Below, in pieces: positions 1 to 58,032 of a stretch of DNA of 58,032 bases. The notes under the pieces were generated by a model. The model had not been told where the DNA came from, did no database searches, and saw nothing but the letters and a program-made list of their open reading frames with translations. A program made the translations under genes and the position numbers. The first letter of the stretch is position 1. Every line of letters begins with the position of its first letter. Source of the DNA: a virus (Duplodnaviria > Caudoviricetes); IMG/VR virus record IMGVR_UViG_3300045253_000042, positions 1-58,032 of that record; one strand, given 5' to 3'.

Positions 1-6
1 GCGGAG

Positions 7-132
7 GAGCGGTTCCACTTCAGCCACGACCGAACCTGGTAGCCCCCCTCGGCCTCGACCCAGACACCCTCGCGTACCAGCGCCTGCGACGACTTGCCGA
101 TGGCGCGCAGCCCGACGCCGAACAGCAGCACC
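7..132. repeat. Terminal direct repeat, left copy (126 bp; circular assembly overlap)
   Basis: Identical to 57907-58032; the replication gene reads through the junction in frame. Confidence 0.97.
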
Positions 133-293
133 TGACGGTCGGTGAAGTACCCGTCAGCGGCTGCCCCGGCCGAGAACTGCAGGCTGCGGTAGAACAGCAG
201 CTCCGCGTCCGGTCCGGCGGCGAGCAGCGCGTCGTCCTGGTATGCGCTCGCTGACAGCGGCGCATACGGTCCGAGGCGAGGGGGACGAGGCAT
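133..293 (-). CDS. N-terminal part of replication initiator / replisome organizer (continues across junction into 58032..57438)
   Basis: ATG at 293 overlaps upstream stop (TGATG); MPRPPRLGPYAPLSASAYQDDALLAAGPDAELLFYRSLQF... reads in frame into VLLFGVG of the 57438..58031 ORF. Confidence 0.8.
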
Positions 294-685
294 CAGCCGC
301 GGCCGCCCCTGCCGCGCGTGCTCGAGCGGCCAGCACCGGTGGGCTTGACGGAGGCCAGCGGCGACGGATCCCGCGCGACCTCACCGTCGGGCTCGACCGA
401 GTCGAACGTGCCGTCGTTGGTGCGCCGCACGAACGTGCCACGCATCAGCTCGCGCCACGCCTCGTCGTCGGCCGCGTCCAGCGGCAGCTCGATCTTCGTC
501 AGTCGCAGCGTGCCGACCGGGTGCGCCTCCGACGCCGGGTCCGGGATCGTCTGGCTCTCCACCACGTACTCGACGAGCGCGACGTAGTGCTTGCCCACAC
601 TGCGGTAGTGCTCGTCCGCCCTGGCGTCCAGGGATGTCTGCTCGGGCAGCTTGCCGCGCAGACGAAGGATGACGTCGTTGGTCAT
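293..685 (-). CDS. Hypothetical protein (130 aa)
   Basis: MTNDVILRLRGK...; ATGA overlap with rusA stop. Confidence 0.75.
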   Translation of the reverse strand: MTNDVILRLRGKLPEQTSLDARADEHYRSVGKHYVALVEYVVESQTIPDPASEAHPVGTLRLTKIELPLDAADDEAWRELMRGTFVRRTNDGTFDSVEPDGEVARDPSPLASVKPTGAGRSSTRGRGGRG

Positions 686-1134
686 GGCGTTGTGCCTCCA
701 AGGGGTGAGACGCGGATCGAGGCGCCAGCCGGACGGTCCGGTGACGCCCATCGCTTGCGGATGTTCAGGTCCACGAACAGGCAGTCGTCGGCGATCAGGC
801 GGGCGATCGCGAGGGCGTCGAACACGGAGCGGGCGTGCTTGTCGACGTCGCCCTTGTCGCGGGCCGTCGGGTACGGGTCGTGGTTGCTGGGCGGCTGCTC
901 GATGTACACGGCGATCGTGGTGGCCAGCGGCTCGGCCAGCGGGAACATCGCGTCGCGGTGCATCTGCATCGACATGTGCGCGGCCGCGATCACGTCGCGG
1001 CGCCACGGCTTCAGGTGCGGGTTGTCCTCGATCGGGATGTGCCGGCCGGCGCGCTCGATGACCATTTTCGAGCCCTGCGGGGACGGCCGACCGTAGACGG
1101 CGATGTCGACGCTGGACGGGGTGAACAAGGTCAC
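682..1134 (-). CDS. rusA: RusA-family Holliday junction resolvase
   Basis: VYGRPSPQGSK N-terminal motif, LKPWR, and D-x-D-K...F-D-A-L...DD catalytic acidic residues. Confidence 0.9.
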   Translation of the reverse strand: MTLFTPSSVDIAVYGRPSPQGSKMVIERAGRHIPIEDNPHLKPWRRDVIAAAHMSMQMHRDAMFPLAEPLATTIAVYIEQPPSNHDPYPTARDKGDVDKHARSVFDALAIARLIADDCLFVDLNIRKRWASPDRPAGASIRVSPLGGTTP

Positions 1135-1751
1135 GGCGTCGCCTCCCGCGCCCGCCACGCTGCCACGACGACGGCGGGGACACGGCCGACCTTCGGGCAC
1201 TCGACCTTGTTGGCTGCGGCCCAGCGGCGGACCTCCGCGGAGTCGTAGTCAGCCTTGGCGGCCGGACGCAGCTTCGCCTCCGCGGCCTTCAGCTGCTCGC
1301 GCAGACGCTGGACATCCGCCGCGGCCTGCGCCTTCTCCTGTGCCTGGCGCTCACGATCGCGGACCGCCTCGGCCTCCGCGGTGACGAGTGCCTGCAGCTG
1401 GTCAAGCATCATCGACACCCGGTCCGCGAGTGCACGGATCCGCGGCTTCGTGGAGGCCTTCGCAGTGAAGATCAGGTCCCGGACTGCTGGTCGCGGCTCG
1501 GGTGGCTGCAGCGGCCGTGGCGGCACGGTCGCGCCATGGGGGGGGGCGGGTGACAGCCGCGGGGAGCCGACCTGCTTGCCCTTCCAGGCGACACCGTCAG
1601 CGCCGATCACGTAGCCGTTGCTGCGGGCCAGGTCCGCGACCTCGCGGGGCATCAGGGCCGTCTCGTCGCTGATGGCGCGGACGGTCTTGCCTTCGGCCAT
1701 CAGCCGCAGCGCGAGGTCAGGTCCGGACGTGCGGGACGGGGCGGTGGTCAT
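1131..1751 (-). CDS. Lsr2-like DNA-binding protein (N-terminal HTH, coiled coil, C-terminal Lsr2 domain)
   Basis: C-terminal AEVRRWAAANKVECPKVGRVPAVVVAAW matches the Lsr2 DNA-binding domain pattern. Confidence 0.8.
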   Translation of the reverse strand: MTTAPSRTSGPDLALRLMAEGKTVRAISDETALMPREVADLARSNGYVIGADGVAWKGKQVGSPRLSPAPPHGATVPPRPLQPPEPRPAVRDLIFTAKASTKPRIRALADRVSMMLDQLQALVTAEAEAVRDRERQAQEKAQAAADVQRLREQLKAAEAKLRPAAKADYDSAEVRRWAAANKVECPKVGRVPAVVVAAWRAREATP

Positions 1752-2512
1752 GAGGACCCTCCTTGGCTGGCGCCGGGCAGCATCCGGCCCTTCGCGTCAC
1801 GGGGGCGCAGCGACTGCGCCGCCGACTGGTCACGCGCCGCGATGCCGTGCTTGGCCATCACGTCCTGCACGAACTTGCGCGACCGGCACAGCCACGCCGC
1901 AATCTGCGGCTGCGACCAGCCCGACTCGTACCGGGACCGGACCTGGTCGACGAGTTCGGCCGGGTAGGCGTCGATGCGGTTCGTGCCGCCGGAGTGCCCG
2001 GCACGGTCGTCGCGGATCGGGACCTCGGCGGCCAAGATGACGCGGCGCACAGTGGCCGGGGTGGTGCCGGCCCGGCGGGCAATGGTGGGCACCGTCTCGC
2101 CAGCCGTGTAGGCGTCGACCATGGCCTGGCGCATCGCCAGTGGGATCGCCCGGGCCGGATGCTCATGCGGGGTGGGTGGCCGATCGTCGGGCGCGAGCCC
2201 GGTCACCCGCGCCGCAGACGCACCTGCGGGTTCAGCCGCGGGGACCGGCTCGGCCTGCACCGGCCGCGGAGATGGTGTCGCAGGCCGGGAGTCAGAAGGG
2301 GCGCCCGTGCGGCGTTCCTGGCCCGCTGGCGGGGGCGTGGCCACGGGTGGGGACTGGAGCCGGGCCGGGACCGTCGGCGGCGCAGCGGGCGGTGTGGGGG
2401 CGTCGAGAGGCTTGCACCCGGCGGCCTCCCAGCGGGCCTGCGCCGCGGCCAGACGGCGGGCCCTGGCGGCCTCCTCGGTCGGCGGCTTCGTCCCGCCCTT
2501 GCCGAACCTCAC
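1748..2512 (-). CDS. Double helix-turn-helix DNA-binding protein with Pro-rich N-terminus
   Basis: Two repeats of YxxGxT/SxxxIAxxxxxT/SxxxVxxV (AYTAGETVPTIARRAG; RYESGWSQPQIAAWL); GTGA overlap start. Confidence 0.7.
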   Translation of the reverse strand: MRFGKGGTKPPTEEAARARRLAAAQARWEAAGCKPLDAPTPPAAPPTVPARLQSPPVATPPPAGQERRTGAPSDSRPATPSPRPVQAEPVPAAEPAGASAARVTGLAPDDRPPTPHEHPARAIPLAMRQAMVDAYTAGETVPTIARRAGTTPATVRRVILAAEVPIRDDRAGHSGGTNRIDAYPAELVDQVRSRYESGWSQPQIAAWLCRSRKFVQDVMAKHGIAARDQSAAQSLRPRDAKGRMLPGASQGGSS

Positions 2513-2643
2513 GGCGCCCACTGTGGGGACCGCTCGAGCCCGTCGATGTCGCGTAGTAGCCGGGCGACGTTGGCTTCCATGTAGCCGCGCACCCACCAGC
2601 CGAAGGCGACACCGACGACGGTCGCAGCCGCCACCCGGATCAT
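2509..2643 (-). CDS. Small membrane protein (44 aa)
   Basis: MIRVAAATVVGVAFGWWVRG...; 4-bp overlaps at both ends. Confidence 0.6.
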   Translation of the reverse strand: MIRVAAATVVGVAFGWWVRGYMEANVARLLRDIDGLERSPQWAP

Positions 2644-3125
2644 GTGCCCACCCGCTCAGTCGTGCCATCCCACACGAACTCGCCGTGCGGGCCGACGGGG
2701 CGGTGCATGGAACAGCGGACGCAGAACGTGGCGGCGTAGAAGGCCGGCTCGCGGGCGTAAGTCTCGGCGAGCGCCTCCCCCATCGTCGTGACAGCGCCGC
2801 AGCCCTGGTCGATGGCGTCGAGCTCGGCCTGGGTCCAGAACCGGCCGAGCGCGCTGCCGCCGCCCGGCAGACGGTTCACGTACGCCTCGTAGGCGACGTA
2901 GCCCTGGTCCGGGTATCGCTCGCGCTGCTCGTCCGTCAGGTTCGCCAACGGGAACCGCGGACCGGGGCGACCGACGTGGACGTAGGACCGGCGCACGGGC
3001 CGAACGAACCCTTTGGCGCGTTCCTCGTCGGACAGCACCAGGTACACGTCGGCCATCGAGACGGGTTCGTCGTCGACTCCGTGGGTCAGCCGCGGGTCGT
3101 TGCGGTCGTCCGTGGTGCCGGTCAT
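2640..3125 (-). CDS. Conserved phage hypothetical protein (Cys/His-containing)
   Basis: YLVLSDEERAKGFVRPVRRSYVH...CGAVTTMG..LAETYAR.P.FY..TFC..C..H; coupled overlaps. Confidence 0.75.
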   Translation of the reverse strand: MTGTTDDRNDPRLTHGVDDEPVSMADVYLVLSDEERAKGFVRPVRRSYVHVGRPGPRFPLANLTDEQRERYPDQGYVAYEAYVNRLPGGGSALGRFWTQAELDAIDQGCGAVTTMGEALAETYAREPAFYAATFCVRCSMHRPVGPHGEFVWDGTTERVGT

Positions 3126-3619
3126 GCGAGCCGCCCGCAGGTCGGCCAGGGTGTCCAGCCGCGGCGGGTCCAGGCGTGGTAGGCGACGGCGAGCTGCTCG
3201 GACACAGTGGCCTGGTCAGGGGTGGGTGCGTAGCGCAGGCCACCCCAGTCCTTCCAGAACGTGGCGCTGGCCTGGATCAGCCCGCGGTACTTGCCCGACG
3301 CGGACACATCGCGCGGGTTCCAGTGCGACTCGCAGTTGAACACCCGCCACGTCCCACGCGAGGCCGACCATCGGGCGAAGGTCACCCCACCCCGAGAGAC
3401 CCCGCTTGGCGTCGGGTTGGACCGTCTCGGGGTGGGGTGCTTGGGCCGGGGATGCGACCTGGACGCGCGCCATGGCTGTGAGTGCGCATGCGCCCAGGTC
3501 GCTCCGGGGCTGCTGCTCGCCGACGGACCGGCAGCCCCTGGCGAAACGCCTTGGCTACCGCAAGCGGCGAGCAGCAGCGAACAGGTGAAGGTGGCCACGT
3601 GCGGCTTCTTATGGATCAC
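3122..3619 (-). CDS. Resuscitation-promoting factor (Rpf)-like transglycosylase, predicted lipoprotein
   Basis: CES catalytic Glu, GKYRGLIQ...W...GG..YA..PDQAT..EQLAVA...G..PWPTC as in Rpf domains; N-terminal LLLAAC lipobox; GGAGG RBS. Confidence 0.85.
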   Translation of the reverse strand: MIHKKPHVATFTCSLLLAACGSQGVSPGAAGPSASSSPGATWAHAHSQPWRASRSHPRPKHPTPRRSNPTPSGVSRGGVTFARWSASRGTWRVFNCESHWNPRDVSASGKYRGLIQASATFWKDWGGLRYAPTPDQATVSEQLAVAYHAWTRRGWTPWPTCGRLA

Positions 3620-3655
3620 GGTGAGCCACCTCCGGGGACAGCGGTTTGAGGGGGG

Positions 3656-3742
3656 CCGGCTGGGGCCACGTACGGGGGATGACGCGACCCCAGCCGGGTG
3701 GTGCGGCTGGCGCCAGGCCGGGGGAGTGTCCGGGCGCCAGCC
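3656..3742 (-). other. Two tandem RNA hairpins with C-rich loops upstream of the Rpf-like gene
   Basis: Stems at 3705-3714/3733-3742 and 3656-3671/3682-3697; both loops contain UCCCCCG; G-U pairs form only on the minus (mRNA) strand. Confidence 0.6.
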
Positions 3743-3746
3743 CGTC

Positions 3747-3959
3747 TCAGGGCGGCGAGGTGCCGACTGGCTGGACCTGGCGGACGGACAGGCCGTCCTC
3801 GTGGATCAGCGCCCGTGCGTCCAGGTAGAAGGGGCGGGCCCGTCCGTTCCCGGACCGAACCCACAGCACCCGGTTGCCGCCGTTGTAGGCGGTGACGCGG
3901 CCCCGCACGGTGACCTCGACCTCGTCGCCGACCCGGGGGATGTACCGCTCGGCGGGCAT
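3747..3959 (-). CDS. Hypothetical protein (70 aa)
   Basis: ORF coupled to upstream stop. Confidence 0.65.
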   Translation of the reverse strand: MPAERYIPRVGDEVEVTVRGRVTAYNGGNRVLWVRSGNGRARPFYLDARALIHEDGLSVRQVQPVGTSPP

Positions 3960-4174
3960 CAGCTGACCGCCTTGATCGCGCGCAGGGCCCGGACGTGCTC
4001 GAGCTGCTCGGCGAGCGCAGTACCGGCCTCGTCCAGGGCACTCTTGGCCGCGTCGAGGCGAGCGAGGGCGAGGTCGGCGTCAGCGATCGCCTCGTCCATC
4101 TCGGCCAGCCGTTCGCGGACCACCCGGTTGCGGCGCAGCATTTCCGCGAACGCTTCCCGCCGGACGGCGCTCAC
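3959..4174 (-). CDS. Hypothetical coiled-coil protein
   Basis: Heptad-like helix; 4-bp overlap. Confidence 0.65.
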   Translation of the reverse strand: MSAVRREAFAEMLRRNRVVRERLAEMDEAIADADLALARLDAAKSALDEAGTALAEQLEHVRALRAIKAVS

Positions 4175-4392
4175 GGCTGGGCCGCCTTCTGTGCCCGCTC
4201 GGCCCTCGCGTGCTTGGCCCCGAACCCGCGCAGCCGGACCACCACGTCACCCATCGACGCGGTCCGACGGGCCTCGCGCCGGGCGAGGCGGTCCTCGGTG
4301 TCCTGGGTGCGCAGCATCCCCCGGGACTGACGGGCGAGGCGGTGCTCGTCCACCTCTGTGCGAGGCGGGCGTAGCTTGCGACGGTTGCTCAC
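4171..4392 (-). CDS. Hypothetical basic protein
   Basis: GTGA overlaps at both ends; VSNRRKLRPPR... Confidence 0.55.
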   Translation of the reverse strand: MSNRRKLRPPRTEVDEHRLARQSRGMLRTQDTEDRLARREARRTASMGDVVVRLRGFGAKHARAERAQKAAQP

Positions 4393-4688
4393 GATGCGCC
4401 GCCTGACAGTGCTGACGTCGCGACCTCCGCAATGCGGCGCATGTGCATGTCCGGGATCCGCGCGCGCCGCAGTTGCGGGTCGGATCGAATGGCCTCGATC
4501 ACGCGCTCGAGGTCCGGGGCGTCCTCGATGCGGACGTAGACCCGGCACTCCCAGGCGTTCGGCGGCCAGTAGTCGAGCCACTCCTTCTCCGACGCGGGGA
4601 CTTTGTCGTTCGGCGATCGCACCCACCCCGGAATCTCCAGCGGCGGCGCCATCAGACCCGGGTCGTGCTGCGGTGCCCGCGTGCTCAT
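4389..4688 (-). CDS. Hypothetical protein
   Basis: Coupled ORF, 99 aa. Confidence 0.65.
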   Translation of the reverse strand: MSTRAPQHDPGLMAPPLEIPGWVRSPNDKVPASEKEWLDYWPPNAWECRVYVRIEDAPDLERVIEAIRSDPQLRRARIPDMHMRRIAEVATSALSGGAS

Positions 4689-5728
4689 GCGACCGCCCCG
4701 GCCTCGAGCTCGGCCTTGCGGGTCAGGATCACGTCGTCCAACGGCTCGAGGACGTCGTCGGCGTCGGCGACGAGCTCCTGGTCCCAGCCCTTCTCGCGGG
4801 AGGCCTTGAACAGCACCCCGAGGCGGGCCAGGTCCTCGCAGGCGCGCGCCTCGTCGGCGATGCCCTGCGCGGTATCGGGGATCCCGCCGGCAGGGGTGCG
4901 CGCCGCCTGCTGGCGGGACCGCGATCCACCGTCCCCGGGGGAAGGCTCAGCCGAGTCGGCCGAGGGCTCCGGGGTCGGGCGGTCCTTGGGTGCCTCGATC
5001 GCCTTCAGTGCAGCGGGCGGCGGCGGTAGGGCCTGCTCGAGGCCACCGGTGTAGGTGCCCTCGATCAGCTCCCGCAGCGTCACCGAGGTGGACAGGACGA
5101 CCACGAACCAGTTCCGGGTCTGGCCGCCGGCGATCTTCTGCCGGGCCTCCATGCGCATCTTCGCCGGCAGCACGACGCCCTTCTCGCGGGCCTTTGCCAG
5201 CAGGTCCGCCGTGCCACCCAGCTCGAGCGCGGCCGTGTAGCCGTGGGACTCGTAGCGCCACACGCCGATGTCGGGCAGGTCCGGCAGGATCACGTTGACG
5301 CGGGTGGTCGGCTTGCACGCCCGGCCCTGCGCCGCCAGCTCCATGCGCTCGGAAATGTCCGCCGGGCACACGCAGGCGTGGTCGGTGGTCAGCTGGTCGA
5401 TGCCGTTGCAGCGGCGCACCAGGCCACCGCCGGACCACAGCTCGTAGTCCTGGGACAGGGCGGCCTCGCCGGGGGGGACCATGACGTCGAGCTCGGAGAC
5501 GTCGGCGATGACCTCCCACGCCTGGCGTCCGCCTTCCCACTCGATCGCCTCGCCGCCGTACAGTTCGGCGACGCGCTGCGCGGCGTGCGGGTCGTTCGTG
5601 GTGAACCGGAAGCGGTCCAGCTTCTCCGCCCGGGACTTGGTCTGGCCGTCCTTCACGTACCGGACCTGGCGTCCGATCCGGATGCGCCCAACCTCCCGGG
5701 CGCGCTGCTGTAGATCCAAGAGCGGCAT
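4685..5728 (-). CDS. phiC31 gp3-like (recombination directionality factor-like) protein
   Basis: MPLLDLQQRAREVGRIRIG...KLDRFRFTT...YELWSGGG..RRC.G...CKPTTRVNV.LP...GVWR.ESHG pattern; next to exonuclease. Confidence 0.8.
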   Translation of the reverse strand: MPLLDLQQRAREVGRIRIGRQVRYVKDGQTKSRAEKLDRFRFTTNDPHAAQRVAELYGGEAIEWEGGRQAWEVIADVSELDVMVPPGEAALSQDYELWSGGGLVRRCNGIDQLTTDHACVCPADISERMELAAQGRACKPTTRVNVILPDLPDIGVWRYESHGYTAALELGGTADLLAKAREKGVVLPAKMRMEARQKIAGGQTRNWFVVVLSTSVTLRELIEGTYTGGLEQALPPPPAALKAIEAPKDRPTPEPSADSAEPSPGDGGSRSRQQAARTPAGGIPDTAQGIADEARACEDLARLGVLFKASREKGWDQELVADADDVLEPLDDVILTRKAELEAGAVA

Positions 5729-6795
5729 CAGGCCACGTCCTCTACGTCGGCGGGTGTGGCGATGGGTGCGCCCGATCGCCAGTCGAAGATGAGTGCGGCG
5801 ATGTCCTGCATCGCCTTGGGGCCGACGCCCTTGATGGCCCGCAGCGTGGCGGCGGGGACGCCGTCCAGGTCAGCCAGCGACCGGTACCCGGAGCCCATGA
5901 GTACGGCGCGGCAGCGCAGCGCCGTGTCCTCCAGCAGCGGCGCCGGCTGGGTCCCGTCGGGCAGCGGCGGGTACAGGACCCGGCCGCCGAGCTTCGAGCC
6001 GAACTCGCGGCCCATGTGGTACTGGCGGGCCATCACGTCGAACCAGTCCAGCTCCCGCTGGTTCGCTGCGACCTCGATCAGCTTGTAGCCCCTGGAGTAC
6101 TCCCGGCGCAGGTGCAGCACCGCGGCCCCGTCCGTGTACGGCATCGGCGCGGTCGTCCCCAGGTCGTCCAGCCACACCTCGTCGCTGGCCCGGTACGCGG
6201 CGAGCTGGGCGCGCATCGTCGGCCGTAGGACCCGCCCGGACTTGGTGTCCACGCACTTGACCCGCTGCCCGTCGGGGAAGGTGGGCAGCTCGGCGACGAA
6301 GTCCAAGGTGCCGGCGGTGCGCCGCTCCAGGTCCACGACGGTGGCCTCGGCGAGCAGGAACCTTGGGTCGTAGTCGGCGACGAAGTTCAGGAACCCGTCG
6401 GAGATGGCGTCGAGGTCGACGCGCTCCCCGTCGATCTCCACGTCGACCAGGTGCTCGGGGATGACCGGTAGCGCCTTGTCGAGGATGAGGGCCTCGATCA
6501 CGTCGTGCTGGTAGACGCCGATGTCGGCGGCGAGCTCCCGGCGCCGCTCAGCGGCCTTGGCGGCTGCGGCGAGGGTGGCGTCGAAGCCGATCTCGGCGAG
6601 CATGTCCCCGACGAAGTCGTGATGCGCGAGGCACCAGTGCGCGGCGATCTTCGCCGCCCACGGGGTCAGGAACATCGACGAGTCGTTCGCGGCCGAGATC
6701 ACCGCCGTGACGGACTCGTACCGGTCGTCACCGGACAGGGCCGGGCGCACGTACCAGTGGCGCGACTCCCCGTCGACCATGCCGACGCGGGTCAC
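5728..6795 (-). CDS. PD-(D/E)XK (Cas4/RecB-like) exonuclease with C-terminal HhH motif
   Basis: YESVTAVI, AGTLD...VDTKSG, QLAAY; C-terminal LRAIKGVGPK HhH. Confidence 0.85.
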   Translation of the reverse strand: MTRVGMVDGESRHWYVRPALSGDDRYESVTAVISAANDSSMFLTPWAAKIAAHWCLAHHDFVGDMLAEIGFDATLAAAAKAAERRRELAADIGVYQHDVIEALILDKALPVIPEHLVDVEIDGERVDLDAISDGFLNFVADYDPRFLLAEATVVDLERRTAGTLDFVAELPTFPDGQRVKCVDTKSGRVLRPTMRAQLAAYRASDEVWLDDLGTTAPMPYTDGAAVLHLRREYSRGYKLIEVAANQRELDWFDVMARQYHMGREFGSKLGGRVLYPPLPDGTQPAPLLEDTALRCRAVLMGSGYRSLADLDGVPAATLRAIKGVGPKAMQDIAALIFDWRSGAPIATPADVEDVA

Positions 6796-7052
6796 GACAG
6801 GCTCCCCGGTGGTAGGGCAAGGCCAGTGCGGGCCTGCGCGGCCGCGACGAGCCCAGCGTCCGCGAACGCCTTCATGTCCTGCGGCGCGAAGAAGAAGTAG
6901 GCGCCCTGCGGGAACACCGGGGTGTCCAGGCGCAGGAACACCAGGGAGCCGGCCGGGGTCGGGACCTGCCCGAACGCCCAGTTCGTCGGCACCGGCTGCG
7001 GCTGCATCTGCGGGGGCGGGGCCGGCGCGTTGCCGTTCGGGACGGCGGTCAT
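6792..7052 (-). CDS. Hypothetical protein
   Basis: Coupled ORF, 86 aa. Confidence 0.65.
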   Translation of the reverse strand: MTAVPNGNAPAPPPQMQPQPVPTNWAFGQVPTPAGSLVFLRLDTPVFPQGAYFFFAPQDMKAFADAGLVAAAQARTGLALPPGSLS

Positions 7053-7303
7053 GGCGTGGCCCCGTTCGGCCAGCGTTCGGTCGCGTAGGCGACCGCGGCC
7101 CGGCGGGTCCAGAACCGGGGCCCGGCGGTCTCTCCGTCCAGGGCGATGAAGGTCTGCCAGTTGGCCCAGCCGACGCGCTGGACCGTCCAGCGCGCGGTGG
7201 CGACGGCGGAGCGGTTCCCGGTGATGGCGTCGACGGCCAGGACCAGCCCGCAGCCGGATGCGACGGCGATGGCCGCGCCGGCGACGAGCTCGCGGGCGCT
7301 CAT
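7049..7303 (-). CDS. Small membrane protein
   Basis: MSARELVAGAAIAVASGCGLVLAV hydrophobic N-terminus; ATGA overlap. Confidence 0.6.
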   Translation of the reverse strand: MSARELVAGAAIAVASGCGLVLAVDAITGNRSAVATARWTVQRVGWANWQTFIALDGETAGPRFWTRRAAVAYATERWPNGATP

Positions 7304-7473
7304 CGCCACTGCCTCGGGGTCTCGTCCGCGATCTCCTGGCGGATGATGCGGTCCTGCGCGTCCCAGGCGGACCCCATGCCCAGCAGGGCGCCGACGACCC
7401 CGGACGCGATCACCGCGGCCAGGATCATGAACTTGGCGGCCAGCGGGCCGAACACGAACAGGGGTTCGCTCAT
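7300..7473 (-). CDS. Small membrane protein (57 aa)
   Basis: MSEPLFVFGPLAAKFMILAAVIASGVVGALLGMG...; ATGA overlaps. Confidence 0.6.
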   Translation of the reverse strand: MSEPLFVFGPLAAKFMILAAVIASGVVGALLGMGSAWDAQDRIIRQEIADETPRQWR

Positions 7474-7622
7474 CGCGCACGCCCGAACTGGCGGTCCTGG
7501 CGGCGCTCCCGCAGATGCTCCAGGAGGTCGCGGGCCAGCCAGAAGGCGGGGACGGCGACCAGGACGATCACGGCGGCCCCGATCAGCCCGAGGGCGAACG
7601 GCACGTCCAGCGGGCCCCTCAC
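7470..7622 (-). CDS. Small membrane protein (50 aa)
   Basis: VRGPLDVPFALGLIGAAVIVLVAVPAFWL...; GTGA overlap. Confidence 0.6.
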   Translation of the reverse strand: MRGPLDVPFALGLIGAAVIVLVAVPAFWLARDLLEHLRERRQDRQFGRAR

Positions 7623-7999
7623 GACGCGACCGCCAGACCTACGGCGGGGGCGGCCAGACGAGCGATGGCCTTCCCGTAGACGACGTCGTACGCGGCGGCC
7701 TCGTCGTCGGCGAGGGCCCTCAGCCCCTCCGGGGACATGGCCAGGAACTCGTCCGAGTAGGCCTCGAACAGGACCTCCGGGTCGGCCAGGAACCGGTCCC
7801 GCTCGTGCCGGGCATCCGCGGCGGCCTGCAGCAGCTCGCGGGCCTGGTACTGGTTCAGGCCGTGGCCGTAGCCGAGGCGGTGCAGGCGCCGGGCAGCGGT
7901 GTCGGGGCGCAGGTCGGCCTCGATGATCAGGTCGACCAGGGCCAGGGCGACACCGGTACCGACCGGGTCGGGGTGGCTAGGGTTGAGCACTGGGACCAT
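7619..7999 (-). CDS. Hypothetical protein (126 aa)
   Basis: MVPVLNPSHPDP...; purine-rich RBS upstream. Confidence 0.65.
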   Translation of the reverse strand: MVPVLNPSHPDPVGTGVALALVDLIIEADLRPDTAARRLHRLGYGHGLNQYQARELLQAAADARHERDRFLADPEVLFEAYSDEFLAMSPEGLRALADDEAAAYDVVYGKAIARLAAPAVGLAVAS

Positions 8000-8058
8000 C
8001 TCTCTTCCGTGGTGGTGGTTCCTGAGGCCGTCCCGTTGCGTCGGGGCGGCCTCACCTG

Positions 8059-8289
8059 TTAGGCGGACTGTTCGGCGGTCGCCTCCAGCAGCGAGCCGGG
8101 CGACACCTCGAGGAATGCGGCGACCGCGGCGAGCTCGTCGACGGTCAGGCGCTGCTCGCCCGAAAGGAGCCGGGCGGTGGTGGACGTGGTCCAGCCCAGG
8201 CCCCTGGCCAGCCCCCGGCCGCTGATCTTGCGGCGGGCTAGTTCGGCGCGCAGGTTCCCTGCGACCTGGTCCGTGGCACTGTGTCCCAT
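8059..8289 (-). CDS. cro: Cro-like XRE HTH regulator
   Basis: NLRAELARRKISGRGLARGLGW...RLLSGEQRLTVDEL XRE HTH; first gene of the leftward operon, divergent from repressor. Confidence 0.85.
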   Translation of the reverse strand: MGHSATDQVAGNLRAELARRKISGRGLARGLGWTTSTTARLLSGEQRLTVDELAAVAAFLEVSPGSLLEATAEQSA

Positions 8290-8297
8290 AGACCGGC

Positions 8298-8327
8298 ACA
8301 GTAGACCGGTAATCGGCATGCCGTCAA
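8298..8327 (-). promoter_or_regulatory. Putative early lytic promoter for cro (near-leaderless)
   Basis: TTGACG-18bp-TACTGT, 8 nt before the cro ATG; overlaps palindrome CGGCATGCCG (8314-8323) and direct repeat TAGACCGG (8289-8296, 8302-8309). Confidence 0.65.
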
Positions 8328-8415
8328 GTGCATCAGCGTGCTACTTTTCGAGCCACCAGTGGCCCACGGAGCGGGATGGTGTTACGCCGAAGGGGCGAGT
8401 GTCCCGGTGTGTGGG

Positions 8416-8444
8416 TTGCACGGCCGGTCAGGACGTGGGACCGT
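8416..8444 (+). promoter_or_regulatory. Putative repressor promoter (leaderless)
   Basis: TTGCAC-17bp-GACCGT with extended TG, 7 nt before ATG at 8452. Confidence 0.45.
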
Positions 8445-8451
8445 CCACTCC

Positions 8452-8700
8452 ATGATGGACGACGCCTTCACCAAGGCCATCGCCGCCGAGCTCCGAGCGG
8501 AAGCGGCCCGCCAGAAGATCACCGGACGCGAGCTGTCGCGCCGGACGGGGATCCCAGCCAGCAACATCTCGCGCTACCTCAACGGCGAGGGCCTGGGCTT
8601 CGACCAGTACGTGCTGATCATGCGGGCGATGGGGAAGGAGCCGGCGACAGTCGGCGACCTTATCCAGCGGTATGGCGGCTCCTGGTCCGACGTCGCATGA
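8452..8700 (+). CDS. Immunity repressor (XRE HTH)
   Basis: AELRAEAARQKITGRELSRRTGIPASNISRYLNGE XRE HTH; divergent from cro and upstream of integrase. Confidence 0.85.
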   Translation: MMDDAFTKAIAAELRAEAARQKITGRELSRRTGIPASNISRYLNGEGLGFDQYVLIMRAMGKEPATVGDLIQRYGGSWSDVA

Positions 8701-8705
8701 TCACA

Positions 8706-8730
8706 CCGACGGCGGATATCCCGCCGTCGG
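8706..8730. other. Perfect 10-bp inverted repeat between repressor and integrase (attenuator/terminator or binding site)
   Basis: CCGACGGCGG-ATATC-CCGCCGTCGG. Confidence 0.55.
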
Positions 8731-8763
8731 CCTCCGGGGGAAACTGGGCATCTCCTGGGGGGG

Positions 8764-9540
8764 ATGATGATCGACTCTCACTGCCGGTGGGCGCTGGTCG
8801 CCGGTGCCCGTCCGAACACGCTCGTCGCCCGCGGCGGGGTGCTGCGGCACTTCGCCAAGACGCACCCGCTCCTGGCCGCCGGCCGCGAGGACATCTACGT
8901 CTACCTGGCGCGGGACCATCTGTCCCCGCAGTCGCGGCGGTCCTACCTGCTGCACCTGCGCGCCTTCTACAGCTGGGCCACGCTCGAGGGCCTGATCGCC
9001 GCGGACCCGACCACGGGGATCCCGCTGACCCGGGTGCCGCGACGTGAGCCGCGCCCGATGCCGGACCGGGACCTGGCCTTGGCGTTGACCGCGCCGGAGC
9101 CGCTGCGGTCCTGGTTCCTGATCGCCGCCCTGGCGGGTCTGCGGGCCATGGAGATCGCCCCACTGCGCGGGGATGACCTGACCGACGGGTGGCTGTTCGT
9201 CCGGGAGGGCAAGGGCGGCCACTCGCGCAAGGTGTGGGCGCACCCACTCGTCCAGGAGGCCATCATCAGCCGCCAGACGGCCGGCCCGCTGTGGGAGGTG
9301 ACCCCGAAGCGGCTGACCGCGCAGGCGAACCGCTGGCTGCACGCCAACGGGATCAGCTCCACCATGCACACTGCCAGGCACTGGTTCGGCACGAACGTCC
9401 TCATCGCCTCAGGCGGCAACGTGCGGACCACCCAGGAGGCGCTCGGGCACGCCTCGGTGGCGTCGACGCAGGTGTACACCCGGATCAGCGAGGATCAGGT
9501 CCGGGCGGCCATTGAGGGCCTACCGTTGGCCGCGGCCTGA
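8764..9540 (+). CDS. int: Tyrosine integrase (short, no arm-binding domain)
   Basis: GLRAMEI (R), EGKGG (K), HTARH (HxxR), LGH, TQVYT (Y); 258 aa; ends LAAA. Confidence 0.93.
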   Translation: MMIDSHCRWALVAGARPNTLVARGGVLRHFAKTHPLLAAGREDIYVYLARDHLSPQSRRSYLLHLRAFYSWATLEGLIAADPTTGIPLTRVPRREPRPMPDRDLALALTAPEPLRSWFLIAALAGLRAMEIAPLRGDDLTDGWLFVREGKGGHSRKVWAHPLVQEAIISRQTAGPLWEVTPKRLTAQANRWLHANGISSTMHTARHWFGTNVLIASGGNVRTTQEALGHASVASTQVYTRISEDQVRAAIEGLPLAAA

Positions 9541-9565
9541 CCGGGCCGAGGAAAGGGTCGAGACG

Positions 9566-9898
9566 ATGAATGCGCGAGCCGCCCTCATAGCTCTGCTAGC
9601 TCTCCCGCTCGTGCTGGCTGGCTGCTCCAGCTCGGGCCTGCCATCCGCGCACCATTCGCAGACCCCAGCCGAGCAGGTCGCCGCCGTGTTCACCCGCGAC
9701 GCCGGCTACCCGCCGCCGGACTCCCAGGGCGGCGCCGACGGCTGGCTCAAGGCTGTGCGGGACGACTGCGCGTTCTCCGACACCCAGCTTGCGATCGAGG
9801 GCCCGCTGCTGTACTCCCAGTCCGCGACGGGCTTTGCGGCCATGAAGGACTCGATGGCGGTCATCTGCCCGGCGCAGGCCGACAAGCTGACCCACTGA
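9566..9898 (+). CDS. Lipoprotein (possible lysogen-expressed exclusion factor)
   Basis: MNARAALIALLALPLVLAGC lipobox; ends AVICP as in DUF732-like proteins. Confidence 0.75.
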   Translation: MNARAALIALLALPLVLAGCSSSGLPSAHHSQTPAEQVAAVFTRDAGYPPPDSQGGADGWLKAVRDDCAFSDTQLAIEGPLLYSQSATGFAAMKDSMAVICPAQADKLTH

Positions 9899-9910
9899 GG
9901 ACAGCCGAAA

Positions 9911-9936
9911 GGACCCCCGCCCGGAGGCGGGGGTCC
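9911..9936. terminator. Intrinsic (likely bidirectional) terminator between convergent operons
   Basis: GGACCCCCGCC-CGGA-GGCGGGGGTCC 11-bp stem; short U-tract on minus strand. Confidence 0.8.
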
Positions 9937-9971
9937 AGTAGCCAGCGTCGGGCGTTGCCGTCGGCTGGGGG

Positions 9972-10775
9972 TCAGGCGGATGCGGCGCAGTACGCCGCCA
10001 GCTGGGCCGTGGACAGGGGCCGGCCGGTGAGGTCGTTGCCGCCGTTGGGCCAGTAGCAGAAGAACGAGCACCCGAGCGAGATGGCCAGGTCGATGTCGGC
10101 GACCATCGCGGCCTTGACCTCGGCGTCGGTGTACAGCGACGGGTTGGTCTGGGCCTGGATGCCGTTCTCGCAGATCCCCCACGGCTTGCCCAGCGACGCC
10201 GCGAACGAGGCGATGGTCGACCAGCGCCCACGGCTGTAGTTGTCGGGGGCGATGACCTTCGCGGCGGGGCAGTCCCAGTGCACGTACGAGCCGTCGGAGA
10301 ACGGCTGCCCGGTCGTGCACGCGGCAGGCAGGATCGGGTACCGGCGGCCCACGTTGATCCGGTCGACGATCACCCCGGCGGCCGAGTAGACCTTCGCCCA
10401 GCGGACGTAGTCGCCGCCCCACACGGACCGGTCTTCCTCGTGCAGCAGCACCAGGTAGTGGACGGCCGTGTCGGGCATGGCCTTACGCCACTCCGCCTCG
10501 AGCACCGCGGACGAGGTCCCGCCGACGAGCGCGTACTCGGCCGACCGGTTCGCGTCGTTGCTGTACACGATCGGCAGGCCCGCGGGGACGGCCGCGGCGT
10601 CGGCGGGGTTGAAGCAGCGCACGATGTGCGGCTTGATGATCGACAGGAGTTGCGCCGTCGACCAAGCGCCCTTCGAGGCGCCGACCTTGCAGCCCGTCGC
10701 CGCCGATGGGGCGATGTCGATGCTGGAGGACAGACCCGTGACCGGGTTGGTGACGGTGACCGTGGAGACGCTCAC
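9972..10775 (-). CDS. Clan GH-A (GH26-like) glycoside hydrolase
   Basis: LLHEED acid/base, APDNY, GKPWGICENG nucleophile, FCYW. Confidence 0.65.
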   Translation of the reverse strand: MSVSTVTVTNPVTGLSSSIDIAPSAATGCKVGASKGAWSTAQLLSIIKPHIVRCFNPADAAAVPAGLPIVYSNDANRSAEYALVGGTSSAVLEAEWRKAMPDTAVHYLVLLHEEDRSVWGGDYVRWAKVYSAAGVIVDRINVGRRYPILPAACTTGQPFSDGSYVHWDCPAAKVIAPDNYSRGRWSTIASFAASLGKPWGICENGIQAQTNPSLYTDAEVKAAMVADIDLAISLGCSFFCYWPNGGNDLTGRPLSTAQLAAYCAASA

Positions 10776-11041
10776 GCGATGCCCGTGAAAGTCGCCTTCG
10801 TCCCGTCGTCGGACGTCTGGGTCCAGACGCGGGGCGAGGTGTCCTTGACCGCGAACGGCTGCGGCGGCACCGCCGGCAGGTCGATGGGAGTGGGTGTGCT
10901 GATCTGCCCGGTCGCCGGGTTGGTGACCGTGATCAGGTCGTGCTCGGCCGGTGTGGACGGGCGCGGCGCGTCGGTCACCGTGAGGGTGAGCGTGTCGCCC
11001 CTCTTGTAGGTGGTCGGGGAGATGCTCAGGGTCGGTGCCAT
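10772..11041 (-). CDS. Small beta-rich protein
   Basis: MAPTLSISPTTYKRGDTLTLTVTD...; coupled to both neighbours. Confidence 0.65.
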   Translation of the reverse strand: MAPTLSISPTTYKRGDTLTLTVTDAPRPSTPAEHDLITVTNPATGQISTPTPIDLPAVPPQPFAVKDTSPRVWTQTSDDGTKATFTGIA

Positions 11042-11901
11042 CAGATGAATCCTCTCGACTTGCCCCACGCCTTCTCGACTCCGACGGCGGCAGCGTTCGA
11101 GCCGTAGTGCCGTGCGGCCCGCCACGGGGCGTTCGCGTTCCACAGTTCCAGGTCCACCGTCACGTCCGGTGGTGTCGGAGTCGGGGTGGGGGTGGGTGCG
11201 GGCTGCGCGAGGGGCACCAGCTGGGTCACATCACCCTGCTCGTGCAGGAGCCGGTCCCAGTCGGTGAACGAGAACGAGAAGTACCCGTGGTCGCCCCAGC
11301 TGCCGCCCCACGAGTTCGCGGCCCGCACCGTCTGGCTGACCGTGTCGACGCCGAGGACCTCGAACTCGTGGCCGCCACGGACCTGCGCGGAAGCGGAGAT
11401 CCGCACCCGCCCGGAGGTGTCCGGGTGGTCGAACGAGTCGTACCAGTTCACCCCGGTGATGACCGGCGCGGTCGCGAGCGCGGCGAGGGCCGCGTTCAGG
11501 GTCAGGGCGTGGGTGTAGCCGGAGATGTAGCCCAGCGAGCGCAGGACCTTCGCGGCGGACAGGCCGTCCGATCCGGTGTCCGTCGGTGGGTAGGTGCCCG
11601 GGTAGGCGTCGACCTCGGTGGCCTGGGAGTACACCGACACGGCGAGGACCTCGTCGAGCTGCGGATGGAACAGGCCACCCAGGTCCTCCAGCAGCGGCGA
11701 CGTTCCGATGGCGCCGACGGCGGCGTTGCCCGTGCAGGAGCCGAGGTGGCCCTGGTCGAAGATCGGCACCTGCCGCTTGTGCACCACCGACACGACCGCT
11801 CCCTCGGGCAGCGCGTACGCCAGCGATCGCGGGTCGTGGTTGATGTGCCGCCCCAGGCGCTTGCCGGGGACGACGAACTCGCGGATCGCGTATTTCATCA
11901 C
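11041..11901 (-). CDS. Papain-like (C1 family) cysteine peptidase
   Basis: DQGHLGSCTGNA (Q,C), GGHEF (H), ANSWGGSWGDHGYF (N); C-terminal PT linker and small domain. Confidence 0.88.
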   Translation of the reverse strand: MMKYAIREFVVPGKRLGRHINHDPRSLAYALPEGAVVSVVHKRQVPIFDQGHLGSCTGNAAVGAIGTSPLLEDLGGLFHPQLDEVLAVSVYSQATEVDAYPGTYPPTDTGSDGLSAAKVLRSLGYISGYTHALTLNAALAALATAPVITGVNWYDSFDHPDTSGRVRISASAQVRGGHEFEVLGVDTVSQTVRAANSWGGSWGDHGYFSFSFTDWDRLLHEQGDVTQLVPLAQPAPTPTPTPTPPDVTVDLELWNANAPWRAARHYGSNAAAVGVEKAWGKSRGFI

Positions 11902-11907
11902 GTCTCC

Positions 11908-12252
11908 TCAGGCTCGGGCGGCCGGGCATGGCCAGTTCGGGACCGGCGGGCGGCCGGCAGCGACCCAGCCGCCGTACGCGAACCTGGCCGTGGCGAGCTC
12001 GACCGCGGAGAAGTGGCGCAGCACGAGCGGGTCGAGAACGCCCTGGTCGTGCTCCACCAGGTAGCGCACCAGGGAGTGCTGGCGGCGGTGATGGTTCGGG
12101 CAGAGGACCAGCATCGTGGACTGGTTGTCCTGCCCGCCCAGGGACAGCGGCAGCTCGTGGTGCTCATCGAAGCCACCGTGCCCGGACATCGCGGACGAGC
12201 AGGACTTGCCGAACGCGCACCGGGTACCGGGGGTGTCGAGCCCCGCGCTCAC
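11908..12252 (-). CDS. HNH endonuclease
   Basis: EHHELPLSLGG...MLVLCPNHHRRQH. Confidence 0.75.
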   Translation of the reverse strand: MSAGLDTPGTRCAFGKSCSSAMSGHGGFDEHHELPLSLGGQDNQSTMLVLCPNHHRRQHSLVRYLVEHDQGVLDPLVLRHFSAVELATARFAYGGWVAAGRPPVPNWPCPAARA

Positions 12253-12581
12253 GTGAAAGGGGGCGGCGCCGGCGTCACATGCGGCGCGGGCTGCACGGTG
12301 ACCAGGTTGGCCCCGGTCACTTGCGCGGGCGCCACCAGGGCGGCCGTGGCACCCTTGCCGACGCCGTACTGCTTGGTGAGCCCGGTCGCGAACACGCCGA
12401 CGAACCACACCGCGGCGGAGAACCCGGCCAGGTTGTACATGGCGCGCCACGTCGACGACCAGTCGACGCCCTCGATGCCGTTGTGCTTGATGACCTGGTT
12501 CGCGGCGATGCCGAGGGCGGGCACCACGATGATGAGCAGCAGGTGCCGCACCCAGGCGGGCAACCTGTCAAGGGGTCCCAT
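12249..12581 (-). CDS. Holin
   Basis: Two hydrophobic helices and TKQYGVG motif, directly after endolysin. Confidence 0.7.
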   Translation of the reverse strand: MGPLDRLPAWVRHLLLIIVVPALGIAANQVIKHNGIEGVDWSSTWRAMYNLAGFSAAVWFVGVFATGLTKQYGVGKGATAALVAPAQVTGANLVTVQPAPHVTPAPPPFT

Positions 12582-12592
12582 GATCTGGCCTC

Positions 12593-13522
12593 CTACGGCT
12601 TCGGGATGAACGGGTGCGCGGTCAGCGTCGCGATGACACTCCCGCCGACCAGCGGGGCGAGCGCGGCCGCCAGGGCGTTGACGTCGACGCCGCCGTGCAC
12701 GAGCGGGGCGAGAGCTGCGGCCAGGGCCGCCGGGTCGGTCTTGGCGGCGGCCGCGTCCTGGTCGGTCTTGGCGACCAGTGCGACCGCAGCTGCCGCGTCC
12801 TGGAACATGTTGACGAACGCGGTCGAGCGCTGGCCGCCGTCGGGGATCCCGGCCGCGTCGCACTCGGCGATCAGGTTCGGGTCGGAGATGCCGTTGCGCC
12901 AGCCGGCGCCCACGATGAACTGGCGGCCGTCGGAAAGGTGGACTCGGATCATCGTGGGCTCCCAGGGGGTAGCTGTCCACGCGCCGTAGCCGGGGACGGT
13001 GGCGCGGTCGTAGTCGACGGCGGTCCCGCCCAGGGACTGGCCGTTGTTGTACTGCTGGAGCTGGGCGCGCGGATCCCACTTGCCGGCGGACCAGCCGTAG
13101 GTCTGGAACCCGTACGCGCAGTGCCCCGCGTCGAGGACCGCCTTGACGGTGCCGATGCCGCCGTACCAGCCGTTGGCCGCAGCCGGCCGCGCGTCCGCCA
13201 GGCCCTGCGCGTAGGCGAGGACGTTGGGCCCGGTGGCTGCGCCGGTGTCGTCCTCCGCGAAGTACACGACCGTGCCGGGCGGGCACCCCAGACGCTTGCA
13301 CTCCGCGGTGGCTGCGGCGGCGTCGGTTGCCCCCCCAGCCCTTCCGGTGGTGTACCGGTTCCCGGTCGTCTCGTAGATCAGGACCACGTCGAGGCCGGCC
13401 GCGTGGTAGGCGTCGACCTGGGCCCGGTCCAGGTACTTGAAGTACTGGCCGACAAACCGCTTCCCGGCAGCGACCAGGGCCGCAGGGGTGGGATGGCCGG
13501 CCGCGTCGACGCCTTCGATCAT
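12593..13522 (-). CDS. Endolysin, DUF1906 (Rv2525c/GH25-like) muramidase
   Basis: GVD...GKRFVGQY...LIYE...VYFAEDD...WYGG...FQTYGWSAG..DPRAQLQQY...VDYD. Confidence 0.88.
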   Translation of the reverse strand: MIEGVDAAGHPTPAALVAAGKRFVGQYFKYLDRAQVDAYHAAGLDVVLIYETTGNRYTTGRAGGATDAAAATAECKRLGCPPGTVVYFAEDDTGAATGPNVLAYAQGLADARPAAANGWYGGIGTVKAVLDAGHCAYGFQTYGWSAGKWDPRAQLQQYNNGQSLGGTAVDYDRATVPGYGAWTATPWEPTMIRVHLSDGRQFIVGAGWRNGISDPNLIAECDAAGIPDGGQRSTAFVNMFQDAAAAVALVAKTDQDAAAAKTDPAALAAALAPLVHGGVDVNALAAALAPLVGGSVIATLTAHPFIPKP

Positions 13523-13881
13523 GGCGGCGCCTCCCCTTCGGTGTGCTCGCCAGCGGCCAGGTGCTCGTCGAACCGCTCGGACAGCAGCGAGATGTCCCGG
13601 CTGTTCGCGAAGGTGCCGCGCTCAGTGCGGTCGATCGCGGCATCCATGTGTTCCAGGCGGCGGTGCAAGTCCGGCAGGGAGTCCCCGCCGTTCGCGTCCG
13701 GCTGGATCGTCTTGGTGCGGTCCACGACGGTGGAGCGAACCTCGGTGAGCTGGTCGGAGATGACGTTCTTGATGGCCCCGCGGATGGCGCGACGCAGCAG
13801 CACATAGAGGCCACCGACGGCCGCGACGACCGCTGCGACGTCTTCCCAGGAGTGCACGCCGACGTCGTTGAGCAGGCTCAT
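13519..13881 (-). CDS. Lysis-region membrane protein (DUF2746-like)
   Basis: N-terminal TM helix, NGGDSLPD motif, coiled coil. Confidence 0.7.
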   Translation of the reverse strand: MSLLNDVGVHSWEDVAAVVAAVGGLYVLLRRAIRGAIKNVISDQLTEVRSTVVDRTKTIQPDANGGDSLPDLHRRLEHMDAAIDRTERGTFANSRDISLLSERFDEHLAAGEHTEGEAPP

Positions 13882-13923
13882 GGCTTTTGCCCCGTTCCAT
13901 TCAGTTGTGGTAGCCCCCAGGTC

Positions 13924-14481
13924 CTATGGCTGTGCCTGATCCTTCTGCTGCGCGGCCACGACGGTGGCGGCGAGGCGCTCCGCGAGGGAGACGCGCATGT
14001 CTACGAGCCGGTTCTCGATCTCGTCGATCTCCGCGACGAGCTCCGGGTCGATCACCAGGCCGGCCCGACGGTTCAGGCGGGCCACCTCACGCTTGGCCAG
14101 CAGCAGCGCTTCGGTGGCGACCAGCTCGTTCTGTTTCGCGGCGGTCAGGTTCGAGTTGACGAGCGTGTGGATCTCGCGCAGCGCGCCCTGCGTTCTGGCG
14201 TCCGCGTCGGCCGCCGCCAGCGCGACCCGCTCGTTCGACTCGACCAGCAGCCGGGCAGCCTCTGCCGCGTGCGCGGCGGCCTCGTCCTGGCGCTCGAGCA
14301 GCAGCGCTGCCGCCTCGGCGGCCTGCGCGGCCACCTGGTCGTCGTGCTCACGCAGCGCCAGCGCAGCCTCGGCGGCCCGCTGCGCGACCGCGTCCTGGCG
14401 CTTGTTGGCCTGCCGTGCCACCAGCAGCGGCGTGACGATGGTTCCCAGGACGAAGATCAGCGCGACCAGGACGGGCGTCAC
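13924..14481 (-). CDS. Membrane-anchored coiled-coil protein in lysis region
   Basis: N-terminal TM, repeated AAEAA(A)LL units, IHTLVNSNLT. Confidence 0.7.
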   Translation of the reverse strand: MTPVLVALIFVLGTIVTPLLVARQANKRQDAVAQRAAEAALALREHDDQVAAQAAEAAALLLERQDEAAAHAAEAARLLVESNERVALAAADADARTQGALREIHTLVNSNLTAAKQNELVATEALLLAKREVARLNRRAGLVIDPELVAEIDEIENRLVDMRVSLAERLAATVVAAQQKDQAQP

Positions 14482-14513
14482 CGCCTACCCCCTCTAGTGT
14501 CAGGACGACTGGG

Positions 14514-15035
14514 TTATGCGCTCTCGACCTTGCCGTCCACGTGCAGGGAGTCCGACGTCGCCCACGTCCACGGGGCGGTCGGCGTGACCGGGACCAGCCC
14601 GTCTGCCGCGGTCTGCGAGGTGTACAGGACGAGGCTGTTCGTCGCCGAGGTGTCCAGCAGGATCGCCTGCCCGATCAGGTGCACGCTGCCGGCGTTGTGG
14701 AAGTAGTGACACATCGCCGAGGTGTGCAGGTTCGCCACGTTCGGGGTGGTGGTGATGAACGGCAGCACGATCGACCAGATCCCGGACCCGTAGGTCGACG
14801 TCGACCCGAACGTGATGGTGAGCCGATACCAGAAGGTCTTGCCGTCCTGGAAGTAGCGGCCGACCGCGGACCCGTTGTTGACGACCGGGTTCGTGGTCGC
14901 GCCGATCAGCGACGGCGTGAAGCCGGTCCAGGCGGCCTGCAGGCCCGTGAACGGGGTGCCGATCTCGGCGTTCAGCGTCGCCGCGGTCACGATCTCCGCC
15001 GTGACGAACACGTGCGGGGTGTAGTTGATGCTCAC
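14514..15035 (-). CDS. Minor tail / receptor-binding protein
   Basis: AEIVTAATLNAEI anchor motif, WTGFTPSL, GRYFQDGK, FGSTSTYGSG.W...LP beta-sandwich pattern. Confidence 0.7.
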   Translation of the reverse strand: MSINYTPHVFVTAEIVTAATLNAEIGTPFTGLQAAWTGFTPSLIGATTNPVVNNGSAVGRYFQDGKTFWYRLTITFGSTSTYGSGIWSIVLPFITTTPNVANLHTSAMCHYFHNAGSVHLIGQAILLDTSATNSLVLYTSQTAADGLVPVTPTAPWTWATSDSLHVDGKVESA

Positions 15036-15610
15036 GCCAGGTCACCCCGGGCCGAGAGCAGCGTGTTCTCGGCGCGCAGCACCGCGACGGTCTCGTCGGG
15101 TTCCCAGTTCTGCAGCACCGCCGGCCGTACCGCCATGGCGTCCTCGACGCCGCCCACGTCCTCGGGCCAGATCACCGGCACCCACCGGCCGTCGACGTGG
15201 GCGTTGAGGCAGTCGACGCAGAACATGCGGTGGTCGGTGCGGCACGCGAGCTGCGCCCCGCCGCACGGGCAGACCGCGATCCAGCGGCCGTGGTTGACCC
15301 GCACCCGGATGGCGTGCTCGCGGCCGGCCACGTAGTCGTCCGGCGGGGTGAACGGTGCGACGTCGGTGCGGTTCCAGCCGACGCGGGTCACCCAGGTCGC
15401 ACCCTTGGCCGGCGGCTCCGGTGGCCACGGGGAGGCTGCGGCCAGGTCGGCCATCGCGGCCGCATGCTCGGCCGGCGGGTACTGGTCGGCGAGGCTGGCG
15501 ACGAGCCGGGTCTGCCGGTCGTGTTCGGTCCAGGCGGCCCGGTAGGCCTTGCTCGCCCGCTGGCCATAGTGGGAGGCGTCCTGCAGCACGACGCCTCCCG
15601 GGGCAAACAT
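15032..15610 (-). CDS. Conserved tail-region Cys-rich protein
   Basis: VNHGRWIAVCPCGGA...FCVDC.N...W..V.WP...QNWEPDETV..LRAEN. Confidence 0.7.
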   Translation of the reverse strand: MFAPGGVVLQDASHYGQRASKAYRAAWTEHDRQTRLVASLADQYPPAEHAAAMADLAAASPWPPEPPAKGATWVTRVGWNRTDVAPFTPPDDYVAGREHAIRVRVNHGRWIAVCPCGGAQLACRTDHRMFCVDCLNAHVDGRWVPVIWPEDVGGVEDAMAVRPAVLQNWEPDETVAVLRAENTLLSARGDLA

Positions 15611-15645
15611 AGGGTCTCTGACGAGCCTTGGGCCGCGCGGGCTAC

Positions 15646-15834
15646 TCAGGCTGGGGGCGCCTTCTTTCGACGGTCCAGGGCCGCGCTGATCGTCGCGAGC
15701 AGCGGCTCGATGAGGAGGCTGAGGGCGACGAAGAACAGGCCCCAGTCGACGAGGAGCAGGTCCCCGAGGTTCTTGGACAGGGCGGCGAGCGCGAACAGCA
15801 CAGCGGCGACGATCATGAACAGGAGCGCGAGCAT
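15646..15834 (-). CDS. Small two-TM membrane protein
   Basis: Two hydrophobic helices; AGGAG RBS. Confidence 0.7.
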   Translation of the reverse strand: MLALLFMIVAAVLFALAALSKNLGDLLLVDWGLFFVALSLLIEPLLATISAALDRRKKAPPA

Positions 15835-15843
15835 GGTGGTCTC

Positions 15844-18375
15844 CTAGCGGGCCAGGACGGTGGTGGTGCCGAGGGATCCGTAGGTGGCGTCGCCCAGGAT
15901 CCACACGTTCAGGGGCTGCGGCGGGGACTGCTGGTCCTGCCACACCGGGGACAGCAGCAGCGTCACCTGGTAGCCCGGGCCGTACACCCGCGGCCGGGCG
16001 ATCTGCTCGACGTAGAAGTCCAGCGACATGGTCAGCCCGGCGGAGGTGCGGCGCTTGACGGTGACCCGGTCGCCCTGCTGGATGTTCAGGGCGCACGCCC
16101 ACAGCGCCGGGTTCGCGGCCGGGGTGAACGTCAGCGACTGGATCCGCTGGTGCGCGTCCTTGTACTGCTGCACCGTCCAGGTGGCGACGTCGAGGGCCTC
16201 CCAGTCCGAGGCCAGGTTCGGGGTCAGCGACAGGGGCGCGTCGAAGTAGCGGCCCATGCTGGTCGCATCGGACGCTCTCTGGGTGACCCCGCCGGGCCGG
16301 GTGACGTCGACGTCATTGACGACCAACGTCGGGTCGTCGTCGAACGCGATGTCGCCCTCGTACGGCAGCTCGCCGCCGGCGGTGTTCTCCCCGAACACCC
16401 ACACGGCGGAGTGCGCGGTGTACCGGTCGGCGCGGCCGGAGAACACGATCGTCCCGTCGCGGCGCACGTTGTGGTTGCCGCCCTCAGCGAGGACCACGTC
16501 GTTCAGGGCCGCGAGCAGGCCGGTCCCGGCCAGGCCGGATGCTGGCCCCATCGCGGTCATGCCGGCGTCGATCGCGTTGGGCAGGTTGACGGTGGCGTAA
16601 TTCAGCAGCCGCGAGTAGCGGGTGCCGGACAGCTCCCCGGCGAACGCCGTGGCCGCCGCCGCCCCTAGCTTGCCGGCGGCGGTGGCGCCGACGAGCCGGT
16701 TCTGCCAGATCACGACCTGCCCCACGTTGACCGGGGACGAGGAGTTCAGGCCGGGCTGGCGGGCACCCAGGGCGGGGAACACGTTCGGGATCGGCAGGGC
16801 GCTCGAGCCGACCGCGGTGCCCTGGCTGACCCCGTCCAGGTAGAGCCGGACGGTGACCTGGTCGACGTTGAGGGTGAACATGGCGCAGTGCGGCACGTTC
16901 GGGGCCAGCCCGTACGGGGTCTGCACCGTCGCGGCGGGCAGCGGCGGCCCGGCGAGCTCGAAGATGAGCCCGGCGACGGCGCCGAGCAGCACCTGGCCGC
17001 TGCCGTTGGACGACAGGAACAGCTGCACCCCGTACTGGTAGTTGTTGACCCCGTCGTTCACGTAGATGGTCTGGTCGAACATGGTGGTCTGCAGCAGGTT
17101 CCCGAACGTGTCCGGGAACTGGAAGCACATCAGCACCGTCCACGGCCCGGACCCGACGGCGGCGGCCGGGTCGAACCCGAGGAACGGGGCGAGCGGCCCG
17201 ACGGTGACACCAAGCTTGAGGGACGTGAGCGCGTCGGCGACGACCGGGGTGGTGTCCCCCAGGGCGCACAGCGCGTTCGGGCCGGTGACGGGCTGGTTGA
17301 CCTTCGCGTAGATGATGCCCGGCCCGTGCCGGCCGGTGGCGTCCGAGACCTGCAGCACGCCCGCCGGGTTGGTGCACGGGTAGTAGGCGTCGGGGGTCTC
17401 GGACATGACCTGCTCGGTCATGATGTCGCGCAGCGGCACCTTCGGCAGGAGCGCGAAGGCGTCGACGGTCGGGGACTGGATCTGCCCGACGAACCCGGCC
17501 AGGCGCCACGTCTGCGGCCACCGTTCGATGTAGCCGGACCAGTCGGTGACGAACGTCGGCCCCGTCGTCGTGAACGCGGTGCCGACGGTGCCGAACTCGG
17601 GTTGCACCGCGTCGACCCAGGCGGCGCCCGCGCCGGTGCCGGTGAAGGTGACCGACACGGTGACGACCGGGGTGGTGGGCACGAACGCGGCGGTCAGGGA
17701 CTGGTAGGACCCCAGCGTGGACGTGGTGCCGTAGGCGGTGCCGTTGACCCGCAGCGTCGCCCCGGTCAGGTTCGCGGTCAGGTAGACGGGCGCGGTGATG
17801 AACGTGGGGATGCCGGGGATCACCGGGATGACGAGCTTGGCCCCGGCCAGGGTGCCGGGGGTGGCCGCGAAGTTGACCTTCATGGCCTTGCCGCCGGCCT
17901 TGACGTGCGCCGTGTCGTTGGACAGCGTCGGCGTCGTGCCGGTGCCGGTGACGGCCCAGTGCCCGACGGTGCCGCCCTCGAACGATGCGTCCTCGCTCGA
18001 CACGTTCGCGTCCGGCCACGCGGCGTTGGTGTCGTTGAGGATGTTCCCCGCGGTCGACAGCGCGGTGGTGTTCCATGCCGCAACGGTCCGGGCCGGCCGG
18101 TACGGGACGACGTTCGGCCAGTACGGGCTCGACGTGTTCGACGGGTTCAGCGCCTCGTCGTCGTTGCGCATCGTCCACGAGCCCTGCCCGGCCTGCTGCT
18201 GCGCGAGCTCGTACTGCCGTCCCTGCGTCGCCGACGCGGCGGACACCCGCCACCCGACGTCGACCCACGCGGCCAGCAGCTGCGCCGCCGTGTAGACGGT
18301 GTTGGGGTCGATGCCGAACGCGACCTGGTCGGAGAACACCGGGGTGTTCCCCAGGATCGGCGGCTGGTAGCTCAC
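15844..18375 (-). CDS. Large minor tail (hub) protein with CBM-like and LamG-like domains
   Basis: Follows tape measure; SFEGGTVGHW CBM-like region, PDAYYP...LYLDG LamG-like region, tail-hub-like C-terminus. Confidence 0.8.
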   Translation of the reverse strand: MSYQPPILGNTPVFSDQVAFGIDPNTVYTAAQLLAAWVDVGWRVSAASATQGRQYELAQQQAGQGSWTMRNDDEALNPSNTSSPYWPNVVPYRPARTVAAWNTTALSTAGNILNDTNAAWPDANVSSEDASFEGGTVGHWAVTGTGTTPTLSNDTAHVKAGGKAMKVNFAATPGTLAGAKLVIPVIPGIPTFITAPVYLTANLTGATLRVNGTAYGTTSTLGSYQSLTAAFVPTTPVVTVSVTFTGTGAGAAWVDAVQPEFGTVGTAFTTTGPTFVTDWSGYIERWPQTWRLAGFVGQIQSPTVDAFALLPKVPLRDIMTEQVMSETPDAYYPCTNPAGVLQVSDATGRHGPGIIYAKVNQPVTGPNALCALGDTTPVVADALTSLKLGVTVGPLAPFLGFDPAAAVGSGPWTVLMCFQFPDTFGNLLQTTMFDQTIYVNDGVNNYQYGVQLFLSSNGSGQVLLGAVAGLIFELAGPPLPAATVQTPYGLAPNVPHCAMFTLNVDQVTVRLYLDGVSQGTAVGSSALPIPNVFPALGARQPGLNSSSPVNVGQVVIWQNRLVGATAAGKLGAAAATAFAGELSGTRYSRLLNYATVNLPNAIDAGMTAMGPASGLAGTGLLAALNDVVLAEGGNHNVRRDGTIVFSGRADRYTAHSAVWVFGENTAGGELPYEGDIAFDDDPTLVVNDVDVTRPGGVTQRASDATSMGRYFDAPLSLTPNLASDWEALDVATWTVQQYKDAHQRIQSLTFTPAANPALWACALNIQQGDRVTVKRRTSAGLTMSLDFYVEQIARPRVYGPGYQVTLLLSPVWQDQQSPPQPLNVWILGDATYGSLGTTTVLAR

Positions 18376-20378
18376 GTCAGCCCCGACAGCGGATCGAACC
18401 CGCTGCGGCGCTTCTTCTGCAGGTTGATGGTCTGCAGGTCGTCGTAGACGTGCTCGGCCAGCCGACGAGCGGACGCCCGGTCACCGCCGACGAGCGTCCC
18501 GATGTTGACGATCAGCTGCGTCCCCCCGCCGCCGCGCCCGAGGGGGGTGATCATGCCGGACCGGGAGCCGACCGACGGCGCGGTCCAGATCTCCGGCTGC
18601 CGGTTGAGGCCGATCAGGTATGGCATGCCGGCGACGGTCGGGCCGCCGGAGTCGCGGATCGGGTGGCCGGGCCCGTTCTGACTGGACCGGGACGCAGGCG
18701 GGCCCGTATTCGAGCCGTGGCTGAGGAAGTGGGTGACCTGGGAGATGATGTCCAGGACGGGCTGCATGAGCGTGGTGATGATCCGGACGGCCTGACGGAA
18801 CGGCCACGTCAGCACGTCGACGAGGGTCGACCAGGCCCGCTGGATGCCGCCCCACACGGTGTTGACGACGCCCAGGACCGTCGACCAGTGCTGCGTGACC
18901 CACACGATCGCCAGGCCGAACGGCCCGGTCAGGATCCCCAGCAGCAGCACCCAGTGCCCACGGATGAACCCGACGACGCTGGACACGACGGTCTGGATGG
19001 CGTGGAACACGTCAAGGACGATGGTGCGGAACGTCTGGAAGTGGTTCCAGGCGTAGATCACGCCGGCGACGAGCAGGCTGATGCCGGCGACGATCGCGAG
19101 CAGCGGCCACGTCGCGGCCAAGGTGGCCGCAGCGGCCATGCCCATGGAGATGATCCACGCCCCGATCGCCGCCACGAGCAGGGTGCCGATGACGATCGCG
19201 ACCCCGAGCAGTACGGGCTTGTGCGCGATCAGCCAGTTCGTCCACTGCACGCCGACCGCTGTGACCTTCTCCACGATCGGGATGAGGACGTCGCCGAGCT
19301 TGATGGCCATCGCGCTGACCCCGGCCCGCACGTTCGCGATCTTGGCGTTCAGGTCCTGCTGGGTGAGCGCGAAGCCCTTCACGTGGCCGCCAGCCTCGGT
19401 GCTGGCGTGCCCGATCGTCTTGATGTTGTCCGCGAACGTCTTCGCGTGCGCACCCGTCAGCGCCAGCGCCGCGGTCATGCCGCGGGTCCCGCCCACAGCC
19501 TTCGCCAGGGCCGCCGTGTACTGGATCGACCCGACCGGGAACTTCTTGCCGACCGCGTCGGTGATCAGCGCCAGGGCGCCCTGCAGGCCACCCTTGGACA
19601 GCGCCTTCTTCACGCTGTCCGCGGACAGGCCGATGAGCTTGAGTTCCTTCTTCGCCGACCCGGCCGGGTTGATCAGGCTCGCCAGCGCGAACCGCAGCGC
19701 GGTCGACGCCGCGTCCGCGGAAATGCCCTGCGCGGTCATCGTCGCCATCGCGCCGGCGATCTGCGCGAACGGCACGTGCAGGGCCGAGGCGATCGGCAGC
19801 ACGTTGTGCAGCGACCCGGACAGGGCCTCCATCGTGGTCTTGCCCGCCGCGACGGTCGCGACCAACTGGGAGGTGATCAGCGCGGCCTTCGACGTCGGGA
19901 CCTGGTAGTCGGTCATCGCCGTGGTCAGGCCGTCCGCGACGGTCCGCATGTCGGCGCCGCCGACCTTCGCGCCCTCCGCAGCCGCCCTCAGCACGGCCAG
20001 ACCGGCCGCGCCGTGGTAGCCGGCGGACTCGATCAGGTACATGCCCTTGGACAGGTCGATCGGCACCTGGCCGACCTGCGAGGCCATCGACAAGATGCCG
20101 TCGCGGACCATCTTGATGTTCGCCTCGGACTCGCCCGCACCCGTGACGAGCTGGGTGGTCGACTCCTGGAAGTCGGCGGCCATCTTGATCGACGCCGCAC
20201 CCACGACGACAGCCACACCGGCGATGCCCAGCAGGGCGGCCTTGCCGATGCTCGACGCGGCCTGGAAGTGCGAGCCCGTCTTGGCGACCTCGGCCCGGCC
20301 CTCGGCCATCGACCGGGTGAACTGGCCGGTCTTCGCCCGCAGCTCCAGGATCAGCGGGGGGAGCATCTCGCCGGCCAC
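18372..20378 (-). CDS. Tail tape measure protein (TP901-type)
   Basis: MAADFQ...GMYLIESAG...TVAAGKTT...core and Trp-periodic helical repeats; 668 aa. Confidence 0.93.
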   Translation of the reverse strand: MAGEMLPPLILELRAKTGQFTRSMAEGRAEVAKTGSHFQAASSIGKAALLGIAGVAVVVGAASIKMAADFQESTTQLVTGAGESEANIKMVRDGILSMASQVGQVPIDLSKGMYLIESAGYHGAAGLAVLRAAAEGAKVGGADMRTVADGLTTAMTDYQVPTSKAALITSQLVATVAAGKTTMEALSGSLHNVLPIASALHVPFAQIAGAMATMTAQGISADAASTALRFALASLINPAGSAKKELKLIGLSADSVKKALSKGGLQGALALITDAVGKKFPVGSIQYTAALAKAVGGTRGMTAALALTGAHAKTFADNIKTIGHASTEAGGHVKGFALTQQDLNAKIANVRAGVSAMAIKLGDVLIPIVEKVTAVGVQWTNWLIAHKPVLLGVAIVIGTLLVAAIGAWIISMGMAAAATLAATWPLLAIVAGISLLVAGVIYAWNHFQTFRTIVLDVFHAIQTVVSSVVGFIRGHWVLLLGILTGPFGLAIVWVTQHWSTVLGVVNTVWGGIQRAWSTLVDVLTWPFRQAVRIITTLMQPVLDIISQVTHFLSHGSNTGPPASRSSQNGPGHPIRDSGGPTVAGMPYLIGLNRQPEIWTAPSVGSRSGMITPLGRGGGGTQLIVNIGTLVGGDRASARRLAEHVYDDLQTINLQKKRRSGFDPLSGLT

Positions 20379-20396
20379 GGATGCCTCCTCGAACGG

Positions 20397-20834
20397 CTAG
20401 GGGGATCGGGTGGCGCGGGTCCAGTGGGTGCGGGCGATCTGCTCCAGCGGGTCCTTCGTGGACTTCACCGCCGGCTCGAACGAGGGGTAGCCGGGCTGGT
20501 CGTAACGGCGCCCCAGGGAGTCCACGCCGCTGAACCCGAGCTCGAGGCGCCGGAAGTAGCTGACGGTGGGGCCGACGCGGGTGTGCGCGCCGGCCAGGCC
20601 GTCCGAGCGGACCGGCTCGTGCCGGATCGAGCGCCGGGCGGTGCCGGTGACGACGTTCGGCTTGTCACCCCCGACGTGGGGTTGGCCCTTGGCGTGCGAG
20701 CCTTGGAAGTTCGCCTTCGCGGCGGCCTCCACGGTGGCCGCGGACTCCGCGACGATGACCTGCGCGACCGCAGCCGCCTCGGCGATCACCTTGTCGAAGG
20801 CGTGCTCCAGCTCGTGCAACCCGAAGACCGGCAT
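20397..20834 (-). CDS. HK97 gp10-like tail completion protein
   Basis: VFGLHEL...PNVVTGTARRSI...VGPTVSYFRRLELG...YPSFEPA. Confidence 0.75.
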   Translation of the reverse strand: MPVFGLHELEHAFDKVIAEAAAVAQVIVAESAATVEAAAKANFQGSHAKGQPHVGGDKPNVVTGTARRSIRHEPVRSDGLAGAHTRVGPTVSYFRRLELGFSGVDSLGRRYDQPGYPSFEPAVKSTKDPLEQIARTHWTRATRSP

Positions 20835-20837
20835 GGC

Positions 20838-21063
20838 TCACTTCTTCTCGTTCTGCACCTCGAGGACGACGTTGTCCAGGCCCACGATCCAGTCGATGAC
20901 CTCGTCCGGCTCGGCCAGGTACTGCTCGTGGGTTAGCCCTCCAACGACGGACCGGTACCGGTACTCGCGCCAACGCTCTCCGGCTCCGGCCAGGTCGTCT
21001 CCGAGGCCACCGCCTGGTCCGCCTCCGAGGGCCCCCTTGATGGCTCGGAGGCCCCAGTAGGGG
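20838..21063 (-). CDS. Tail assembly chaperone frameshift extension (G-T segment, -1 frame)
   Basis: Startless -1 frame YWGLRAIK...WREYRY...LTHEQYLAEPDEVIDWI...KK-stop, opening at TCC-CCT-AC. Confidence 0.7.
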
Positions 21064-21517
21064 ACGCCGGGTTCTCCACGGATGCAGCAGTGAACCCATT
21101 GGCCTTGACGTGCTCGGCGTACACCCGGCCCGCGGCCTGGCTCAGCATCTGGTACTCGATGTCGCGCAGGTCAGCCAGCCCCGCGATCGTGTCCGGTACC
21201 GGCTGCGGCAGGGTCCACGAGTCCAGGAGGGCGAACAAGGTGGCGTCACCCATCCGCTCGAGTAGGTCCCATTCCCGCTCGTCCAGCCGCAGCGCGTCGA
21301 GGCGGTCGGCGGCGGCCTCCATCTCGGCCACACGCTGCTCGTCGGTGGCGTCGTCGGGCAGATCCTGCGGCTGGGCGTCGACGACTTCCTGGAAGCGGCG
21401 CGCCCCCAACGACTGCACCAGGATCTTCAGGGGCCGTTTCTGGCCGGCGGTGAGCTGACCGGGATCGCGCAGGACCGCGGACTGGCCATCCGGAAGGTCG
21501 ACGGTGGTGGGTGCCAT
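20933..21517 (-). CDS. Tail assembly chaperone
   Basis: MAPTTVDLPDGQSAVLRDP...LLDSWTLPQP; between tail tube and tape measure. Confidence 0.8.
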   Translation of the reverse strand: MAPTTVDLPDGQSAVLRDPGQLTAGQKRPLKILVQSLGARRFQEVVDAQPQDLPDDATDEQRVAEMEAAADRLDALRLDEREWDLLERMGDATLFALLDSWTLPQPVPDTIAGLADLRDIEYQMLSQAAGRVYAEHVKANGFTAASVENPASPTGASEPSRGPSEADQAVASETTWPEPESVGASTGTGPSLEG

Positions 21518-21546
21518 GGTTGGGCTCCAAGGGGTGAGCCCGGCCG

Positions 21547-22542
21547 TCAGTACGCGGCCGAGACGGGCGAGAGCAGGGAGAACAGCTGCGGGGAAACGCC
21601 CCCGTTGGTGGCGTCGGTGGCGTTGTCGACGGCCTCCAGGTTCGCGGTGACCTCCAGGTACTTGCCGTTGTCGGCGATCGACACGTTGTCGTAGGCCATC
21701 TGCGAGTGCTGGAACTTCGCATAGTGCACGGCGTCCCCGGCCGGGTTGTTCTGCAGCACCAGCGCCGGCTGGGTGTTCGCCAGGTAGCCGGACATGTCGT
21801 CGACGGGGACCGTGTTGCCCCGGTAGATCGCCAGCAGCGACCCGGTGACGGTTAGCTCGCCGACGAAGATGACGTACGGGGACTGGGTGCCGTTCGCGCC
21901 GAACTCCGCCGACGTGGCCCGCTTCATCGACAGCTTGATGTCGGAGTAGTTGGTGGTGCCCGTCCCACCGATGGTCAGCGTCGTGTTCCAGGCGGGCTGC
22001 GCCAGCTTCGTCGTGGGCGTGTTGCTTGGTGCGGTCACGATCGTCGCCGGCAGGCCCATCCACGACGGGGTGAGCCCCGCCAGGGAGTCCAGCACCTTCG
22101 TCTCGATGTCCAGGCCTGCGAGCTGGCAGCCGGCCATTCGCCAGCACTCGGACCCGTTGAACAGCCAGATCGTCCACGACGTGGGCTGCCCGGCGTTCGC
22201 GTTGTTCAGCAGCGACGTCTTGTGCGTGTACGGGTCGGCGCCGCCGGTGATCGCGTCGGGGCCGCCCAGGATGTTCATCATGTGCGGCATCGCCGAGTCC
22301 AGGTACAGGAACGTCTGGTAATCCAGCGTGTCGTAGCGGACCCCGGCGACCTGCCCATACAGGTTCCCCATCGACCCGCGCAACGCCTGGTCCTTCAGCA
22401 TCGTCTGCTGCGGGGCGTGCTTGGGGGAGACGACCGGCACCCACACAGTCGGTGCGGCGGCCGGGGTGCCGTACGTGGATGCGCCTTCCTTGCCCATGCC
22501 CATCCACTGCAGGCCGGTCGGGAAGATGATCGGGTTCGCCAT
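21547..22542 (-). CDS. Major tail tube protein
   Basis: MGMGKE..YGTP.AAPT..VP...LRGS...YTH pattern; position. Confidence 0.85.
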   Translation of the reverse strand: MANPIIFPTGLQWMGMGKEGASTYGTPAAAPTVWVPVVSPKHAPQQTMLKDQALRGSMGNLYGQVAGVRYDTLDYQTFLYLDSAMPHMMNILGGPDAITGGADPYTHKTSLLNNANAGQPTSWTIWLFNGSECWRMAGCQLAGLDIETKVLDSLAGLTPSWMGLPATIVTAPSNTPTTKLAQPAWNTTLTIGGTGTTNYSDIKLSMKRATSAEFGANGTQSPYVIFVGELTVTGSLLAIYRGNTVPVDDMSGYLANTQPALVLQNNPAGDAVHYAKFQHSQMAYDNVSIADNGKYLEVTANLEAVDNATDATNGGVSPQLFSLLSPVSAAY

Positions 22543-22545
22543 CGT

Positions 22546-22896
22546 CTACTCCTGGCTCGGCGCGGAAAGGCGTTCGGTGAGTTCGGCGACGGTCCCCGAG
22601 TCGTCCAGGCCACGCTCGCGCGCGAGTTCCTGCAGCTCGGGCTTGCGCTTGGGCAGCTCCGCCGGTCCGGCGAGGGCCGCGGCGGTTCCCGGGTCGGCGG
22701 GGTCGAGCTCGAAGTGCACGAGCAGCAGGTCGGTGCGCAGCAGGTCGCCGGGCTCGAGGATGACCGTGTGGTCCAACGGTTCGCCGTCCGGGCCGGTCAG
22801 GGGGGCGCCGCCGCGTTCCACGGTGGTGTCGGGGCCGTGCGTGAGGTCGGCGAAGATGCGCGGCTCGAGGCCGGTGAACCGGTAGCTGTAGGTCAT
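22546..22896 (-). CDS. Small protein with C-terminal SAP-like domain
   Basis: KRKPELQELARERGLDDSGTVAELTERL. Confidence 0.7.
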   Translation of the reverse strand: MTYSYRFTGLEPRIFADLTHGPDTTVERGGAPLTGPDGEPLDHTVILEPGDLLRTDLLLVHFELDPADPGTAAALAGPAELPKRKPELQELARERGLDDSGTVAELTERLSAPSQE

Positions 22897-22898
22897 GG

Positions 22899-23426
22899 TC
22901 AGGCTCCCTGCGGGATCATCTCGACGACGGCGAACTTGACGGCCTGCCACTGGTGCACGGTGCCCTTGTCCTCGAGGGGAAGGTCCGCGTCGATGACGAT
23001 GTCGGGTGAGTTGGTGCGGTCACCCTCGCCGGCCTGCCAGGCGATGCCGCCGGCACCGGTGCCGAGGGTCCGGTCGGCGCGGATCAGGTCGGTGATGTCG
23101 TCGAGGAGAAGGTCCAGCGGGTCCACCCACGCGGCCCGGTCCTGGTCGACGGGCAGCGGGTTCGGGATGAGCCAGCGGTAGACGACGACCAGGGCGGTGT
23201 CCCAGACGGCCATCTTCTGGCCGCCGTGCTCGCCGCCCAGGGCGATGCGGGTCTCGGCCTTGTGCGGCAGGTGCACGTAGGCGATGGCCGCCCAGTTCGC
23301 GTCCCCGTACTCGAAGTCCTGCCCGGGGGCCAGCGTCGGCGCCGCCCGGTACACCTTCACCAGGCCGTTGATGGCCGGCGGGGAGAAGTAGTCGACCAGG
23401 GCGCGCCGCACCGAGGCTCTACTCAT
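22899..23426 (-). CDS. Tail terminator-like protein
   Basis: MSRASVRRAL...IRADRTLG; position before tail tube. Confidence 0.7.
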   Translation of the reverse strand: MSRASVRRALVDYFSPPAINGLVKVYRAAPTLAPGQDFEYGDANWAAIAYVHLPHKAETRIALGGEHGGQKMAVWDTALVVVYRWLIPNPLPVDQDRAAWVDPLDLLLDDITDLIRADRTLGTGAGGIAWQAGEGDRTNSPDIVIDADLPLEDKGTVHQWQAVKFAVVEMIPQGA

Positions 23427-24310
23427 CAGCGGACCCGGATGAACGGGTGCAGCAGCTTGGTGGCGATGTCGACGTTCACGTTCCCGCCGGACTCGATCAG
23501 CGCCGTCTTGGTGGGCTGCTGGTCGAATCCGCCCAGGACGATGGCCTGCGAGCCCTCGGTCTTGATGAGGGCGCTGGTGAGCTCGGTGGTGGCTTCCTTC
23601 ACCGCATCGGGTAGCGCCGAGATGGCGGTCCCGGTGGCGTGCGCGAACTGCAGCGGCGCAGTCAGGGGCACCGTGGTCGACCCGAACACGTAGCTGGCGT
23701 CGACGACGACGTCCTCGGTTTCGGCCTTGTCGGGCAGGTTCAACGTCAGGCCTGCGACGATCCCCAGCGGCGACGCCACCGTCACGGCCGCATCGTTCGC
23801 GGCCGCGACATCGGCGAGCAGCGTGTTCGTGTAGCCGTTGACGTACCCGAGGATCAGGTACGCGCGGTCCTGCGGGCCTGGGTCCAGGGTCCAGATCAGG
23901 CCGTTGCTGTTCTGGATCGGGATCTGCACGACCTTGCGCTGGATCCATAGCCCGGTCAGGTCCGTCATCGCCTGCAGGGACGCCGGGGACCAGCCCCACT
24001 GCACGGAGGTGACCGCGATGATCGGGGAGTAGTCGCACGGCACCCACACGGTGCCGTCGCGGCGCACCCGGTACATCCCGACCTGGACGTCAGCGGTGGC
24101 GGCCAGGACCTGCTTGCAGATCACGTTGACCCACCCGGACGCCCGGCCGATCGTCTGCCGCAGCACCGCCGTGTTGTCGCCCCACGACCCGGTCGGGTTC
24201 AGCTTCGACGTCGACACCCCGGTCGGGGCCTGCTCGTACTCGTCGGTCGTGATGTACGGCGTGCGGACGGCGTAGGACGGGACGATGGGGGCGACGGCGG
24301 GGCTGACCAT
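23426..24310 (-). CDS. Head-to-tail adaptor with inserted beta domain
   Basis: PYITTDEY...RASGWVN.IC...LPDAVKEA...KLLHPFIRVR. Confidence 0.75.
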   Translation of the reverse strand: MVSPAVAPIVPSYAVRTPYITTDEYEQAPTGVSTSKLNPTGSWGDNTAVLRQTIGRASGWVNVICKQVLAATADVQVGMYRVRRDGTVWVPCDYSPIIAVTSVQWGWSPASLQAMTDLTGLWIQRKVVQIPIQNSNGLIWTLDPGPQDRAYLILGYVNGYTNTLLADVAAANDAAVTVASPLGIVAGLTLNLPDKAETEDVVVDASYVFGSTTVPLTAPLQFAHATGTAISALPDAVKEATTELTSALIKTEGSQAIVLGGFDQQPTKTALIESGGNVNVDIATKLLHPFIRVR

Positions 24311-24345
24311 GTCCGTGCCTCCCGTCGCGCGCCTGGTGGGGATGT

Positions 24346-24393
24346 GTTCCGGGCCCGGACCCCTCCCCCTTGTGAAGCGGCCGGGCCCGGAAC
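24346..24393 (-). terminator. Strong hairpin after head-accessory genes
   Basis: GTTCCGGGCCCGG / CCGGGCCCGGAAC 13-bp arms. Confidence 0.55.
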
Positions 24394-24395
24394 GA

Positions 24396-24794
24396 TCAGG
24401 AGCCCGGCTTGCCCTTCGCGGGCGGTGCCGCGACCGGCTTGGCGGCCTTCTTGGCAGGCTTGCGGGGGGCGGCCTTGCGCGTGGCCGCCTTCTTGGCCGG
24501 GGCCTTGCGCGCTGCAGCCTTGCGGGGCGCCCGGGCGGCTGGCTGGGAGGCGGCGAGCTTGGCGACCGCGTCGTACAGGGACGCCGGGTCGCGGCGGCGC
24601 TCCAGCTCCTCGGCCGTGAGGCGGGCGTGGCGCTCGATCTCGTCCTCCCACGCCTTCGCACCGTTCACGTGGTTGTCGCGCAGGAACACCCCGAACGCCT
24701 CGGGTACCACCACGGCCCCGTCCTTGTCGACCTTGAACACGCCCTCGTCCTCATTGCCGACCGAGGAGGCGTTCTGCAGCGTGTAGACCTTCAT
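24396..24794 (-). CDS. Head-region protein with histone H1-like Lys/Ala/Pro tail
   Basis: KAAARKAPAKKAATRKAAPRKPAKKAAK; AGGAG RBS. Confidence 0.75.
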   Translation of the reverse strand: MKVYTLQNASSVGNEDEGVFKVDKDGAVVVPEAFGVFLRDNHVNGAKAWEDEIERHARLTAEELERRRDPASLYDAVAKLAASQPAARAPRKAAARKAPAKKAATRKAAPRKPAKKAAKPVAAPPAKGKPGS

Positions 24795-24814
24795 GTCGTT
24801 TCTCCTTGGGTTGG

Positions 24815-25594
24815 TCAGGACAGCGCGGCCCAGTAGCCGACTGCGAGCGCGCTGATCGCGCCGAGCGACGTGGGCGGGGTGGTGGTCAGGCCGGTGTTCG
24901 CGGACCCGTACTTGCTGGCCGTCGCGGCTAGGCCGGCGTTGACGGCGGCCGTGGTGCCGTGTCGCGCGAACGTGGGCAGCGTCGTGCCGTTGGCGTAGAA
25001 GCCGACGTACACGAACCCGGCCGGGACCTGCACCGGCGCGGCCAGCGCGGAAGCGACCTGCCCGGTGGACTGCCACGCCGTGTGCTGGCTCGCGGACTGC
25101 GCGAGCAGGCCCCCGCCCGGTGCGCCGGCGTACAGCAGGGCGAAGCACTGCCCGGAGGTGAGGCCGGAACCGGCGGCGGTCACGTTCAGCAGCAGGTTGG
25201 AGACGTAGCGGGTCTGACGAACCGGCACCCGCACCAGGTACAGGGTGCCGCCGGCGGCCAGGATCGTGCCCCCGGTCAGGTAGTCCGGGGGGGCGGACCA
25301 TTCGACCAGGCCGAAGTCGGAGGGAGACGGGCCGGTGGTTGCGACGACGGTGTCCAGGTGCGGGGACATGAACACCCCGGCCCCGGTGACCTGCGCGGTC
25401 AGCGACACCTGCGCGCCGTTGGAGTCCTGCAGCGTCACCGACAGGGGCCCGGGCGGCACGTAGTACACCTGCGCGGCGTTCGTGGTCAGCGGCAGCGGCA
25501 CCGGAAGGGTCAGGGCCGCGTCGTAGTACAGGGACTGGTTGGCGGACACGAGAGTCAGGCCGCCGGCATCAGCGGGGATGAAGACCCTGGGCAT
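24815..25594 (-). CDS. Putative capsid decoration / head fibre protein
   Basis: Beta-rich 259 aa protein right after the major capsid gene. Confidence 0.55.
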   Translation of the reverse strand: MPRVFIPADAGGLTLVSANQSLYYDAALTLPVPLPLTTNAAQVYYVPPGPLSVTLQDSNGAQVSLTAQVTGAGVFMSPHLDTVVATTGPSPSDFGLVEWSAPPDYLTGGTILAAGGTLYLVRVPVRQTRYVSNLLLNVTAAGSGLTSGQCFALLYAGAPGGGLLAQSASQHTAWQSTGQVASALAAPVQVPAGFVYVGFYANGTTLPTFARHGTTAAVNAGLAATASKYGSANTGLTTTPPTSLGAISALAVGYWAALS

Positions 25595-25619
25595 GATGCG
25601 CTCCGCTCTGCCGTGGGGT

Positions 25620-25650
25620 GGGCGGCCCCGGTATCGAGCCGGGGCCGCCC
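25620..25650 (-). terminator. Hairpin downstream of major capsid gene
   Basis: GGGCGGCCCCGG-7nt-CCGGGGCCGCCC. Confidence 0.7.
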
Positions 25651-25665
25651 GCTAACGCATCGCGC

Positions 25666-27141
25666 CTAGGCGATGTTGGTGAGCACACCCATGGCGACGG
25701 GTGCCCGGTTGATGAACGCCTCGAAGGACCGGATCTCGAAGTCCTTGCGGGGGCCACCACCGAGGGTGTCCGCGACACGCGAGGTGCCGTAGTCGAACTG
25801 GGTGACGTCACGCAGGGTCCGGCACTCCAGCACGCTGGAGATGTTGGCCTGCGGGAACGGCACCCGGTCGGTGCGGGCGATGATCGTGCCCGGCGGCAGC
25901 GACGTGTGGACCTCAATCGGGACGGTGATGCCGCCCGCCGGGGTGTTCACGACGTGCCCGACGCGGCCACCTGCGACCGTGTCGACACGGCCGGCCTCAT
26001 CGGTGTTCAGGTACGTCACCGCTGAGGGCTGCGCCAGGATCAGGTCCGCGATCTCCTGCGCCTGCGCCGCGTTCATCATGAGCGCGGTCGGGGAGCACTT
26101 GACCTTGTTCCAGATCGCCAGGAACAGCGCCTTGATCTGCGTGACGGACCCGCCGGACAGGGCTAGGGCCGCCGCGCCGCCGTCGGTGAAGACGGCCGGG
26201 TTGGCGGTCGCGGAGCCGGTCTGCACGAACTGCCCGGCCGTGTTGTAGTCGCCGGTCAGCGACGACAGGAAGCCGTTGAACTGCTGGCCCTGGCCCGATG
26301 CGACACCGGATCCGTTGTCCGCCGCCAGGTTCAGCGTCGGGATGACGGAGTACAGGTCCGGCAGTGCGGACAGCGGCTGGTTCGAGCCCGTCGCGGCCGT
26401 GATCGTCACCGAGGCGGTGGTCGTGGTCGCGTAGTAGAACGAGGTGCCGCCCGAGTTCGAGCTGATGAACCAGTCGTACGCGACCGCGCCCTTCACCGCG
26501 GCGATGGAGCAGGCGATCGAGCCGGTCGAGCCGGTCGTCGTCTGGTCGGTGGAGGCCTTGCCGCGGCTGTTCCCGCCGTAGTAGTAGCCCATGGCGGTGC
26601 GGGCCGCGACCGACACCCGGTACGTGGTGAGCGCCGCGAGGGTGCCACCGGTCGTCGACGGGGTCGCGGTGATCGTGCCGGGCTGGACCAGGTTGTAGCT
26701 CTGGCCGCCGATGAGGGCCCTGTCCTCGGCGATGAGGAAGTCGTTCAGGGTCTGCATCGTCTGCTCGGCGTACGGGTCGAACAGGCCCCGGGCCACGTCG
26801 AAGGCGTCCTGGGTGACCTGACCGGAGCGGGCCAGCGGCACGTACGGTGCCTGGAAGTCCTGCTCGGTGTTGATCATCGGCTTGCCTGCGTAGTCGTACC
26901 CGGCGAACGGGGTCGACTGGCTGGCGGTCGAGTCCATGAACGCGCGCCAGATCGCGAACGGCGAACCGTTCGGCGAGGACTTGCGCGCGACCTTGTCTCG
27001 GAACGGGGTGACCACCGGGATCAGTCGCACGATCCCGGTCAGGTCGTAGGAGTACGCGCCGGTCGACTCGAGCAGGCCCGTGGTCTGGGCCTTGGCGATC
27101 TCGGCGAGCGTCTCCTCGGTGACGTCCTGGAGGACAGTCAT
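25666..27141 (-). CDS. Major capsid protein with inserted FN3/Ig-like domain
   Basis: Position after protease/scaffold; YDL...LIPVVTPFR...EDRALIGG; insertion GGTLA..TYRVSVAA...VKGAVAYDWF; ends MGVLTNIA. Confidence 0.85.
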   Translation of the reverse strand: MTVLQDVTEETLAEIAKAQTTGLLESTGAYSYDLTGIVRLIPVVTPFRDKVARKSSPNGSPFAIWRAFMDSTASQSTPFAGYDYAGKPMINTEQDFQAPYVPLARSGQVTQDAFDVARGLFDPYAEQTMQTLNDFLIAEDRALIGGQSYNLVQPGTITATPSTTGGTLAALTTYRVSVAARTAMGYYYGGNSRGKASTDQTTTGSTGSIACSIAAVKGAVAYDWFISSNSGGTSFYYATTTTASVTITAATGSNQPLSALPDLYSVIPTLNLAADNGSGVASGQGQQFNGFLSSLTGDYNTAGQFVQTGSATANPAVFTDGGAAALALSGGSVTQIKALFLAIWNKVKCSPTALMMNAAQAQEIADLILAQPSAVTYLNTDEAGRVDTVAGGRVGHVVNTPAGGITVPIEVHTSLPPGTIIARTDRVPFPQANISSVLECRTLRDVTQFDYGTSRVADTLGGGPRKDFEIRSFEAFINRAPVAMGVLTNIA

Positions 27142-27205
27142 GGAGGTGGTGCCCCTTTCAGGCATGCGTCAGGGCCCGCGCTCGGCGGGGTGACGGAAGG
27201 TCGGG

Positions 27206-29143
27206 TCAGTTGCGGTGCGGCGGGCGGGTGGCGTGCAGCTGGCGCAGCGCCTCAGCGGCTGCGGTCTCCAGCTCCAGGGCCCTAGCCGCCCTCGTGGTGG
27301 CGTCAGGAGCGGACGTCCACTCCTCCTTCGCCACCGTCTCGTGCCGTAGCGCACCGACGTTCTGACCGCGCAGCACGTGGGGCTCCGGCATGGGCCGGTC
27401 CTCGTCGCCCCGCACGCGCTCTGCGCCTCTGGTCAGGACCTTGGACGGTGCTGGTGCCTCCAGGTCGGCGATCCGGTCCTCCAGCGCCTTCACGACCTCG
27501 GCGTGCTCGTCGTCTCGCGCCTTCAGGACAGCGGTCACCTGCTCCTCGATCATCTCCTTCAGCACCTCCTGAGCCGTCTTGGCGACCGGCTCCTCGGCGG
27601 AGGTGGAAGCTGTGGTGGCGGGCGGCGGCGCGGGCTCGGTGGCCGCGGTCGCGTCCGTGGGGGTGCCGACATCCTCCGGCTCGGCCGGGGTGTCGTCAGG
27701 GGCGTCGGCCGGGGCGTCCGCGTCGGCACCGGTGGTGCCCATCAGGACCCGCAGGCCGAGCTCGACCAGGGCCGCCTTCTGCTCCGAGCCGGACCCGGTC
27801 AGGGCCTGGCGCTTCAGGTCCGCATCGGACACCTTCGCCAGCGGGTCGTCCGCCCTGGCGACCTCGTCGGGCTCGGGCTCGGGCTCGTCGGCCTTCGCGA
27901 CGGCCGCTGCGACGGCCTCCGCGATCACCGCGGCCTCCTTGGACACGCCCACCGACGCGGACGAGCTGTGCCCGTCGTCGGCGGTGTCGGCCACGGGCTC
28001 GGTGGTGTCCGCGGTGGTCGGCTCGTCGCCTTCCTTCGCCACGTCGTCGACGGCCGGGGCGGCGGGCAGCGACGACAGGACCTGGGAGAGGGAGTCGACG
28101 GCGTCGCGGATCTTGCCCTCGTTCGCGGCGGACAGGACCCGGCCGGCCTTGGCGATCGGCACCAGCTGCTCCAGGACGTCCAGGGCGCCCGGGTCGATGC
28201 CCTCGGCGGCCTTGCCGACGGCCTGGATCTCCTCGGTGCCGGTCTGCGCCTCCAGCTCCTCATCGACGGCGTAGGCGGCCAGGACGCCGATGGCGTAGTC
28301 GAGGGCGCAGGCCGCATCGTTCAGGTCGAAGGAGTTGTCGATGCTGTCGGCGTCGCCGCCGGTGTCGGCCTCGACCATCTCCCGCTGCGCGAGGACCTCC
28401 AGCGCGTTCTTGGTTCGGCCCAGGACCCCGGTCCACTTGCGGGCCGTGGCGGCGTCGACGGACTCCCAGGCGGGTGAGCCGGGCACGTTCTCGTCCCCGA
28501 CGATCCCGTCGGCGGTGCCCTCCGCGAGCGGGGTGGCCAGGTCGACCTCGCCCGGGTCCTCGCTGACCTCGTCGTCGGCCTTCGCCACGTTGGTCGCGCC
28601 GGCGTCAGCCGAGCCGGTGTTGTCGGCGGCCTGCGCGGTGGGCTGGTCTGCGTCGTGGTCAGACAGGGAGCCGACCTGCTCGCTGGCGCCGCCCTCGCTC
28701 GCCTCCGCGCCGTCCGAGGTCGACTCGGCGACTGCGTCCTTGGCGACCTGCTCCACCGTGTCGGTGTCGGGCATATCGGTCTCCTCCTGGGCCTTGGCGA
28801 CGTCGATGCCGAACTTCTTGGCAGCCGCCTTGATCTTGGGCATGGCCTTGTCACCGAACGGGGACTGCGGTGCGCGCGACAGCGCGTTGCGGGTGTGCGC
28901 CTCGTCGTAGATCGCGAAGTGCCGCAGCGACAGCGGCGTGGTCTTGCCGTTGGCCTTCTTGCCGCCCGGCTCGACGTACGCGAAGTCGGAGTCGGGGCGC
29001 TCATCCATCGACGCCGTCGAGGCTTCGGCCTTGGCGATCAGGACCCGGTGCCCGTTCGCGGACTTGCCGACCAGGTCGACGCGCGGCAGGTCGGCGTCGA
29101 CGAGCTCGGTGAAGTCGTCGACCGGGATCGTCGTGTCGCTCAT
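27206..29143 (-). CDS. Capsid scaffold / maturation protein with DUF6582-like domain
   Basis: RVDLVGKSANG, PDSDFAY...RHFAIYDEAHTRNALSR...KIKAAAKKFGIDV, KAGRVLSAANE motif; acidic, low complexity. Confidence 0.7.
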   Translation of the reverse strand: MSDTTIPVDDFTELVDADLPRVDLVGKSANGHRVLIAKAEASTASMDERPDSDFAYVEPGGKKANGKTTPLSLRHFAIYDEAHTRNALSRAPQSPFGDKAMPKIKAAAKKFGIDVAKAQEETDMPDTDTVEQVAKDAVAESTSDGAEASEGGASEQVGSLSDHDADQPTAQAADNTGSADAGATNVAKADDEVSEDPGEVDLATPLAEGTADGIVGDENVPGSPAWESVDAATARKWTGVLGRTKNALEVLAQREMVEADTGGDADSIDNSFDLNDAACALDYAIGVLAAYAVDEELEAQTGTEEIQAVGKAAEGIDPGALDVLEQLVPIAKAGRVLSAANEGKIRDAVDSLSQVLSSLPAAPAVDDVAKEGDEPTTADTTEPVADTADDGHSSSASVGVSKEAAVIAEAVAAAVAKADEPEPEPDEVARADDPLAKVSDADLKRQALTGSGSEQKAALVELGLRVLMGTTGADADAPADAPDDTPAEPEDVGTPTDATAATEPAPPPATTASTSAEEPVAKTAQEVLKEMIEEQVTAVLKARDDEHAEVVKALEDRIADLEAPAPSKVLTRGAERVRGDEDRPMPEPHVLRGQNVGALRHETVAKEEWTSAPDATTRAARALELETAAAEALRQLHATRPPHRN

Positions 29144-29664
29144 GTGGTGCTCCTGACCGTGCGCCGCTTGGCCGCGCCCTGCGTGGAGACGCCGGTGACG
29201 CGACCGGTCTTGTACAGGCCCCAGGCGTAGTCATCGCACTGCAGGCCGACCAGCCACGTCCCGGACTTGATGACCACGTCCTCGCCGCCGGTGTTCGTCA
29301 GCGCCCAGTCCGGGCCCCGGTACACGTACGACTCGACGACGACCGCGTGCTCGTCCTCGAGCCCGGGGTTGAAGTAGGAGGCGTGCGCGACCCCGGCGAC
29401 GCCACCGCGGTGCTTGGCGATCAGCCGCCACGCGGCCTGCTCGACCTCGGCCTCGTTCATGAAGTCGCGGGCCCCGTCGACGCCCTTCGCGATCCGGTCC
29501 TGCTTGCCGGGCTCCCACGCGACGCACAGCAGGTAGCGCTGCTCGGCGGTCTCCTTCACGACCTCGACGGGCAGCGGCTCCGGCTCGAGCGCGGACTTGG
29601 CGACCGGCTCGTCGCCGACGAGCTCGTAGTGCCCGGTGGCCGGGTCACGGCGCAGATGGGTCAC
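29140..29664 (-). CDS. XkdF-like capsid maturation serine protease
   Basis: D..RDFM...EVEQAAW...H...VVESY...IKSGTWLVG...W...K.G.VTGVSTQG. Confidence 0.82.
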   Translation of the reverse strand: MTHLRRDPATGHYELVGDEPVAKSALEPEPLPVEVVKETAEQRYLLCVAWEPGKQDRIAKGVDGARDFMNEAEVEQAAWRLIAKHRGGVAGVAHASYFNPGLEDEHAVVVESYVYRGPDWALTNTGGEDVVIKSGTWLVGLQCDDYAWGLYKTGRVTGVSTQGAAKRRTVRSTT

Positions 29665-29666
29665 GA

Positions 29667-32600
29667 TCAGTCCCCTTCACCGAACTCGACGGGCAGGTCC
29701 GACACGCTCGCGCCCGCGGCGTCGATCAGCACCGGGGAGGACGCGCAACGGCAGTACGGGTGGACGGGCACCAGCGACCCTTCGGAGACGGGCCACGGGT
29801 TGTTCTCCTCCAGAGACGTGCACTCCTGGCAGGCACCGTCAGCGGTCAGGACGTCGAAGGCCTCGATGCCGTTGGAGGCGTAGGTGTCCAGGGTGGCCGC
29901 GTCGACGGCGCGGGCCGTCTCGGTCTGCGCAATCATCTCGGCGCGGCTCAGGTCCCCGACGATGCCGTCCAGGTAGCCAGCGATGGTGTCGACGCTGTCC
30001 CCGGCGGCCAGGCCGTCCGCGACGGCGTTCCCGATCCGCTCCAGCGTGGTGGCGTCGATCCCGTCGATGCTGATCCCGGCACCGTCGAGCAGGTCCGCGA
30101 GGCCACCGTCAGCCGCGGCGAGCGAGGCTGACGGGTCGCCGGGCTCCCACGTCGACCAGTCGATCCCGGCCGCGACGTCACCCACGGCGGAGGCCACGTA
30201 CCCGCCGGACTGGCGGGCTGCGGTGCCCAGGCCGGCGGTGTAGGCGTCGGCGATGAGCTGGCGCATGACCCGCTCGAGCTCGGCCGTCGATGCCGCGCCG
30301 GCAGCCGACTGGGCGGCTGCGGTGATCTGGGCGCGGGCCGCCGCGGCCGCGTCATCCTTCGCCACGGACCCGGCGGCCCGGGCCGGGGCTCCCTCCGCCT
30401 TGGCGGCTGCCCCGGCTGCTGCCGCGCTGTGCAGCTGGGAGGGGCTAAACGTGGCCCGTAGAGCGGCCTGCAGGAGTGGGGCGTAGTGATCGGTCAGGCG
30501 CAGGTCGTAGGCGTGCTGTGGGGCGTTGTCCGCGTCACGCCATGACGCTTTTGGGTCGGCCTTCACCACCTGCGCCGTCCCGGTCAGCGCCGCCAGGACG
30601 ACGGGCAGGTCCTGGGCCAGCTCGGAGCGCACCGCCGGGTTGCCCTCCAGGCTGGCCGGGTCCCACCAGGCGGCGACCTCGGCGCAGTCCCCGTCCGGGT
30701 CGTCCGGGTTCAGCACCCGGCCGGTCTGGTTGTTGACCGGCAGCACCGACTCGTCGGGGACGACGATGACGAAGCCCTGGTAGACCCCGTTCGCCGAGGT
30801 CCACGTCTGGCCGTTCTCGAAGGCGTGCGGCGTGGCCAGGTCCAGATAGGGGGCCAGGGAGCAGCCGGTCTCCTCCTGCCACTCCCGCCATGCGGCAGCG
30901 AGCGGGGTCTCGCCGTCCTCGATGCACCCGCCGGGGAACTCCCACGTCCCCGACGCCGGATCGGCCGGGTCGAGGGCGCGCTGCAACATGAGCACCCTCC
31001 CGGTGTCCGCCGCGACGACCGCCAGTCCGGCCGCGACCATCTGGCCGGCCGCTTTGCGCACCTCGGCCCGGCCTGCCTGGTTGAGCCGGTGCGCGAGACG
31101 CGGCTCGAACGCGGCGAACGTGAAGTCGCGCCAGTCACGGGACTTGCGGCGCTGCTTGACGAAGCGGCGGAACGTGGCCAGCTCGCCCTTGACGACCTCG
31201 AGCAGCTCGTCGTCCTCGTCGTCGTCGGCCAGCATGGGGGAGCCGTAGGCGCCGGTCTGCTCAGTGATCCCGACCGTGGCCTCCTTCGCCACCGGCGGCG
31301 GTGGCGGTGGCGCTGCGGGCGGCAGCTCGGGGACTGGCGGCCCGTATCGCTGCACGGCGAGCGGCTCGGTCGGCGGCGGCGGGTTCGGCATGACACCCTC
31401 GACCGGGGTGAACGGGGCGTGCGGCAGCGGTGCGTCAGCGACGGGGGCGGCGGACTCAGCGTCGATGGGGCCGGCGACGGCCTTGAGCGCGGACAGCGGG
31501 ATGGGGCCGCCGCGGGTGGTGAAGATGAACCGCGGCACCGGGATGCCGTCCGGCTCGGACAGGCCGTACACCCGCTGACGGGCCTCGGACGCGGAGATGA
31601 CCCCCGCCTTGATGTACAGGTCGTCGGCCTGCGCGGTGTTGAGCCGGTCCTCCTTCTCCTGCCCGGTGTCGAACGCGAACTCCAGGTCCAGGCCCAGGTC
31701 GTCCTGCAGGAACCGGGTGAAGATGCCCTCGGCGTGCTGGATCAGCGGCAGGTCCCCGATGCGGAACTGCACGTCGGACTGGGTCTCGGAGGTGGCCCGG
31801 TTGACGGTCTCGGTGAACCCCAGGTCCGAGGGCACCACGTGGTAGCTGGCCGCGGTCTTGCGCATGAGGAACAGGGAGAAGGCGTCGGTGAACTCCTTCT
31901 CGTTCGTCCACGCGAACGTGGTGCCGTTCGGCACCCACTTGACCTGGTGCTTGGCCGTGTCGTCGCCGTACAGCAGCGCGTCCCACGCGGTCTGGAAGTC
32001 CTCGATCTGGGTCGGGTCCCAGCCGTCGGGCGCGGACGCGAACGCCTCCGGCACGTTGCCGGTGGTGAAGCGCTGCAGGAAGTACGACTGGAACCGCAGG
32101 TCGGTGTTGGCGTTCAGCAGCACCGACTCGATGGGCGCCTTCCCGTACGGGGTGCCCGACGTGGGCTGGTACGGGACGTAGATCAGGTCGTCGGTGGTCA
32201 ACCAGTCCCACGGGATGCCCTGCGCGAACTGCACGAACGCCGGCGCGGGCGGCTCCGGGGTGCCCCCGTAGTAGTCCAGCAGCGGCGCGATCGTCGTCCC
32301 GTCGACGACCTTCAGGCCGATGGCCTGGCCGGCGTTGTTGCGCATCCGGTACAAGGTCCCGGCGTCGAACGCGAGGATGTCGTACAGGTAGGAGGCGAGC
32401 CACGCCGGGAACGGGGTGAGCCGGTCGGGCCGGTCCAGGATCCGCTTCCCGTACGCGATCTGCGCCTCCACGTCGAGCCCGGACGCGCCGGGCTTGGCGA
32501 CCAGCGACCAGGCCAGGGACCGCACCGAGTTGATGCGGTGCCAGATGCAGATCTGCGCGATGTCGTACGCCTCGATCAGGCCGCGCAGGGTGTCGAAGCT

Positions 32601-32807
32601 GACGCGCTCGTCGCGGCGGGGCCGGGCCGCGATGTTGTAGCCGGACATGTAGTCCTGCTCGCGCGGCGGCACCGAGTAGCCGGCGTAGGGCGCGAGCGGC
32701 GCACCGGGGCCGAACGTCCGGCCGACCATGCCCTGGCGGGCGGCGGCCTGCTCCATCGGCACCGGCCGGCCCCACTGGTCCACGACGAGCAGGGAGGTCT
32801 CGCTCAT
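29667..32807 (-). CDS. Portal protein fused to NUDIX hydrolase and MuF-like minor head domain
   Basis: Portal motifs (YGKAPIE, F..GNVP, VVPSDLGFTETVNRATS); Nudix box GCIEDGETPLAAAWREWQEETG; MuF motifs RAEMIAQTETARA, CQEC, PVHPYCRC. Confidence 0.9.
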   Translation of the reverse strand: MSETSLLVVDQWGRPVPMEQAAARQGMVGRTFGPGAPLAPYAGYSVPPREQDYMSGYNIAARPRRDERVSFDTLRGLIEAYDIAQICIWHRINSVRSLAWSLVAKPGASGLDVEAQIAYGKRILDRPDRLTPFPAWLASYLYDILAFDAGTLYRMRNNAGQAIGLKVVDGTTIAPLLDYYGGTPEPPAPAFVQFAQGIPWDWLTTDDLIYVPYQPTSGTPYGKAPIESVLLNANTDLRFQSYFLQRFTTGNVPEAFASAPDGWDPTQIEDFQTAWDALLYGDDTAKHQVKWVPNGTTFAWTNEKEFTDAFSLFLMRKTAASYHVVPSDLGFTETVNRATSETQSDVQFRIGDLPLIQHAEGIFTRFLQDDLGLDLEFAFDTGQEKEDRLNTAQADDLYIKAGVISASEARQRVYGLSEPDGIPVPRFIFTTRGGPIPLSALKAVAGPIDAESAAPVADAPLPHAPFTPVEGVMPNPPPPTEPLAVQRYGPPVPELPPAAPPPPPPVAKEATVGITEQTGAYGSPMLADDDEDDELLEVVKGELATFRRFVKQRRKSRDWRDFTFAAFEPRLAHRLNQAGRAEVRKAAGQMVAAGLAVVAADTGRVLMLQRALDPADPASGTWEFPGGCIEDGETPLAAAWREWQEETGCSLAPYLDLATPHAFENGQTWTSANGVYQGFVIVVPDESVLPVNNQTGRVLNPDDPDGDCAEVAAWWDPASLEGNPAVRSELAQDLPVVLAALTGTAQVVKADPKASWRDADNAPQHAYDLRLTDHYAPLLQAALRATFSPSQLHSAAAAGAAAKAEGAPARAAGSVAKDDAAAAARAQITAAAQSAAGAASTAELERVMRQLIADAYTAGLGTAARQSGGYVASAVGDVAAGIDWSTWEPGDPSASLAAADGGLADLLDGAGISIDGIDATTLERIGNAVADGLAAGDSVDTIAGYLDGIVGDLSRAEMIAQTETARAVDAATLDTYASNGIEAFDVLTADGACQECTSLEENNPWPVSEGSLVPVHPYCRCASSPVLIDAAGASVSDLPVEFGEGD

Positions 32808-32823
32808 GCGACCCGCCTCCAGC

Positions 32824-34458
32824 TCATCGTTGTGGTTGCTTGCGGTGGGCCCGGAACGCGGCCTGCCGGGCGGCCTCCAGCGGAGCCAGCTCGACGACCT
32901 CAGCGGCGGCGGCCTGCTCCTCGGCGGCCTTCTCGGCTGCGATCGTCTCGGCGCGGCGCTTCATGAACTCGATCCACTGCGCAGCCCCGGCGCCGCCAAG
33001 CAGCAGCCGGTCCAGGCCCTGGGACAGCGCGTCGACCTGGTCGTCGTTGCTGCCGTTCGGGAACGCTGCGGCCTCGTCGATGATCTCGGCCCCCCACCCC
33101 GGGTCGATGTCGGCGTGCGGCAGCAAGACGTTCCCGGCCTCGATGAAGTGGGACACGGCGCTGGCCCGGGCGTACTTGGAGCCGTGCGGCTCGACCGGCA
33201 CGATGCCGGGGATCTTGGTGCGCAGCGTGTCGATGACGGCGCTGCCGTTGGCCTTGTCCTCGACGAGCTTCGCGGCGGCGCCGGGCCACTTGGCGACCTG
33301 GTGCTGGAACGCCTTGATGGTCTCGGTGAACGTCATCCGGCGGCGCACCTGGTCGAGCACGTAGACGTCCGCCCCGATGCGGGCCAGGACCTGCCCGACG
33401 ACGAAGTCGGAGCCGCGCTTGTCCTTGAACGTCATGTCCCACGACAGGACCATGTCGTCGCACACCATCCGGTGGGTGCCGTCCGCGTCGACGGTCCACG
33501 GGATCGCGGCGTAGCGGCGCCACCACTGCCGCTTCCACACGTCGCCGGACTCCGGTGCGGGCCGTCCCTGGAACAGGGCCTGCCACTGGCGCGGCGGGGT
33601 GGCGACCTTTGTGGCCCGCCACTGGGACCCGGTGCGCTGACGGGCGGAGTCCATGAACTCCCCGGGCTGACGGCCCAGCGGGTCGACCTGGCCCTTCGCC
33701 GGGTCGTGGTCGGCCTGCGCGGGGATGTTGATGACCGTCCACCGGTCGAAATCGAGCTCGCCCGCGGCCTCGTCCTGCGCCTGCTTGGCGAGCAGCCGAC
33801 CGGCCAGGTCGAGCTCAGACCAGCGGGTCAGGATCAGCACCACGGGCGCACCCGGGCCCAGACGCGGCCGACCGACCGACGTCCACCACGCCCACGCGGC
33901 CTCGGACTGGTTCTCCGAATCGGCGGCCTTGTAGTCCTTGACCGGGTCGTCGATGAACAGCACGTCGACGGGCCGCCCGGTCAGGGCGCCCCCGATGCCG
34001 ATGGCGTAGCAGCCGCCACGGTGCGGCGGGTCCAATACCCAGCGGGACGCGGCCTTGGAGTCGCGGCGCAGCCGCAGACCCAGGTCGACGTTCCCGTCGG
34101 TGCCGTCGAACGTCAGAATGTCGTTGCGGATCTTGGAGGAGAACCCCGACGCGATGTTGCCGTCGAAGGAGACGATGCCGATGCGCAGGTTCGGGTCCCG
34201 CGCCAGCATCCACAGCGCCCCGTAGTGCGTGGTCCGCTCGGACTTCCCCTCCTGCGGCGGCATCGAGATGATCAGCCGGTCGGTGCGGCCCTCCGCCACG
34301 TCGACCAGGGCCGCGTCGACGATGTCGAGGGCGCCGGTCTGGCGGGTCGTCGGATCCAGGTCCCTCGCCAGCGCCCCGGGTGTCGACCAGTCGGGGCGGT
34401 CCAGGACCGGGTTGGAGAACGCCCGGGCGACCAGGTCCAGCACCGTGTCGACGGACAT
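32824..34458 (-). CDS. terL: Terminase large subunit
   Basis: Walker A MPPQEGKS, Walker B FIDDPVKD, TRW..DLAG, LSWD nuclease, LVEDKANG, NDDQVDALSQ. Confidence 0.95.
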   Translation of the reverse strand: MSVDTVLDLVARAFSNPVLDRPDWSTPGALARDLDPTTRQTGALDIVDAALVDVAEGRTDRLIISMPPQEGKSERTTHYGALWMLARDPNLRIGIVSFDGNIASGFSSKIRNDILTFDGTDGNVDLGLRLRRDSKAASRWVLDPPHRGGCYAIGIGGALTGRPVDVLFIDDPVKDYKAADSENQSEAAWAWWTSVGRPRLGPGAPVVLILTRWSELDLAGRLLAKQAQDEAAGELDFDRWTVINIPAQADHDPAKGQVDPLGRQPGEFMDSARQRTGSQWRATKVATPPRQWQALFQGRPAPESGDVWKRQWWRRYAAIPWTVDADGTHRMVCDDMVLSWDMTFKDKRGSDFVVGQVLARIGADVYVLDQVRRRMTFTETIKAFQHQVAKWPGAAAKLVEDKANGSAVIDTLRTKIPGIVPVEPHGSKYARASAVSHFIEAGNVLLPHADIDPGWGAEIIDEAAAFPNGSNDDQVDALSQGLDRLLLGGAGAAQWIEFMKRRAETIAAEKAAEEQAAAAEVVELAPLEAARQAAFRAHRKQPQR

Positions 34459-34461
34459 CGG

Positions 34462-37400
34462 CTACGTGAACTGGACGGTGACGGGGCCCTTGACGACCTG
34501 GGTGGCGTCGCCGATCTTCAGGTACAGCCACATGATCGTGTTCGGGTCGGGCTGGAAGTCGGAGTTCGGGCCGCACTGGCACATCGCCCAGTGGTCGCCC
34601 TCGGTGTCGGTGTACCAGGTGGCCGGCAGGTTGATCTCCGCCTGCGTCGGTCGGATCGCGCCGCGCTCGGTGATCTGGAAGTTCACGATGTCGCCGGTCG
34701 GGTCCAGCCCGAACCTGGACGTGACCAGCACCGGCACCGGCTCATCGGAGACCGCCAGCTGGGAGTGCATGCGCCCTCCCTTGGTCAGCGACACCGTCCA
34801 CACCGGGCCGCCGGCGCGTGCGGTGAACAGGGCGTGGTCGTCCAGGACCCGGATCGCGAAGTCGCCCGGGTGGAAGACGGCGTGCTTGATCTGGTCGAGG
34901 AACGCGGCCAGGACCGTGGCGGCCCGCTGCACGGCCCGGACCGCGTGCCGCAGACCCTGGCTCGGCCCCTGCAGGAGCACGTCGTCGACGAGCTGGGTGT
35001 AGCCGGCCGGGCTGTTCGGGGCGACGACCAGCAGCCACGCCTTCACGGCCTGCGCCGGGGCCAGGTTGACCGCGTTCCCGGCGAAGGTGTGGGACTGGCC
35101 GGCCGGGATGCTGACGGTGCCGATCAGGCTGGAGGTCAGGTAGGTGTTGTCGGCACGGAAGAACTCCACGTACACGCTGACGAACTGCGCGGCGACGGAG
35201 GTGTTCGTGACCGTGGCCCGCGCGGACCACCGGTCCCCCGGTGTCGCGGGCGGGGCGGAGGCCAGCTTCGGCCAGGAGATCCGCAGCCCGTCGCCGGCGC
35301 CGGACGCCGTCCCGAGGAACGAGGTGGCCCCGTCGATCGGACTGGTGGTGGTGACCACGTAGGTGCCGTTGGTGAACGACGCCTCGGCCAGGTTCTCGGC
35401 CCGGTACGTGGACGGCGCGAGCAGGTTGTACGCCGGGGCGACGTAGGCGTTCAGCTGGGCCACGACCGCGGCGGTGCGCCGCAGCAGCACGGTCTGTCCG
35501 ATGCGGAACGTCTGCCCGACGACCGTCGTCCACACCCCGGCCGTGGTGGTCGAGGTGGTCCGCCTGGCGGTGACCGCCTGGATGCTGCGGGCGGTCAGGG
35601 CTGCGACGGCCCGGACGTTGATCGAGCTCGCCGTCTGGTTCAGCAGGTTCCGCACTGGGGCCTCGACGTAGCGCAGGGTCGCCGTGAGAGCGGCCATGGA
35701 GATGCGCAGCACCGGGCCTTGGGTGGCGCGGCTGGTGACGCCCAGGGCGTTCTTGACGGTGCGCCCGACCGTGGTGGTGGCCTTGAGGGCCACACCCGGG
35801 CCGTTGGACACCGTCCGTCCGACGGTGGTGGCGATCGACCGGGTGGCGGCCACGGAGGCCTTCAGTGCCCGACCTGGGGCGGTGGCGACCAGCTGGCGGG
35901 CGGCCACAGCTGCGGACGTCTTCGCCAGCCCCGCCTCGAGCAGCGCCCAGGTCCGGGACACGGCCTGCGCCAGGGTGCGGCCTGGGGCCTGGACGGCGGT
36001 GCGGGTGGCGGCGACCGCGGAGGCCACGGGCCGGCCGGTCATGACCACGATCGACGCCCGCGCCGTGGCGACCGCGTGGTTCAGGCGGGCGCCGTCGGTC
36101 ACTGGGGCGGCCACCGTCTGGAAGATCAGAATCGCGGACCGGACCCGGGCCAGCACGTTGAGGCCGTGCGCGGACCGGAACGCCACCGTGACCTGCGACC
36201 CGGCACGGGCCGGCGACAGAGTCCACGTCGGTGCGGTCGGCGAGCCCACGGCCGGGCCGATCAGGTAGGCGGTGGACTGCCCGCCGGCCACGTTCGCATC
36301 CGACGTGAGCTGGGTATAGCCGCCCGACAGGGTGCAGGTCGTACCGGACGGGGTGCCGTACGTGATCGCCGACACGACCAGGTCGTCGGGCTGGGCCGGC
36401 GTGACGTTCTCCGCGGCCGGGGTCGTGGTCGACAGGTACTGGTGCGCGGCGTGCTGGTCAGGCTGGGTCGTGATGTCGCCGGAGTACTCGGACAGGACGA
36501 CGGTGGTGGCGAACGCTGCCCCGTTGACGGTCACCCGCTGGGCGGCCAGGGGTAGCGCGTCGGGGCAGTACCAGATCTCGATGTCCCGGCTGTTCGCCGC
36601 GTTCCCGTCGCCGCGCACGTAGCTGTTGCCGGCGCCGTCGGTGACCGACGTGATGGCGACGTTGGTGTTGACCGCGACAGAGACGACGAGCAGGTTCCCG
36701 GCGGTGGTGGTCAGCGGCGCGGACTGGGCGGCGCCGCTCGAGCCGGTCCAGTGGGCCTGCTGCACGAGCGCGAACCCGGGGCCGCTCAGCAAGGTCAGCA
36801 CGTGGGCGACGGCGTTGCGCAGCGCCCGCGCGGGCGCCTGCACGATGGCGAGGGCCGCGGTGGCCGCGTGCTTGACGGTCCGGGCCGGGGCCTGGGTCAC
36901 GGTCCGGGTCGCGGCCACGGCCTGCGCCAAGGTGCGGGCTGGGGCCTGGGTGACGAGCAGCGTCTGGAACCGGGACTGGAGGTTCGAGACGGTCGCGGCG
37001 AGCGTCTGCGTGGCCTTGCGGGCCGCAGCCACAGCGGCGCCGAGGGCGCGGGCCGGGGACGTCACGACCAGGACCGTCCCAGCGGCAGCAGCCTTCAGTG
37101 CCCTGGCCGGGGTCTGCGTGACGGCGCGGGTCGCGACCACCGCCTGGGCCTTGATCGACTTGGCCGGGTTCTGCACGACCGGTCCGCGCAGCCCGGTGAT
37201 CGCGGCGAGCAGCGCCCGACCCGGTGCCTGCAGCAGCGCCGCCAGGGCAGCGGTCACGGACTCCACAGCAACCGGCGCCGTCGTCGTGGCCGCCCGGACC
37301 GTGTTCACGATCGCCGCCAGGGATGCCGGCGGGCCGACCCAGTCCAGGGTCGAGTAGCCCCAGTAGGGGACGAGCAGGTGCGTGGTCAGCCCGGGGGCGG

Positions 37401-38028
37401 TGATGTAGCCGATGTTCACCGTGTCGACGAACCCGCCGAGGGTGTACGTCTGCGGGCCGGACTGCTCGAGCAGGACGTTGTTCTGGTCCCACAGCCGCAT
37501 GTACATCTTCTGCGCGACCGCGTCGACCGCGATCTCCGCCGTGTAGATCACCCCAGCGACCAGGGTGGTGGTGCTCGTGTAGCGGGTGGTCGTCTTGTCC
37601 CGCAGCACCAGCTTGTTCGTCGTGGTCGTGACCAGGCCGCACTGCACGATGCCGAGGCCGCGCAGGTTGAGGATCGTCGAGTTGTTGGCGGTCGGCCAGT
37701 CCTGGAGCATGAAGGTGCACACCGCGAACGCCGCGGCGATCCCGTCCTGGGGGATGCCGGCCATGGTGGCGAACCGGTTCGCGGTGCCCGTCGAGACGTC
37801 GACCCGCGAACCCATCGCGGACCCGGTGACGACCAGGCTCGCGTCGTACACCCAGGTCGCCCCGAGAGTGAGCGCGCCGCCGTCGGAGATGCCGGAGGTC
37901 TGCAGGTAGTTGCTGCCGGCCTGCCCGTTACCTTCGGAGAAGTTGTCGACCTCCCGGACGGCGATGCGCAGGCCGGAGCGACCAAGCGGAACGCCGGGGG
38001 CTACTAGCGCAGGAGGGAACTCGGGCAC
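34462..38028 (-). CDS. Large fibre-like virion protein (lectin-like head, ~19-aa QxPxRxL repeats, CBM-like domain)
   Basis: 1188 aa, repeats VTQAPARTL / LQAPGRAL / VTQTPARAL; TTAGNLLVV...VTDGAGN domain. Confidence 0.7.
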   Translation of the reverse strand: MPEFPPALVAPGVPLGRSGLRIAVREVDNFSEGNGQAGSNYLQTSGISDGGALTLGATWVYDASLVVTGSAMGSRVDVSTGTANRFATMAGIPQDGIAAAFAVCTFMLQDWPTANNSTILNLRGLGIVQCGLVTTTTNKLVLRDKTTTRYTSTTTLVAGVIYTAEIAVDAVAQKMYMRLWDQNNVLLEQSGPQTYTLGGFVDTVNIGYITAPGLTTHLLVPYWGYSTLDWVGPPASLAAIVNTVRAATTTAPVAVESVTAALAALLQAPGRALLAAITGLRGPVVQNPAKSIKAQAVVATRAVTQTPARALKAAAAGTVLVVTSPARALGAAVAAARKATQTLAATVSNLQSRFQTLLVTQAPARTLAQAVAATRTVTQAPARTVKHAATAALAIVQAPARALRNAVAHVLTLLSGPGFALVQQAHWTGSSGAAQSAPLTTTAGNLLVVSVAVNTNVAITSVTDGAGNSYVRGDGNAANSRDIEIWYCPDALPLAAQRVTVNGAAFATTVVLSEYSGDITTQPDQHAAHQYLSTTTPAAENVTPAQPDDLVVSAITYGTPSGTTCTLSGGYTQLTSDANVAGGQSTAYLIGPAVGSPTAPTWTLSPARAGSQVTVAFRSAHGLNVLARVRSAILIFQTVAAPVTDGARLNHAVATARASIVVMTGRPVASAVAATRTAVQAPGRTLAQAVSRTWALLEAGLAKTSAAVAARQLVATAPGRALKASVAATRSIATTVGRTVSNGPGVALKATTTVGRTVKNALGVTSRATQGPVLRISMAALTATLRYVEAPVRNLLNQTASSINVRAVAALTARSIQAVTARRTTSTTTAGVWTTVVGQTFRIGQTVLLRRTAAVVAQLNAYVAPAYNLLAPSTYRAENLAEASFTNGTYVVTTTSPIDGATSFLGTASGAGDGLRISWPKLASAPPATPGDRWSARATVTNTSVAAQFVSVYVEFFRADNTYLTSSLIGTVSIPAGQSHTFAGNAVNLAPAQAVKAWLLVVAPNSPAGYTQLVDDVLLQGPSQGLRHAVRAVQRAATVLAAFLDQIKHAVFHPGDFAIRVLDDHALFTARAGGPVWTVSLTKGGRMHSQLAVSDEPVPVLVTSRFGLDPTGDIVNFQITERGAIRPTQAEINLPATWYTDTEGDHWAMCQCGPNSDFQPDPNTIMWLYLKIGDATQVVKGPVTVQFT

Positions 38029-38029
38029 A

Positions 38030-38584
38030 TCAGTGTCCCCATCTGATCCACTGCGCCTGGATCAGGTTCGTCGCCGATGACGTACCGCAGGTCACCGACA
38101 GCGCGAACCCCTGCGCGGTGGTCTGGTCGGCGGTGGTGATCAGCGTGCCGCCCATCGGGATGGCCTGTCCGGCCAGGATCGCGGTGGTCGGCCAGACGAT
38201 GAAGCCGCTGCCGTTGATCTTCGCGAGCGACGCGGCCACGTTCAGTGAGGTGACCTGGAAGTCGAACTCGCCGAACCACGGGCTCGAGGCCGGGATGGTG
38301 CCACCGGACGGAACGACCGCCGAAGCGCCGAAGGAGATGTTCGACGACGGGGTGGCGGACTGCCCGAAGCGGGGCGTGAAGGTCCAGTTGATGCCGGTCG
38401 CGGACTGGCAGATCCCGCCGAACTTGCAGGTGTAGACCGCGCCCTCGACGAGCTCGTCGCCGGGGATAGACGACCAGATCGCCGGGTTCCACAGGTTCGC
38501 CTCGGCGGTGAACGTGTTCAGCGACGCAGGGGGGGTGGGGAACCCGTTCTTGTACGCCTGATAGATCGGCCTCGGGAAGGGCAC
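38030..38584 (-). CDS. Beta-rich structural protein
   Basis: 184 aa, AGGAG RBS, between the two large fibre genes. Confidence 0.65.
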   Translation of the reverse strand: MPFPRPIYQAYKNGFPTPPASLNTFTAEANLWNPAIWSSIPGDELVEGAVYTCKFGGICQSATGINWTFTPRFGQSATPSSNISFGASAVVPSGGTIPASSPWFGEFDFQVTSLNVAASLAKINGSGFIVWPTTAILAGQAIPMGGTLITTADQTTAQGFALSVTCGTSSATNLIQAQWIRWGH

Positions 38585-38593
38585 GGCGTCTCC

Positions 38594-41500
38594 TCAGGCT
38601 CGGATGTCGAACACGTCTGGGACCTGGTTGCCGGGCGACTCGGCGCTGTTCACGGCGCCCACGCCGCGGGTCGGTGCGGCCAGCAGCCGATGCCGGACTG
38701 CCTGCACGACGCGGCCTAGTGCCGTCGCAGCCGATGCCGGAAACAGGGCCCGAACTGCGGCCTGCACCCGCCTGACCGGGGCCACGGTCACCTTCGGGCT
38801 GGTGGTGACGGCCGGGTTGTTCTCGCGCCCCACCGTGGCAGCAGTGGCCCGTCCAGCCGCAGCCGTAGCCGCCTGGTGGACGGGGCGGCCGGTCATGGTC
38901 TGGGCGGCCCGCACCGTGGCGGACAGGGCGGACTGGCCCAGGTGTCCGAACGTGTACGCGCTGGCCGCCAGGGTCTGCAGCAGATTCTGGACCTGGCTGA
39001 CCGCGGACGCCGCCGGGGTTTGCGTGACCTGCAGAACGCTCGGCACGACCGCCTGCGCCTTGATCGACTCGACGGGGTTCTGGACGATCCGCGACGACCA
39101 GCCGACGCCCGTCGCGGACAGGCGCTTGCTGGGGGCCTGCGTGATCGTCCCCAGCGCGACGACGGCGGCGTTGGTGAGCTTGCGGATCGGGGCCTGCACC
39201 ACGGTCACGGACTGCAGCCGGGCAGTGGACTGGGCCAGCAGCTTCGTCGTCGTCTCCACCGCGCGCGCCGTCGCTGTCAGCGCCCGCTGCCCCTGCACGG
39301 CGAGCGGGGCCTGGATGGCGGTGTGGCGCCTGCCGACGGCGTGGGCGAGCTTGCGGGCCGGCGCCTCGATCGCCGCCACGACGTTGACCTGCCCGGCGCC
39401 CTGGTTCTGCACCGACCGAGCCACGGTGGTCGCGATCCTGCGAGTCCACGCCACCGCCTGGCTCGAGGCGGCGACCAACACCGGGTGGACGGGCAGCACC
39501 GAGGTGACACGGGCGCCGAGGGTCTTGGTGGAGGCGATCGAGATGGACGCCAGATCGACGTAGAACTTCTGCCCCGCGACCGAGGTGTCGGTGGCGAACA
39601 GTGCGACGGTGTGCAGCGTCGACGTGGCGACGAACGAGAAGTTCAGCTGCTCCCACACGTTGTGCCGCGAGCTCGGGTTGGAGAACAGGAACAGGCCGTC
39701 GGTGAAGAACTGCACCGGCGGCAGCCCGGTCGGCATGTACACCCATATCGAGATGTTCATGACGTTGCCGGGGGTGGCCGGGAAGTCCAGCAGCGTCTCG
39801 GAGACCAGGAACGAGGAGCCGGTCACCGACGCGAGGGTGACCTGCATCGACCGGAAGCCGTCCTTGGCCTGGTCGGTGGTGTTCGCCAGGACCGGCAGCG
39901 GCACCCCGGCCGTGTACCAGGCGCCGACGGAGCCGTCCTCGAACGACTGCGACGCGGCCGACAGGAACGGCGCCGAGCTGGGCTGCTGCACCCGCAGCCT
40001 GGCGAGCATCGCGTTCTTCTTCGCGATCGCCACCGTGCTCACACCGGTCGACAGCTGCTGGAAGAACGACGCCCCGCCGGACGGCTGCGGCGGTGGGGTC
40101 CGCCAGTAGGCGGCGGACTGCGGCATCAGCCACACGACCGCGTTCGCGGCGTGGGGGAAGGCGAGGGCGGGGACGTGCAGGGTGGCGGGCCCGGACGCTG
40201 TCTGCGTGGTCCCGGATGTTAGGCCAACCGTCTCGGGGTGCGCGCCGTGCGGGTCGATGGTGATGACGGCGCCGTTGGCGATCGAGTGGTCCGTCGGCTG
40301 CGGGGGGCTCGAGACCTTCCCCGGGATGTCGTTGACGACGATCGACGTCGCCCCGGCCAGGGTGGCGCCGGCCAGGTTCGTGTCGAGCAGGTTGTGGTTG
40401 TGGTCGAACCAGGCGATCGACAGCGCCGGGTTCCCGAGGCTGTTGTTCGCGGCGACCCCGGCCTGCATGTGCGGCAGATGCCCGCCCGCCCCGGTGTCGG
40501 GGGGGTTCGCGGCGACGCTGGTGCCGAACTCCTCGACCGTCCACGGCTTACCCAGGTGCGCCGCGTACGCCGCGGTGTTGGCCCAGATGGACAGGTTCGC
40601 GTACGGGTCGGAGCCGACGTAGTCGACGTTCGGGGTGGTGGAGATCCACGTGTCGCAGAACGCTGTCGTGTTGTTGAAGAACAGGCCGGTCATGATCGGC
40701 CCGAACGCGATCGGGTGCGCCCGGTTCGCGTTGACCATCGGCTTGAGCTTCGTCATGAGGACGATCAGCTCGGCCTTGTGCTGCGCCGCCGTGTAGCTGA
40801 CCCCGTTGTTGTCGGGCTCGTGGACGAGGCAGCCCTTCATCTGGTCGAGGTCCTGCACCGCCCCGAAGTAGTTCGCGAGGAACGCGAGCGCGTTGTTCTG
40901 CGCGACCGCACCGTTGTCGCCGCGCAGGTCCGCGCGGCCCCACACCTGGTTCCCGCCGGTGTACGTGCCGGCGCCGTCGACCATGGTGCTGCTCGCCGAG
41001 TACGTGATCGGGGTGCCGGCCGCGACCGCGGCGACGTCCGACGGGGTGTAGCAGCGGACCCGCTTCGCCGGCGGCGTCGGCGTCAGCTCCGGGTACCCGG
41101 GCTGCGACGTGCCGTACGTGACTGCGGCGGTCGGCAACGTCGTGATCACCGTGGTGTGCGTGCCGTCGTTCCCGAACACGATCGGCCCGGTCAGGTGCTT
41201 GCCGCTGGCGTCGACGATCTCCGACAGGGTGATCGTGCCGAGGCGCGGGTACGACCCGGTCGCACCTGAGCCGGGCGCGTCCTGGAACGACGTCACCGCG
41301 AGGCGCGCACCGGAGGCGAGGGTGACCTGGTCGTTGTACGCCGACAGGACACCCTCGGCCTGGTACGCCTCGGTGAAGCCGCCCGACAGCGGGATGGTGC
41401 CGTTGTTGACGAAGATCACGTTGTTGATTGACCGGACACCGTTCCACGGGCCGCGGCCGTCGCCCATCACGTGCCCAGAGATGGCCCGGCCACCGTCGGA

Positions 41501-42301
41501 CTGGATGGTGCAGTTGCTGATCTGCCCGTAGCACGCCTTGCTGTCGAGGCCGCCGGAGTCGGAGTTGTGCCCGAGCAGGCAGTTGTCGATGAAGAAGTAC
41601 TCGCAGTCCGACTCGAACAGGCAGGCGTCGCCCTGCCGGAACCCGGTCGTCGCCGAGCTCACGAATCCTGTGACGGTGGAGTTCGTGAGCCGCGCGTTCA
41701 GGCCCGGCACCCACAGCGACCGGGTCGCCGGCGGGCTGGCGCCCTGGAACTGGAAGACGTGCAGGCCGACCGGGTTCAGGTTCGGGCCGCCGCCGATCAG
41801 CACACAGTTGTCGACGTCGATGCTGTGGTAGCCCTCGATCGCCACCGCGAGGCCGGTGCAGAACAGGCCCCGGCAGATGACCTTGCTGGCCGGGTTGGTG
41901 CCCTGCCCGGTCGTGAGCTTCATCAGGCCTTGGCTGGTGAAGCCGTTGATCGTGACGGTGCACGTCGCGGTGTCGTTGATCGCAACCAGCGGGCCCGTGG
42001 TCGCCGACGTCGTGATGTACGTGTAGTTGCCGCCGGTGGGGCCGCTGGGGCCGCGGCCCACCCCGTAGGGGCCGAAGTTGATCGGCGCCCCGCCGCCCGC
42101 GCCCACCACGGTCAGGGCGGTGCAGTCCGCGGACGCGGTGAGCAGGCCCGCGTTGCCGCCGCCGTCCACCAGGTTGCACGCCGACAGGTCGACGGTGACG
42201 ACGCCGTGGCAGGTGCTGCGCGCGTTCGGCATCGTGAACGTGCCGGACGGCGCCGTGTACGTGGCGTTGGTCAGGACGCCCGGGATGCCGAGGACCGTCA
42301 C
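38594..42301 (-). CDS. Multi-domain fibre/depolymerase: pectin-lyase-like beta-helix + GH26-like + CBM-like + QxP repeats
   Basis: IDNC/ISNCTI beta-helix rungs; LVHEPD...SDPY...GKPWTVEEFG GH-A motifs; SFEDGSVGAW CBM-like; C-terminal repeats. Confidence 0.72.
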   Translation of the reverse strand: MTVLGIPGVLTNATYTAPSGTFTMPNARSTCHGVVTVDLSACNLVDGGGNAGLLTASADCTALTVVGAGGGAPINFGPYGVGRGPSGPTGGNYTYITTSATTGPLVAINDTATCTVTINGFTSQGLMKLTTGQGTNPASKVICRGLFCTGLAVAIEGYHSIDVDNCVLIGGGPNLNPVGLHVFQFQGASPPATRSLWVPGLNARLTNSTVTGFVSSATTGFRQGDACLFESDCEYFFIDNCLLGHNSDSGGLDSKACYGQISNCTIQSDGGRAISGHVMGDGRGPWNGVRSINNVIFVNNGTIPLSGGFTEAYQAEGVLSAYNDQVTLASGARLAVTSFQDAPGSGATGSYPRLGTITLSEIVDASGKHLTGPIVFGNDGTHTTVITTLPTAAVTYGTSQPGYPELTPTPPAKRVRCYTPSDVAAVAAGTPITYSASSTMVDGAGTYTGGNQVWGRADLRGDNGAVAQNNALAFLANYFGAVQDLDQMKGCLVHEPDNNGVSYTAAQHKAELIVLMTKLKPMVNANRAHPIAFGPIMTGLFFNNTTAFCDTWISTTPNVDYVGSDPYANLSIWANTAAYAAHLGKPWTVEEFGTSVAANPPDTGAGGHLPHMQAGVAANNSLGNPALSIAWFDHNHNLLDTNLAGATLAGATSIVVNDIPGKVSSPPQPTDHSIANGAVITIDPHGAHPETVGLTSGTTQTASGPATLHVPALAFPHAANAVVWLMPQSAAYWRTPPPQPSGGASFFQQLSTGVSTVAIAKKNAMLARLRVQQPSSAPFLSAASQSFEDGSVGAWYTAGVPLPVLANTTDQAKDGFRSMQVTLASVTGSSFLVSETLLDFPATPGNVMNISIWVYMPTGLPPVQFFTDGLFLFSNPSSRHNVWEQLNFSFVATSTLHTVALFATDTSVAGQKFYVDLASISIASTKTLGARVTSVLPVHPVLVAASSQAVAWTRRIATTVARSVQNQGAGQVNVVAAIEAPARKLAHAVGRRHTAIQAPLAVQGQRALTATARAVETTTKLLAQSTARLQSVTVVQAPIRKLTNAAVVALGTITQAPSKRLSATGVGWSSRIVQNPVESIKAQAVVPSVLQVTQTPAASAVSQVQNLLQTLAASAYTFGHLGQSALSATVRAAQTMTGRPVHQAATAAAGRATAATVGRENNPAVTTSPKVTVAPVRRVQAAVRALFPASAATALGRVVQAVRHRLLAAPTRGVGAVNSAESPGNQVPDVFDIRA

Positions 42302-42366
42302 GGCGCCTCCCGGTCAGGACGTGGCGACCGGGCCGCCCTTCCCCTCGACGGCCCGGTCGCGTCCGT

Positions 42367-42861
42367 CTACTCGTCCCGGCCGTAGGCCTGGTCGCGGGCC
42401 CGACGCAGCACCCGGATGAGCCTGTTGATGCCTTCGCGGTCCAACGTCGCGAACAGGCCACGCCCGAGGTCGGACGCCTTCACCAACGGGTCGACCAGCA
42501 GCGACGCTTCCTCCGGGATGTCGGCGTCGGTACGCGCCGCCCCGGTCGGTTCTGCCCCGCCGTCGTAGCCGCGACCGAACACGACCGCGTACCACAGGTC
42601 ACGCCACGCGGTCCGCACCCATAGGGCCTCGAAGCCGTCGAACGCCCACGAGCTGACCACCATGCCGGGCACGATCCGTTCCCGCCACGGGATGCTGGGC
42701 CGGCGCCACATGTCGACCAGGTCGCCGAGGTCGGCCGGGTCGTCCGGTGTCTGCGGGTCCCGCATCAGCGTGGCCAGCTGCACGTGCCCGCTCGGCTGTG
42801 GCGACCACTGCAGTTCAGCATCGAACACGCCGACGCTGTCGTAGATCCTCTCCTTGGGCAT
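42367..42861 (-). CDS. Conserved actinophage hypothetical protein
   Basis: MPKERI...HVQLAT...LDREGINRLIRVLRRARDQAYGRDE; GGAGG RBS. Confidence 0.75.
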   Translation of the reverse strand: MPKERIYDSVGVFDAELQWSPQPSGHVQLATLMRDPQTPDDPADLGDLVDMWRRPSIPWRERIVPGMVVSSWAFDGFEALWVRTAWRDLWYAVVFGRGYDGGAEPTGAARTDADIPEEASLLVDPLVKASDLGRGLFATLDREGINRLIRVLRRARDQAYGRDE

Positions 42862-42917
42862 CACGCCCACCTCCATCACGGAGGAGCCGCCCTGCGAATG
42901 GGGCGGACGTACGTGAA

Positions 42918-42941
42918 GGCCCGACCCCGAAGGGCCGGGCC
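42918..42941 (-). terminator. Hairpin with cUUCGg tetraloop
   Basis: GGCCCGGCCC-TTCG-GGGTCGGGCC-TTC on minus strand, after stop of 42948..43589. Confidence 0.7.
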
Positions 42942-42947
42942 AACGTC

Positions 42948-43589
42948 CTACTGGAACTGCACCTGCGCCGTCGACTGCAGCGTGTTCCCGGAGCTCAGGT
43001 TGATGACGGCGAAGTCGAAGTGCGCGAGCAGCGTCCCACCGGTGATCGCCGACGCACCCGGGATGTTCCCCGCCGTCACCACATCCGACGCCGCGATCGT
43101 CGCGATCGCCGCCGACCCGTTCTGGCCGCGCGTCACCGTCAGCGACGTCGACCCGGACCCGGCCGTCACCTGCAGGACCTCGGTGCGGATCTGGATGTAG
43201 GTGTTGTTCGCCGGCGTGAACGATGCACCGGAGGTGAACGTGGTCGCCGAGCTAGAGCCGATGATCGCCCCGGAGGCGACGGTGGTGGAGAACGGCTTCG
43301 TCGTCGAGTCGAGCAGCGCGACCTCGGTGACGGCGCGGGTGCCCGACGCGGTCAGGGTGGCGACGACCTGGTAGGTGTCGTTCGCCGTCGACGTGGTGAC
43401 GACGGAGCTGGTGCCGGTCTGGCGGGCCTCGGCGGTCTCCGCGAACAGGGCGATGTCGGAGACGGCGGCGGTGAACTGGGCTGAGGGGACGCCCCAGTTC
43501 ATGACCTTCGGCTCGGCCTGCGTGGGTGTGGCGCCGACCATGCGACCGGACAGGACGTCGCGGCCCTTGGACGTGATGACGGATGCCAT
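42948..43589 (-). CDS. Structural fibre/collar-type protein
   Basis: VITSKG...DIALFAE..EAR..GT...VTEVALLD...F..INL..GNTLQ.T; strong downstream hairpin suggests high expression. Confidence 0.65.
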   Translation of the reverse strand: MASVITSKGRDVLSGRMVGATPTQAEPKVMNWGVPSAQFTAAVSDIALFAETAEARQTGTSSVVTTSTANDTYQVVATLTASGTRAVTEVALLDSTTKPFSTTVASGAIIGSSSATTFTSGASFTPANNTYIQIRTEVLQVTAGSGSTSLTVTRGQNGSAAIATIAASDVVTAGNIPGASAITGGTLLAHFDFAVINLSSGNTLQSTAQVQFQ

Positions 43590-43661
43590 GACGGTTTCCC
43601 CTTGCTCGGTCGGACAGGACGGGGCGGTGCGGCACGCCGGCAAGGGGTCCGGCGTGGTGGT

Positions 43662-43946
43662 TCAGCGCTTGCGGGCGGTGGCCTTCTTCGCCGCGGCTGG
43701 CTTGCTCGAGCGCTTCGCTGCGGCCTTGCTGAGGGCGATGGCCTGCAGGTTCAGGAGCGCTTCGCCGAGCGACTTCCACGCCTCGGCTGCCTGCTCGAGC
43801 GCTTCTCGCGAGGCGCGCACCTGGGCGATGACCTCGGCGGTGCCGCGCGGGGACTGCTCATCCGACGGCTTCGGGGTGGCCGCGTCGATCAGGCCCGCGA
43901 CGTCGGCAGTCAGGCGCTGCAGGGTGGGGGCGAGGTCAGCGAGCAT
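43662..43946 (-). CDS. Hypothetical protein with Lys/Ala-rich tail
   Basis: KAAAKRSSKPAAAKKATARKR; GGAGG RBS. Confidence 0.65.
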   Translation of the reverse strand: MLADLAPTLQRLTADVAGLIDAATPKPSDEQSPRGTAEVIAQVRASREALEQAAEAWKSLGEALLNLQAIALSKAAAKRSSKPAAAKKATARKR

Positions 43947-43949
43947 GGC

Positions 43950-44270
43950 TCAGTCCTCCAGCTGGTCGGCGAGGCGGTCCGCGACGTGCGCGTTCCACCG
44001 GTTCACGCGGCGGTGGGCGCGTGGCAGCAGCACCGACTTCCACCACAGCATGCGCAGCGGGTTGGGGTGCCAGAAGTCGACGATGCCCAGGTCGTAGCGG
44101 CCGCGGCAGCCGGTCGTGGTGCAGCGGTGGTCGCAGGCCGGGACGCAGGAGTGGGCGTCGGGCAGGTACGGGGTGCCGTCGTCGCGCACGCTCGCGGTCG
44201 GGCCGAGCTGGCAGTACAGGACGGCGGCGTGCCAGTTCCCGGGCTTCTCCGGTGCGGTCGAGTGCGTCAC
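43950..44270 (-). CDS. Hypothetical Cys/His-rich protein
   Basis: Coupled ORF. Confidence 0.55.
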   Translation of the reverse strand: MTHSTAPEKPGNWHAAVLYCQLGPTASVRDDGTPYLPDAHSCVPACDHRCTTTGCRGRYDLGIVDFWHPNPLRMLWWKSVLLPRAHRRVNRWNAHVADRLADQLED

Positions 44271-44452
44271 AGCGAGTTCGCCTTCGCTCGCCGGGCCTGC
44301 TCGCGTGTGATCGACGTCGTGAGCTTGCGGGCGAGCCTGTCGACCTGGGCGTCGCTGAGCCCGTTGATCGCCTGGTCAAGCAGCGTACCCAGCGCGTCAG
44401 GGTCGAGTTCGGGCTTGATCGTGACGATGAGCTCGGTGGGCAGCGCTGCCAT
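44267..44452 (-). CDS. Hypothetical protein
   Basis: MAALPTELIV...; GGAG RBS. Confidence 0.6.
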   Translation of the reverse strand: MAALPTELIVTIKPELDPDALGTLLDQAINGLSDAQVDRLARKLTTSITREQARRAKANSL

Positions 44453-44477
44453 GTCTCGCTCCAAGGGGGTGAGCGGG

Positions 44478-44867
44478 TCAGGTGAACTTCAGTTCGTGGC
44501 CTTTCGGGCACTTCTTGGTCCGGCGGTCCTGCACGTACGCCGAGCAGACCTGGCACTTGGACCGGTCACACATCGGGCAGTCCAGCAGCCACACCGCGAC
44601 CGCGCCGTCCACGGCGGGTGGGATGTAGCGCAGCGGCACACCGTTCTCGCACACGTGGCAGCGCCCGACCGCGGCCGGCTTCGGCGCCACGACGGGCAGC
44701 GGCGGGGGCAGTTCGATCGGGACGGCGGGTGGGCCGGTGATCGCGAGGCGCTCGTCGAGGAGCTCGTCGATGGTGTCCCACACCTTGTCGAGGCCGATGA
44801 TCGTGCCGGAGTGCAGGGCGAGGCGGCAGTCGGCGAGGCGATGGTCGATCAGCTTCAGGCGCGACAC
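44478..44867 (-). CDS. Zn-finger-like hypothetical protein
   Basis: CxxC pairs (CHVC, CPMC, CQVC, CPKGH); GGAGG RBS. Confidence 0.65.
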   Translation of the reverse strand: MSRLKLIDHRLADCRLALHSGTIIGLDKVWDTIDELLDERLAITGPPAVPIELPPPLPVVAPKPAAVGRCHVCENGVPLRYIPPAVDGAVAVWLLDCPMCDRSKCQVCSAYVQDRRTKKCPKGHELKFT

Positions 44868-44888
44868 GGCACCTCCCCCCGGCAAGGG

Positions 44889-45071
44889 TCAGAGCTGGAC
44901 GGTGGCCCCTGCGTCGTACAGGCGGGCGTACTCCAGCCACGAGTCGCCGATGCCGTGCAAGCGTTCGGCGCGCACCGGATTCGTCTCGGCGTGGGCCTCG
45001 GCCGCGAGCAGCAGCCGGGCCGCGTTGGCCATCGCCTCGTCCGAGGTGGGGGCGCCCGGCGGGTCGGCCAC
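44889..45071 (-). CDS. Hypothetical protein (first gene after putative late promoter)
   Basis: GGAGGTGGCC-GTG start. Confidence 0.55.
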   Translation of the reverse strand: MADPPGAPTSDEAMANAARLLLAAEAHAETNPVRAERLHGIGDSWLEYARLYDAGATVQL

Positions 45072-45137
45072 GGCCACCTCCCCGGGCATGCGGAAGGCCC
45101 CGGTCCCGATGTCCGGGCACGCGAGGCCTGCGGGGTG

Positions 45138-45167
45138 AATGTCACACGACTGGGCGTGCGGCGTCAA
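45138..45167 (-). promoter_or_regulatory. Putative late promoter
   Basis: TTGACG-18bp-GACATT (extended TG), overlapping stop of HTH gene and followed by a GC hairpin. Confidence 0.5.
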
Positions 45168-45394
45168 CTACCGCGCGTCCGGGACGTGCGCGTGTCGGCC
45201 GCGGCGGCGGCGGCGGCGCGGTTCAGTTCGGCGAGGCTGTACAGGGTGCAGCGGTGCTGATCGCGGCCGTGGCGGGCAATCTTGCCGCGGTACGCCCAGT
45301 TGCGGATCTGGCCGGGGGTGATGGTGCGTCCGCCCACCGATAGGAAGGCTGCGCCGGTGTAGGCGTCGACGAGGTCGCGGGGGCGGTCAGCCAT
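45164..45394 (-). CDS. MerR/Xis-type HTH DNA-binding protein
   Basis: ITPGQIRNWAYRGKI...LYSLAEL. Confidence 0.75.
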   Translation of the reverse strand: MADRPRDLVDAYTGAAFLSVGGRTITPGQIRNWAYRGKIARHGRDQHRCTLYSLAELNRAAAAAAADTRTSRTRGS

Positions 45395-45974
45395 CGCGTA
45401 GCTGGCGCTCCTCCTCGGCCGCGTAGGCATCGAGCAGGCGCGCCTCGTTCTCGGCGTCGATGTTCCCGATGGTCATCTCGGGTCCGAAGCCGACGCCCAT
45501 GCGGTGCTGGTAGGGCGGGACGCTGGTGTCGTTGTCCGGTTCGTGGGGGCCGTCGTCGGGCTCGCGCAGGATCCCCCAGGCCAGATCCGGCGCGTCGGGG
45601 AGCGCGCTCAGCAGACGGTTGAGTTGGTCGGCGATCATCTCCATCCGGCCGCCGAGGCTCGCCTCGTACTGCCGCCGAGCGGTGGTGACCAGCCCGGCCT
45701 GCGACGCGACCGCTAGCCAGCGCAGGCCAGCGTCGGTGGCGGTGGTCGTCAGCGAACGCCAGTATTCGGACGCCGTCTGCGTAGACGCGGCGTGCCCGTC
45801 CCAGCCCTCCAGCAGCCGCAGCTCGATGAGTGTCTCCGGGTCGCGCACCACGGGCTCGTCCCACGGCGGCGCCCACCGCATCGAGTCGTCGAGGGCGGCG
45901 TACTCCCCGTCGTACCCGTCGACGTCGAGGACACCGTCGATGGTGGCCAGCAGCTGGTCGACGTCGCGGCTCAC
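45387..45974 (-). CDS. Hypothetical protein
   Basis: VSRDVDQLLATID...DSMRWAP; GTGA overlap. Confidence 0.6.
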   Translation of the reverse strand: MSRDVDQLLATIDGVLDVDGYDGEYAALDDSMRWAPPWDEPVVRDPETLIELRLLEGWDGHAASTQTASEYWRSLTTTATDAGLRWLAVASQAGLVTTARRQYEASLGGRMEMIADQLNRLLSALPDAPDLAWGILREPDDGPHEPDNDTSVPPYQHRMGVGFGPEMTIGNIDAENEARLLDAYAAEEERQLRDG

Positions 45975-46108
45975 GACGCGACCGCCATGCCGCAGCGGGT
46001 GCACGTCGACACGGTCCAGCCCGGCTCACCAGTCTCGGGGTCAGGCAGGGTGACCGCGTCCCAGCGGGGATGGGAGCAGCGTAGGACGTGACGCCACAGC
46101 CACCTCAC
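45971..46108 (-). CDS. Small hypothetical protein (45 aa, CxxC)
   Basis: GTGA overlaps at both ends. Confidence 0.45.
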   Translation of the reverse strand: MRWLWRHVLRCSHPRWDAVTLPDPETGEPGWTVSTCTRCGMAVAS

Positions 46109-46272
46109 GGCTGCATCCCGAGGATGCGCGCGATCCGGTCGGAGACGTCACACGCCAAACCTTCGCTCTTACTGGCCTCGCATCCGACGTACCCCCCGAC
46201 CGTCGGGATCGGCCTCCAGCGGCTCGCCTCCAGGACCGCCCGGATCGCGTCGAGCTGCTCTCGCTCAGTCAC
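46105..46272 (-). CDS. Small hypothetical protein
   Basis: VTEREQLDAIRAVL...; GGAG RBS and overlap. Confidence 0.55.
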   Translation of the reverse strand: MTEREQLDAIRAVLEASRWRPIPTVGGYVGCEASKSEGLACDVSDRIARILGMQP

Positions 46273-46649
46273 AGCGTCCACTCCTGTCGGTAGTCGGGGT
46301 GGTCGGAGTAGACGGCGGCCAGGGCGCGGAGTGTTGCGCAGGGCCAGCCGTGCTCGAACGTGCACGTCTCGCAGTCAGGCACGAGCGCGTGACCGTCGGA
46401 CGGATGCAGCTCGATGATGCGCCGCTTGGCCTCGCACTCGCGCAGCACCCGAGCCGGGTGGTTCCAGGCGATAAACCCGATCGTGGTGTGACGTAGCGGA
46501 TGCTCGCCCTGGGCGATGTGACCCTGAGTCGCGTCGGCGAGTTCGGAGTAGGCGCTGATCAGCCACGGCGACGGGCTAACATCCTCCGCGCCATGAGCGG
46601 CGTCCTCGTCTTCGGCGATGCGAGCCAGCAGGAACTCGGTGATGGTCAT
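46269..46649 (-). CDS. DUF6221-like protein
   Basis: EFLLARIAEDE...HPARVLRECEAKRRII...LRALAAVYSDHPDYRQEW. Confidence 0.8.
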   Translation of the reverse strand: MTITEFLLARIAEDEDAAHGAEDVSPSPWLISAYSELADATQGHIAQGEHPLRHTTIGFIAWNHPARVLRECEAKRRIIELHPSDGHALVPDCETCTFEHGWPCATLRALAAVYSDHPDYRQEWTL

Positions 46650-46870
46650 CGGCGCCACGCCCGCTCATGCGCGGCTGCCATCTCGGCGAACGCGCGGCCC
46701 ATCTGGCGAAGGGCAGGCGTCATCTGATCGCGGATCGCGATGCTCATCCGTAGCAGATCGGCGGAGAACCGGCCCGCGTACTGGCTGACGGTGGGCCGGT
46801 GGTTCGTGGCCACCAACGCCGACCCTCCAGGTAGTGCGGCTCCGGCTCGCAGGAACTCGGTGATCGTCAT
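46646..46870 (-). CDS. Hypothetical protein sharing MTITEFL start with next gene
   Basis: ATGA overlaps at both ends. Confidence 0.55.
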   Translation of the reverse strand: MTITEFLRAGAALPGGSALVATNHRPTVSQYAGRFSADLLRMSIAIRDQMTPALRQMGRAFAEMAAAHERAWRR

Positions 46871-47811
46871 GCGTGGGCCTCCAATGCTGCCGCTGCCTGC
46901 TCGTTCGCGTAGCGTTGCCGCACAGCCAGCCAGTACTCCTCCGGCTCATACCGGCGCCCACACGCCCCGCACACCCACACCTCGCGCAGGCCGCCCTGGT
47001 CACAGCCCCGGCCGTCCGGGCCCACATGCCACTCGAACCATTGGCGTTGCAGCAGCCGATGCCACCACCCGAACGCCGCAGGCTGGTGGTCACACGCCAA
47101 CGGTGGGGCGAACGCGCGGCGCAGCGCCGTCTGGTCACAGTCCAGGCAGGGCGCGTCGGAGCGGTCGACGCGTTCCCCGTGCGCCGTCGCGTCCTCGAGG
47201 TGGCGGTGGATGCGGCGGACGTCGTCGACGAAGTCGACCCAGGCCGGGTGGTTCTGCGCGGCCCACGACAGGTGCGCCAGCAGGTACGTGGTGGTGCCCG
47301 TCATGGTGGCGGCGACCTCAGCGGCGGGTTGGGCCTGCAGGCCGCGCCAGTCGTCCTCCCACTGCCCGAACGTCGACGCCGGGGACTCCGGGTCCGACAT
47401 CAGGTTCATGCCGTGCTGCGGGGAACGCAGCGGCGCCGAGTTGTACGACTCGTCGTAGCCGAGGTCCAGCGGCACGGGCCAGTCCTTGCGCGGATATGCC
47501 GTCCCAGCCGAGCCGGGCGTCAGGATCGCCAGCGCCAGGTCCGGACGGCTGCTGGCGAGCTCGAGCGGCAGGTACGCGAACATGTCGAGGCTGGCGAGGA
47601 TGTGGGCGCGGACCCGGGCGACACAGCCGTAGCAGGTCTGCTCCAGTTCGGGCGGGAGGGACCGGCAGCAGACGACGCACTGCCAGTGCTGCGACATCTG
47701 GGCGTGGTCCGCGGCGGCGGTGTTGGCCTCGTCGCGGGTGTCCCAGGTGCCGTGCCAGGAGCAGCGGGCGCACGCCCGGGTGTGCGGGTCGGTCGACAGC
47801 TGGGCGGTCAT
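46867..47811 (-). CDS. Zn-binding protein, probable late-transcription regulator
   Basis: Multiple CxxC; LLAHLSWAA...FVDDVRRIHRHLE...PCLDC...CGACGRRY. Confidence 0.6.
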   Translation of the reverse strand: MTAQLSTDPHTRACARCSWHGTWDTRDEANTAAADHAQMSQHWQCVVCCRSLPPELEQTCYGCVARVRAHILASLDMFAYLPLELASSRPDLALAILTPGSAGTAYPRKDWPVPLDLGYDESYNSAPLRSPQHGMNLMSDPESPASTFGQWEDDWRGLQAQPAAEVAATMTGTTTYLLAHLSWAAQNHPAWVDFVDDVRRIHRHLEDATAHGERVDRSDAPCLDCDQTALRRAFAPPLACDHQPAAFGWWHRLLQRQWFEWHVGPDGRGCDQGGLREVWVCGACGRRYEPEEYWLAVRQRYANEQAAAALEAHA

Positions 47812-48053
47812 CGGGTGCGGCCCTCGTGCTCCGCGCGGAGCCGGGCAACCATGCCGTTGTACCGATCCATCTCGCGGCGCTGGGCGTCGCAGCAGGGCGG
47901 CTCGTCACTGTTCGGGTGCATCTCCCGGCCGCAGTACGGGCACCACGAGTAGCCGCTGTCCGGGTGTGCTGCGGCGACCTCGGGGCGCGGGCCGTCGATG
48001 AAAGCCATGCCGCTCGGCGGCAGATCGGGGCGGCGGTGACGGCGGAATCTCAT
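47808..48053 (-). CDS. Hypothetical protein (CPYC)
   Basis: Coupled ORF. Confidence 0.55.
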   Translation of the reverse strand: MRFRRHRRPDLPPSGMAFIDGPRPEVAAAHPDSGYSWCPYCGREMHPNSDEPPCCDAQRREMDRYNGMVARLRAEHEGRTR

Positions 48054-48763
48054 GGCTTGGTCTCCTGGTCGAGTCGGGTCGCGGTGGCCTTCCGTGTCGG
48101 GCGTTTGACCGGCGCCTTCTTCGCTGCGGGGTTCACGTTTCTGGCCCGCGATCTAGGCGCCGGTGCTGGCGGGTCGACGAGGTCGGCGAGGTCGGCGTCC
48201 ACGATGTCGTCGTCCCGGGACCCGGGCGGCAGCTCGACCAGGCGCAGGCCCTGCACGTAGCGGGCCACCGCGGCCCGGGCCCGGTCGTCGCGGGCCACCC
48301 CCAGGTCCTCGAGCAGCACCTGCAGCCCGGGGATGAGCCGGGCTGCGACGTCCTGCGCCAGGTCCAGCTGCCGTTCGGCCAGGCCGTCCGCATGGTCGAG
48401 GCCCCACAGCCGGCGGATCGACCGGCTGACTCGTTCGGCTGCGATGATGGCCTTCACGTCCCCGGCGCGGATCTTCGAGTCCAGTGCGAGCATCAGCCGC
48501 TCCAGCCGCAGCCCCTCAATCTCCCGCAGCAACGCGGCCTCCGGTGCCGCCACCCGAGCCAGCGCCCGCTTGAGGGCCACGGATGCGCCGGACTTGTCGG
48601 CGAACGGCGGGGTCACCGTCTTGGCGATCACGTCGAGGGTGTAGCCGGCGCGGCGCAGCTCCAGGACTTGGCGTTCCCGCTCCAACGTGACGTCGGTGGC
48701 GACGTACGGGGCCGCGCCGGGAGACGCGGTGGTGGAGACCCGTCGGGCCTTCGGGCCGGCCAT
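48050..48763 (-). CDS. Terminase small subunit-like HTH protein
   Basis: RERQVLELRRAGYTLDVIA...RLERL...GDVKAI...RRLWGLD; preceded by ParB/MTase relic as is typical for terS. Confidence 0.7.
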   Translation of the reverse strand: MAGPKARRVSTTASPGAAPYVATDVTLERERQVLELRRAGYTLDVIAKTVTPPFADKSGASVALKRALARVAAPEAALLREIEGLRLERLMLALDSKIRAGDVKAIIAAERVSRSIRRLWGLDHADGLAERQLDLAQDVAARLIPGLQVLLEDLGVARDDRARAAVARYVQGLRLVELPPGSRDDDIVDADLADLVDPPAPAPRSRARNVNPAAKKAPVKRPTRKATATRLDQETKP

Positions 48764-49071
48764 CAGGTGCCTCGGGTGAAGTCGTGGGCGCGGCCCTTGC
48801 GGGTGGGTTTGATGCCGGTGTGTTCCTGCCAGCGGCGGCAGATCACGTCGCAGTAGGCCGGGTCGAGTTCGATGAGGCGTGCCAGCCGGCCGGTCTGGTG
48901 GGCGGCGATCAGGGTGGTCCCGGAGCCGGCGAACGGGTCCGCGGGCAGGTCATGCGTCTTGGCGTTCCCCGGGTACGGCAGCACGTTGCTGATGGGTTCG
49001 GTCTGGTCGGCGAGCTCGGGCCGGATCTGGTGTTGAACGATCACGGGTTGAACGGTCCGGCGGCTGCTCAC
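48763..49071 (-). pseudogene. Internally deleted ParB-like/N6-N4 DNA methyltransferase (in-frame relic)
   Basis: ParB-like start ([12 protein letters not shown]) joined directly to [13 protein letters not shown]...[11 protein letters not shown]; no DPPY motif. Confidence 0.8.
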
Positions 49072-49149
49072 TGGTCACTCTCCGTGGTCATGCGGGTCGG
49101 GGATTTGGGGCAGTTGGCTGGGCATGTTGGTCCGGTCTGAGCATGACGA

Positions 49150-49545
49150 CTAGGGCGGTAGTGACTCTGCGTCACCGATCAGGGTGGTTGGGCCTGTCTG
49201 GGGGTCGGGTTGGGTGGGGGCCGTTCCGTATTCGTGGACGGTGTACGACCTCATAGGCAGTGAGGGCGTGGTGTTGAACGGGCAGTCCTCGCCGGAGTGG
49301 ACGGCTGTCGTCATCACGTAGGAGCCGGCGCCGTAGCGGGCCGAGAACGCCGCCAGATCGAACGGCCACGGCATCGCCTGCACCATGGCGACGGCCACCC
49401 GAGCGTCCCCCTCGAGCGTCGAGCCCGGGTTGACGATGGCGCCGTTCGCTTGGACCCGGGCCACGAGCAGCTGGTAGCCGGCCACCCAGCGGTTCTCGAC
49501 GACGTCCACATGCCCGATGACGTCGACATGCTCGGCGCCGCTCAT
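49150..49545 (-). CDS. Hypothetical protein
   Basis: MSGAEHVDVIG...; GGAGG RBS, overlap. Confidence 0.6.
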   Translation of the reverse strand: MSGAEHVDVIGHVDVVENRWVAGYQLLVARVQANGAIVNPGSTLEGDARVAVAMVQAMPWPFDLAAFSARYGAGSYVMTTAVHSGEDCPFNTTPSLPMRSYTVHEYGTAPTQPDPQTGPTTLIGDAESLPP

Positions 49546-50144
49546 TCCGCCTCCTTCGCGTAGAGCACCGAAGCGCGGGGGTCGTTCAAAGTGCGGCGCT
49601 CGAACGCTTCGCACAGCGCCTCGACGGCCCGTACCCGCTGCTCCAGCCGGGCCACCTCAGCCCGCGCAGCGTCCCGCTCGGCCTCGGCGTCCTCGGCGCG
49701 GTCCTTCCATCCGAACCCCGACTCCTCGGCTTCCTCCCAACGCGCTACGACAACGGCCCGCGCCTCCCGCTCGGCCTCGGCGTCCTCGGCCCTGCGTCGC
49801 TGCTCCTGTCCGTAGCGACTGTTCTTTCGGCTGTGATCTAGCGCCCGCGAATACCGCCCTTGCCAGAGGTCTACGTCTGCTCGGGCAGCAGCCAGAGCGG
49901 GCGCATAGACGCTGGCAGCGATTCTGGCGGCATCCTCGGCGTCACCGAATCCGGCAGCCCGCATCGCCTTGGTCGCCTCACCGACCAGCGCCTCGGTGTC
50001 CTGGCTGCCCGGCTCTACGGCGCTGGGCTCGGCGGCGGGGAACGGCCAGGGTCGTCCGGTGCCATCCGTGTAGACGCCGCCGCCCTTGCCGTCGTCCTGC
50101 CAGCGCTTGTCCTCTACGGCGCTGGGCTCGGGGCGGTCAGACAT
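49542..50144 (-). CDS. Coiled-coil hypothetical protein with internal duplications
   Basis: EPSAVE x2, RAEDAEAER x2. Confidence 0.65.
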   Translation of the reverse strand: MSDRPEPSAVEDKRWQDDGKGGGVYTDGTGRPWPFPAAEPSAVEPGSQDTEALVGEATKAMRAAGFGDAEDAARIAASVYAPALAAARADVDLWQGRYSRALDHSRKNSRYGQEQRRRAEDAEAEREARAVVVARWEEAEESGFGWKDRAEDAEAERDAARAEVARLEQRVRAVEALCEAFERRTLNDPRASVLYAKEAE

Positions 50145-50409
50145 CGGAACCTCCGGGGGGGCCTCCAGCGCAGTGGCGGCACTGCGGCTCGATCACGCCA
50201 GCGCGGAACAGGCCAGTAACGATGAGATCCTTGCTGCCACGATGCTCTTTGATCCATGCGCGGGCAGTGTTCTCTGGGCCGAGCACTGCGACATGGCCAG
50301 TGCCCTTACCCTCCCAGTGGCCGGTGAGGCGGTAGGAGATCACCCAGCACTCGCGACCAACCTCGACCATGTCCAGCGACTCGTGGTGACGCGCGACCGG
50401 TGACATCAA
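50137..50409 (-). CDS. Hypothetical protein
   Basis: Coupled ORF. Confidence 0.55.
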   Translation of the reverse strand: MMSPVARHHESLDMVEVGRECWVISYRLTGHWEGKGTGHVAVLGPENTARAWIKEHRGSKDLIVTGLFRAGVIEPQCRHCAGGPPGGSDV

Positions 50410-50618
50410 GAGACCTCGATGCTGAAGTCGGGAGCAAACGTGGCCTTCAAGTCGGCCAGATTCATGTCGTCAAGAGACAGCCAGCAGGCGCACAGGTCAC
50501 CGGTGGCCCAGACCTGGACACCGCCACAATCCGAGCAGGGAGTGGGCGGGCAGCTGTTGCAGTGCTCGGGCTGGGGTACACCGTCACCCACCTCGGTACT
50601 ACATCCTCGACAACGCAT
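50406..50618 (-). CDS. Small Cys-rich protein
   Basis: MRCRGC...CNSC...CSDC...CAC. Confidence 0.55.
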   Translation of the reverse strand: MRCRGCSTEVGDGVPQPEHCNSCPPTPCSDCGGVQVWATGDLCACWLSLDDMNLADLKATFAPDFSIEVS

Positions 50619-50746
50619 CAGGACACCGAACCGATGCGCTGCGCCGAATGCTTCCAACACAGCGCATCCCCGCCTTTCACTGTGATCGCGTCCTGAACGC
50701 CAAGACCGTCTGGAGGAGCTAGGTCGATACACACTGCACATTTCAT
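50618..50746 (-). CDS. Small Zn-finger-like protein (42 aa)
   Basis: MKCAVC...DALCWKH; overlaps at both ends. Confidence 0.5.
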   Translation of the reverse strand: MKCAVCIDLAPPDGLGVQDAITVKGGDALCWKHSAQRIGSVS

Positions 50747-51237
50747 GCGATCACTCCTTGATCGAGAACGCGCTGCATAACCCCGGTTCCGGGGAACAGG
50801 TCGTCCACTTCGTCGCCCTCCACGTAACCCATGAGGTCGAGCACCCAGCGGCAGAACTCTTCGGGCTTAGCGCCGGTCAGGCCCTTGCGCATGGTGATGG
50901 GCGCGACCAGGAAGTCTCGGCCCACGGGCGCGCCGTCCTTGGATGAGTCCCGGCCGGGCTTCCACAGCACGTACTCGTGGGCGTAGGCGATGCGAACGTT
51001 CCGTTTGAACGCGCAGAACGATTTGGACCACGGTGAGATACGGCACTCCGGCGCGACGGCCAGGATCTTTCGCAGCGAGACCGACGAACAGCTGTAGGCC
51101 CAGCCGTCGTACTCCACATCCAGTTTGGCTAACAGCGCGGCATGCGTAGCCAAGTCGTCCCAGATTTTGCTATTGGGATGCTCGGGATAGCGCCGGCTCA
51201 TCCCTAGGTACACTGGGTCGGCGTAGGCGAGCTTCAC
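50743..51237 (-). CDS. Small amino-DNA methyltransferase-like protein with variant motif IV
   Basis: YADPVY (canonical DPPY) at N-terminus; GAKP..FC.WV; DDLFPGTG motif I. Confidence 0.75.
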   Translation of the reverse strand: MKLAYADPVYLGMSRRYPEHPNSKIWDDLATHAALLAKLDVEYDGWAYSCSSVSLRKILAVAPECRISPWSKSFCAFKRNVRIAYAHEYVLWKPGRDSSKDGAPVGRDFLVAPITMRKGLTGAKPEEFCRWVLDLMGYVEGDEVDDLFPGTGVMQRVLDQGVIA

Positions 51238-51509
51238 GAATCCGCCTCCGCCGTCGGGCGACTGAAAAGCGCAGCAGGGCGGCCGAAGCCGGGCGCGGGG
51301 CAGTTGTCGCAGCAGCATTCGCTCGGCCATTCGCAGCGGTCGTTGTGGCCCGAACAGCAGCGCGCCTCGGGGTCCCCGGAGACGCTGGGCTCGGGGGGCT
51401 GGTCGCAGAACGTCCATCCGTCATCGTTGCTGTGATAGTCGATAATGACGCCGCGTCTCACCGGCAGCCCGTGTCCGCAGCGCTGGGGGTGTGTCTGGGA
51501 CTCAGTCAC
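51234..51509 (-). CDS. Cys-rich hypothetical protein
   Basis: Coupled ORF; CC..H...C..ECCCDNC. Confidence 0.55.
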   Translation of the reverse strand: MTESQTHPQRCGHGLPVRRGVIIDYHSNDDGWTFCDQPPEPSVSGDPEARCCSGHNDRCEWPSECCCDNCPAPGFGRPAALFSRPTAEADS

Positions 51510-51838
51510 GACGCCTCCACGGCGAGCGCGGCGATGAGCTGGGCGCCGATGTACTCGGTGTAGGCGTGGGGGATCGCTTCGCGCAGGTCGTCCCAGGTCA
51601 TCCAGTCGATGCCCATGTCTGCGTGGACAACGTCGAACCCGACAAGGGATGCCGGGTCGGCGAGCACTTCCATCGCGTCGGCCACGATCAGCTCGAACGG
51701 ATAGGACGGGTGGTCCTCGATGTCCACCCCGACCACGTCGAACCCGGCCCGCCAGTAGCCCATCGCGGCCCCGCCGGCACCGCAGAACAGATCCAAAAGT
51801 CGCGGTCGGTGTGTCTGGGGCTCAACCGGCGCTGACAT
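51506..51838 (-). pseudogene. Internally deleted C5 cytosine DNA methyltransferase (in-frame relic)
   Basis: LLDLFCGAGG motif I...FDVVHA joined directly to DMGIDWMT..LREAIPHAYTEYIG; catalytic SPPC absent. Confidence 0.82.
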
Positions 51839-52190
51839 CGGCGCTGTCCTCTCGCGAACTCACTCCGTGCCAGCCCGCGCCGTGCACCGGACACGGGTGT
51901 TCGGGCGGCGAGTAGTAAGCCCCGCCGGCGGCTGTCGTACAGCTGCAGATCACGCCGACGCCAGGCTGAAGGCTGCGCAGTTCAGCGACCTGCGCCTCGA
52001 GCTCGACGATGCGGGCCCTGGCCTGATGCAGCTCGCGCGGGATGGGATCCGGTGGGCGCGGTGGATGGAACGCGGGCTGCTGGCCGCACTGGCACGGGGC
52101 CGCGCCCGACGCGAACACGTGGCTGTTGAGGGTCGGGTCGCACCGCAGCGCGGACGCCGGCAAGGCGTTCGTGAACATCGGATCAGGCAT
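51822..52190 (-). CDS. Hypothetical protein
   Basis: MPDPMFTN...ARARIVELEAQVAEL...CPVHG. Confidence 0.55.
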   Translation of the reverse strand: MPDPMFTNALPASALRCDPTLNSHVFASGAAPCQCGQQPAFHPPRPPDPIPRELHQARARIVELEAQVAELRSLQPGVGVICSCTTAAGGAYYSPPEHPCPVHGAGWHGVSSREDSADVSAG

Positions 52191-52410
52191 CGTGGGAACT
52201 CCGGTTCTGTAGATCGTCCAGGAGGCGGCGCGCCAGCTCCCACGTCTCGTCCGAGCTGCGCGGCACCCCGGCGACCCGTTCGGCAGCACGGCGCTCCGCG
52301 TCGGTGGATGGCCACGGGCCCGGGGTTGCGTGGAACAGCCAGGCGAGCTTGTCGGCCTTCACCAGGCGGGCCGCGTTCGCCCGGGCTGAGTGCGAGAAGT
52401 CGGCGCTCAC
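52183..52410 (-). CDS. Hypothetical protein
   Basis: VSADFSHSARANAAR...; GTGA overlap with dnaB. Confidence 0.6.
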   Translation of the reverse strand: MSADFSHSARANAARLVKADKLAWLFHATPGPWPSTDAERRAAERVAGVPRSSDETWELARRLLDDLQNRSSHDA

Positions 52411-53714
52411 CACGACCGCCTCCCATCCACGAACCGGGAGTAGGCGGTCTGCGCCATCAAGGTGACCGTCGTCGTGGGGCCTTGCCTCTGTTTCGCCACG
52501 ATCAGATCGACCTCGCCCGCTCTGTTCAACGGGTCGTAAAGCTCGGGGCGATGGAGCAGCAGAACCACATCCGCGTCTTGTTCGATGGCGCCGGACTCGC
52601 GCAGGTCCGCCAGGTTCGGGCGGCCGCCGCTGCGGCCCTCCGGCTGCCGGTTCAGCTGCGCCAGGACCACCACCGGGATCCGCTCCGACTTCGCCAACAG
52701 CTTCAGTCCGCGGGCGAGCTCGGCGACCGCGTTCTGCCGGTACCGGGCGTCCGTGGTTTGTGCGGTGACCAGCTGCAGGTAATCGACGACGAGCAGGTCC
52801 ACCTTGTGGCGGCGCACCCACGCCCGGATCGAGTGCAGGGTCTGGGACTCCAGGTCCTCGATCCACAAAGGGGCTTCCCGGATCCGGTCGCTGGCCTTCG
52901 CGATGCGTTCCCAGGCGTCCTCGGACAGGTCCCGGCGCAGCAGGTCCGTCAGTGGCACCCCGGCTTCGGCGGCGATCGCGCGCTGGGTCAGTTCGGCGCC
53001 GGTCATCTCCAGGGAGATCAGGCCGGCCGGCCGGCGCAGACGCAGGGCACAGTGCCGGACCAGGTCCAGGCCGACGATCGACTTCCCCACCGCCGGGCGG
53101 GCGCCGATGACGATGAACTGGCCGGGCAGCAGTGGGCGCAGCTCCAGGTCCAGGTCGAGGTAGCCGGTGGGGATGCCGTCGGTGCCGCCGGCCGGGTTCT
53201 GCAGGTCGTCGACGACCTGGTCGAGCCAGTCCCCCAGCCGCCGGGTCGAATCCCTGCCCCCCGTCGCCGAGGCCAGACGCAGGGCCAAGTCGGCGTCGGC
53301 GAGCTTGTCCGCGGCCGGTGCGTCGGATCGGGCGAGCTGCGCGATGTGTTCCCCCGCGGCCAGCAGGCGCCTCGAGGTTGCGGCGGCGAGGACCATGTCG
53401 GCGTAGTAGGCGACCGAGCGCGGCGACGGCGTTGAGGCCATGAGCTGCGCCAGGTATGGGGCACCGCCGGCGGCGACCAGGGCCGGGCCGAGCTCGTGCG
53501 CCACCGTGAGCGCATCGACGGGGTCGCCGCGGTCGAACAGGGCCAGCAGGGCGCCAAAAATGGCCCCGTGCGCTGGCCGGAACATGTCCGCTGGGGACAG
53601 GAGCGCGGCCGCTGTCGCGCATGCGTCTGGGGACAGCAGAGCGGATCCGAGAACGGCGGCCTCTGCGGCCGTGTCCTGCGGGGGCGGCGCCGTGCCCCAG
53701 TTGTCGCTGGTCAT
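52407..53714 (-). CDS. dnaB: Replicative DNA helicase
   Basis: PPQDTAAE.AVLGS, GARPAVGKS, SLEM, VDYLQL, LAQLNR, LRESGAIEQDAD, KQRQGP. Confidence 0.95.
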   Translation of the reverse strand: MTSDNWGTAPPPQDTAAEAAVLGSALLSPDACATAAALLSPADMFRPAHGAIFGALLALFDRGDPVDALTVAHELGPALVAAGGAPYLAQLMASTPSPRSVAYYADMVLAAATSRRLLAAGEHIAQLARSDAPAADKLADADLALRLASATGGRDSTRRLGDWLDQVVDDLQNPAGGTDGIPTGYLDLDLELRPLLPGQFIVIGARPAVGKSIVGLDLVRHCALRLRRPAGLISLEMTGAELTQRAIAAEAGVPLTDLLRRDLSEDAWERIAKASDRIREAPLWIEDLESQTLHSIRAWVRRHKVDLLVVDYLQLVTAQTTDARYRQNAVAELARGLKLLAKSERIPVVVLAQLNRQPEGRSGGRPNLADLRESGAIEQDADVVLLLHRPELYDPLNRAGEVDLIVAKQRQGPTTTVTLMAQTAYSRFVDGRRSW

Positions 53715-54112
53715 GGGACCACGAGCTCGGTCTGGCCGGCGGCGGCGCGGGTGGCCCGCAGTGTGGTCGCGCGTGTCTCTGCGTGGTGGTCGGCGTCATA
53801 CGCCAGGTGGCAGCCCTGGCACATGGCCTTCAGGTTCTCGTCGCGGCAGTCCTCCGGGGTGTGGTTCAGATGCGCGACGGTGAGCACGACCACGGACCCG
53901 GTGAACATCGAGTTGTGGTGGTTCAGGTTCGGGCAGCGCTTGTCTGGCACGAGTGGGTCGCGCCCGACCAGCCAGCCGTAGCGGCGATGCGACTCGGAGC
54001 CGCACTCGCCCATGCACTCGCACCGGTCACCCGCACGATCGCGGATGCGCCGGCTGATCTGGCGCCAGTCCTTCGGGTAGCGGGCGCGGTTCTCCGGACG
54101 GATCGGGCTCAC
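53711..54112 (-). CDS. HNH-like endonuclease
   Basis: PIRPENRARYPKDW...VLTVAHLNHTPEDC...NL.AMCQGCHL.YD. Confidence 0.8.
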   Translation of the reverse strand: MSPIRPENRARYPKDWRQISRRIRDRAGDRCECMGECGSESHRRYGWLVGRDPLVPDKRCPNLNHHNSMFTGSVVVLTVAHLNHTPEDCRDENLKAMCQGCHLAYDADHHAETRATTLRATRAAAGQTELVVP

Positions 54113-55272
54113 ATCGCACCCCGCAGCCACGCCACCAGCTCGGCCGGTGTGCCGCCGACCCAGCGGGCCGTCATGTCCGCGCCGCTCAGCCGCGGCGCGA
54201 AGTACCCGATGAGGGCCTTCACCTGGTCGGCGTCGAGGAGCCCCAGGTCCAGGCGCATGTCGACGCGGCCCGGCCGCACGAGCGCCGGGTCGAGGGTGTC
54301 GGGCCGGTTCGTGGTCATGACGGTGACCAGGCCGTGCGGGGTGATGAACCCGTCCAGGGCGTTCAGCAGGCCGGCAGTGGTGACGTACCGGTCGGTGTCG
54401 ATGTCGCGGTCGGTGGCGGCCTTGACGCAGTCGATGTCCTCGATCACCAGGCAGGAACGCGGCGGCACGCCCGACAGGGCGTTCGCCAGGGCCGAGTTGC
54501 CCTGCACGTCCGACAGGGTCAGGTAGTACACGTCCAGGCCGAGTTCGCCGCACACGGCCGCGATGGTCGAGGTCTTGCCGGTGCCGGGCGGGCCGGCGAG
54601 GAGGTATCCCCGGTGGTATGGCAGGCCCCAGGTGGCGTAGTCGACCTCGGAGTCCAGGAAGGTGCGGGCGTCGCCGATGAGCCGGTTCAGCATCCCGTCG
54701 GCGAGCGCCACCGACGGCAGGGGGCGGGGGGCGAGCGGCCCGGTCGGGCGCCAGTTGTCGCCCCAGCGGGTGTTCACGTACAGGCACGGCGGCCGGTGGG
54801 CCTCGGTCTCGACAAGGTGCGCGAGGTGCGCAAGGACCGCGTCGCGGGCGGCGACGGTGCGCATGGTCAGGGTCAGCCAGCGGTCGGTGACCAGCTTTGA
54901 TCCACCCAGGTCCCCCAGGTCCAGGGCAGCCTCCGTGCCGGCGCGGGCGACGACCATGTGACCGTGGTGGCGGAAGCGCAGCGGCCTCGCACCGTCGTGC
55001 TGCAACGCGGGGACGCGGCGGGGCGCACGATGGGACGGCTCCACGTCGCGGGGGCGGGTCGTACGGAACGACAGCGACCGCTGCTGCGCGGGCGCCGCCG
55101 AGGACAGCACCCATGCCTGCACCAGCGGGTAGATGGCCTCCCCGGAGTCGACGCGGATCGTGTACGCGGTGCGTTCCCGCCACGCCCGCCAGCCGGCCAG
55201 GGTCATGTCGGAGACCGCCTTGCCGATGACGGCGTACTCGATCGCGTCGGTGACGCGGGCCTTGGCCTTCAC
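54109..55272 (-). CDS. BCS1-like AAA+ ATPase
   Basis: GLPYHRGYLLAGPPGTGKTS, IEDID, GLLNALDG, MTTN...LDPALVRPGRVD. Confidence 0.85.
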   Translation of the reverse strand: MKAKARVTDAIEYAVIGKAVSDMTLAGWRAWRERTAYTIRVDSGEAIYPLVQAWVLSSAAPAQQRSLSFRTTRPRDVEPSHRAPRRVPALQHDGARPLRFRHHGHMVVARAGTEAALDLGDLGGSKLVTDRWLTLTMRTVAARDAVLAHLAHLVETEAHRPPCLYVNTRWGDNWRPTGPLAPRPLPSVALADGMLNRLIGDARTFLDSEVDYATWGLPYHRGYLLAGPPGTGKTSTIAAVCGELGLDVYYLTLSDVQGNSALANALSGVPPRSCLVIEDIDCVKAATDRDIDTDRYVTTAGLLNALDGFITPHGLVTVMTTNRPDTLDPALVRPGRVDMRLDLGLLDADQVKALIGYFAPRLSGADMTARWVGGTPAELVAWLRGAM

Positions 55273-55724
55273 GACGCCACCACCAGCGTTCGGCCACCCT
55301 CGGAGTCGAGCAGCCACCAGTTCCCGGCGTGGTCGCGGACCGGCTGCTCGAGCGGGTCGGTGCCCATCGGCACCTTCCACCCGCCGGCCAGCGCCCACAG
55401 CGGCTCGTTCTCATACCGGTAGTTGCAGGCGATGCACGCGCAGGTTCCGTCCTGGACGGCCTGCGGCCGATTCCCGCCCATCCCGCCGAGCCGGTGGTTG
55501 AACACGAGTAGCTCGCGGCGCGGCTGCCCACACGACAGGCACGCACCGTCCCGCTCGTACACGGCGTCGCGGGTCTTGCGCGACGGGCCCGTGTACCGGG
55601 TGGCACCCAGGACGGCGGCGGCGGTCCGTTCGATCCGTTGGCGTTGCATCTGCGCCGACGACTGGCGCAGCGGTGTCTTCGCGCGCAGCGGGGTGTGCCG
55701 CTCCAACGGCTCGCCCCGCTTCAC
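55269..55724 (-). CDS. HNH-like endonuclease (degenerate)
   Basis: RDAVYERDG.C..CG...HR..GMGG...C..CN. Confidence 0.7.
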   Translation of the reverse strand: MKRGEPLERHTPLRAKTPLRQSSAQMQRQRIERTAAAVLGATRYTGPSRKTRDAVYERDGACLSCGQPRRELLVFNHRLGGMGGNRPQAVQDGTCACIACNYRYENEPLWALAGGWKVPMGTDPLEQPVRDHAGNWWLLDSEGGRTLVVAS

Positions 55725-55957
55725 CGAGCCTCCAAGCCGAGCACGACGTAGCCGGGCTGCAGGCCACCGCCGTCGGGTAGATCCGGGTCGCCGGAGAACA
55801 CGTACATGATGCGCGCGCTGAACATGCGGAAGTCGTCGCCCAGGTTGAGCACGTCGCCGACCTGGAAGTTCCGGTCGTTGCGCCGGACCTCGAACGTCTT
55901 GGTGCCGTCCTGAATGCGGTCCATGTAACGCGGCTCGCATCGCAGCGAGTGGATCAT
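55721..55957 (-). CDS. DUF3850 / ASCH-like protein
   Basis: H.L...P.Y...I..G.KTFEVRRNDRNFQVGD.L...PGYVVLG. Confidence 0.8.
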   Translation of the reverse strand: MIHSLRCEPRYMDRIQDGTKTFEVRRNDRNFQVGDVLNLGDDFRMFSARIMYVFSGDPDLPDGGGLQPGYVVLGLEAR

Positions 55958-56175
55958 GCCCCCACCCCCGCCAGGTCCGGTTTGCGCTCGAGCAGGTGCC
56001 ACGGGTTGTCATCAGGGCAGCGGTGGTCGACGGCCCGCAGGACGACCAGGCCGGCCTGCGATGCGGGGAGCTCGAGGGTCCAGCCGCATACCTCGCACTG
56101 GACGCCGTACACGGGCCGGGTCGGGTCGGCGTCCTGGACGTACAGCGTGAACACGGCCATCGACTCGCGGCTCAT
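55954..56175 (-). CDS. Small hypothetical protein (CxxC)
   Basis: ATGA overlaps. Confidence 0.55.
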   Translation of the reverse strand: MSRESMAVFTLYVQDADPTRPVYGVQCEVCGWTLELPASQAGLVVLRAVDHRCPDDNPWHLLERKPDLAGVGA

Positions 56176-56672
56176 TCGGCGTGCACCTCCCCGCGTAGGT
56201 GGGCGAGTGTCTTGGTCAGGGAGACCAGCCACGAGTGCCGGACCCGGTCAGGCGCGTCAGCTGTCTCCGGGCACAGCGCGCCGTGGACCACGGCAGCGGC
56301 GGCGAGGCCAGCCATGTCGGCCATCTCGTCGTCGGTGGCGATGAACTGCTCGGCGATGTTGATCGGCGTCAGGTACGGGACCGCATCCATGCCCTGCAGC
56401 TGCTCCGCCGTGTAGGGGCCCTCGTCGGGCTGGATGGCCATGACGAGGAGCTCGTGGGTGGTGCCAGCGAACTTGTGGAACGGCTCAGGGAATCCCGGCT
56501 GCCCGTCGCGGAGGCGGACCACGGCCAGGATGTACTGCTGCCACAGCGGGTGATAGCTGGGGGCGGTGATGATCCAGTGGCAGACCGTCTCCGCCTCGGT
56601 CGGCCGCCCGGTCAACTCGATCCGTTCGGCGTGGCCGTAGTGGCCTTCGACGTGGTCGGTGGGGATGTCCAT
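56172..56672 (-). CDS. Hypothetical protein
   Basis: MDIPTDHVEG...HPLWQQY...THEL. Confidence 0.7.
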   Translation of the reverse strand: MDIPTDHVEGHYGHAERIELTGRPTEAETVCHWIITAPSYHPLWQQYILAVVRLRDGQPGFPEPFHKFAGTTHELLVMAIQPDEGPYTAEQLQGMDAVPYLTPINIAEQFIATDDEMADMAGLAAAAVVHGALCPETADAPDRVRHSWLVSLTKTLAHLRGEVHAE

Positions 56673-57100
56673 CAGGCGATCAGCTCCTTGACCTGCTCGC
56701 GGATCGTCGGCAGCGCGACGTCCCCGAGGGTGCGGCCGTCCTTGAGCACCAGGAACGGCATGAACGCCTGCTCGACGGAGACCAGTCCCATCTCGACGGC
56801 CTCCAGGTTCGCCTTCAGCAGCAGCACCAGGCCGCGCCAGCGCTCCTTGACGTCCTGCTCCCACTTCGGCCGGGTCTGCACCCAACGGCCGGTGCGGCCG
56901 TTGTAGACCTTGTCCTCGGTGGGGGCCGGCGGGATCGGCACGCCGATGCGCACCGGGAAGCCGGCCATGAAGAACTCGAGCACCGCCCAGCCGGGCTCCT
57001 GCCCGAACCGGTACGTGTCGATCTCGTACCGGGTCAAGACGCGGCCGATCTCTTGCTGGCTGCTTGACACCGACACCGAAGTGCCCTTCGCGTAGGTCAT
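56672..57100 (-). CDS. Conserved phage hypothetical protein
   Basis: YAKGTSV...SQ.EI...WR.L.L.LKA.LEAVE.G....EQAFMP. Confidence 0.75.
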   Translation of the reverse strand: MTYAKGTSVSVSSSQQEIGRVLTRYEIDTYRFGQEPGWAVLEFFMAGFPVRIGVPIPPAPTEDKVYNGRTGRWVQTRPKWEQDVKERWRGLVLLLKANLEAVEMGLVSVEQAFMPFLVLKDGRTLGDVALPTIREQVKELIA

Positions 57101-57441
57101 GCGGTCAGCTCCTGGGTGGGTCGGCCAGCTGCGACGGCGGCGCGGTGGTTGCGCAGCCAGTCCCGGTAGGCGACCGGATCGTTGGGGTCGATCGGCGGGA
57201 CAGGTTCGGGGCTGCGGGCCAGGCGTTCGGCGCGGATCTCGTCGTAGCCGTCCAGCACATCGGTCACGTCGATGAACCGCCGGCCGTGACGCTTCGCCCC
57301 GTACACCGCGGCGACCGCGTCGTCCAGCGGCACGTCGGCGAGCAGCGGGAACCAGGCGTCAGGGGTGCCGGCGTTGATGGCCTGCGCCGGGCACAGGTGC
57401 TGGATCAGCTCGACCAAGTCCACGCACTCGGTGGGGATCAT
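57097..57441 (-). CDS. Helicase loader/inhibitor (G39P-like)
   Basis: M...E...L......CP.Q.....T.DAW..LL.D...DDA..AV; directly after replication initiator. Confidence 0.65.
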   Translation of the reverse strand: MIPTECVDLVELIQHLCPAQAINAGTPDAWFPLLADVPLDDAVAAVYGAKRHGRRFIDVTDVLDGYDEIRAERLARSPEPVPPIDPNDPVAYRDWLRNHRAAVAAGRPTQELTA

Positions 57442-58032
57442 GCGCGTCCCTCCGCGGCTAGGGCGCGCTGCCGCGCACCGGACAGGTCCGCCTGGCGGCC
57501 GTTGCGGCGGACCGACGGTGCCGCGAGCTCGTGCAGCACCGAGGCGAGGGCCGAGGGATGCATCCGGCGGCGCGCCCACTCAGCCAGCGATCCCCGGACC
57601 TGGTCATACGGGAAGCCCTCGCCGAGCAGCTTCCCGACCTCTTTCGCGACCTGGCCGACGACGCGGTCTGGCGGTCGCTGCGGCTCGTGGTCGATCCACT
57701 CAGCGATCAGGGTCGCGGCGGATTCCGGCGGATCCGCCACTGGCGTGGAGTGAACTGGAGTGTCGTGATCCCTGTCCCCACTTACAGGACCACTCCACTC
57801 CAGGGAATCCAGCGGTAATCCCTCTGGAATCGGTACGGATTCCGGCACCTTTCCGGACGCTTTCCGTTCACGGTCGCGTCGTCTTTCCGTACCGATCTGC
57901 TCCGCTGAGCGGTTCCACTTCAGCCACGACCGAACCTGGTAGCCCCCCTCGGCCTCGACCCAGACACCCTCGCGTACCAGCGCCTGCGACGACTTGCCGA
58001 TGGCGCGCAGCCCGACGCCGAACAGCAGCACC
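57438..58032 (-). CDS. Replication initiator / replisome organizer, C-terminal part (starts at 293 across junction)
   Basis: LV..G.W.E.EGGYQVRSWLKWN...ERRRDRERK; contains iteron-like array. Confidence 0.8.
   Translation of the reverse strand, partial: VLLFGVGLRAIGKSSQALVREGVWVEAEGGYQVRSWLKWNRSAEQIGTERRRDRERKASGKVPESVPIPEGLPLDSLEWSGPVSGDRDHDTPVHSTPVADPPESAATLIAEWIDHEPQRPPDRVVGQVAKEVGKLLGEGFPYDQVRGSLAEWARRRMHPSALASVLHELAAPSVRRNGRQADLSGARQRALAAEGRA
57755..57869. repeat. Putative replication origin: six phased 11-bp iteron-like units plus flanking inverted repeat
   Basis: GGAATCCAGCG GTAATCCCTCT GGAATCGGTAC GGATTCCGGCA CCTTTCCGGAC GCTTTCCGTTC (57804-57869); CTGGAGTG/CACTCCAG (57755-57762/57796-57803). 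Confidence 0.6.
57907..58032. repeat. Terminal direct repeat, right copy
   Basis: Identical to 7-132. Confidence 0.97.

Follow-up and report, generated by a model that had tools for sequence, protein, structure and literature searches.

The portal protein encoded by the window (the whole stretch of 58,032 nt analysed, from an IMG/VR virus record) carries a NUDIX hydrolase as an optional cassette seated in a defined slot. This cassette is an insertion upstream of the MuF domain and not an extension of it, and the constraint on its catalytic core is as strong as that on the portal core. From sequence patterns and analogy, we tentatively propose, with a confidence falling a little short of even, that the enzyme would be an inward-facing payload of the head, released by cleavage and delivered into the next host, where it would hydrolyze an ADP-linked dinucleotide.

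The cassette belongs to gene P0001, which is organized as follows.

29667..32807, minus strand: portal-NUDIX-MuF fusion gene P0001, 1046 aa (open frame, Pfam and PHROG domains, ribosome-binding site)
31488..32720, minus strand: portal core, residues 30-440 (Pfam PF04860, phrog_2662, alignment identity)
31230..31292, minus strand: linker motif, residues 506-526 (VAK/E...GITxxTG..., the slash following K508, a candidate maturation site; conservation, HMM of the capsid N-terminus)
31053..31196, minus strand: two-helix segment, residues 538-585, ending in VRK with K585 (model, conservation)
30573..31052, minus strand: NUDIX hydrolase cassette, residues 586-745 (Pfam PF00293, model, fold match, conservation)
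30861-30929, minus strand: Nudix box, residues 627-649, which reads GCIEDGETPLAAAWREWQEETGC
30549..30569, minus strand: VVKADPK, residues 747-753, conserved Lys pair, candidate maturation site and gene fission boundary (conservation, model)
30390..30548, minus strand: post-NUDIX helices, residues 754-806 (SWRD...PQHxYDLxLTDHYAP; model, conservation)
29718..30167, minus strand: MuF (head morphogenesis) domain, residues 881-1030 (Pfam PF04233 and PHROG families)

Open-frame analysis of the window reveals no internal stop across the 1046 codons, the ATG at 32807 is preceded 8 nt upstream by a GGAGG ribosome-binding site, and GC3 is 0.95 along the entire ORF. The portal part is recognized by Pfam (Phage_portal PF04860, residues 87-412, E 2.7e-15, 56.8 bits, above the 39.1 cut-off) and by PHROGs (phrog_2662, portal, residues 47-421, E 1.1e-58), as is the NUDIX part (PF00293, residues 591-720, E 1.1e-15, 58.3 bits for a cut-off of 21.1; phrog_1198, MutT/NUDIX, E 5.5e-17). 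For the C-terminal part, the Phage_Mu_F match (PF04233, residues 924-1022, E 6.5e-6, 27.3 bits) lies just below the 29.6 cut-off. This cut-off is passed by the protein of Arthrobacter phage Sonali and by other relatives, and PF04233 is present in 74 of the 120 listed relatives. Head morphogenesis/minor head protein families phrog_4728 and phrog_115 match P0001 at about 1e-13, and several PHROG head-morphogenesis families match residues 904-1033 at 1e-13 to 1e-9. This region also ends with a Cys/His cluster of the CxxC ... HPxCRC type, typical of MuF, in which C993, C996, H1016, and C1021 are the same in all of 35 sequences and C1019 in nearly all. The triple fusion in one ORF announced by the earlier note is confirmed, PHROGs supporting all three parts and Pfam the portal and NUDIX parts above their cut-offs, its Nudix box is indeed intact with every catalytic residue present, and the domain coordinates given there were correct to within a few tens of bases.

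Relatives of P0001 are widespread. A search scoring 8000 database proteins retrieved 513 at E<=1e-3, and among the 120 listed, PF00293 is found in all and PF04860 in 119. A relative is encoded in 387 of 410 IMG/VR candidate stretches, and full portal-NUDIX-MuF fusions make up 45 of 64 tallied records, i.e. the window and 63 IMG/VR loci. The single-ORF fusion also occurs in Streptomyces and Kitasatospora genome records, as well as in the Arthrobacter phages Mufasa8 (gp3, QGJ93453.1) and Sonali (gp3, QAY16116.1), where proteins of about 1000 aa display the same portal, NUDIX, MuF order under annotations such as 'portal protein', 'MutT/NUDIX hydrolase' or 'portal and MuF-like fusion protein'. Both gp3 proteins are only 38-43% identical to P0001 and lack its two-helix segment and the capsid-like motif of its portal linker. 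As the virus record of the window derives from a metagenome and has an estimated completeness of 70%, and as some contigs have split forms, a mis-assembly or a sequencing frameshift could be suspected of having joined separate portal, NUDIX, and MuF genes. The same single ORF in two isolated and finished phage genomes, in the Streptomyces/Kitasatospora records and in the 45 tallied ones, together with the unbroken GC3, makes such an artefact scarcely credible. An assembly error is therefore rejected, and the reality of the fusion is practically certain.

The slot itself varies among portals, of which 69 of 150 representatives carry the NUDIX. It is occupied by a 2H phosphoesterase in relatives L083, P0200, P0222, P0233, P0226, P0135, and P0182, whereas in nine relatives devoid of cassette, the two-helix segment joins directly to the post-NUDIX helices, which are conserved in NUDIX-less relatives. 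The pair P0153/P0159 differs by a clean NUDIX indel of about 155 aa, with flanks 79% and 68% identical, and well-supported branches of the portal tree force at least 25 cassette gains or losses. The survey of domains swapping at this position that the earlier note had called for thus yields NUDIX, 2H phosphoesterase or none and, since close portal relatives may hold any of the three, the NUDIX is an optional payload and not assembly machinery. An ADP-ribosyltransferase follows the MuF domain in relatives L075, P0197, and P0126, and both this enzyme and the 2H domain in the slot fit a conflict or payload role. In natural split forms, the NUDIX remains with the portal, as the end of five separately encoded portal-NUDIX ORFs lies 10-25 aa past VVKADPK. 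The same NUDIX clade is also borne by other head carriers, as in the protease-NUDIX protein of Streptomyces phage Gilgamesh (gp52) and the MuF-NUDIX-protease protein of cyanophage Pam4 (gp13).

Within the cassette, all 120 listed relatives retain the catalytic core Gx5Ex7RExxEE, 100 of them the last G of the Nudix box, and the NPDDPDGD loop (residues 700-707 of P0001) is invariant. The mean pairwise identity per block in alignment A1 reaches 0.63 for the NUDIX and 0.68 for the portal, for 0.43 in MuF and 0.30-0.42 in the linkers. Judged by its residues, the NUDIX is very probably an active enzyme. It could nevertheless be devoid of any role in conflict, acting as a MutT-like sanitiser of the nucleotide pool or being a catalytically irrelevant spacer. 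Indeed, many relatives are labelled '8-oxo-dGTP pyrophosphatase MutT' by their sources, MutT models match weakly, and the cassette is dispensable, being absent from close relatives. These names are, however, generic automatic labels, and a core kept throughout the listed relatives, with a conservation equal to that of the portal core, argues against a spacer or housekeeping function. So do the exchange of the cassette with a nucleotide phosphoesterase, its co-occurrence with ADP-ribosyltransferases and its rapid gain and loss, typical of accessory conflict genes, all of which render this explanation very improbable.

The NUDIX domain is modelled with a pLDDT of 84.5, and the P0001 monomer model is of low confidence (pLDDT 63, pTM 0.36). 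Its alpha/beta/alpha Nudix fold gives Z>=8 for 656 of 997 aligned chains, these being the highest-ranked PDB matches of Foldseek and the listed ones being Nudix enzymes. The best match in VIA-align is RenU (6uuf_B; Z 15.2, rmsd 2.5 A over 129 residues, 22% identity), which leads by 1.5 Z units a group comprising Dcp2, NadM, RppH, and Ap4A hydrolases (Z 12.7-13.7). A sequence search did not detect RenU at E<=0.01. The preferred substrates of RenU are ADPR, FAD, and NADH (PMC4401782), and similarity of fold is not enough to assign a substrate to the NUDIX. An enzyme delivered in the same way could have another chemistry, as an RppH/Dcp2/NudC-like RNA 5'-end pyrophosphohydrolase or decapping enzyme destabilizing host transcripts or removing NAD caps instead of degrading free nucleotide signals. 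Close fold matches include Dcp2 (Z 13.7), BdRppH (Z 12.9), and E. coli RppH (Z 11.7), NCBIfam models of RNA pyrophosphohydrolases match weakly, and the 2H phosphoesterase that may occupy the slot comes from a family working on RNA ends (PMC5512222). However, RenU, an ADPR/FAD/NADH hydrolase, stands first by more than one Z unit, and no NCBIfam match of the NUDIX, RppH models included, comes near its cut-off. The NAD-using ADP-ribosyltransferase on the same polypeptide in some relatives fits an NAD-ADPR network instead, and RNA-end chemistry is improbable.

The genes surrounding P0001 form a head module, the order of which (terminase, portal, protease, scaffold-like, capsid) is also found in relatives.

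32824..34458, minus strand: large terminase subunit, immediately upstream of P0001 (phrog_38, E 1.7e-87; Pfam Terminase_6C)
29140..29664, minus strand: XkdF-type head maturation protease P0123 (Pfam Peptidase_S78_2, phrog_3017)
27206..29143, minus strand: acidic scaffold-like protein P0122, 645 aa (position, motif content)
25666..27165, minus strand: major capsid protein P0121 (phrog_13692, E 1.7e-42)

The protease gene starts 2 nt past the stop codon of P0001, and its product matches Peptidase_S78_2 at E 3e-12 (47.1 bits for a cut-off of 24) besides phrog_3017. P0122 has no family match in PHROGs and profile searches, and its site between the protease and capsid genes is conserved in 35 related ORFs. 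In Mufasa8 (gp6) and Sonali (gp7), the relatives of P0121 bear a major capsid protein annotation and share its N-terminal motif, and both phages display a gene order like that of the window, with terminase, portal fusion, small protease, scaffold-like gene, and capsid gene. The source of the window is a phage of high-GC soil bacteria.

Portal proteins form a dodecameric ring at one capsid vertex, with their C-terminal part facing the capsid interior. As the NUDIX lies in this capsid-facing part, portal stoichiometry would load it into the head; this claim of the earlier note is supported by portal topology, which places the domain toward the interior. A location inside the head is very likely and, following established portal architecture, twelve copies of P0001 would be built into each procapsid with the NUDIX inward.

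Release would rely on the protease P0123, which sequence patterns suggest may cut behind hydrophobic-hydrophobic-Lys motifs. Of the 68 Lys that the four head proteins of the window contain, 20 lie in this motif, which was defined only after inspection of P0001, versus 21 of 268 elsewhere. Over 80 related loci, the ratio of observed to composition-expected motifs is 6.8 for the protease, 3.5 for the portal, 3.1 for the scaffold-like protein, and 2.6 for the capsid protein versus 1.09 in 593 other ORFs, with z-scores inflated because the loci are related. P0122 alone contains ten such motifs for 2.0 expected. The head modules of Mufasa8 and Sonali are not enriched in them, and the motif is therefore not general to the fusion family.

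Upstream of the cassette, 94% of 35 sequences retain K508 in a linker that is variable elsewhere, and this residue falls within a segment (489-533) modelled at pLDDT<50. The N-terminal motif of the capsid protein, EETLAEIAK followed directly by AQTTGLLESTGAYSYDL, is conserved in all 34 sequences shown. Across 811 ORFs, an HMM of these 34 capsid N-termini hits the portal linker of 49 portal-fusion ORFs at E<0.01 and nothing in the other ORF classes, the copy of P0001 itself being weak (E 0.007). The linker motif thus reads as a copy of the N-terminal motif of the capsid protein. Closer to the NUDIX, K585 of VRKA (residues 583-586, nt 31050-31061) is invariant (35/35). It terminates a confidently predicted helix leading into the first Nudix strand, the two helices of its segment being predicted at a pLDDT of about 90. 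Downstream, VVKA (residues 747-750, nt 30558-30569) belongs to VVKADPK, with K749 conserved in 91% and K753 in 97% of the 35 sequences. It falls in a segment predicted to be disordered (745-753, pLDDT<50), and K817 also stands in a pLDDT<50 segment.

The earlier note had pointed out the VRKA and VVKA motifs flanking the NUDIX and had supposed that maturation frees the enzyme, a view that is partly supported. A cut at K749/K753 is plausible because the segment is predicted as disordered and the motif class is enriched in head-maturation proteins. In the model, K585 is a less likely cut site and may be structural, K508 being the more likely upstream one. A cut at K749/K753 alone would leave the NUDIX attached to the portal, whereas cuts at both K508 and K749/K753 would release the NUDIX together with the two helices before it, as a piece of ~26 kDa. 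These two helices and the post-NUDIX ones are contiguous in NUDIX-less relatives and may form one bundle, so that a nicked protein could stay assembled. Release by cleavage is thus conceivable from sequence, with the balance tilting slightly against it. Once freed, and if it behaves like the Alt and internal proteins of T4, the NUDIX would exit with the DNA, as proposed by Iyer et al. 2022, and would then hydrolyze an ADP-linked dinucleotide in the newly infected cell. Candidate substrates are ADP-ribose, NADH, FAD, ApnA, or an ADPR-derived immune signal. Delivery into the host, taken separately and by this analogy, is doubtful.

The NUDIX could also never be released, acting late in the producer cell from free portals or from procapsids that are still open, and finishing as inert cargo on the portal crown. 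It could, for instance, remove ADPR/NAD-derived or other signals of defences that sense late structural proteins. In favor of such tethering, the fusion is kept in hundreds of lineages, split forms keep the NUDIX on the portal and not as a free gene, K585 lies within a structured helix, and the portal is known to remain in the capsid at ejection. A 2026 preprint (10.64898/2026.01.27.700999) also describes the T7 portal protein as acting on host RelA/SpoT in the cell. However, a portal is made in small amounts and is thus poorly suited to carry an enzyme meant for the cytoplasm. The occurrence of one NUDIX clade on three procapsid-internal carriers (portal, MuF, and protease) suggests a destination inside the head, and conserved Lys motifs are located in disordered linkers around the cassette. 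Permanent tethering is, therefore, rather unlikely.

Released delivery may be extended to a portal tail working as a self-loading polyprotein, an unlikely but specific proposal. In this case, hydrolase cassettes (NUDIX, 2H phosphoesterase or none) would be swapped between near-identical portals in an exchangeable payload slot, and the XkdF-type protease would use the Lys sites flanking the slot as it would those of the scaffold and capsid proteins. After the K508 cut, the payload would start with a copy of the sequence found behind the conserved Lys of the capsid N-terminus, and one recognition or docking signal could therefore be common to capsid subunits and cargo. Twelve enzyme molecules would enter with the genome before any phage gene expression.

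These observations make a published idea testable, namely that head-loaded nucleotide-degrading enzymes blunt NAD/ADPR- or nucleotide-signal-based immunity at entry. Indeed, the family includes phages in culture (Mufasa8 and Sonali) and natural near-isogenic pairs that differ in the presence of the cassette, and it offers specific predicted cleavage sites. A portal protein could serve as a covalent cargo carrier with a payload-exchange hot spot, which is relevant for the annotation of large 'portal' genes and for the engineering of protein-delivering phages.

Portal-MuF fusions are standard annotations in actinobacteriophages, and the idea of a packaged and injected head-fused Nudix is not new. 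In section 3.5.2 of Iyer et al. 2022 (Viruses 14:1977, PMC9503650; Burroughs, Anantharaman, and Aravind among the co-authors), Nudix domains are reported fused to MuF, portal, and capsid-processing serine peptidase, and their packaging and injection are deduced. The three carrier types of that section are all found here, too. The literature searched contained no experimental test of this idea and no proteomic or infection data on the P0001 family. What is new here is the optional cassette slot, the conservation of the core in all 120 listed relatives, the Lys motif that is enriched in the scaffold-like, protease, capsid, and portal proteins and stands in the predicted disordered linkers flanking the helix-plus-NUDIX block, and the capsid-like linker.

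The same section assigns head-fused Nudix domains to a T4 NudE-like clade, whereas P0001 resembles T4 NudE weakly (E 1e-4 in a single BLASTP comparison, with 33% over 73 aa around the Nudix box). According to its database record, T4 NudE acts on FAD, ApnA, ADPR, and NADH, a substrate set that is that of RenU, the best fold match. T4 NudE is, however, a free 151-aa protein encoded beside lysozyme and internal-protein genes, whereas the NUDIX of P0001 is fused to a structural protein. Likewise, RenU of Mycobacterium smegmatis, a bacterium of the phylum to which the likely hosts of the window phage belong, is a cellular and free-standing enzyme of redox homeostasis, whereas the NUDIX is embedded in a portal fusion. 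Cargo in T4 relies on a capsid-targeting peptide instead of a covalent link to the portal. Packaged, cut by the prohead protease and injected, the Alt and internal proteins of T4 offer a functional model for a head-packaged enzyme delivered with the DNA (PMC5512222). As in the MuF-effector fusions and polyvalent proteins covered in the same text (Iyer et al. 2017) and the MuF-VIP2 of Microbacterium phages (PMC7302621), the P0001 family joins a head-internal carrier to swappable enzymatic effectors. In the classical MuF-effector architecture, the effector is C-terminal to MuF, whereas in P0001, the NUDIX stands upstream of MuF, between two conserved helical segments.

The portal-NUDIX-MuF fusion gene of the window lies, like nearly all genes of the record, on the minus strand, within a head-gene module:

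32824-34458 (-), large terminase, preceding the fusion gene
29667-32807 (-), portal-NUDIX-MuF fusion gene, a single open frame of 1046 codons
29140-29664 (-), XkdF-type (Peptidase_S78_2) protease, following the fusion gene
27206-29143 (-), 645-aa acidic scaffold-like protein rich in Ala, Asp and Glu, between the protease and capsid genes
25666-27165 (-), major capsid protein

A GGAGG sequence stands 8 nt upstream of the ATG of the fusion gene, and the following gene begins 2 nt beyond its stop codon. The encoded protein carries the following elements:

residues 87-412, portal domain (Phage_portal, Pfam, 56.8 bits)
residues 583-586, VRKA
residues 591-720, NUDIX domain (Pfam, 58.3 bits)
residues 747-750, VVKA
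residues 924-1022, MuF domain (Phage_Mu_F, Pfam, 27.3 bits, slightly below the 29.6 cut-off)

PHROGs also backs the portal, NUDIX and MuF assignments, those of portal and MuF being far stronger there than in Pfam. Both the ORF and the presence of three domains are confirmed as the earlier note had read them, together with the VRKA and VVKA motifs beside the NUDIX domain and an intact Nudix box, all catalytic residues of which are present at residues 627-649.

Two Arthrobacter phages in culture, Mufasa8 and Sonali, unite the same three Pfam domains in one protein, gp3, of 1000 and 995 aa, respectively; its annotations are "portal protein", "MutT/NUDIX hydrolase" or "portal and MuF-like fusion protein". 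When 5.8 billion proteins were searched, 8000 candidates were scored, of which 513 reached E<=1e-3; among the 120 of these that were listed, PF00293 is found in 120/120, PF04860 in 119/120 and PF04233 in 74/120. Many matches stem from genome records of Streptomyces, Kitasatospora and Streptacidiphilus and so suggest prophages; a relative is encoded by 387 of 410 candidate IMG/VR stretches. The ORF filter applied to 80 related loci (GC3 >=0.8, >=60 aa, plus strand) yielded a portal-fusion ORF in only 63; among these and the window, domain HMMs built for the purpose detect the full fusion in 45 of the 64 tallied records, whereas portal-NUDIX and MuF are separate adjacent ORFs in five. An assembly error, which the earlier note had considered as a source of the fusion, can therefore be dismissed, the single ORF recurring in two cultured phages and in those 45 records. 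Inteins (Intein_splicing, LAGLIDADG_3) were also seen inside or after the portal-fusion gene of several relatives (P0045, P0109, P0053, L042, P0198, P0226), and portal cores found by HMM in two or three pieces are probably interrupted by inteins too.

The record itself (58,032 bases, G+C about 71%) has an estimated completeness of 70%, and its head-gene order is repeated in related contigs, homologues of the capsid (33), the scaffold-like protein (35) and the protease (38) being found among the ORFs of the 80 loci. The 645-aa acidic protein has no family match in Pfam, PHROGs or NCBIfam and is presumably a scaffold digested at maturation. Megablast of window positions 26000-38000 against the phage collection gave zero matches, so that no close cultured relative is present in that collection. 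Just upstream of the terminase gene are two very large ORFs of GC3 0.95-0.96, at 34462-38028 (-), 1188 aa, and 38594-42301 (-), 1235 aa, both without Pfam or PHROG match. The protein atlas offers nothing usable for the former; for the latter it points, weakly (0.79), to phage proteins of the parallel beta-helix / pectate-lyase-like type, a hint of a tail spike or depolymerase. The G+C content dips to 0.657 at 50001-52000, against about 0.70-0.73 over the rest of the record.

The place between the portal part and MuF behaves as a slot. A search with the portal core alone (residues 1-450) recovered 3314 representatives at E<=1e-3 from a library clustered at 50%, and the survey of domain swapping proposed in the earlier note, run on the best 150 of them, revealed NUDIX, a 2H phosphoesterase or no cassette at this position. 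NUDIX is present in 69 of these 150. A phosphoesterase of the 2H (LigT/2'-5' RNA ligase) superfamily occupies the slot in L083, P0200, P0222, P0233, P0226, P0135 and P0182, and P0057 combines NUDIX with a weak 2H match in tandem. In nine relatives examined in detail, the two-helix segment joins the post-NUDIX helices almost directly, via a short Lys-containing linker, and in three others (P0148, P0155, P0160) the slot holds 230-260 aa without Pfam match. Variation extends beyond MuF, which is followed by an ADP-ribosyltransferase exoenzyme domain (PF03496) in L075, P0197 and P0126, and by inteins in some portal relatives; L075 (500-4591) thus carries portal, NUDIX, MuF and ADP-ribosyltransferase on one polypeptide. 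A further element, absent from the window fusion protein, is found in many Streptomyces-type homologues, where some 35 aa are inserted between the Lys motif and the preceding NUDIX (P0018, P0050, P0051, P0056, P0065, P0074, P0083, P0096, P0120, L082 5874-7016). Reading CPCG...DGWxH..DGSxGHxDGESVS and falling at window residue ~746 (nt ~30570), it looks like a small metal-binding module.

Slot content was mapped onto a FastTree phylogeny of 121 portal cores, 30 rows with split or incomplete portal matches having been omitted from the 150 representatives and the window; a further 19 short or unlabelled rows remained in the tree but were excluded from the counts. For the 102 labelled rows, 36 changes are needed versus 35.9 with shuffled labels, so that slot content does not cluster on the tree, an outcome that is in part inherent to the library, in which clustering at 50% identity along the entire length leaves a single representative per cluster and so separates architecture variants. 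For this reason, weight is placed on two other observations. For NUDIX alone, well-supported branches of the portal tree force at least 25 changes, and the sister pair P0153 (with NUDIX) and P0159 (without), sharing 79% identity over 534 N-terminal and 68% over 352 C-terminal residues, differs by a cleanly bounded indel (about 155 aa) between the two conserved flanks. These comparisons show the NUDIX domain to be an optional accessory payload in a fixed slot, often gained, lost or swapped.

The payload has the features of a working enzyme. G627, E633, R641, E642, E645 and E646 are invariant among 35 aligned full-length relatives, as is the acidic loop NPDDPDGD (residues 700-707). The core Gx5Ex7RExxEE is kept in 120/120 of the relatives listed, and the final Gly of the 23-residue Nudix signature in 100/120. 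Mean pairwise identity is highest in the portal core (0.68), followed by the NUDIX block (0.63), MuF (0.43) and the linkers (0.30-0.42). Structure prediction, another check suggested in the earlier note, was run on residues 535-800 with 43 sequences and returned two helices, a Nudix fold and two further helices (pLDDT 84.5). Substrate assignment is less precise: NCBIfam assigns no Nudix subfamily, all 19 matches being limited to the box region and far below cut-offs; a PDB sequence search gives generic Nudix matches only, with no subfamily, and Foldseek generic matches whose ranking is not discriminating. The best VIA-align match is RenU from M. smegmatis (Z 15.2, rmsd 2.5, 129 residues, 22% identity), followed by Dcp2 (13.7), the NadM ADPR pyrophosphatase (13.6), BdRppH (12.9) and an Ap4A hydrolase (12.7). 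The preferred substrates of RenU are ADP-ribose, FAD and NADH, whereas NAD+ is not hydrolyzed (PMC4401782). The note in the T4 NudE record gives the same substrate set for NudE, the sequence alignment of which with the window NUDIX is weak. The best guess for the substrate is an ADP-linked compound.

The NUDIX clade of the window (45-51% identity) is also fused to other head proteins. Gp52 of the Streptomyces phage Gilgamesh joins a head protease to NUDIX and is encoded directly upstream of the capsid gene, and gp13 of cyanophage Pam4 combines MuF, protease and a NUDIX of the same clade. At E<=1e-5, 57 short NUDIX-only proteins of this clade were found, many of them on short contigs. In Gilgamesh (L086 1-5101, record 31978-45852), gene 48, a few genes upstream of the protease-NUDIX and capsid genes, is a single 13.9-kb gene for a "hypothetical protein". 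The NUDIX domain is very probably both head-internal and active.

Candidate processing sites border the payload. Lys accounts for only 20 of the 1046 residues of the fusion protein, and five strongly conserved ones lie in or beside inter-domain linkers: K508 (VAK|E, 94%), K540 (77%), K585 (VRK|A, 100%), K749 (VVK|A, 91%) and K753 (97%). The pattern [VILAP][VA]K[ADEGST], defined after the fact, covers 20/68 Lys in four head-module proteins of the window versus 21/268 in 47 other proteins called there (Fisher p about 1e-5), and the 645-aa scaffold-like protein holds ten copies versus 2.0 expected from composition. Over the 80 related loci, its frequency per Lys is 0.187 in scaffold-like proteins, 0.223 in proteases, 0.123 in portal fusions and 0.097 in capsids, against 0.041 in 593 other ORFs. 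Relative to composition-preserving shuffles, the observed/expected ratios are 3.1, 6.8, 3.5 and 2.6, respectively, against 1.09 for the other ORFs, the corresponding z-scores being inflated through the relatedness of the loci. The full-length monomer model (pTM 0.36) is too uncertain for domain packing, and only its low-confidence segments were used; those with pLDDT <50 include residues 489-533 (K508), 745-753 (K749, K753) and 809-817 (K817), whereas K585 is at the end of a helix. Moreover, the five natural portal-NUDIX ORFs with a separate MuF gene end 10-25 aa past the K749/K753 motif.

A second signal is shared with the capsid protein, which begins with ...EETLAAIxK-AQTTGILxxTGxYSYDL in 34/34 sequences examined. 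An HMM of this 32-residue N-terminal stretch, searched against 811 ORFs, also matches 49 portal-fusion ORFs (E<0.01), in the part of the linker that directly follows K508, no further ORF class falling below E 0.78. The signal at the capsid N-terminus, with its Lys, is thus repeated in the portal tail; the window copy is weak (E 0.007, AKEATVGITEQTGAYG). This signal could be a recognition site for the protease, or a docking site for the scaffold or capsid in common. In Mufasa8 and Sonali, the motif is on the capsid protein and absent from the portal fusion, and the hydrophobic-hydrophobic-Lys motif is not enriched in their head modules; both features are therefore clade-specific.

Taken at sequence level, we infer that these patterns fit an XkdF-type protease cutting after hydrophobic-hydrophobic-Lys. 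If it cut at K508 and K749/753, a fragment of about 26 kDa with helices and NUDIX would be set free. Release by maturation cleavage is plausible, if somewhat short of probable, and delivery into the host is possible but doubtful. Alternatively, the NUDIX would never be released and would work in the producer cell while tethered to the portal. The T7 portal gp8 is reported in a 2026 preprint to bind RelA and SpoT and suppress (p)ppGpp (bioRxiv 10.64898/2026.01.27.700999), which bears on this tethered alternative as a lead to cytoplasmic effects of portal proteins on the nucleotide signaling of the host; the Lys patterns around the domain fit the released enzyme.

Both the architecture and the hypothesis are already in the literature and in phage annotations. 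Packaging and injection were inferred for head-fused Nudix by Iyer et al. 2022 (PMC9503650), and an earlier article of the same authors on polyvalent proteins, from 2017, makes the same claim for domains, the 2H phosphoesterase among them, that are joined to MuF or portal (PMC5512222). The interpretation in the earlier note is thus essentially the published one. The text of the literature searched yielded no experimental test of a portal-fused Nudix. In Microbacterium phages, MuF has been described in fusion with portal and with the VIP2 toxin (PMC7302621). To these known systems, the window and its relatives add the slot behavior, a candidate cleavage motif and the capsid-like signal, through which the published hypothesis becomes directly testable.
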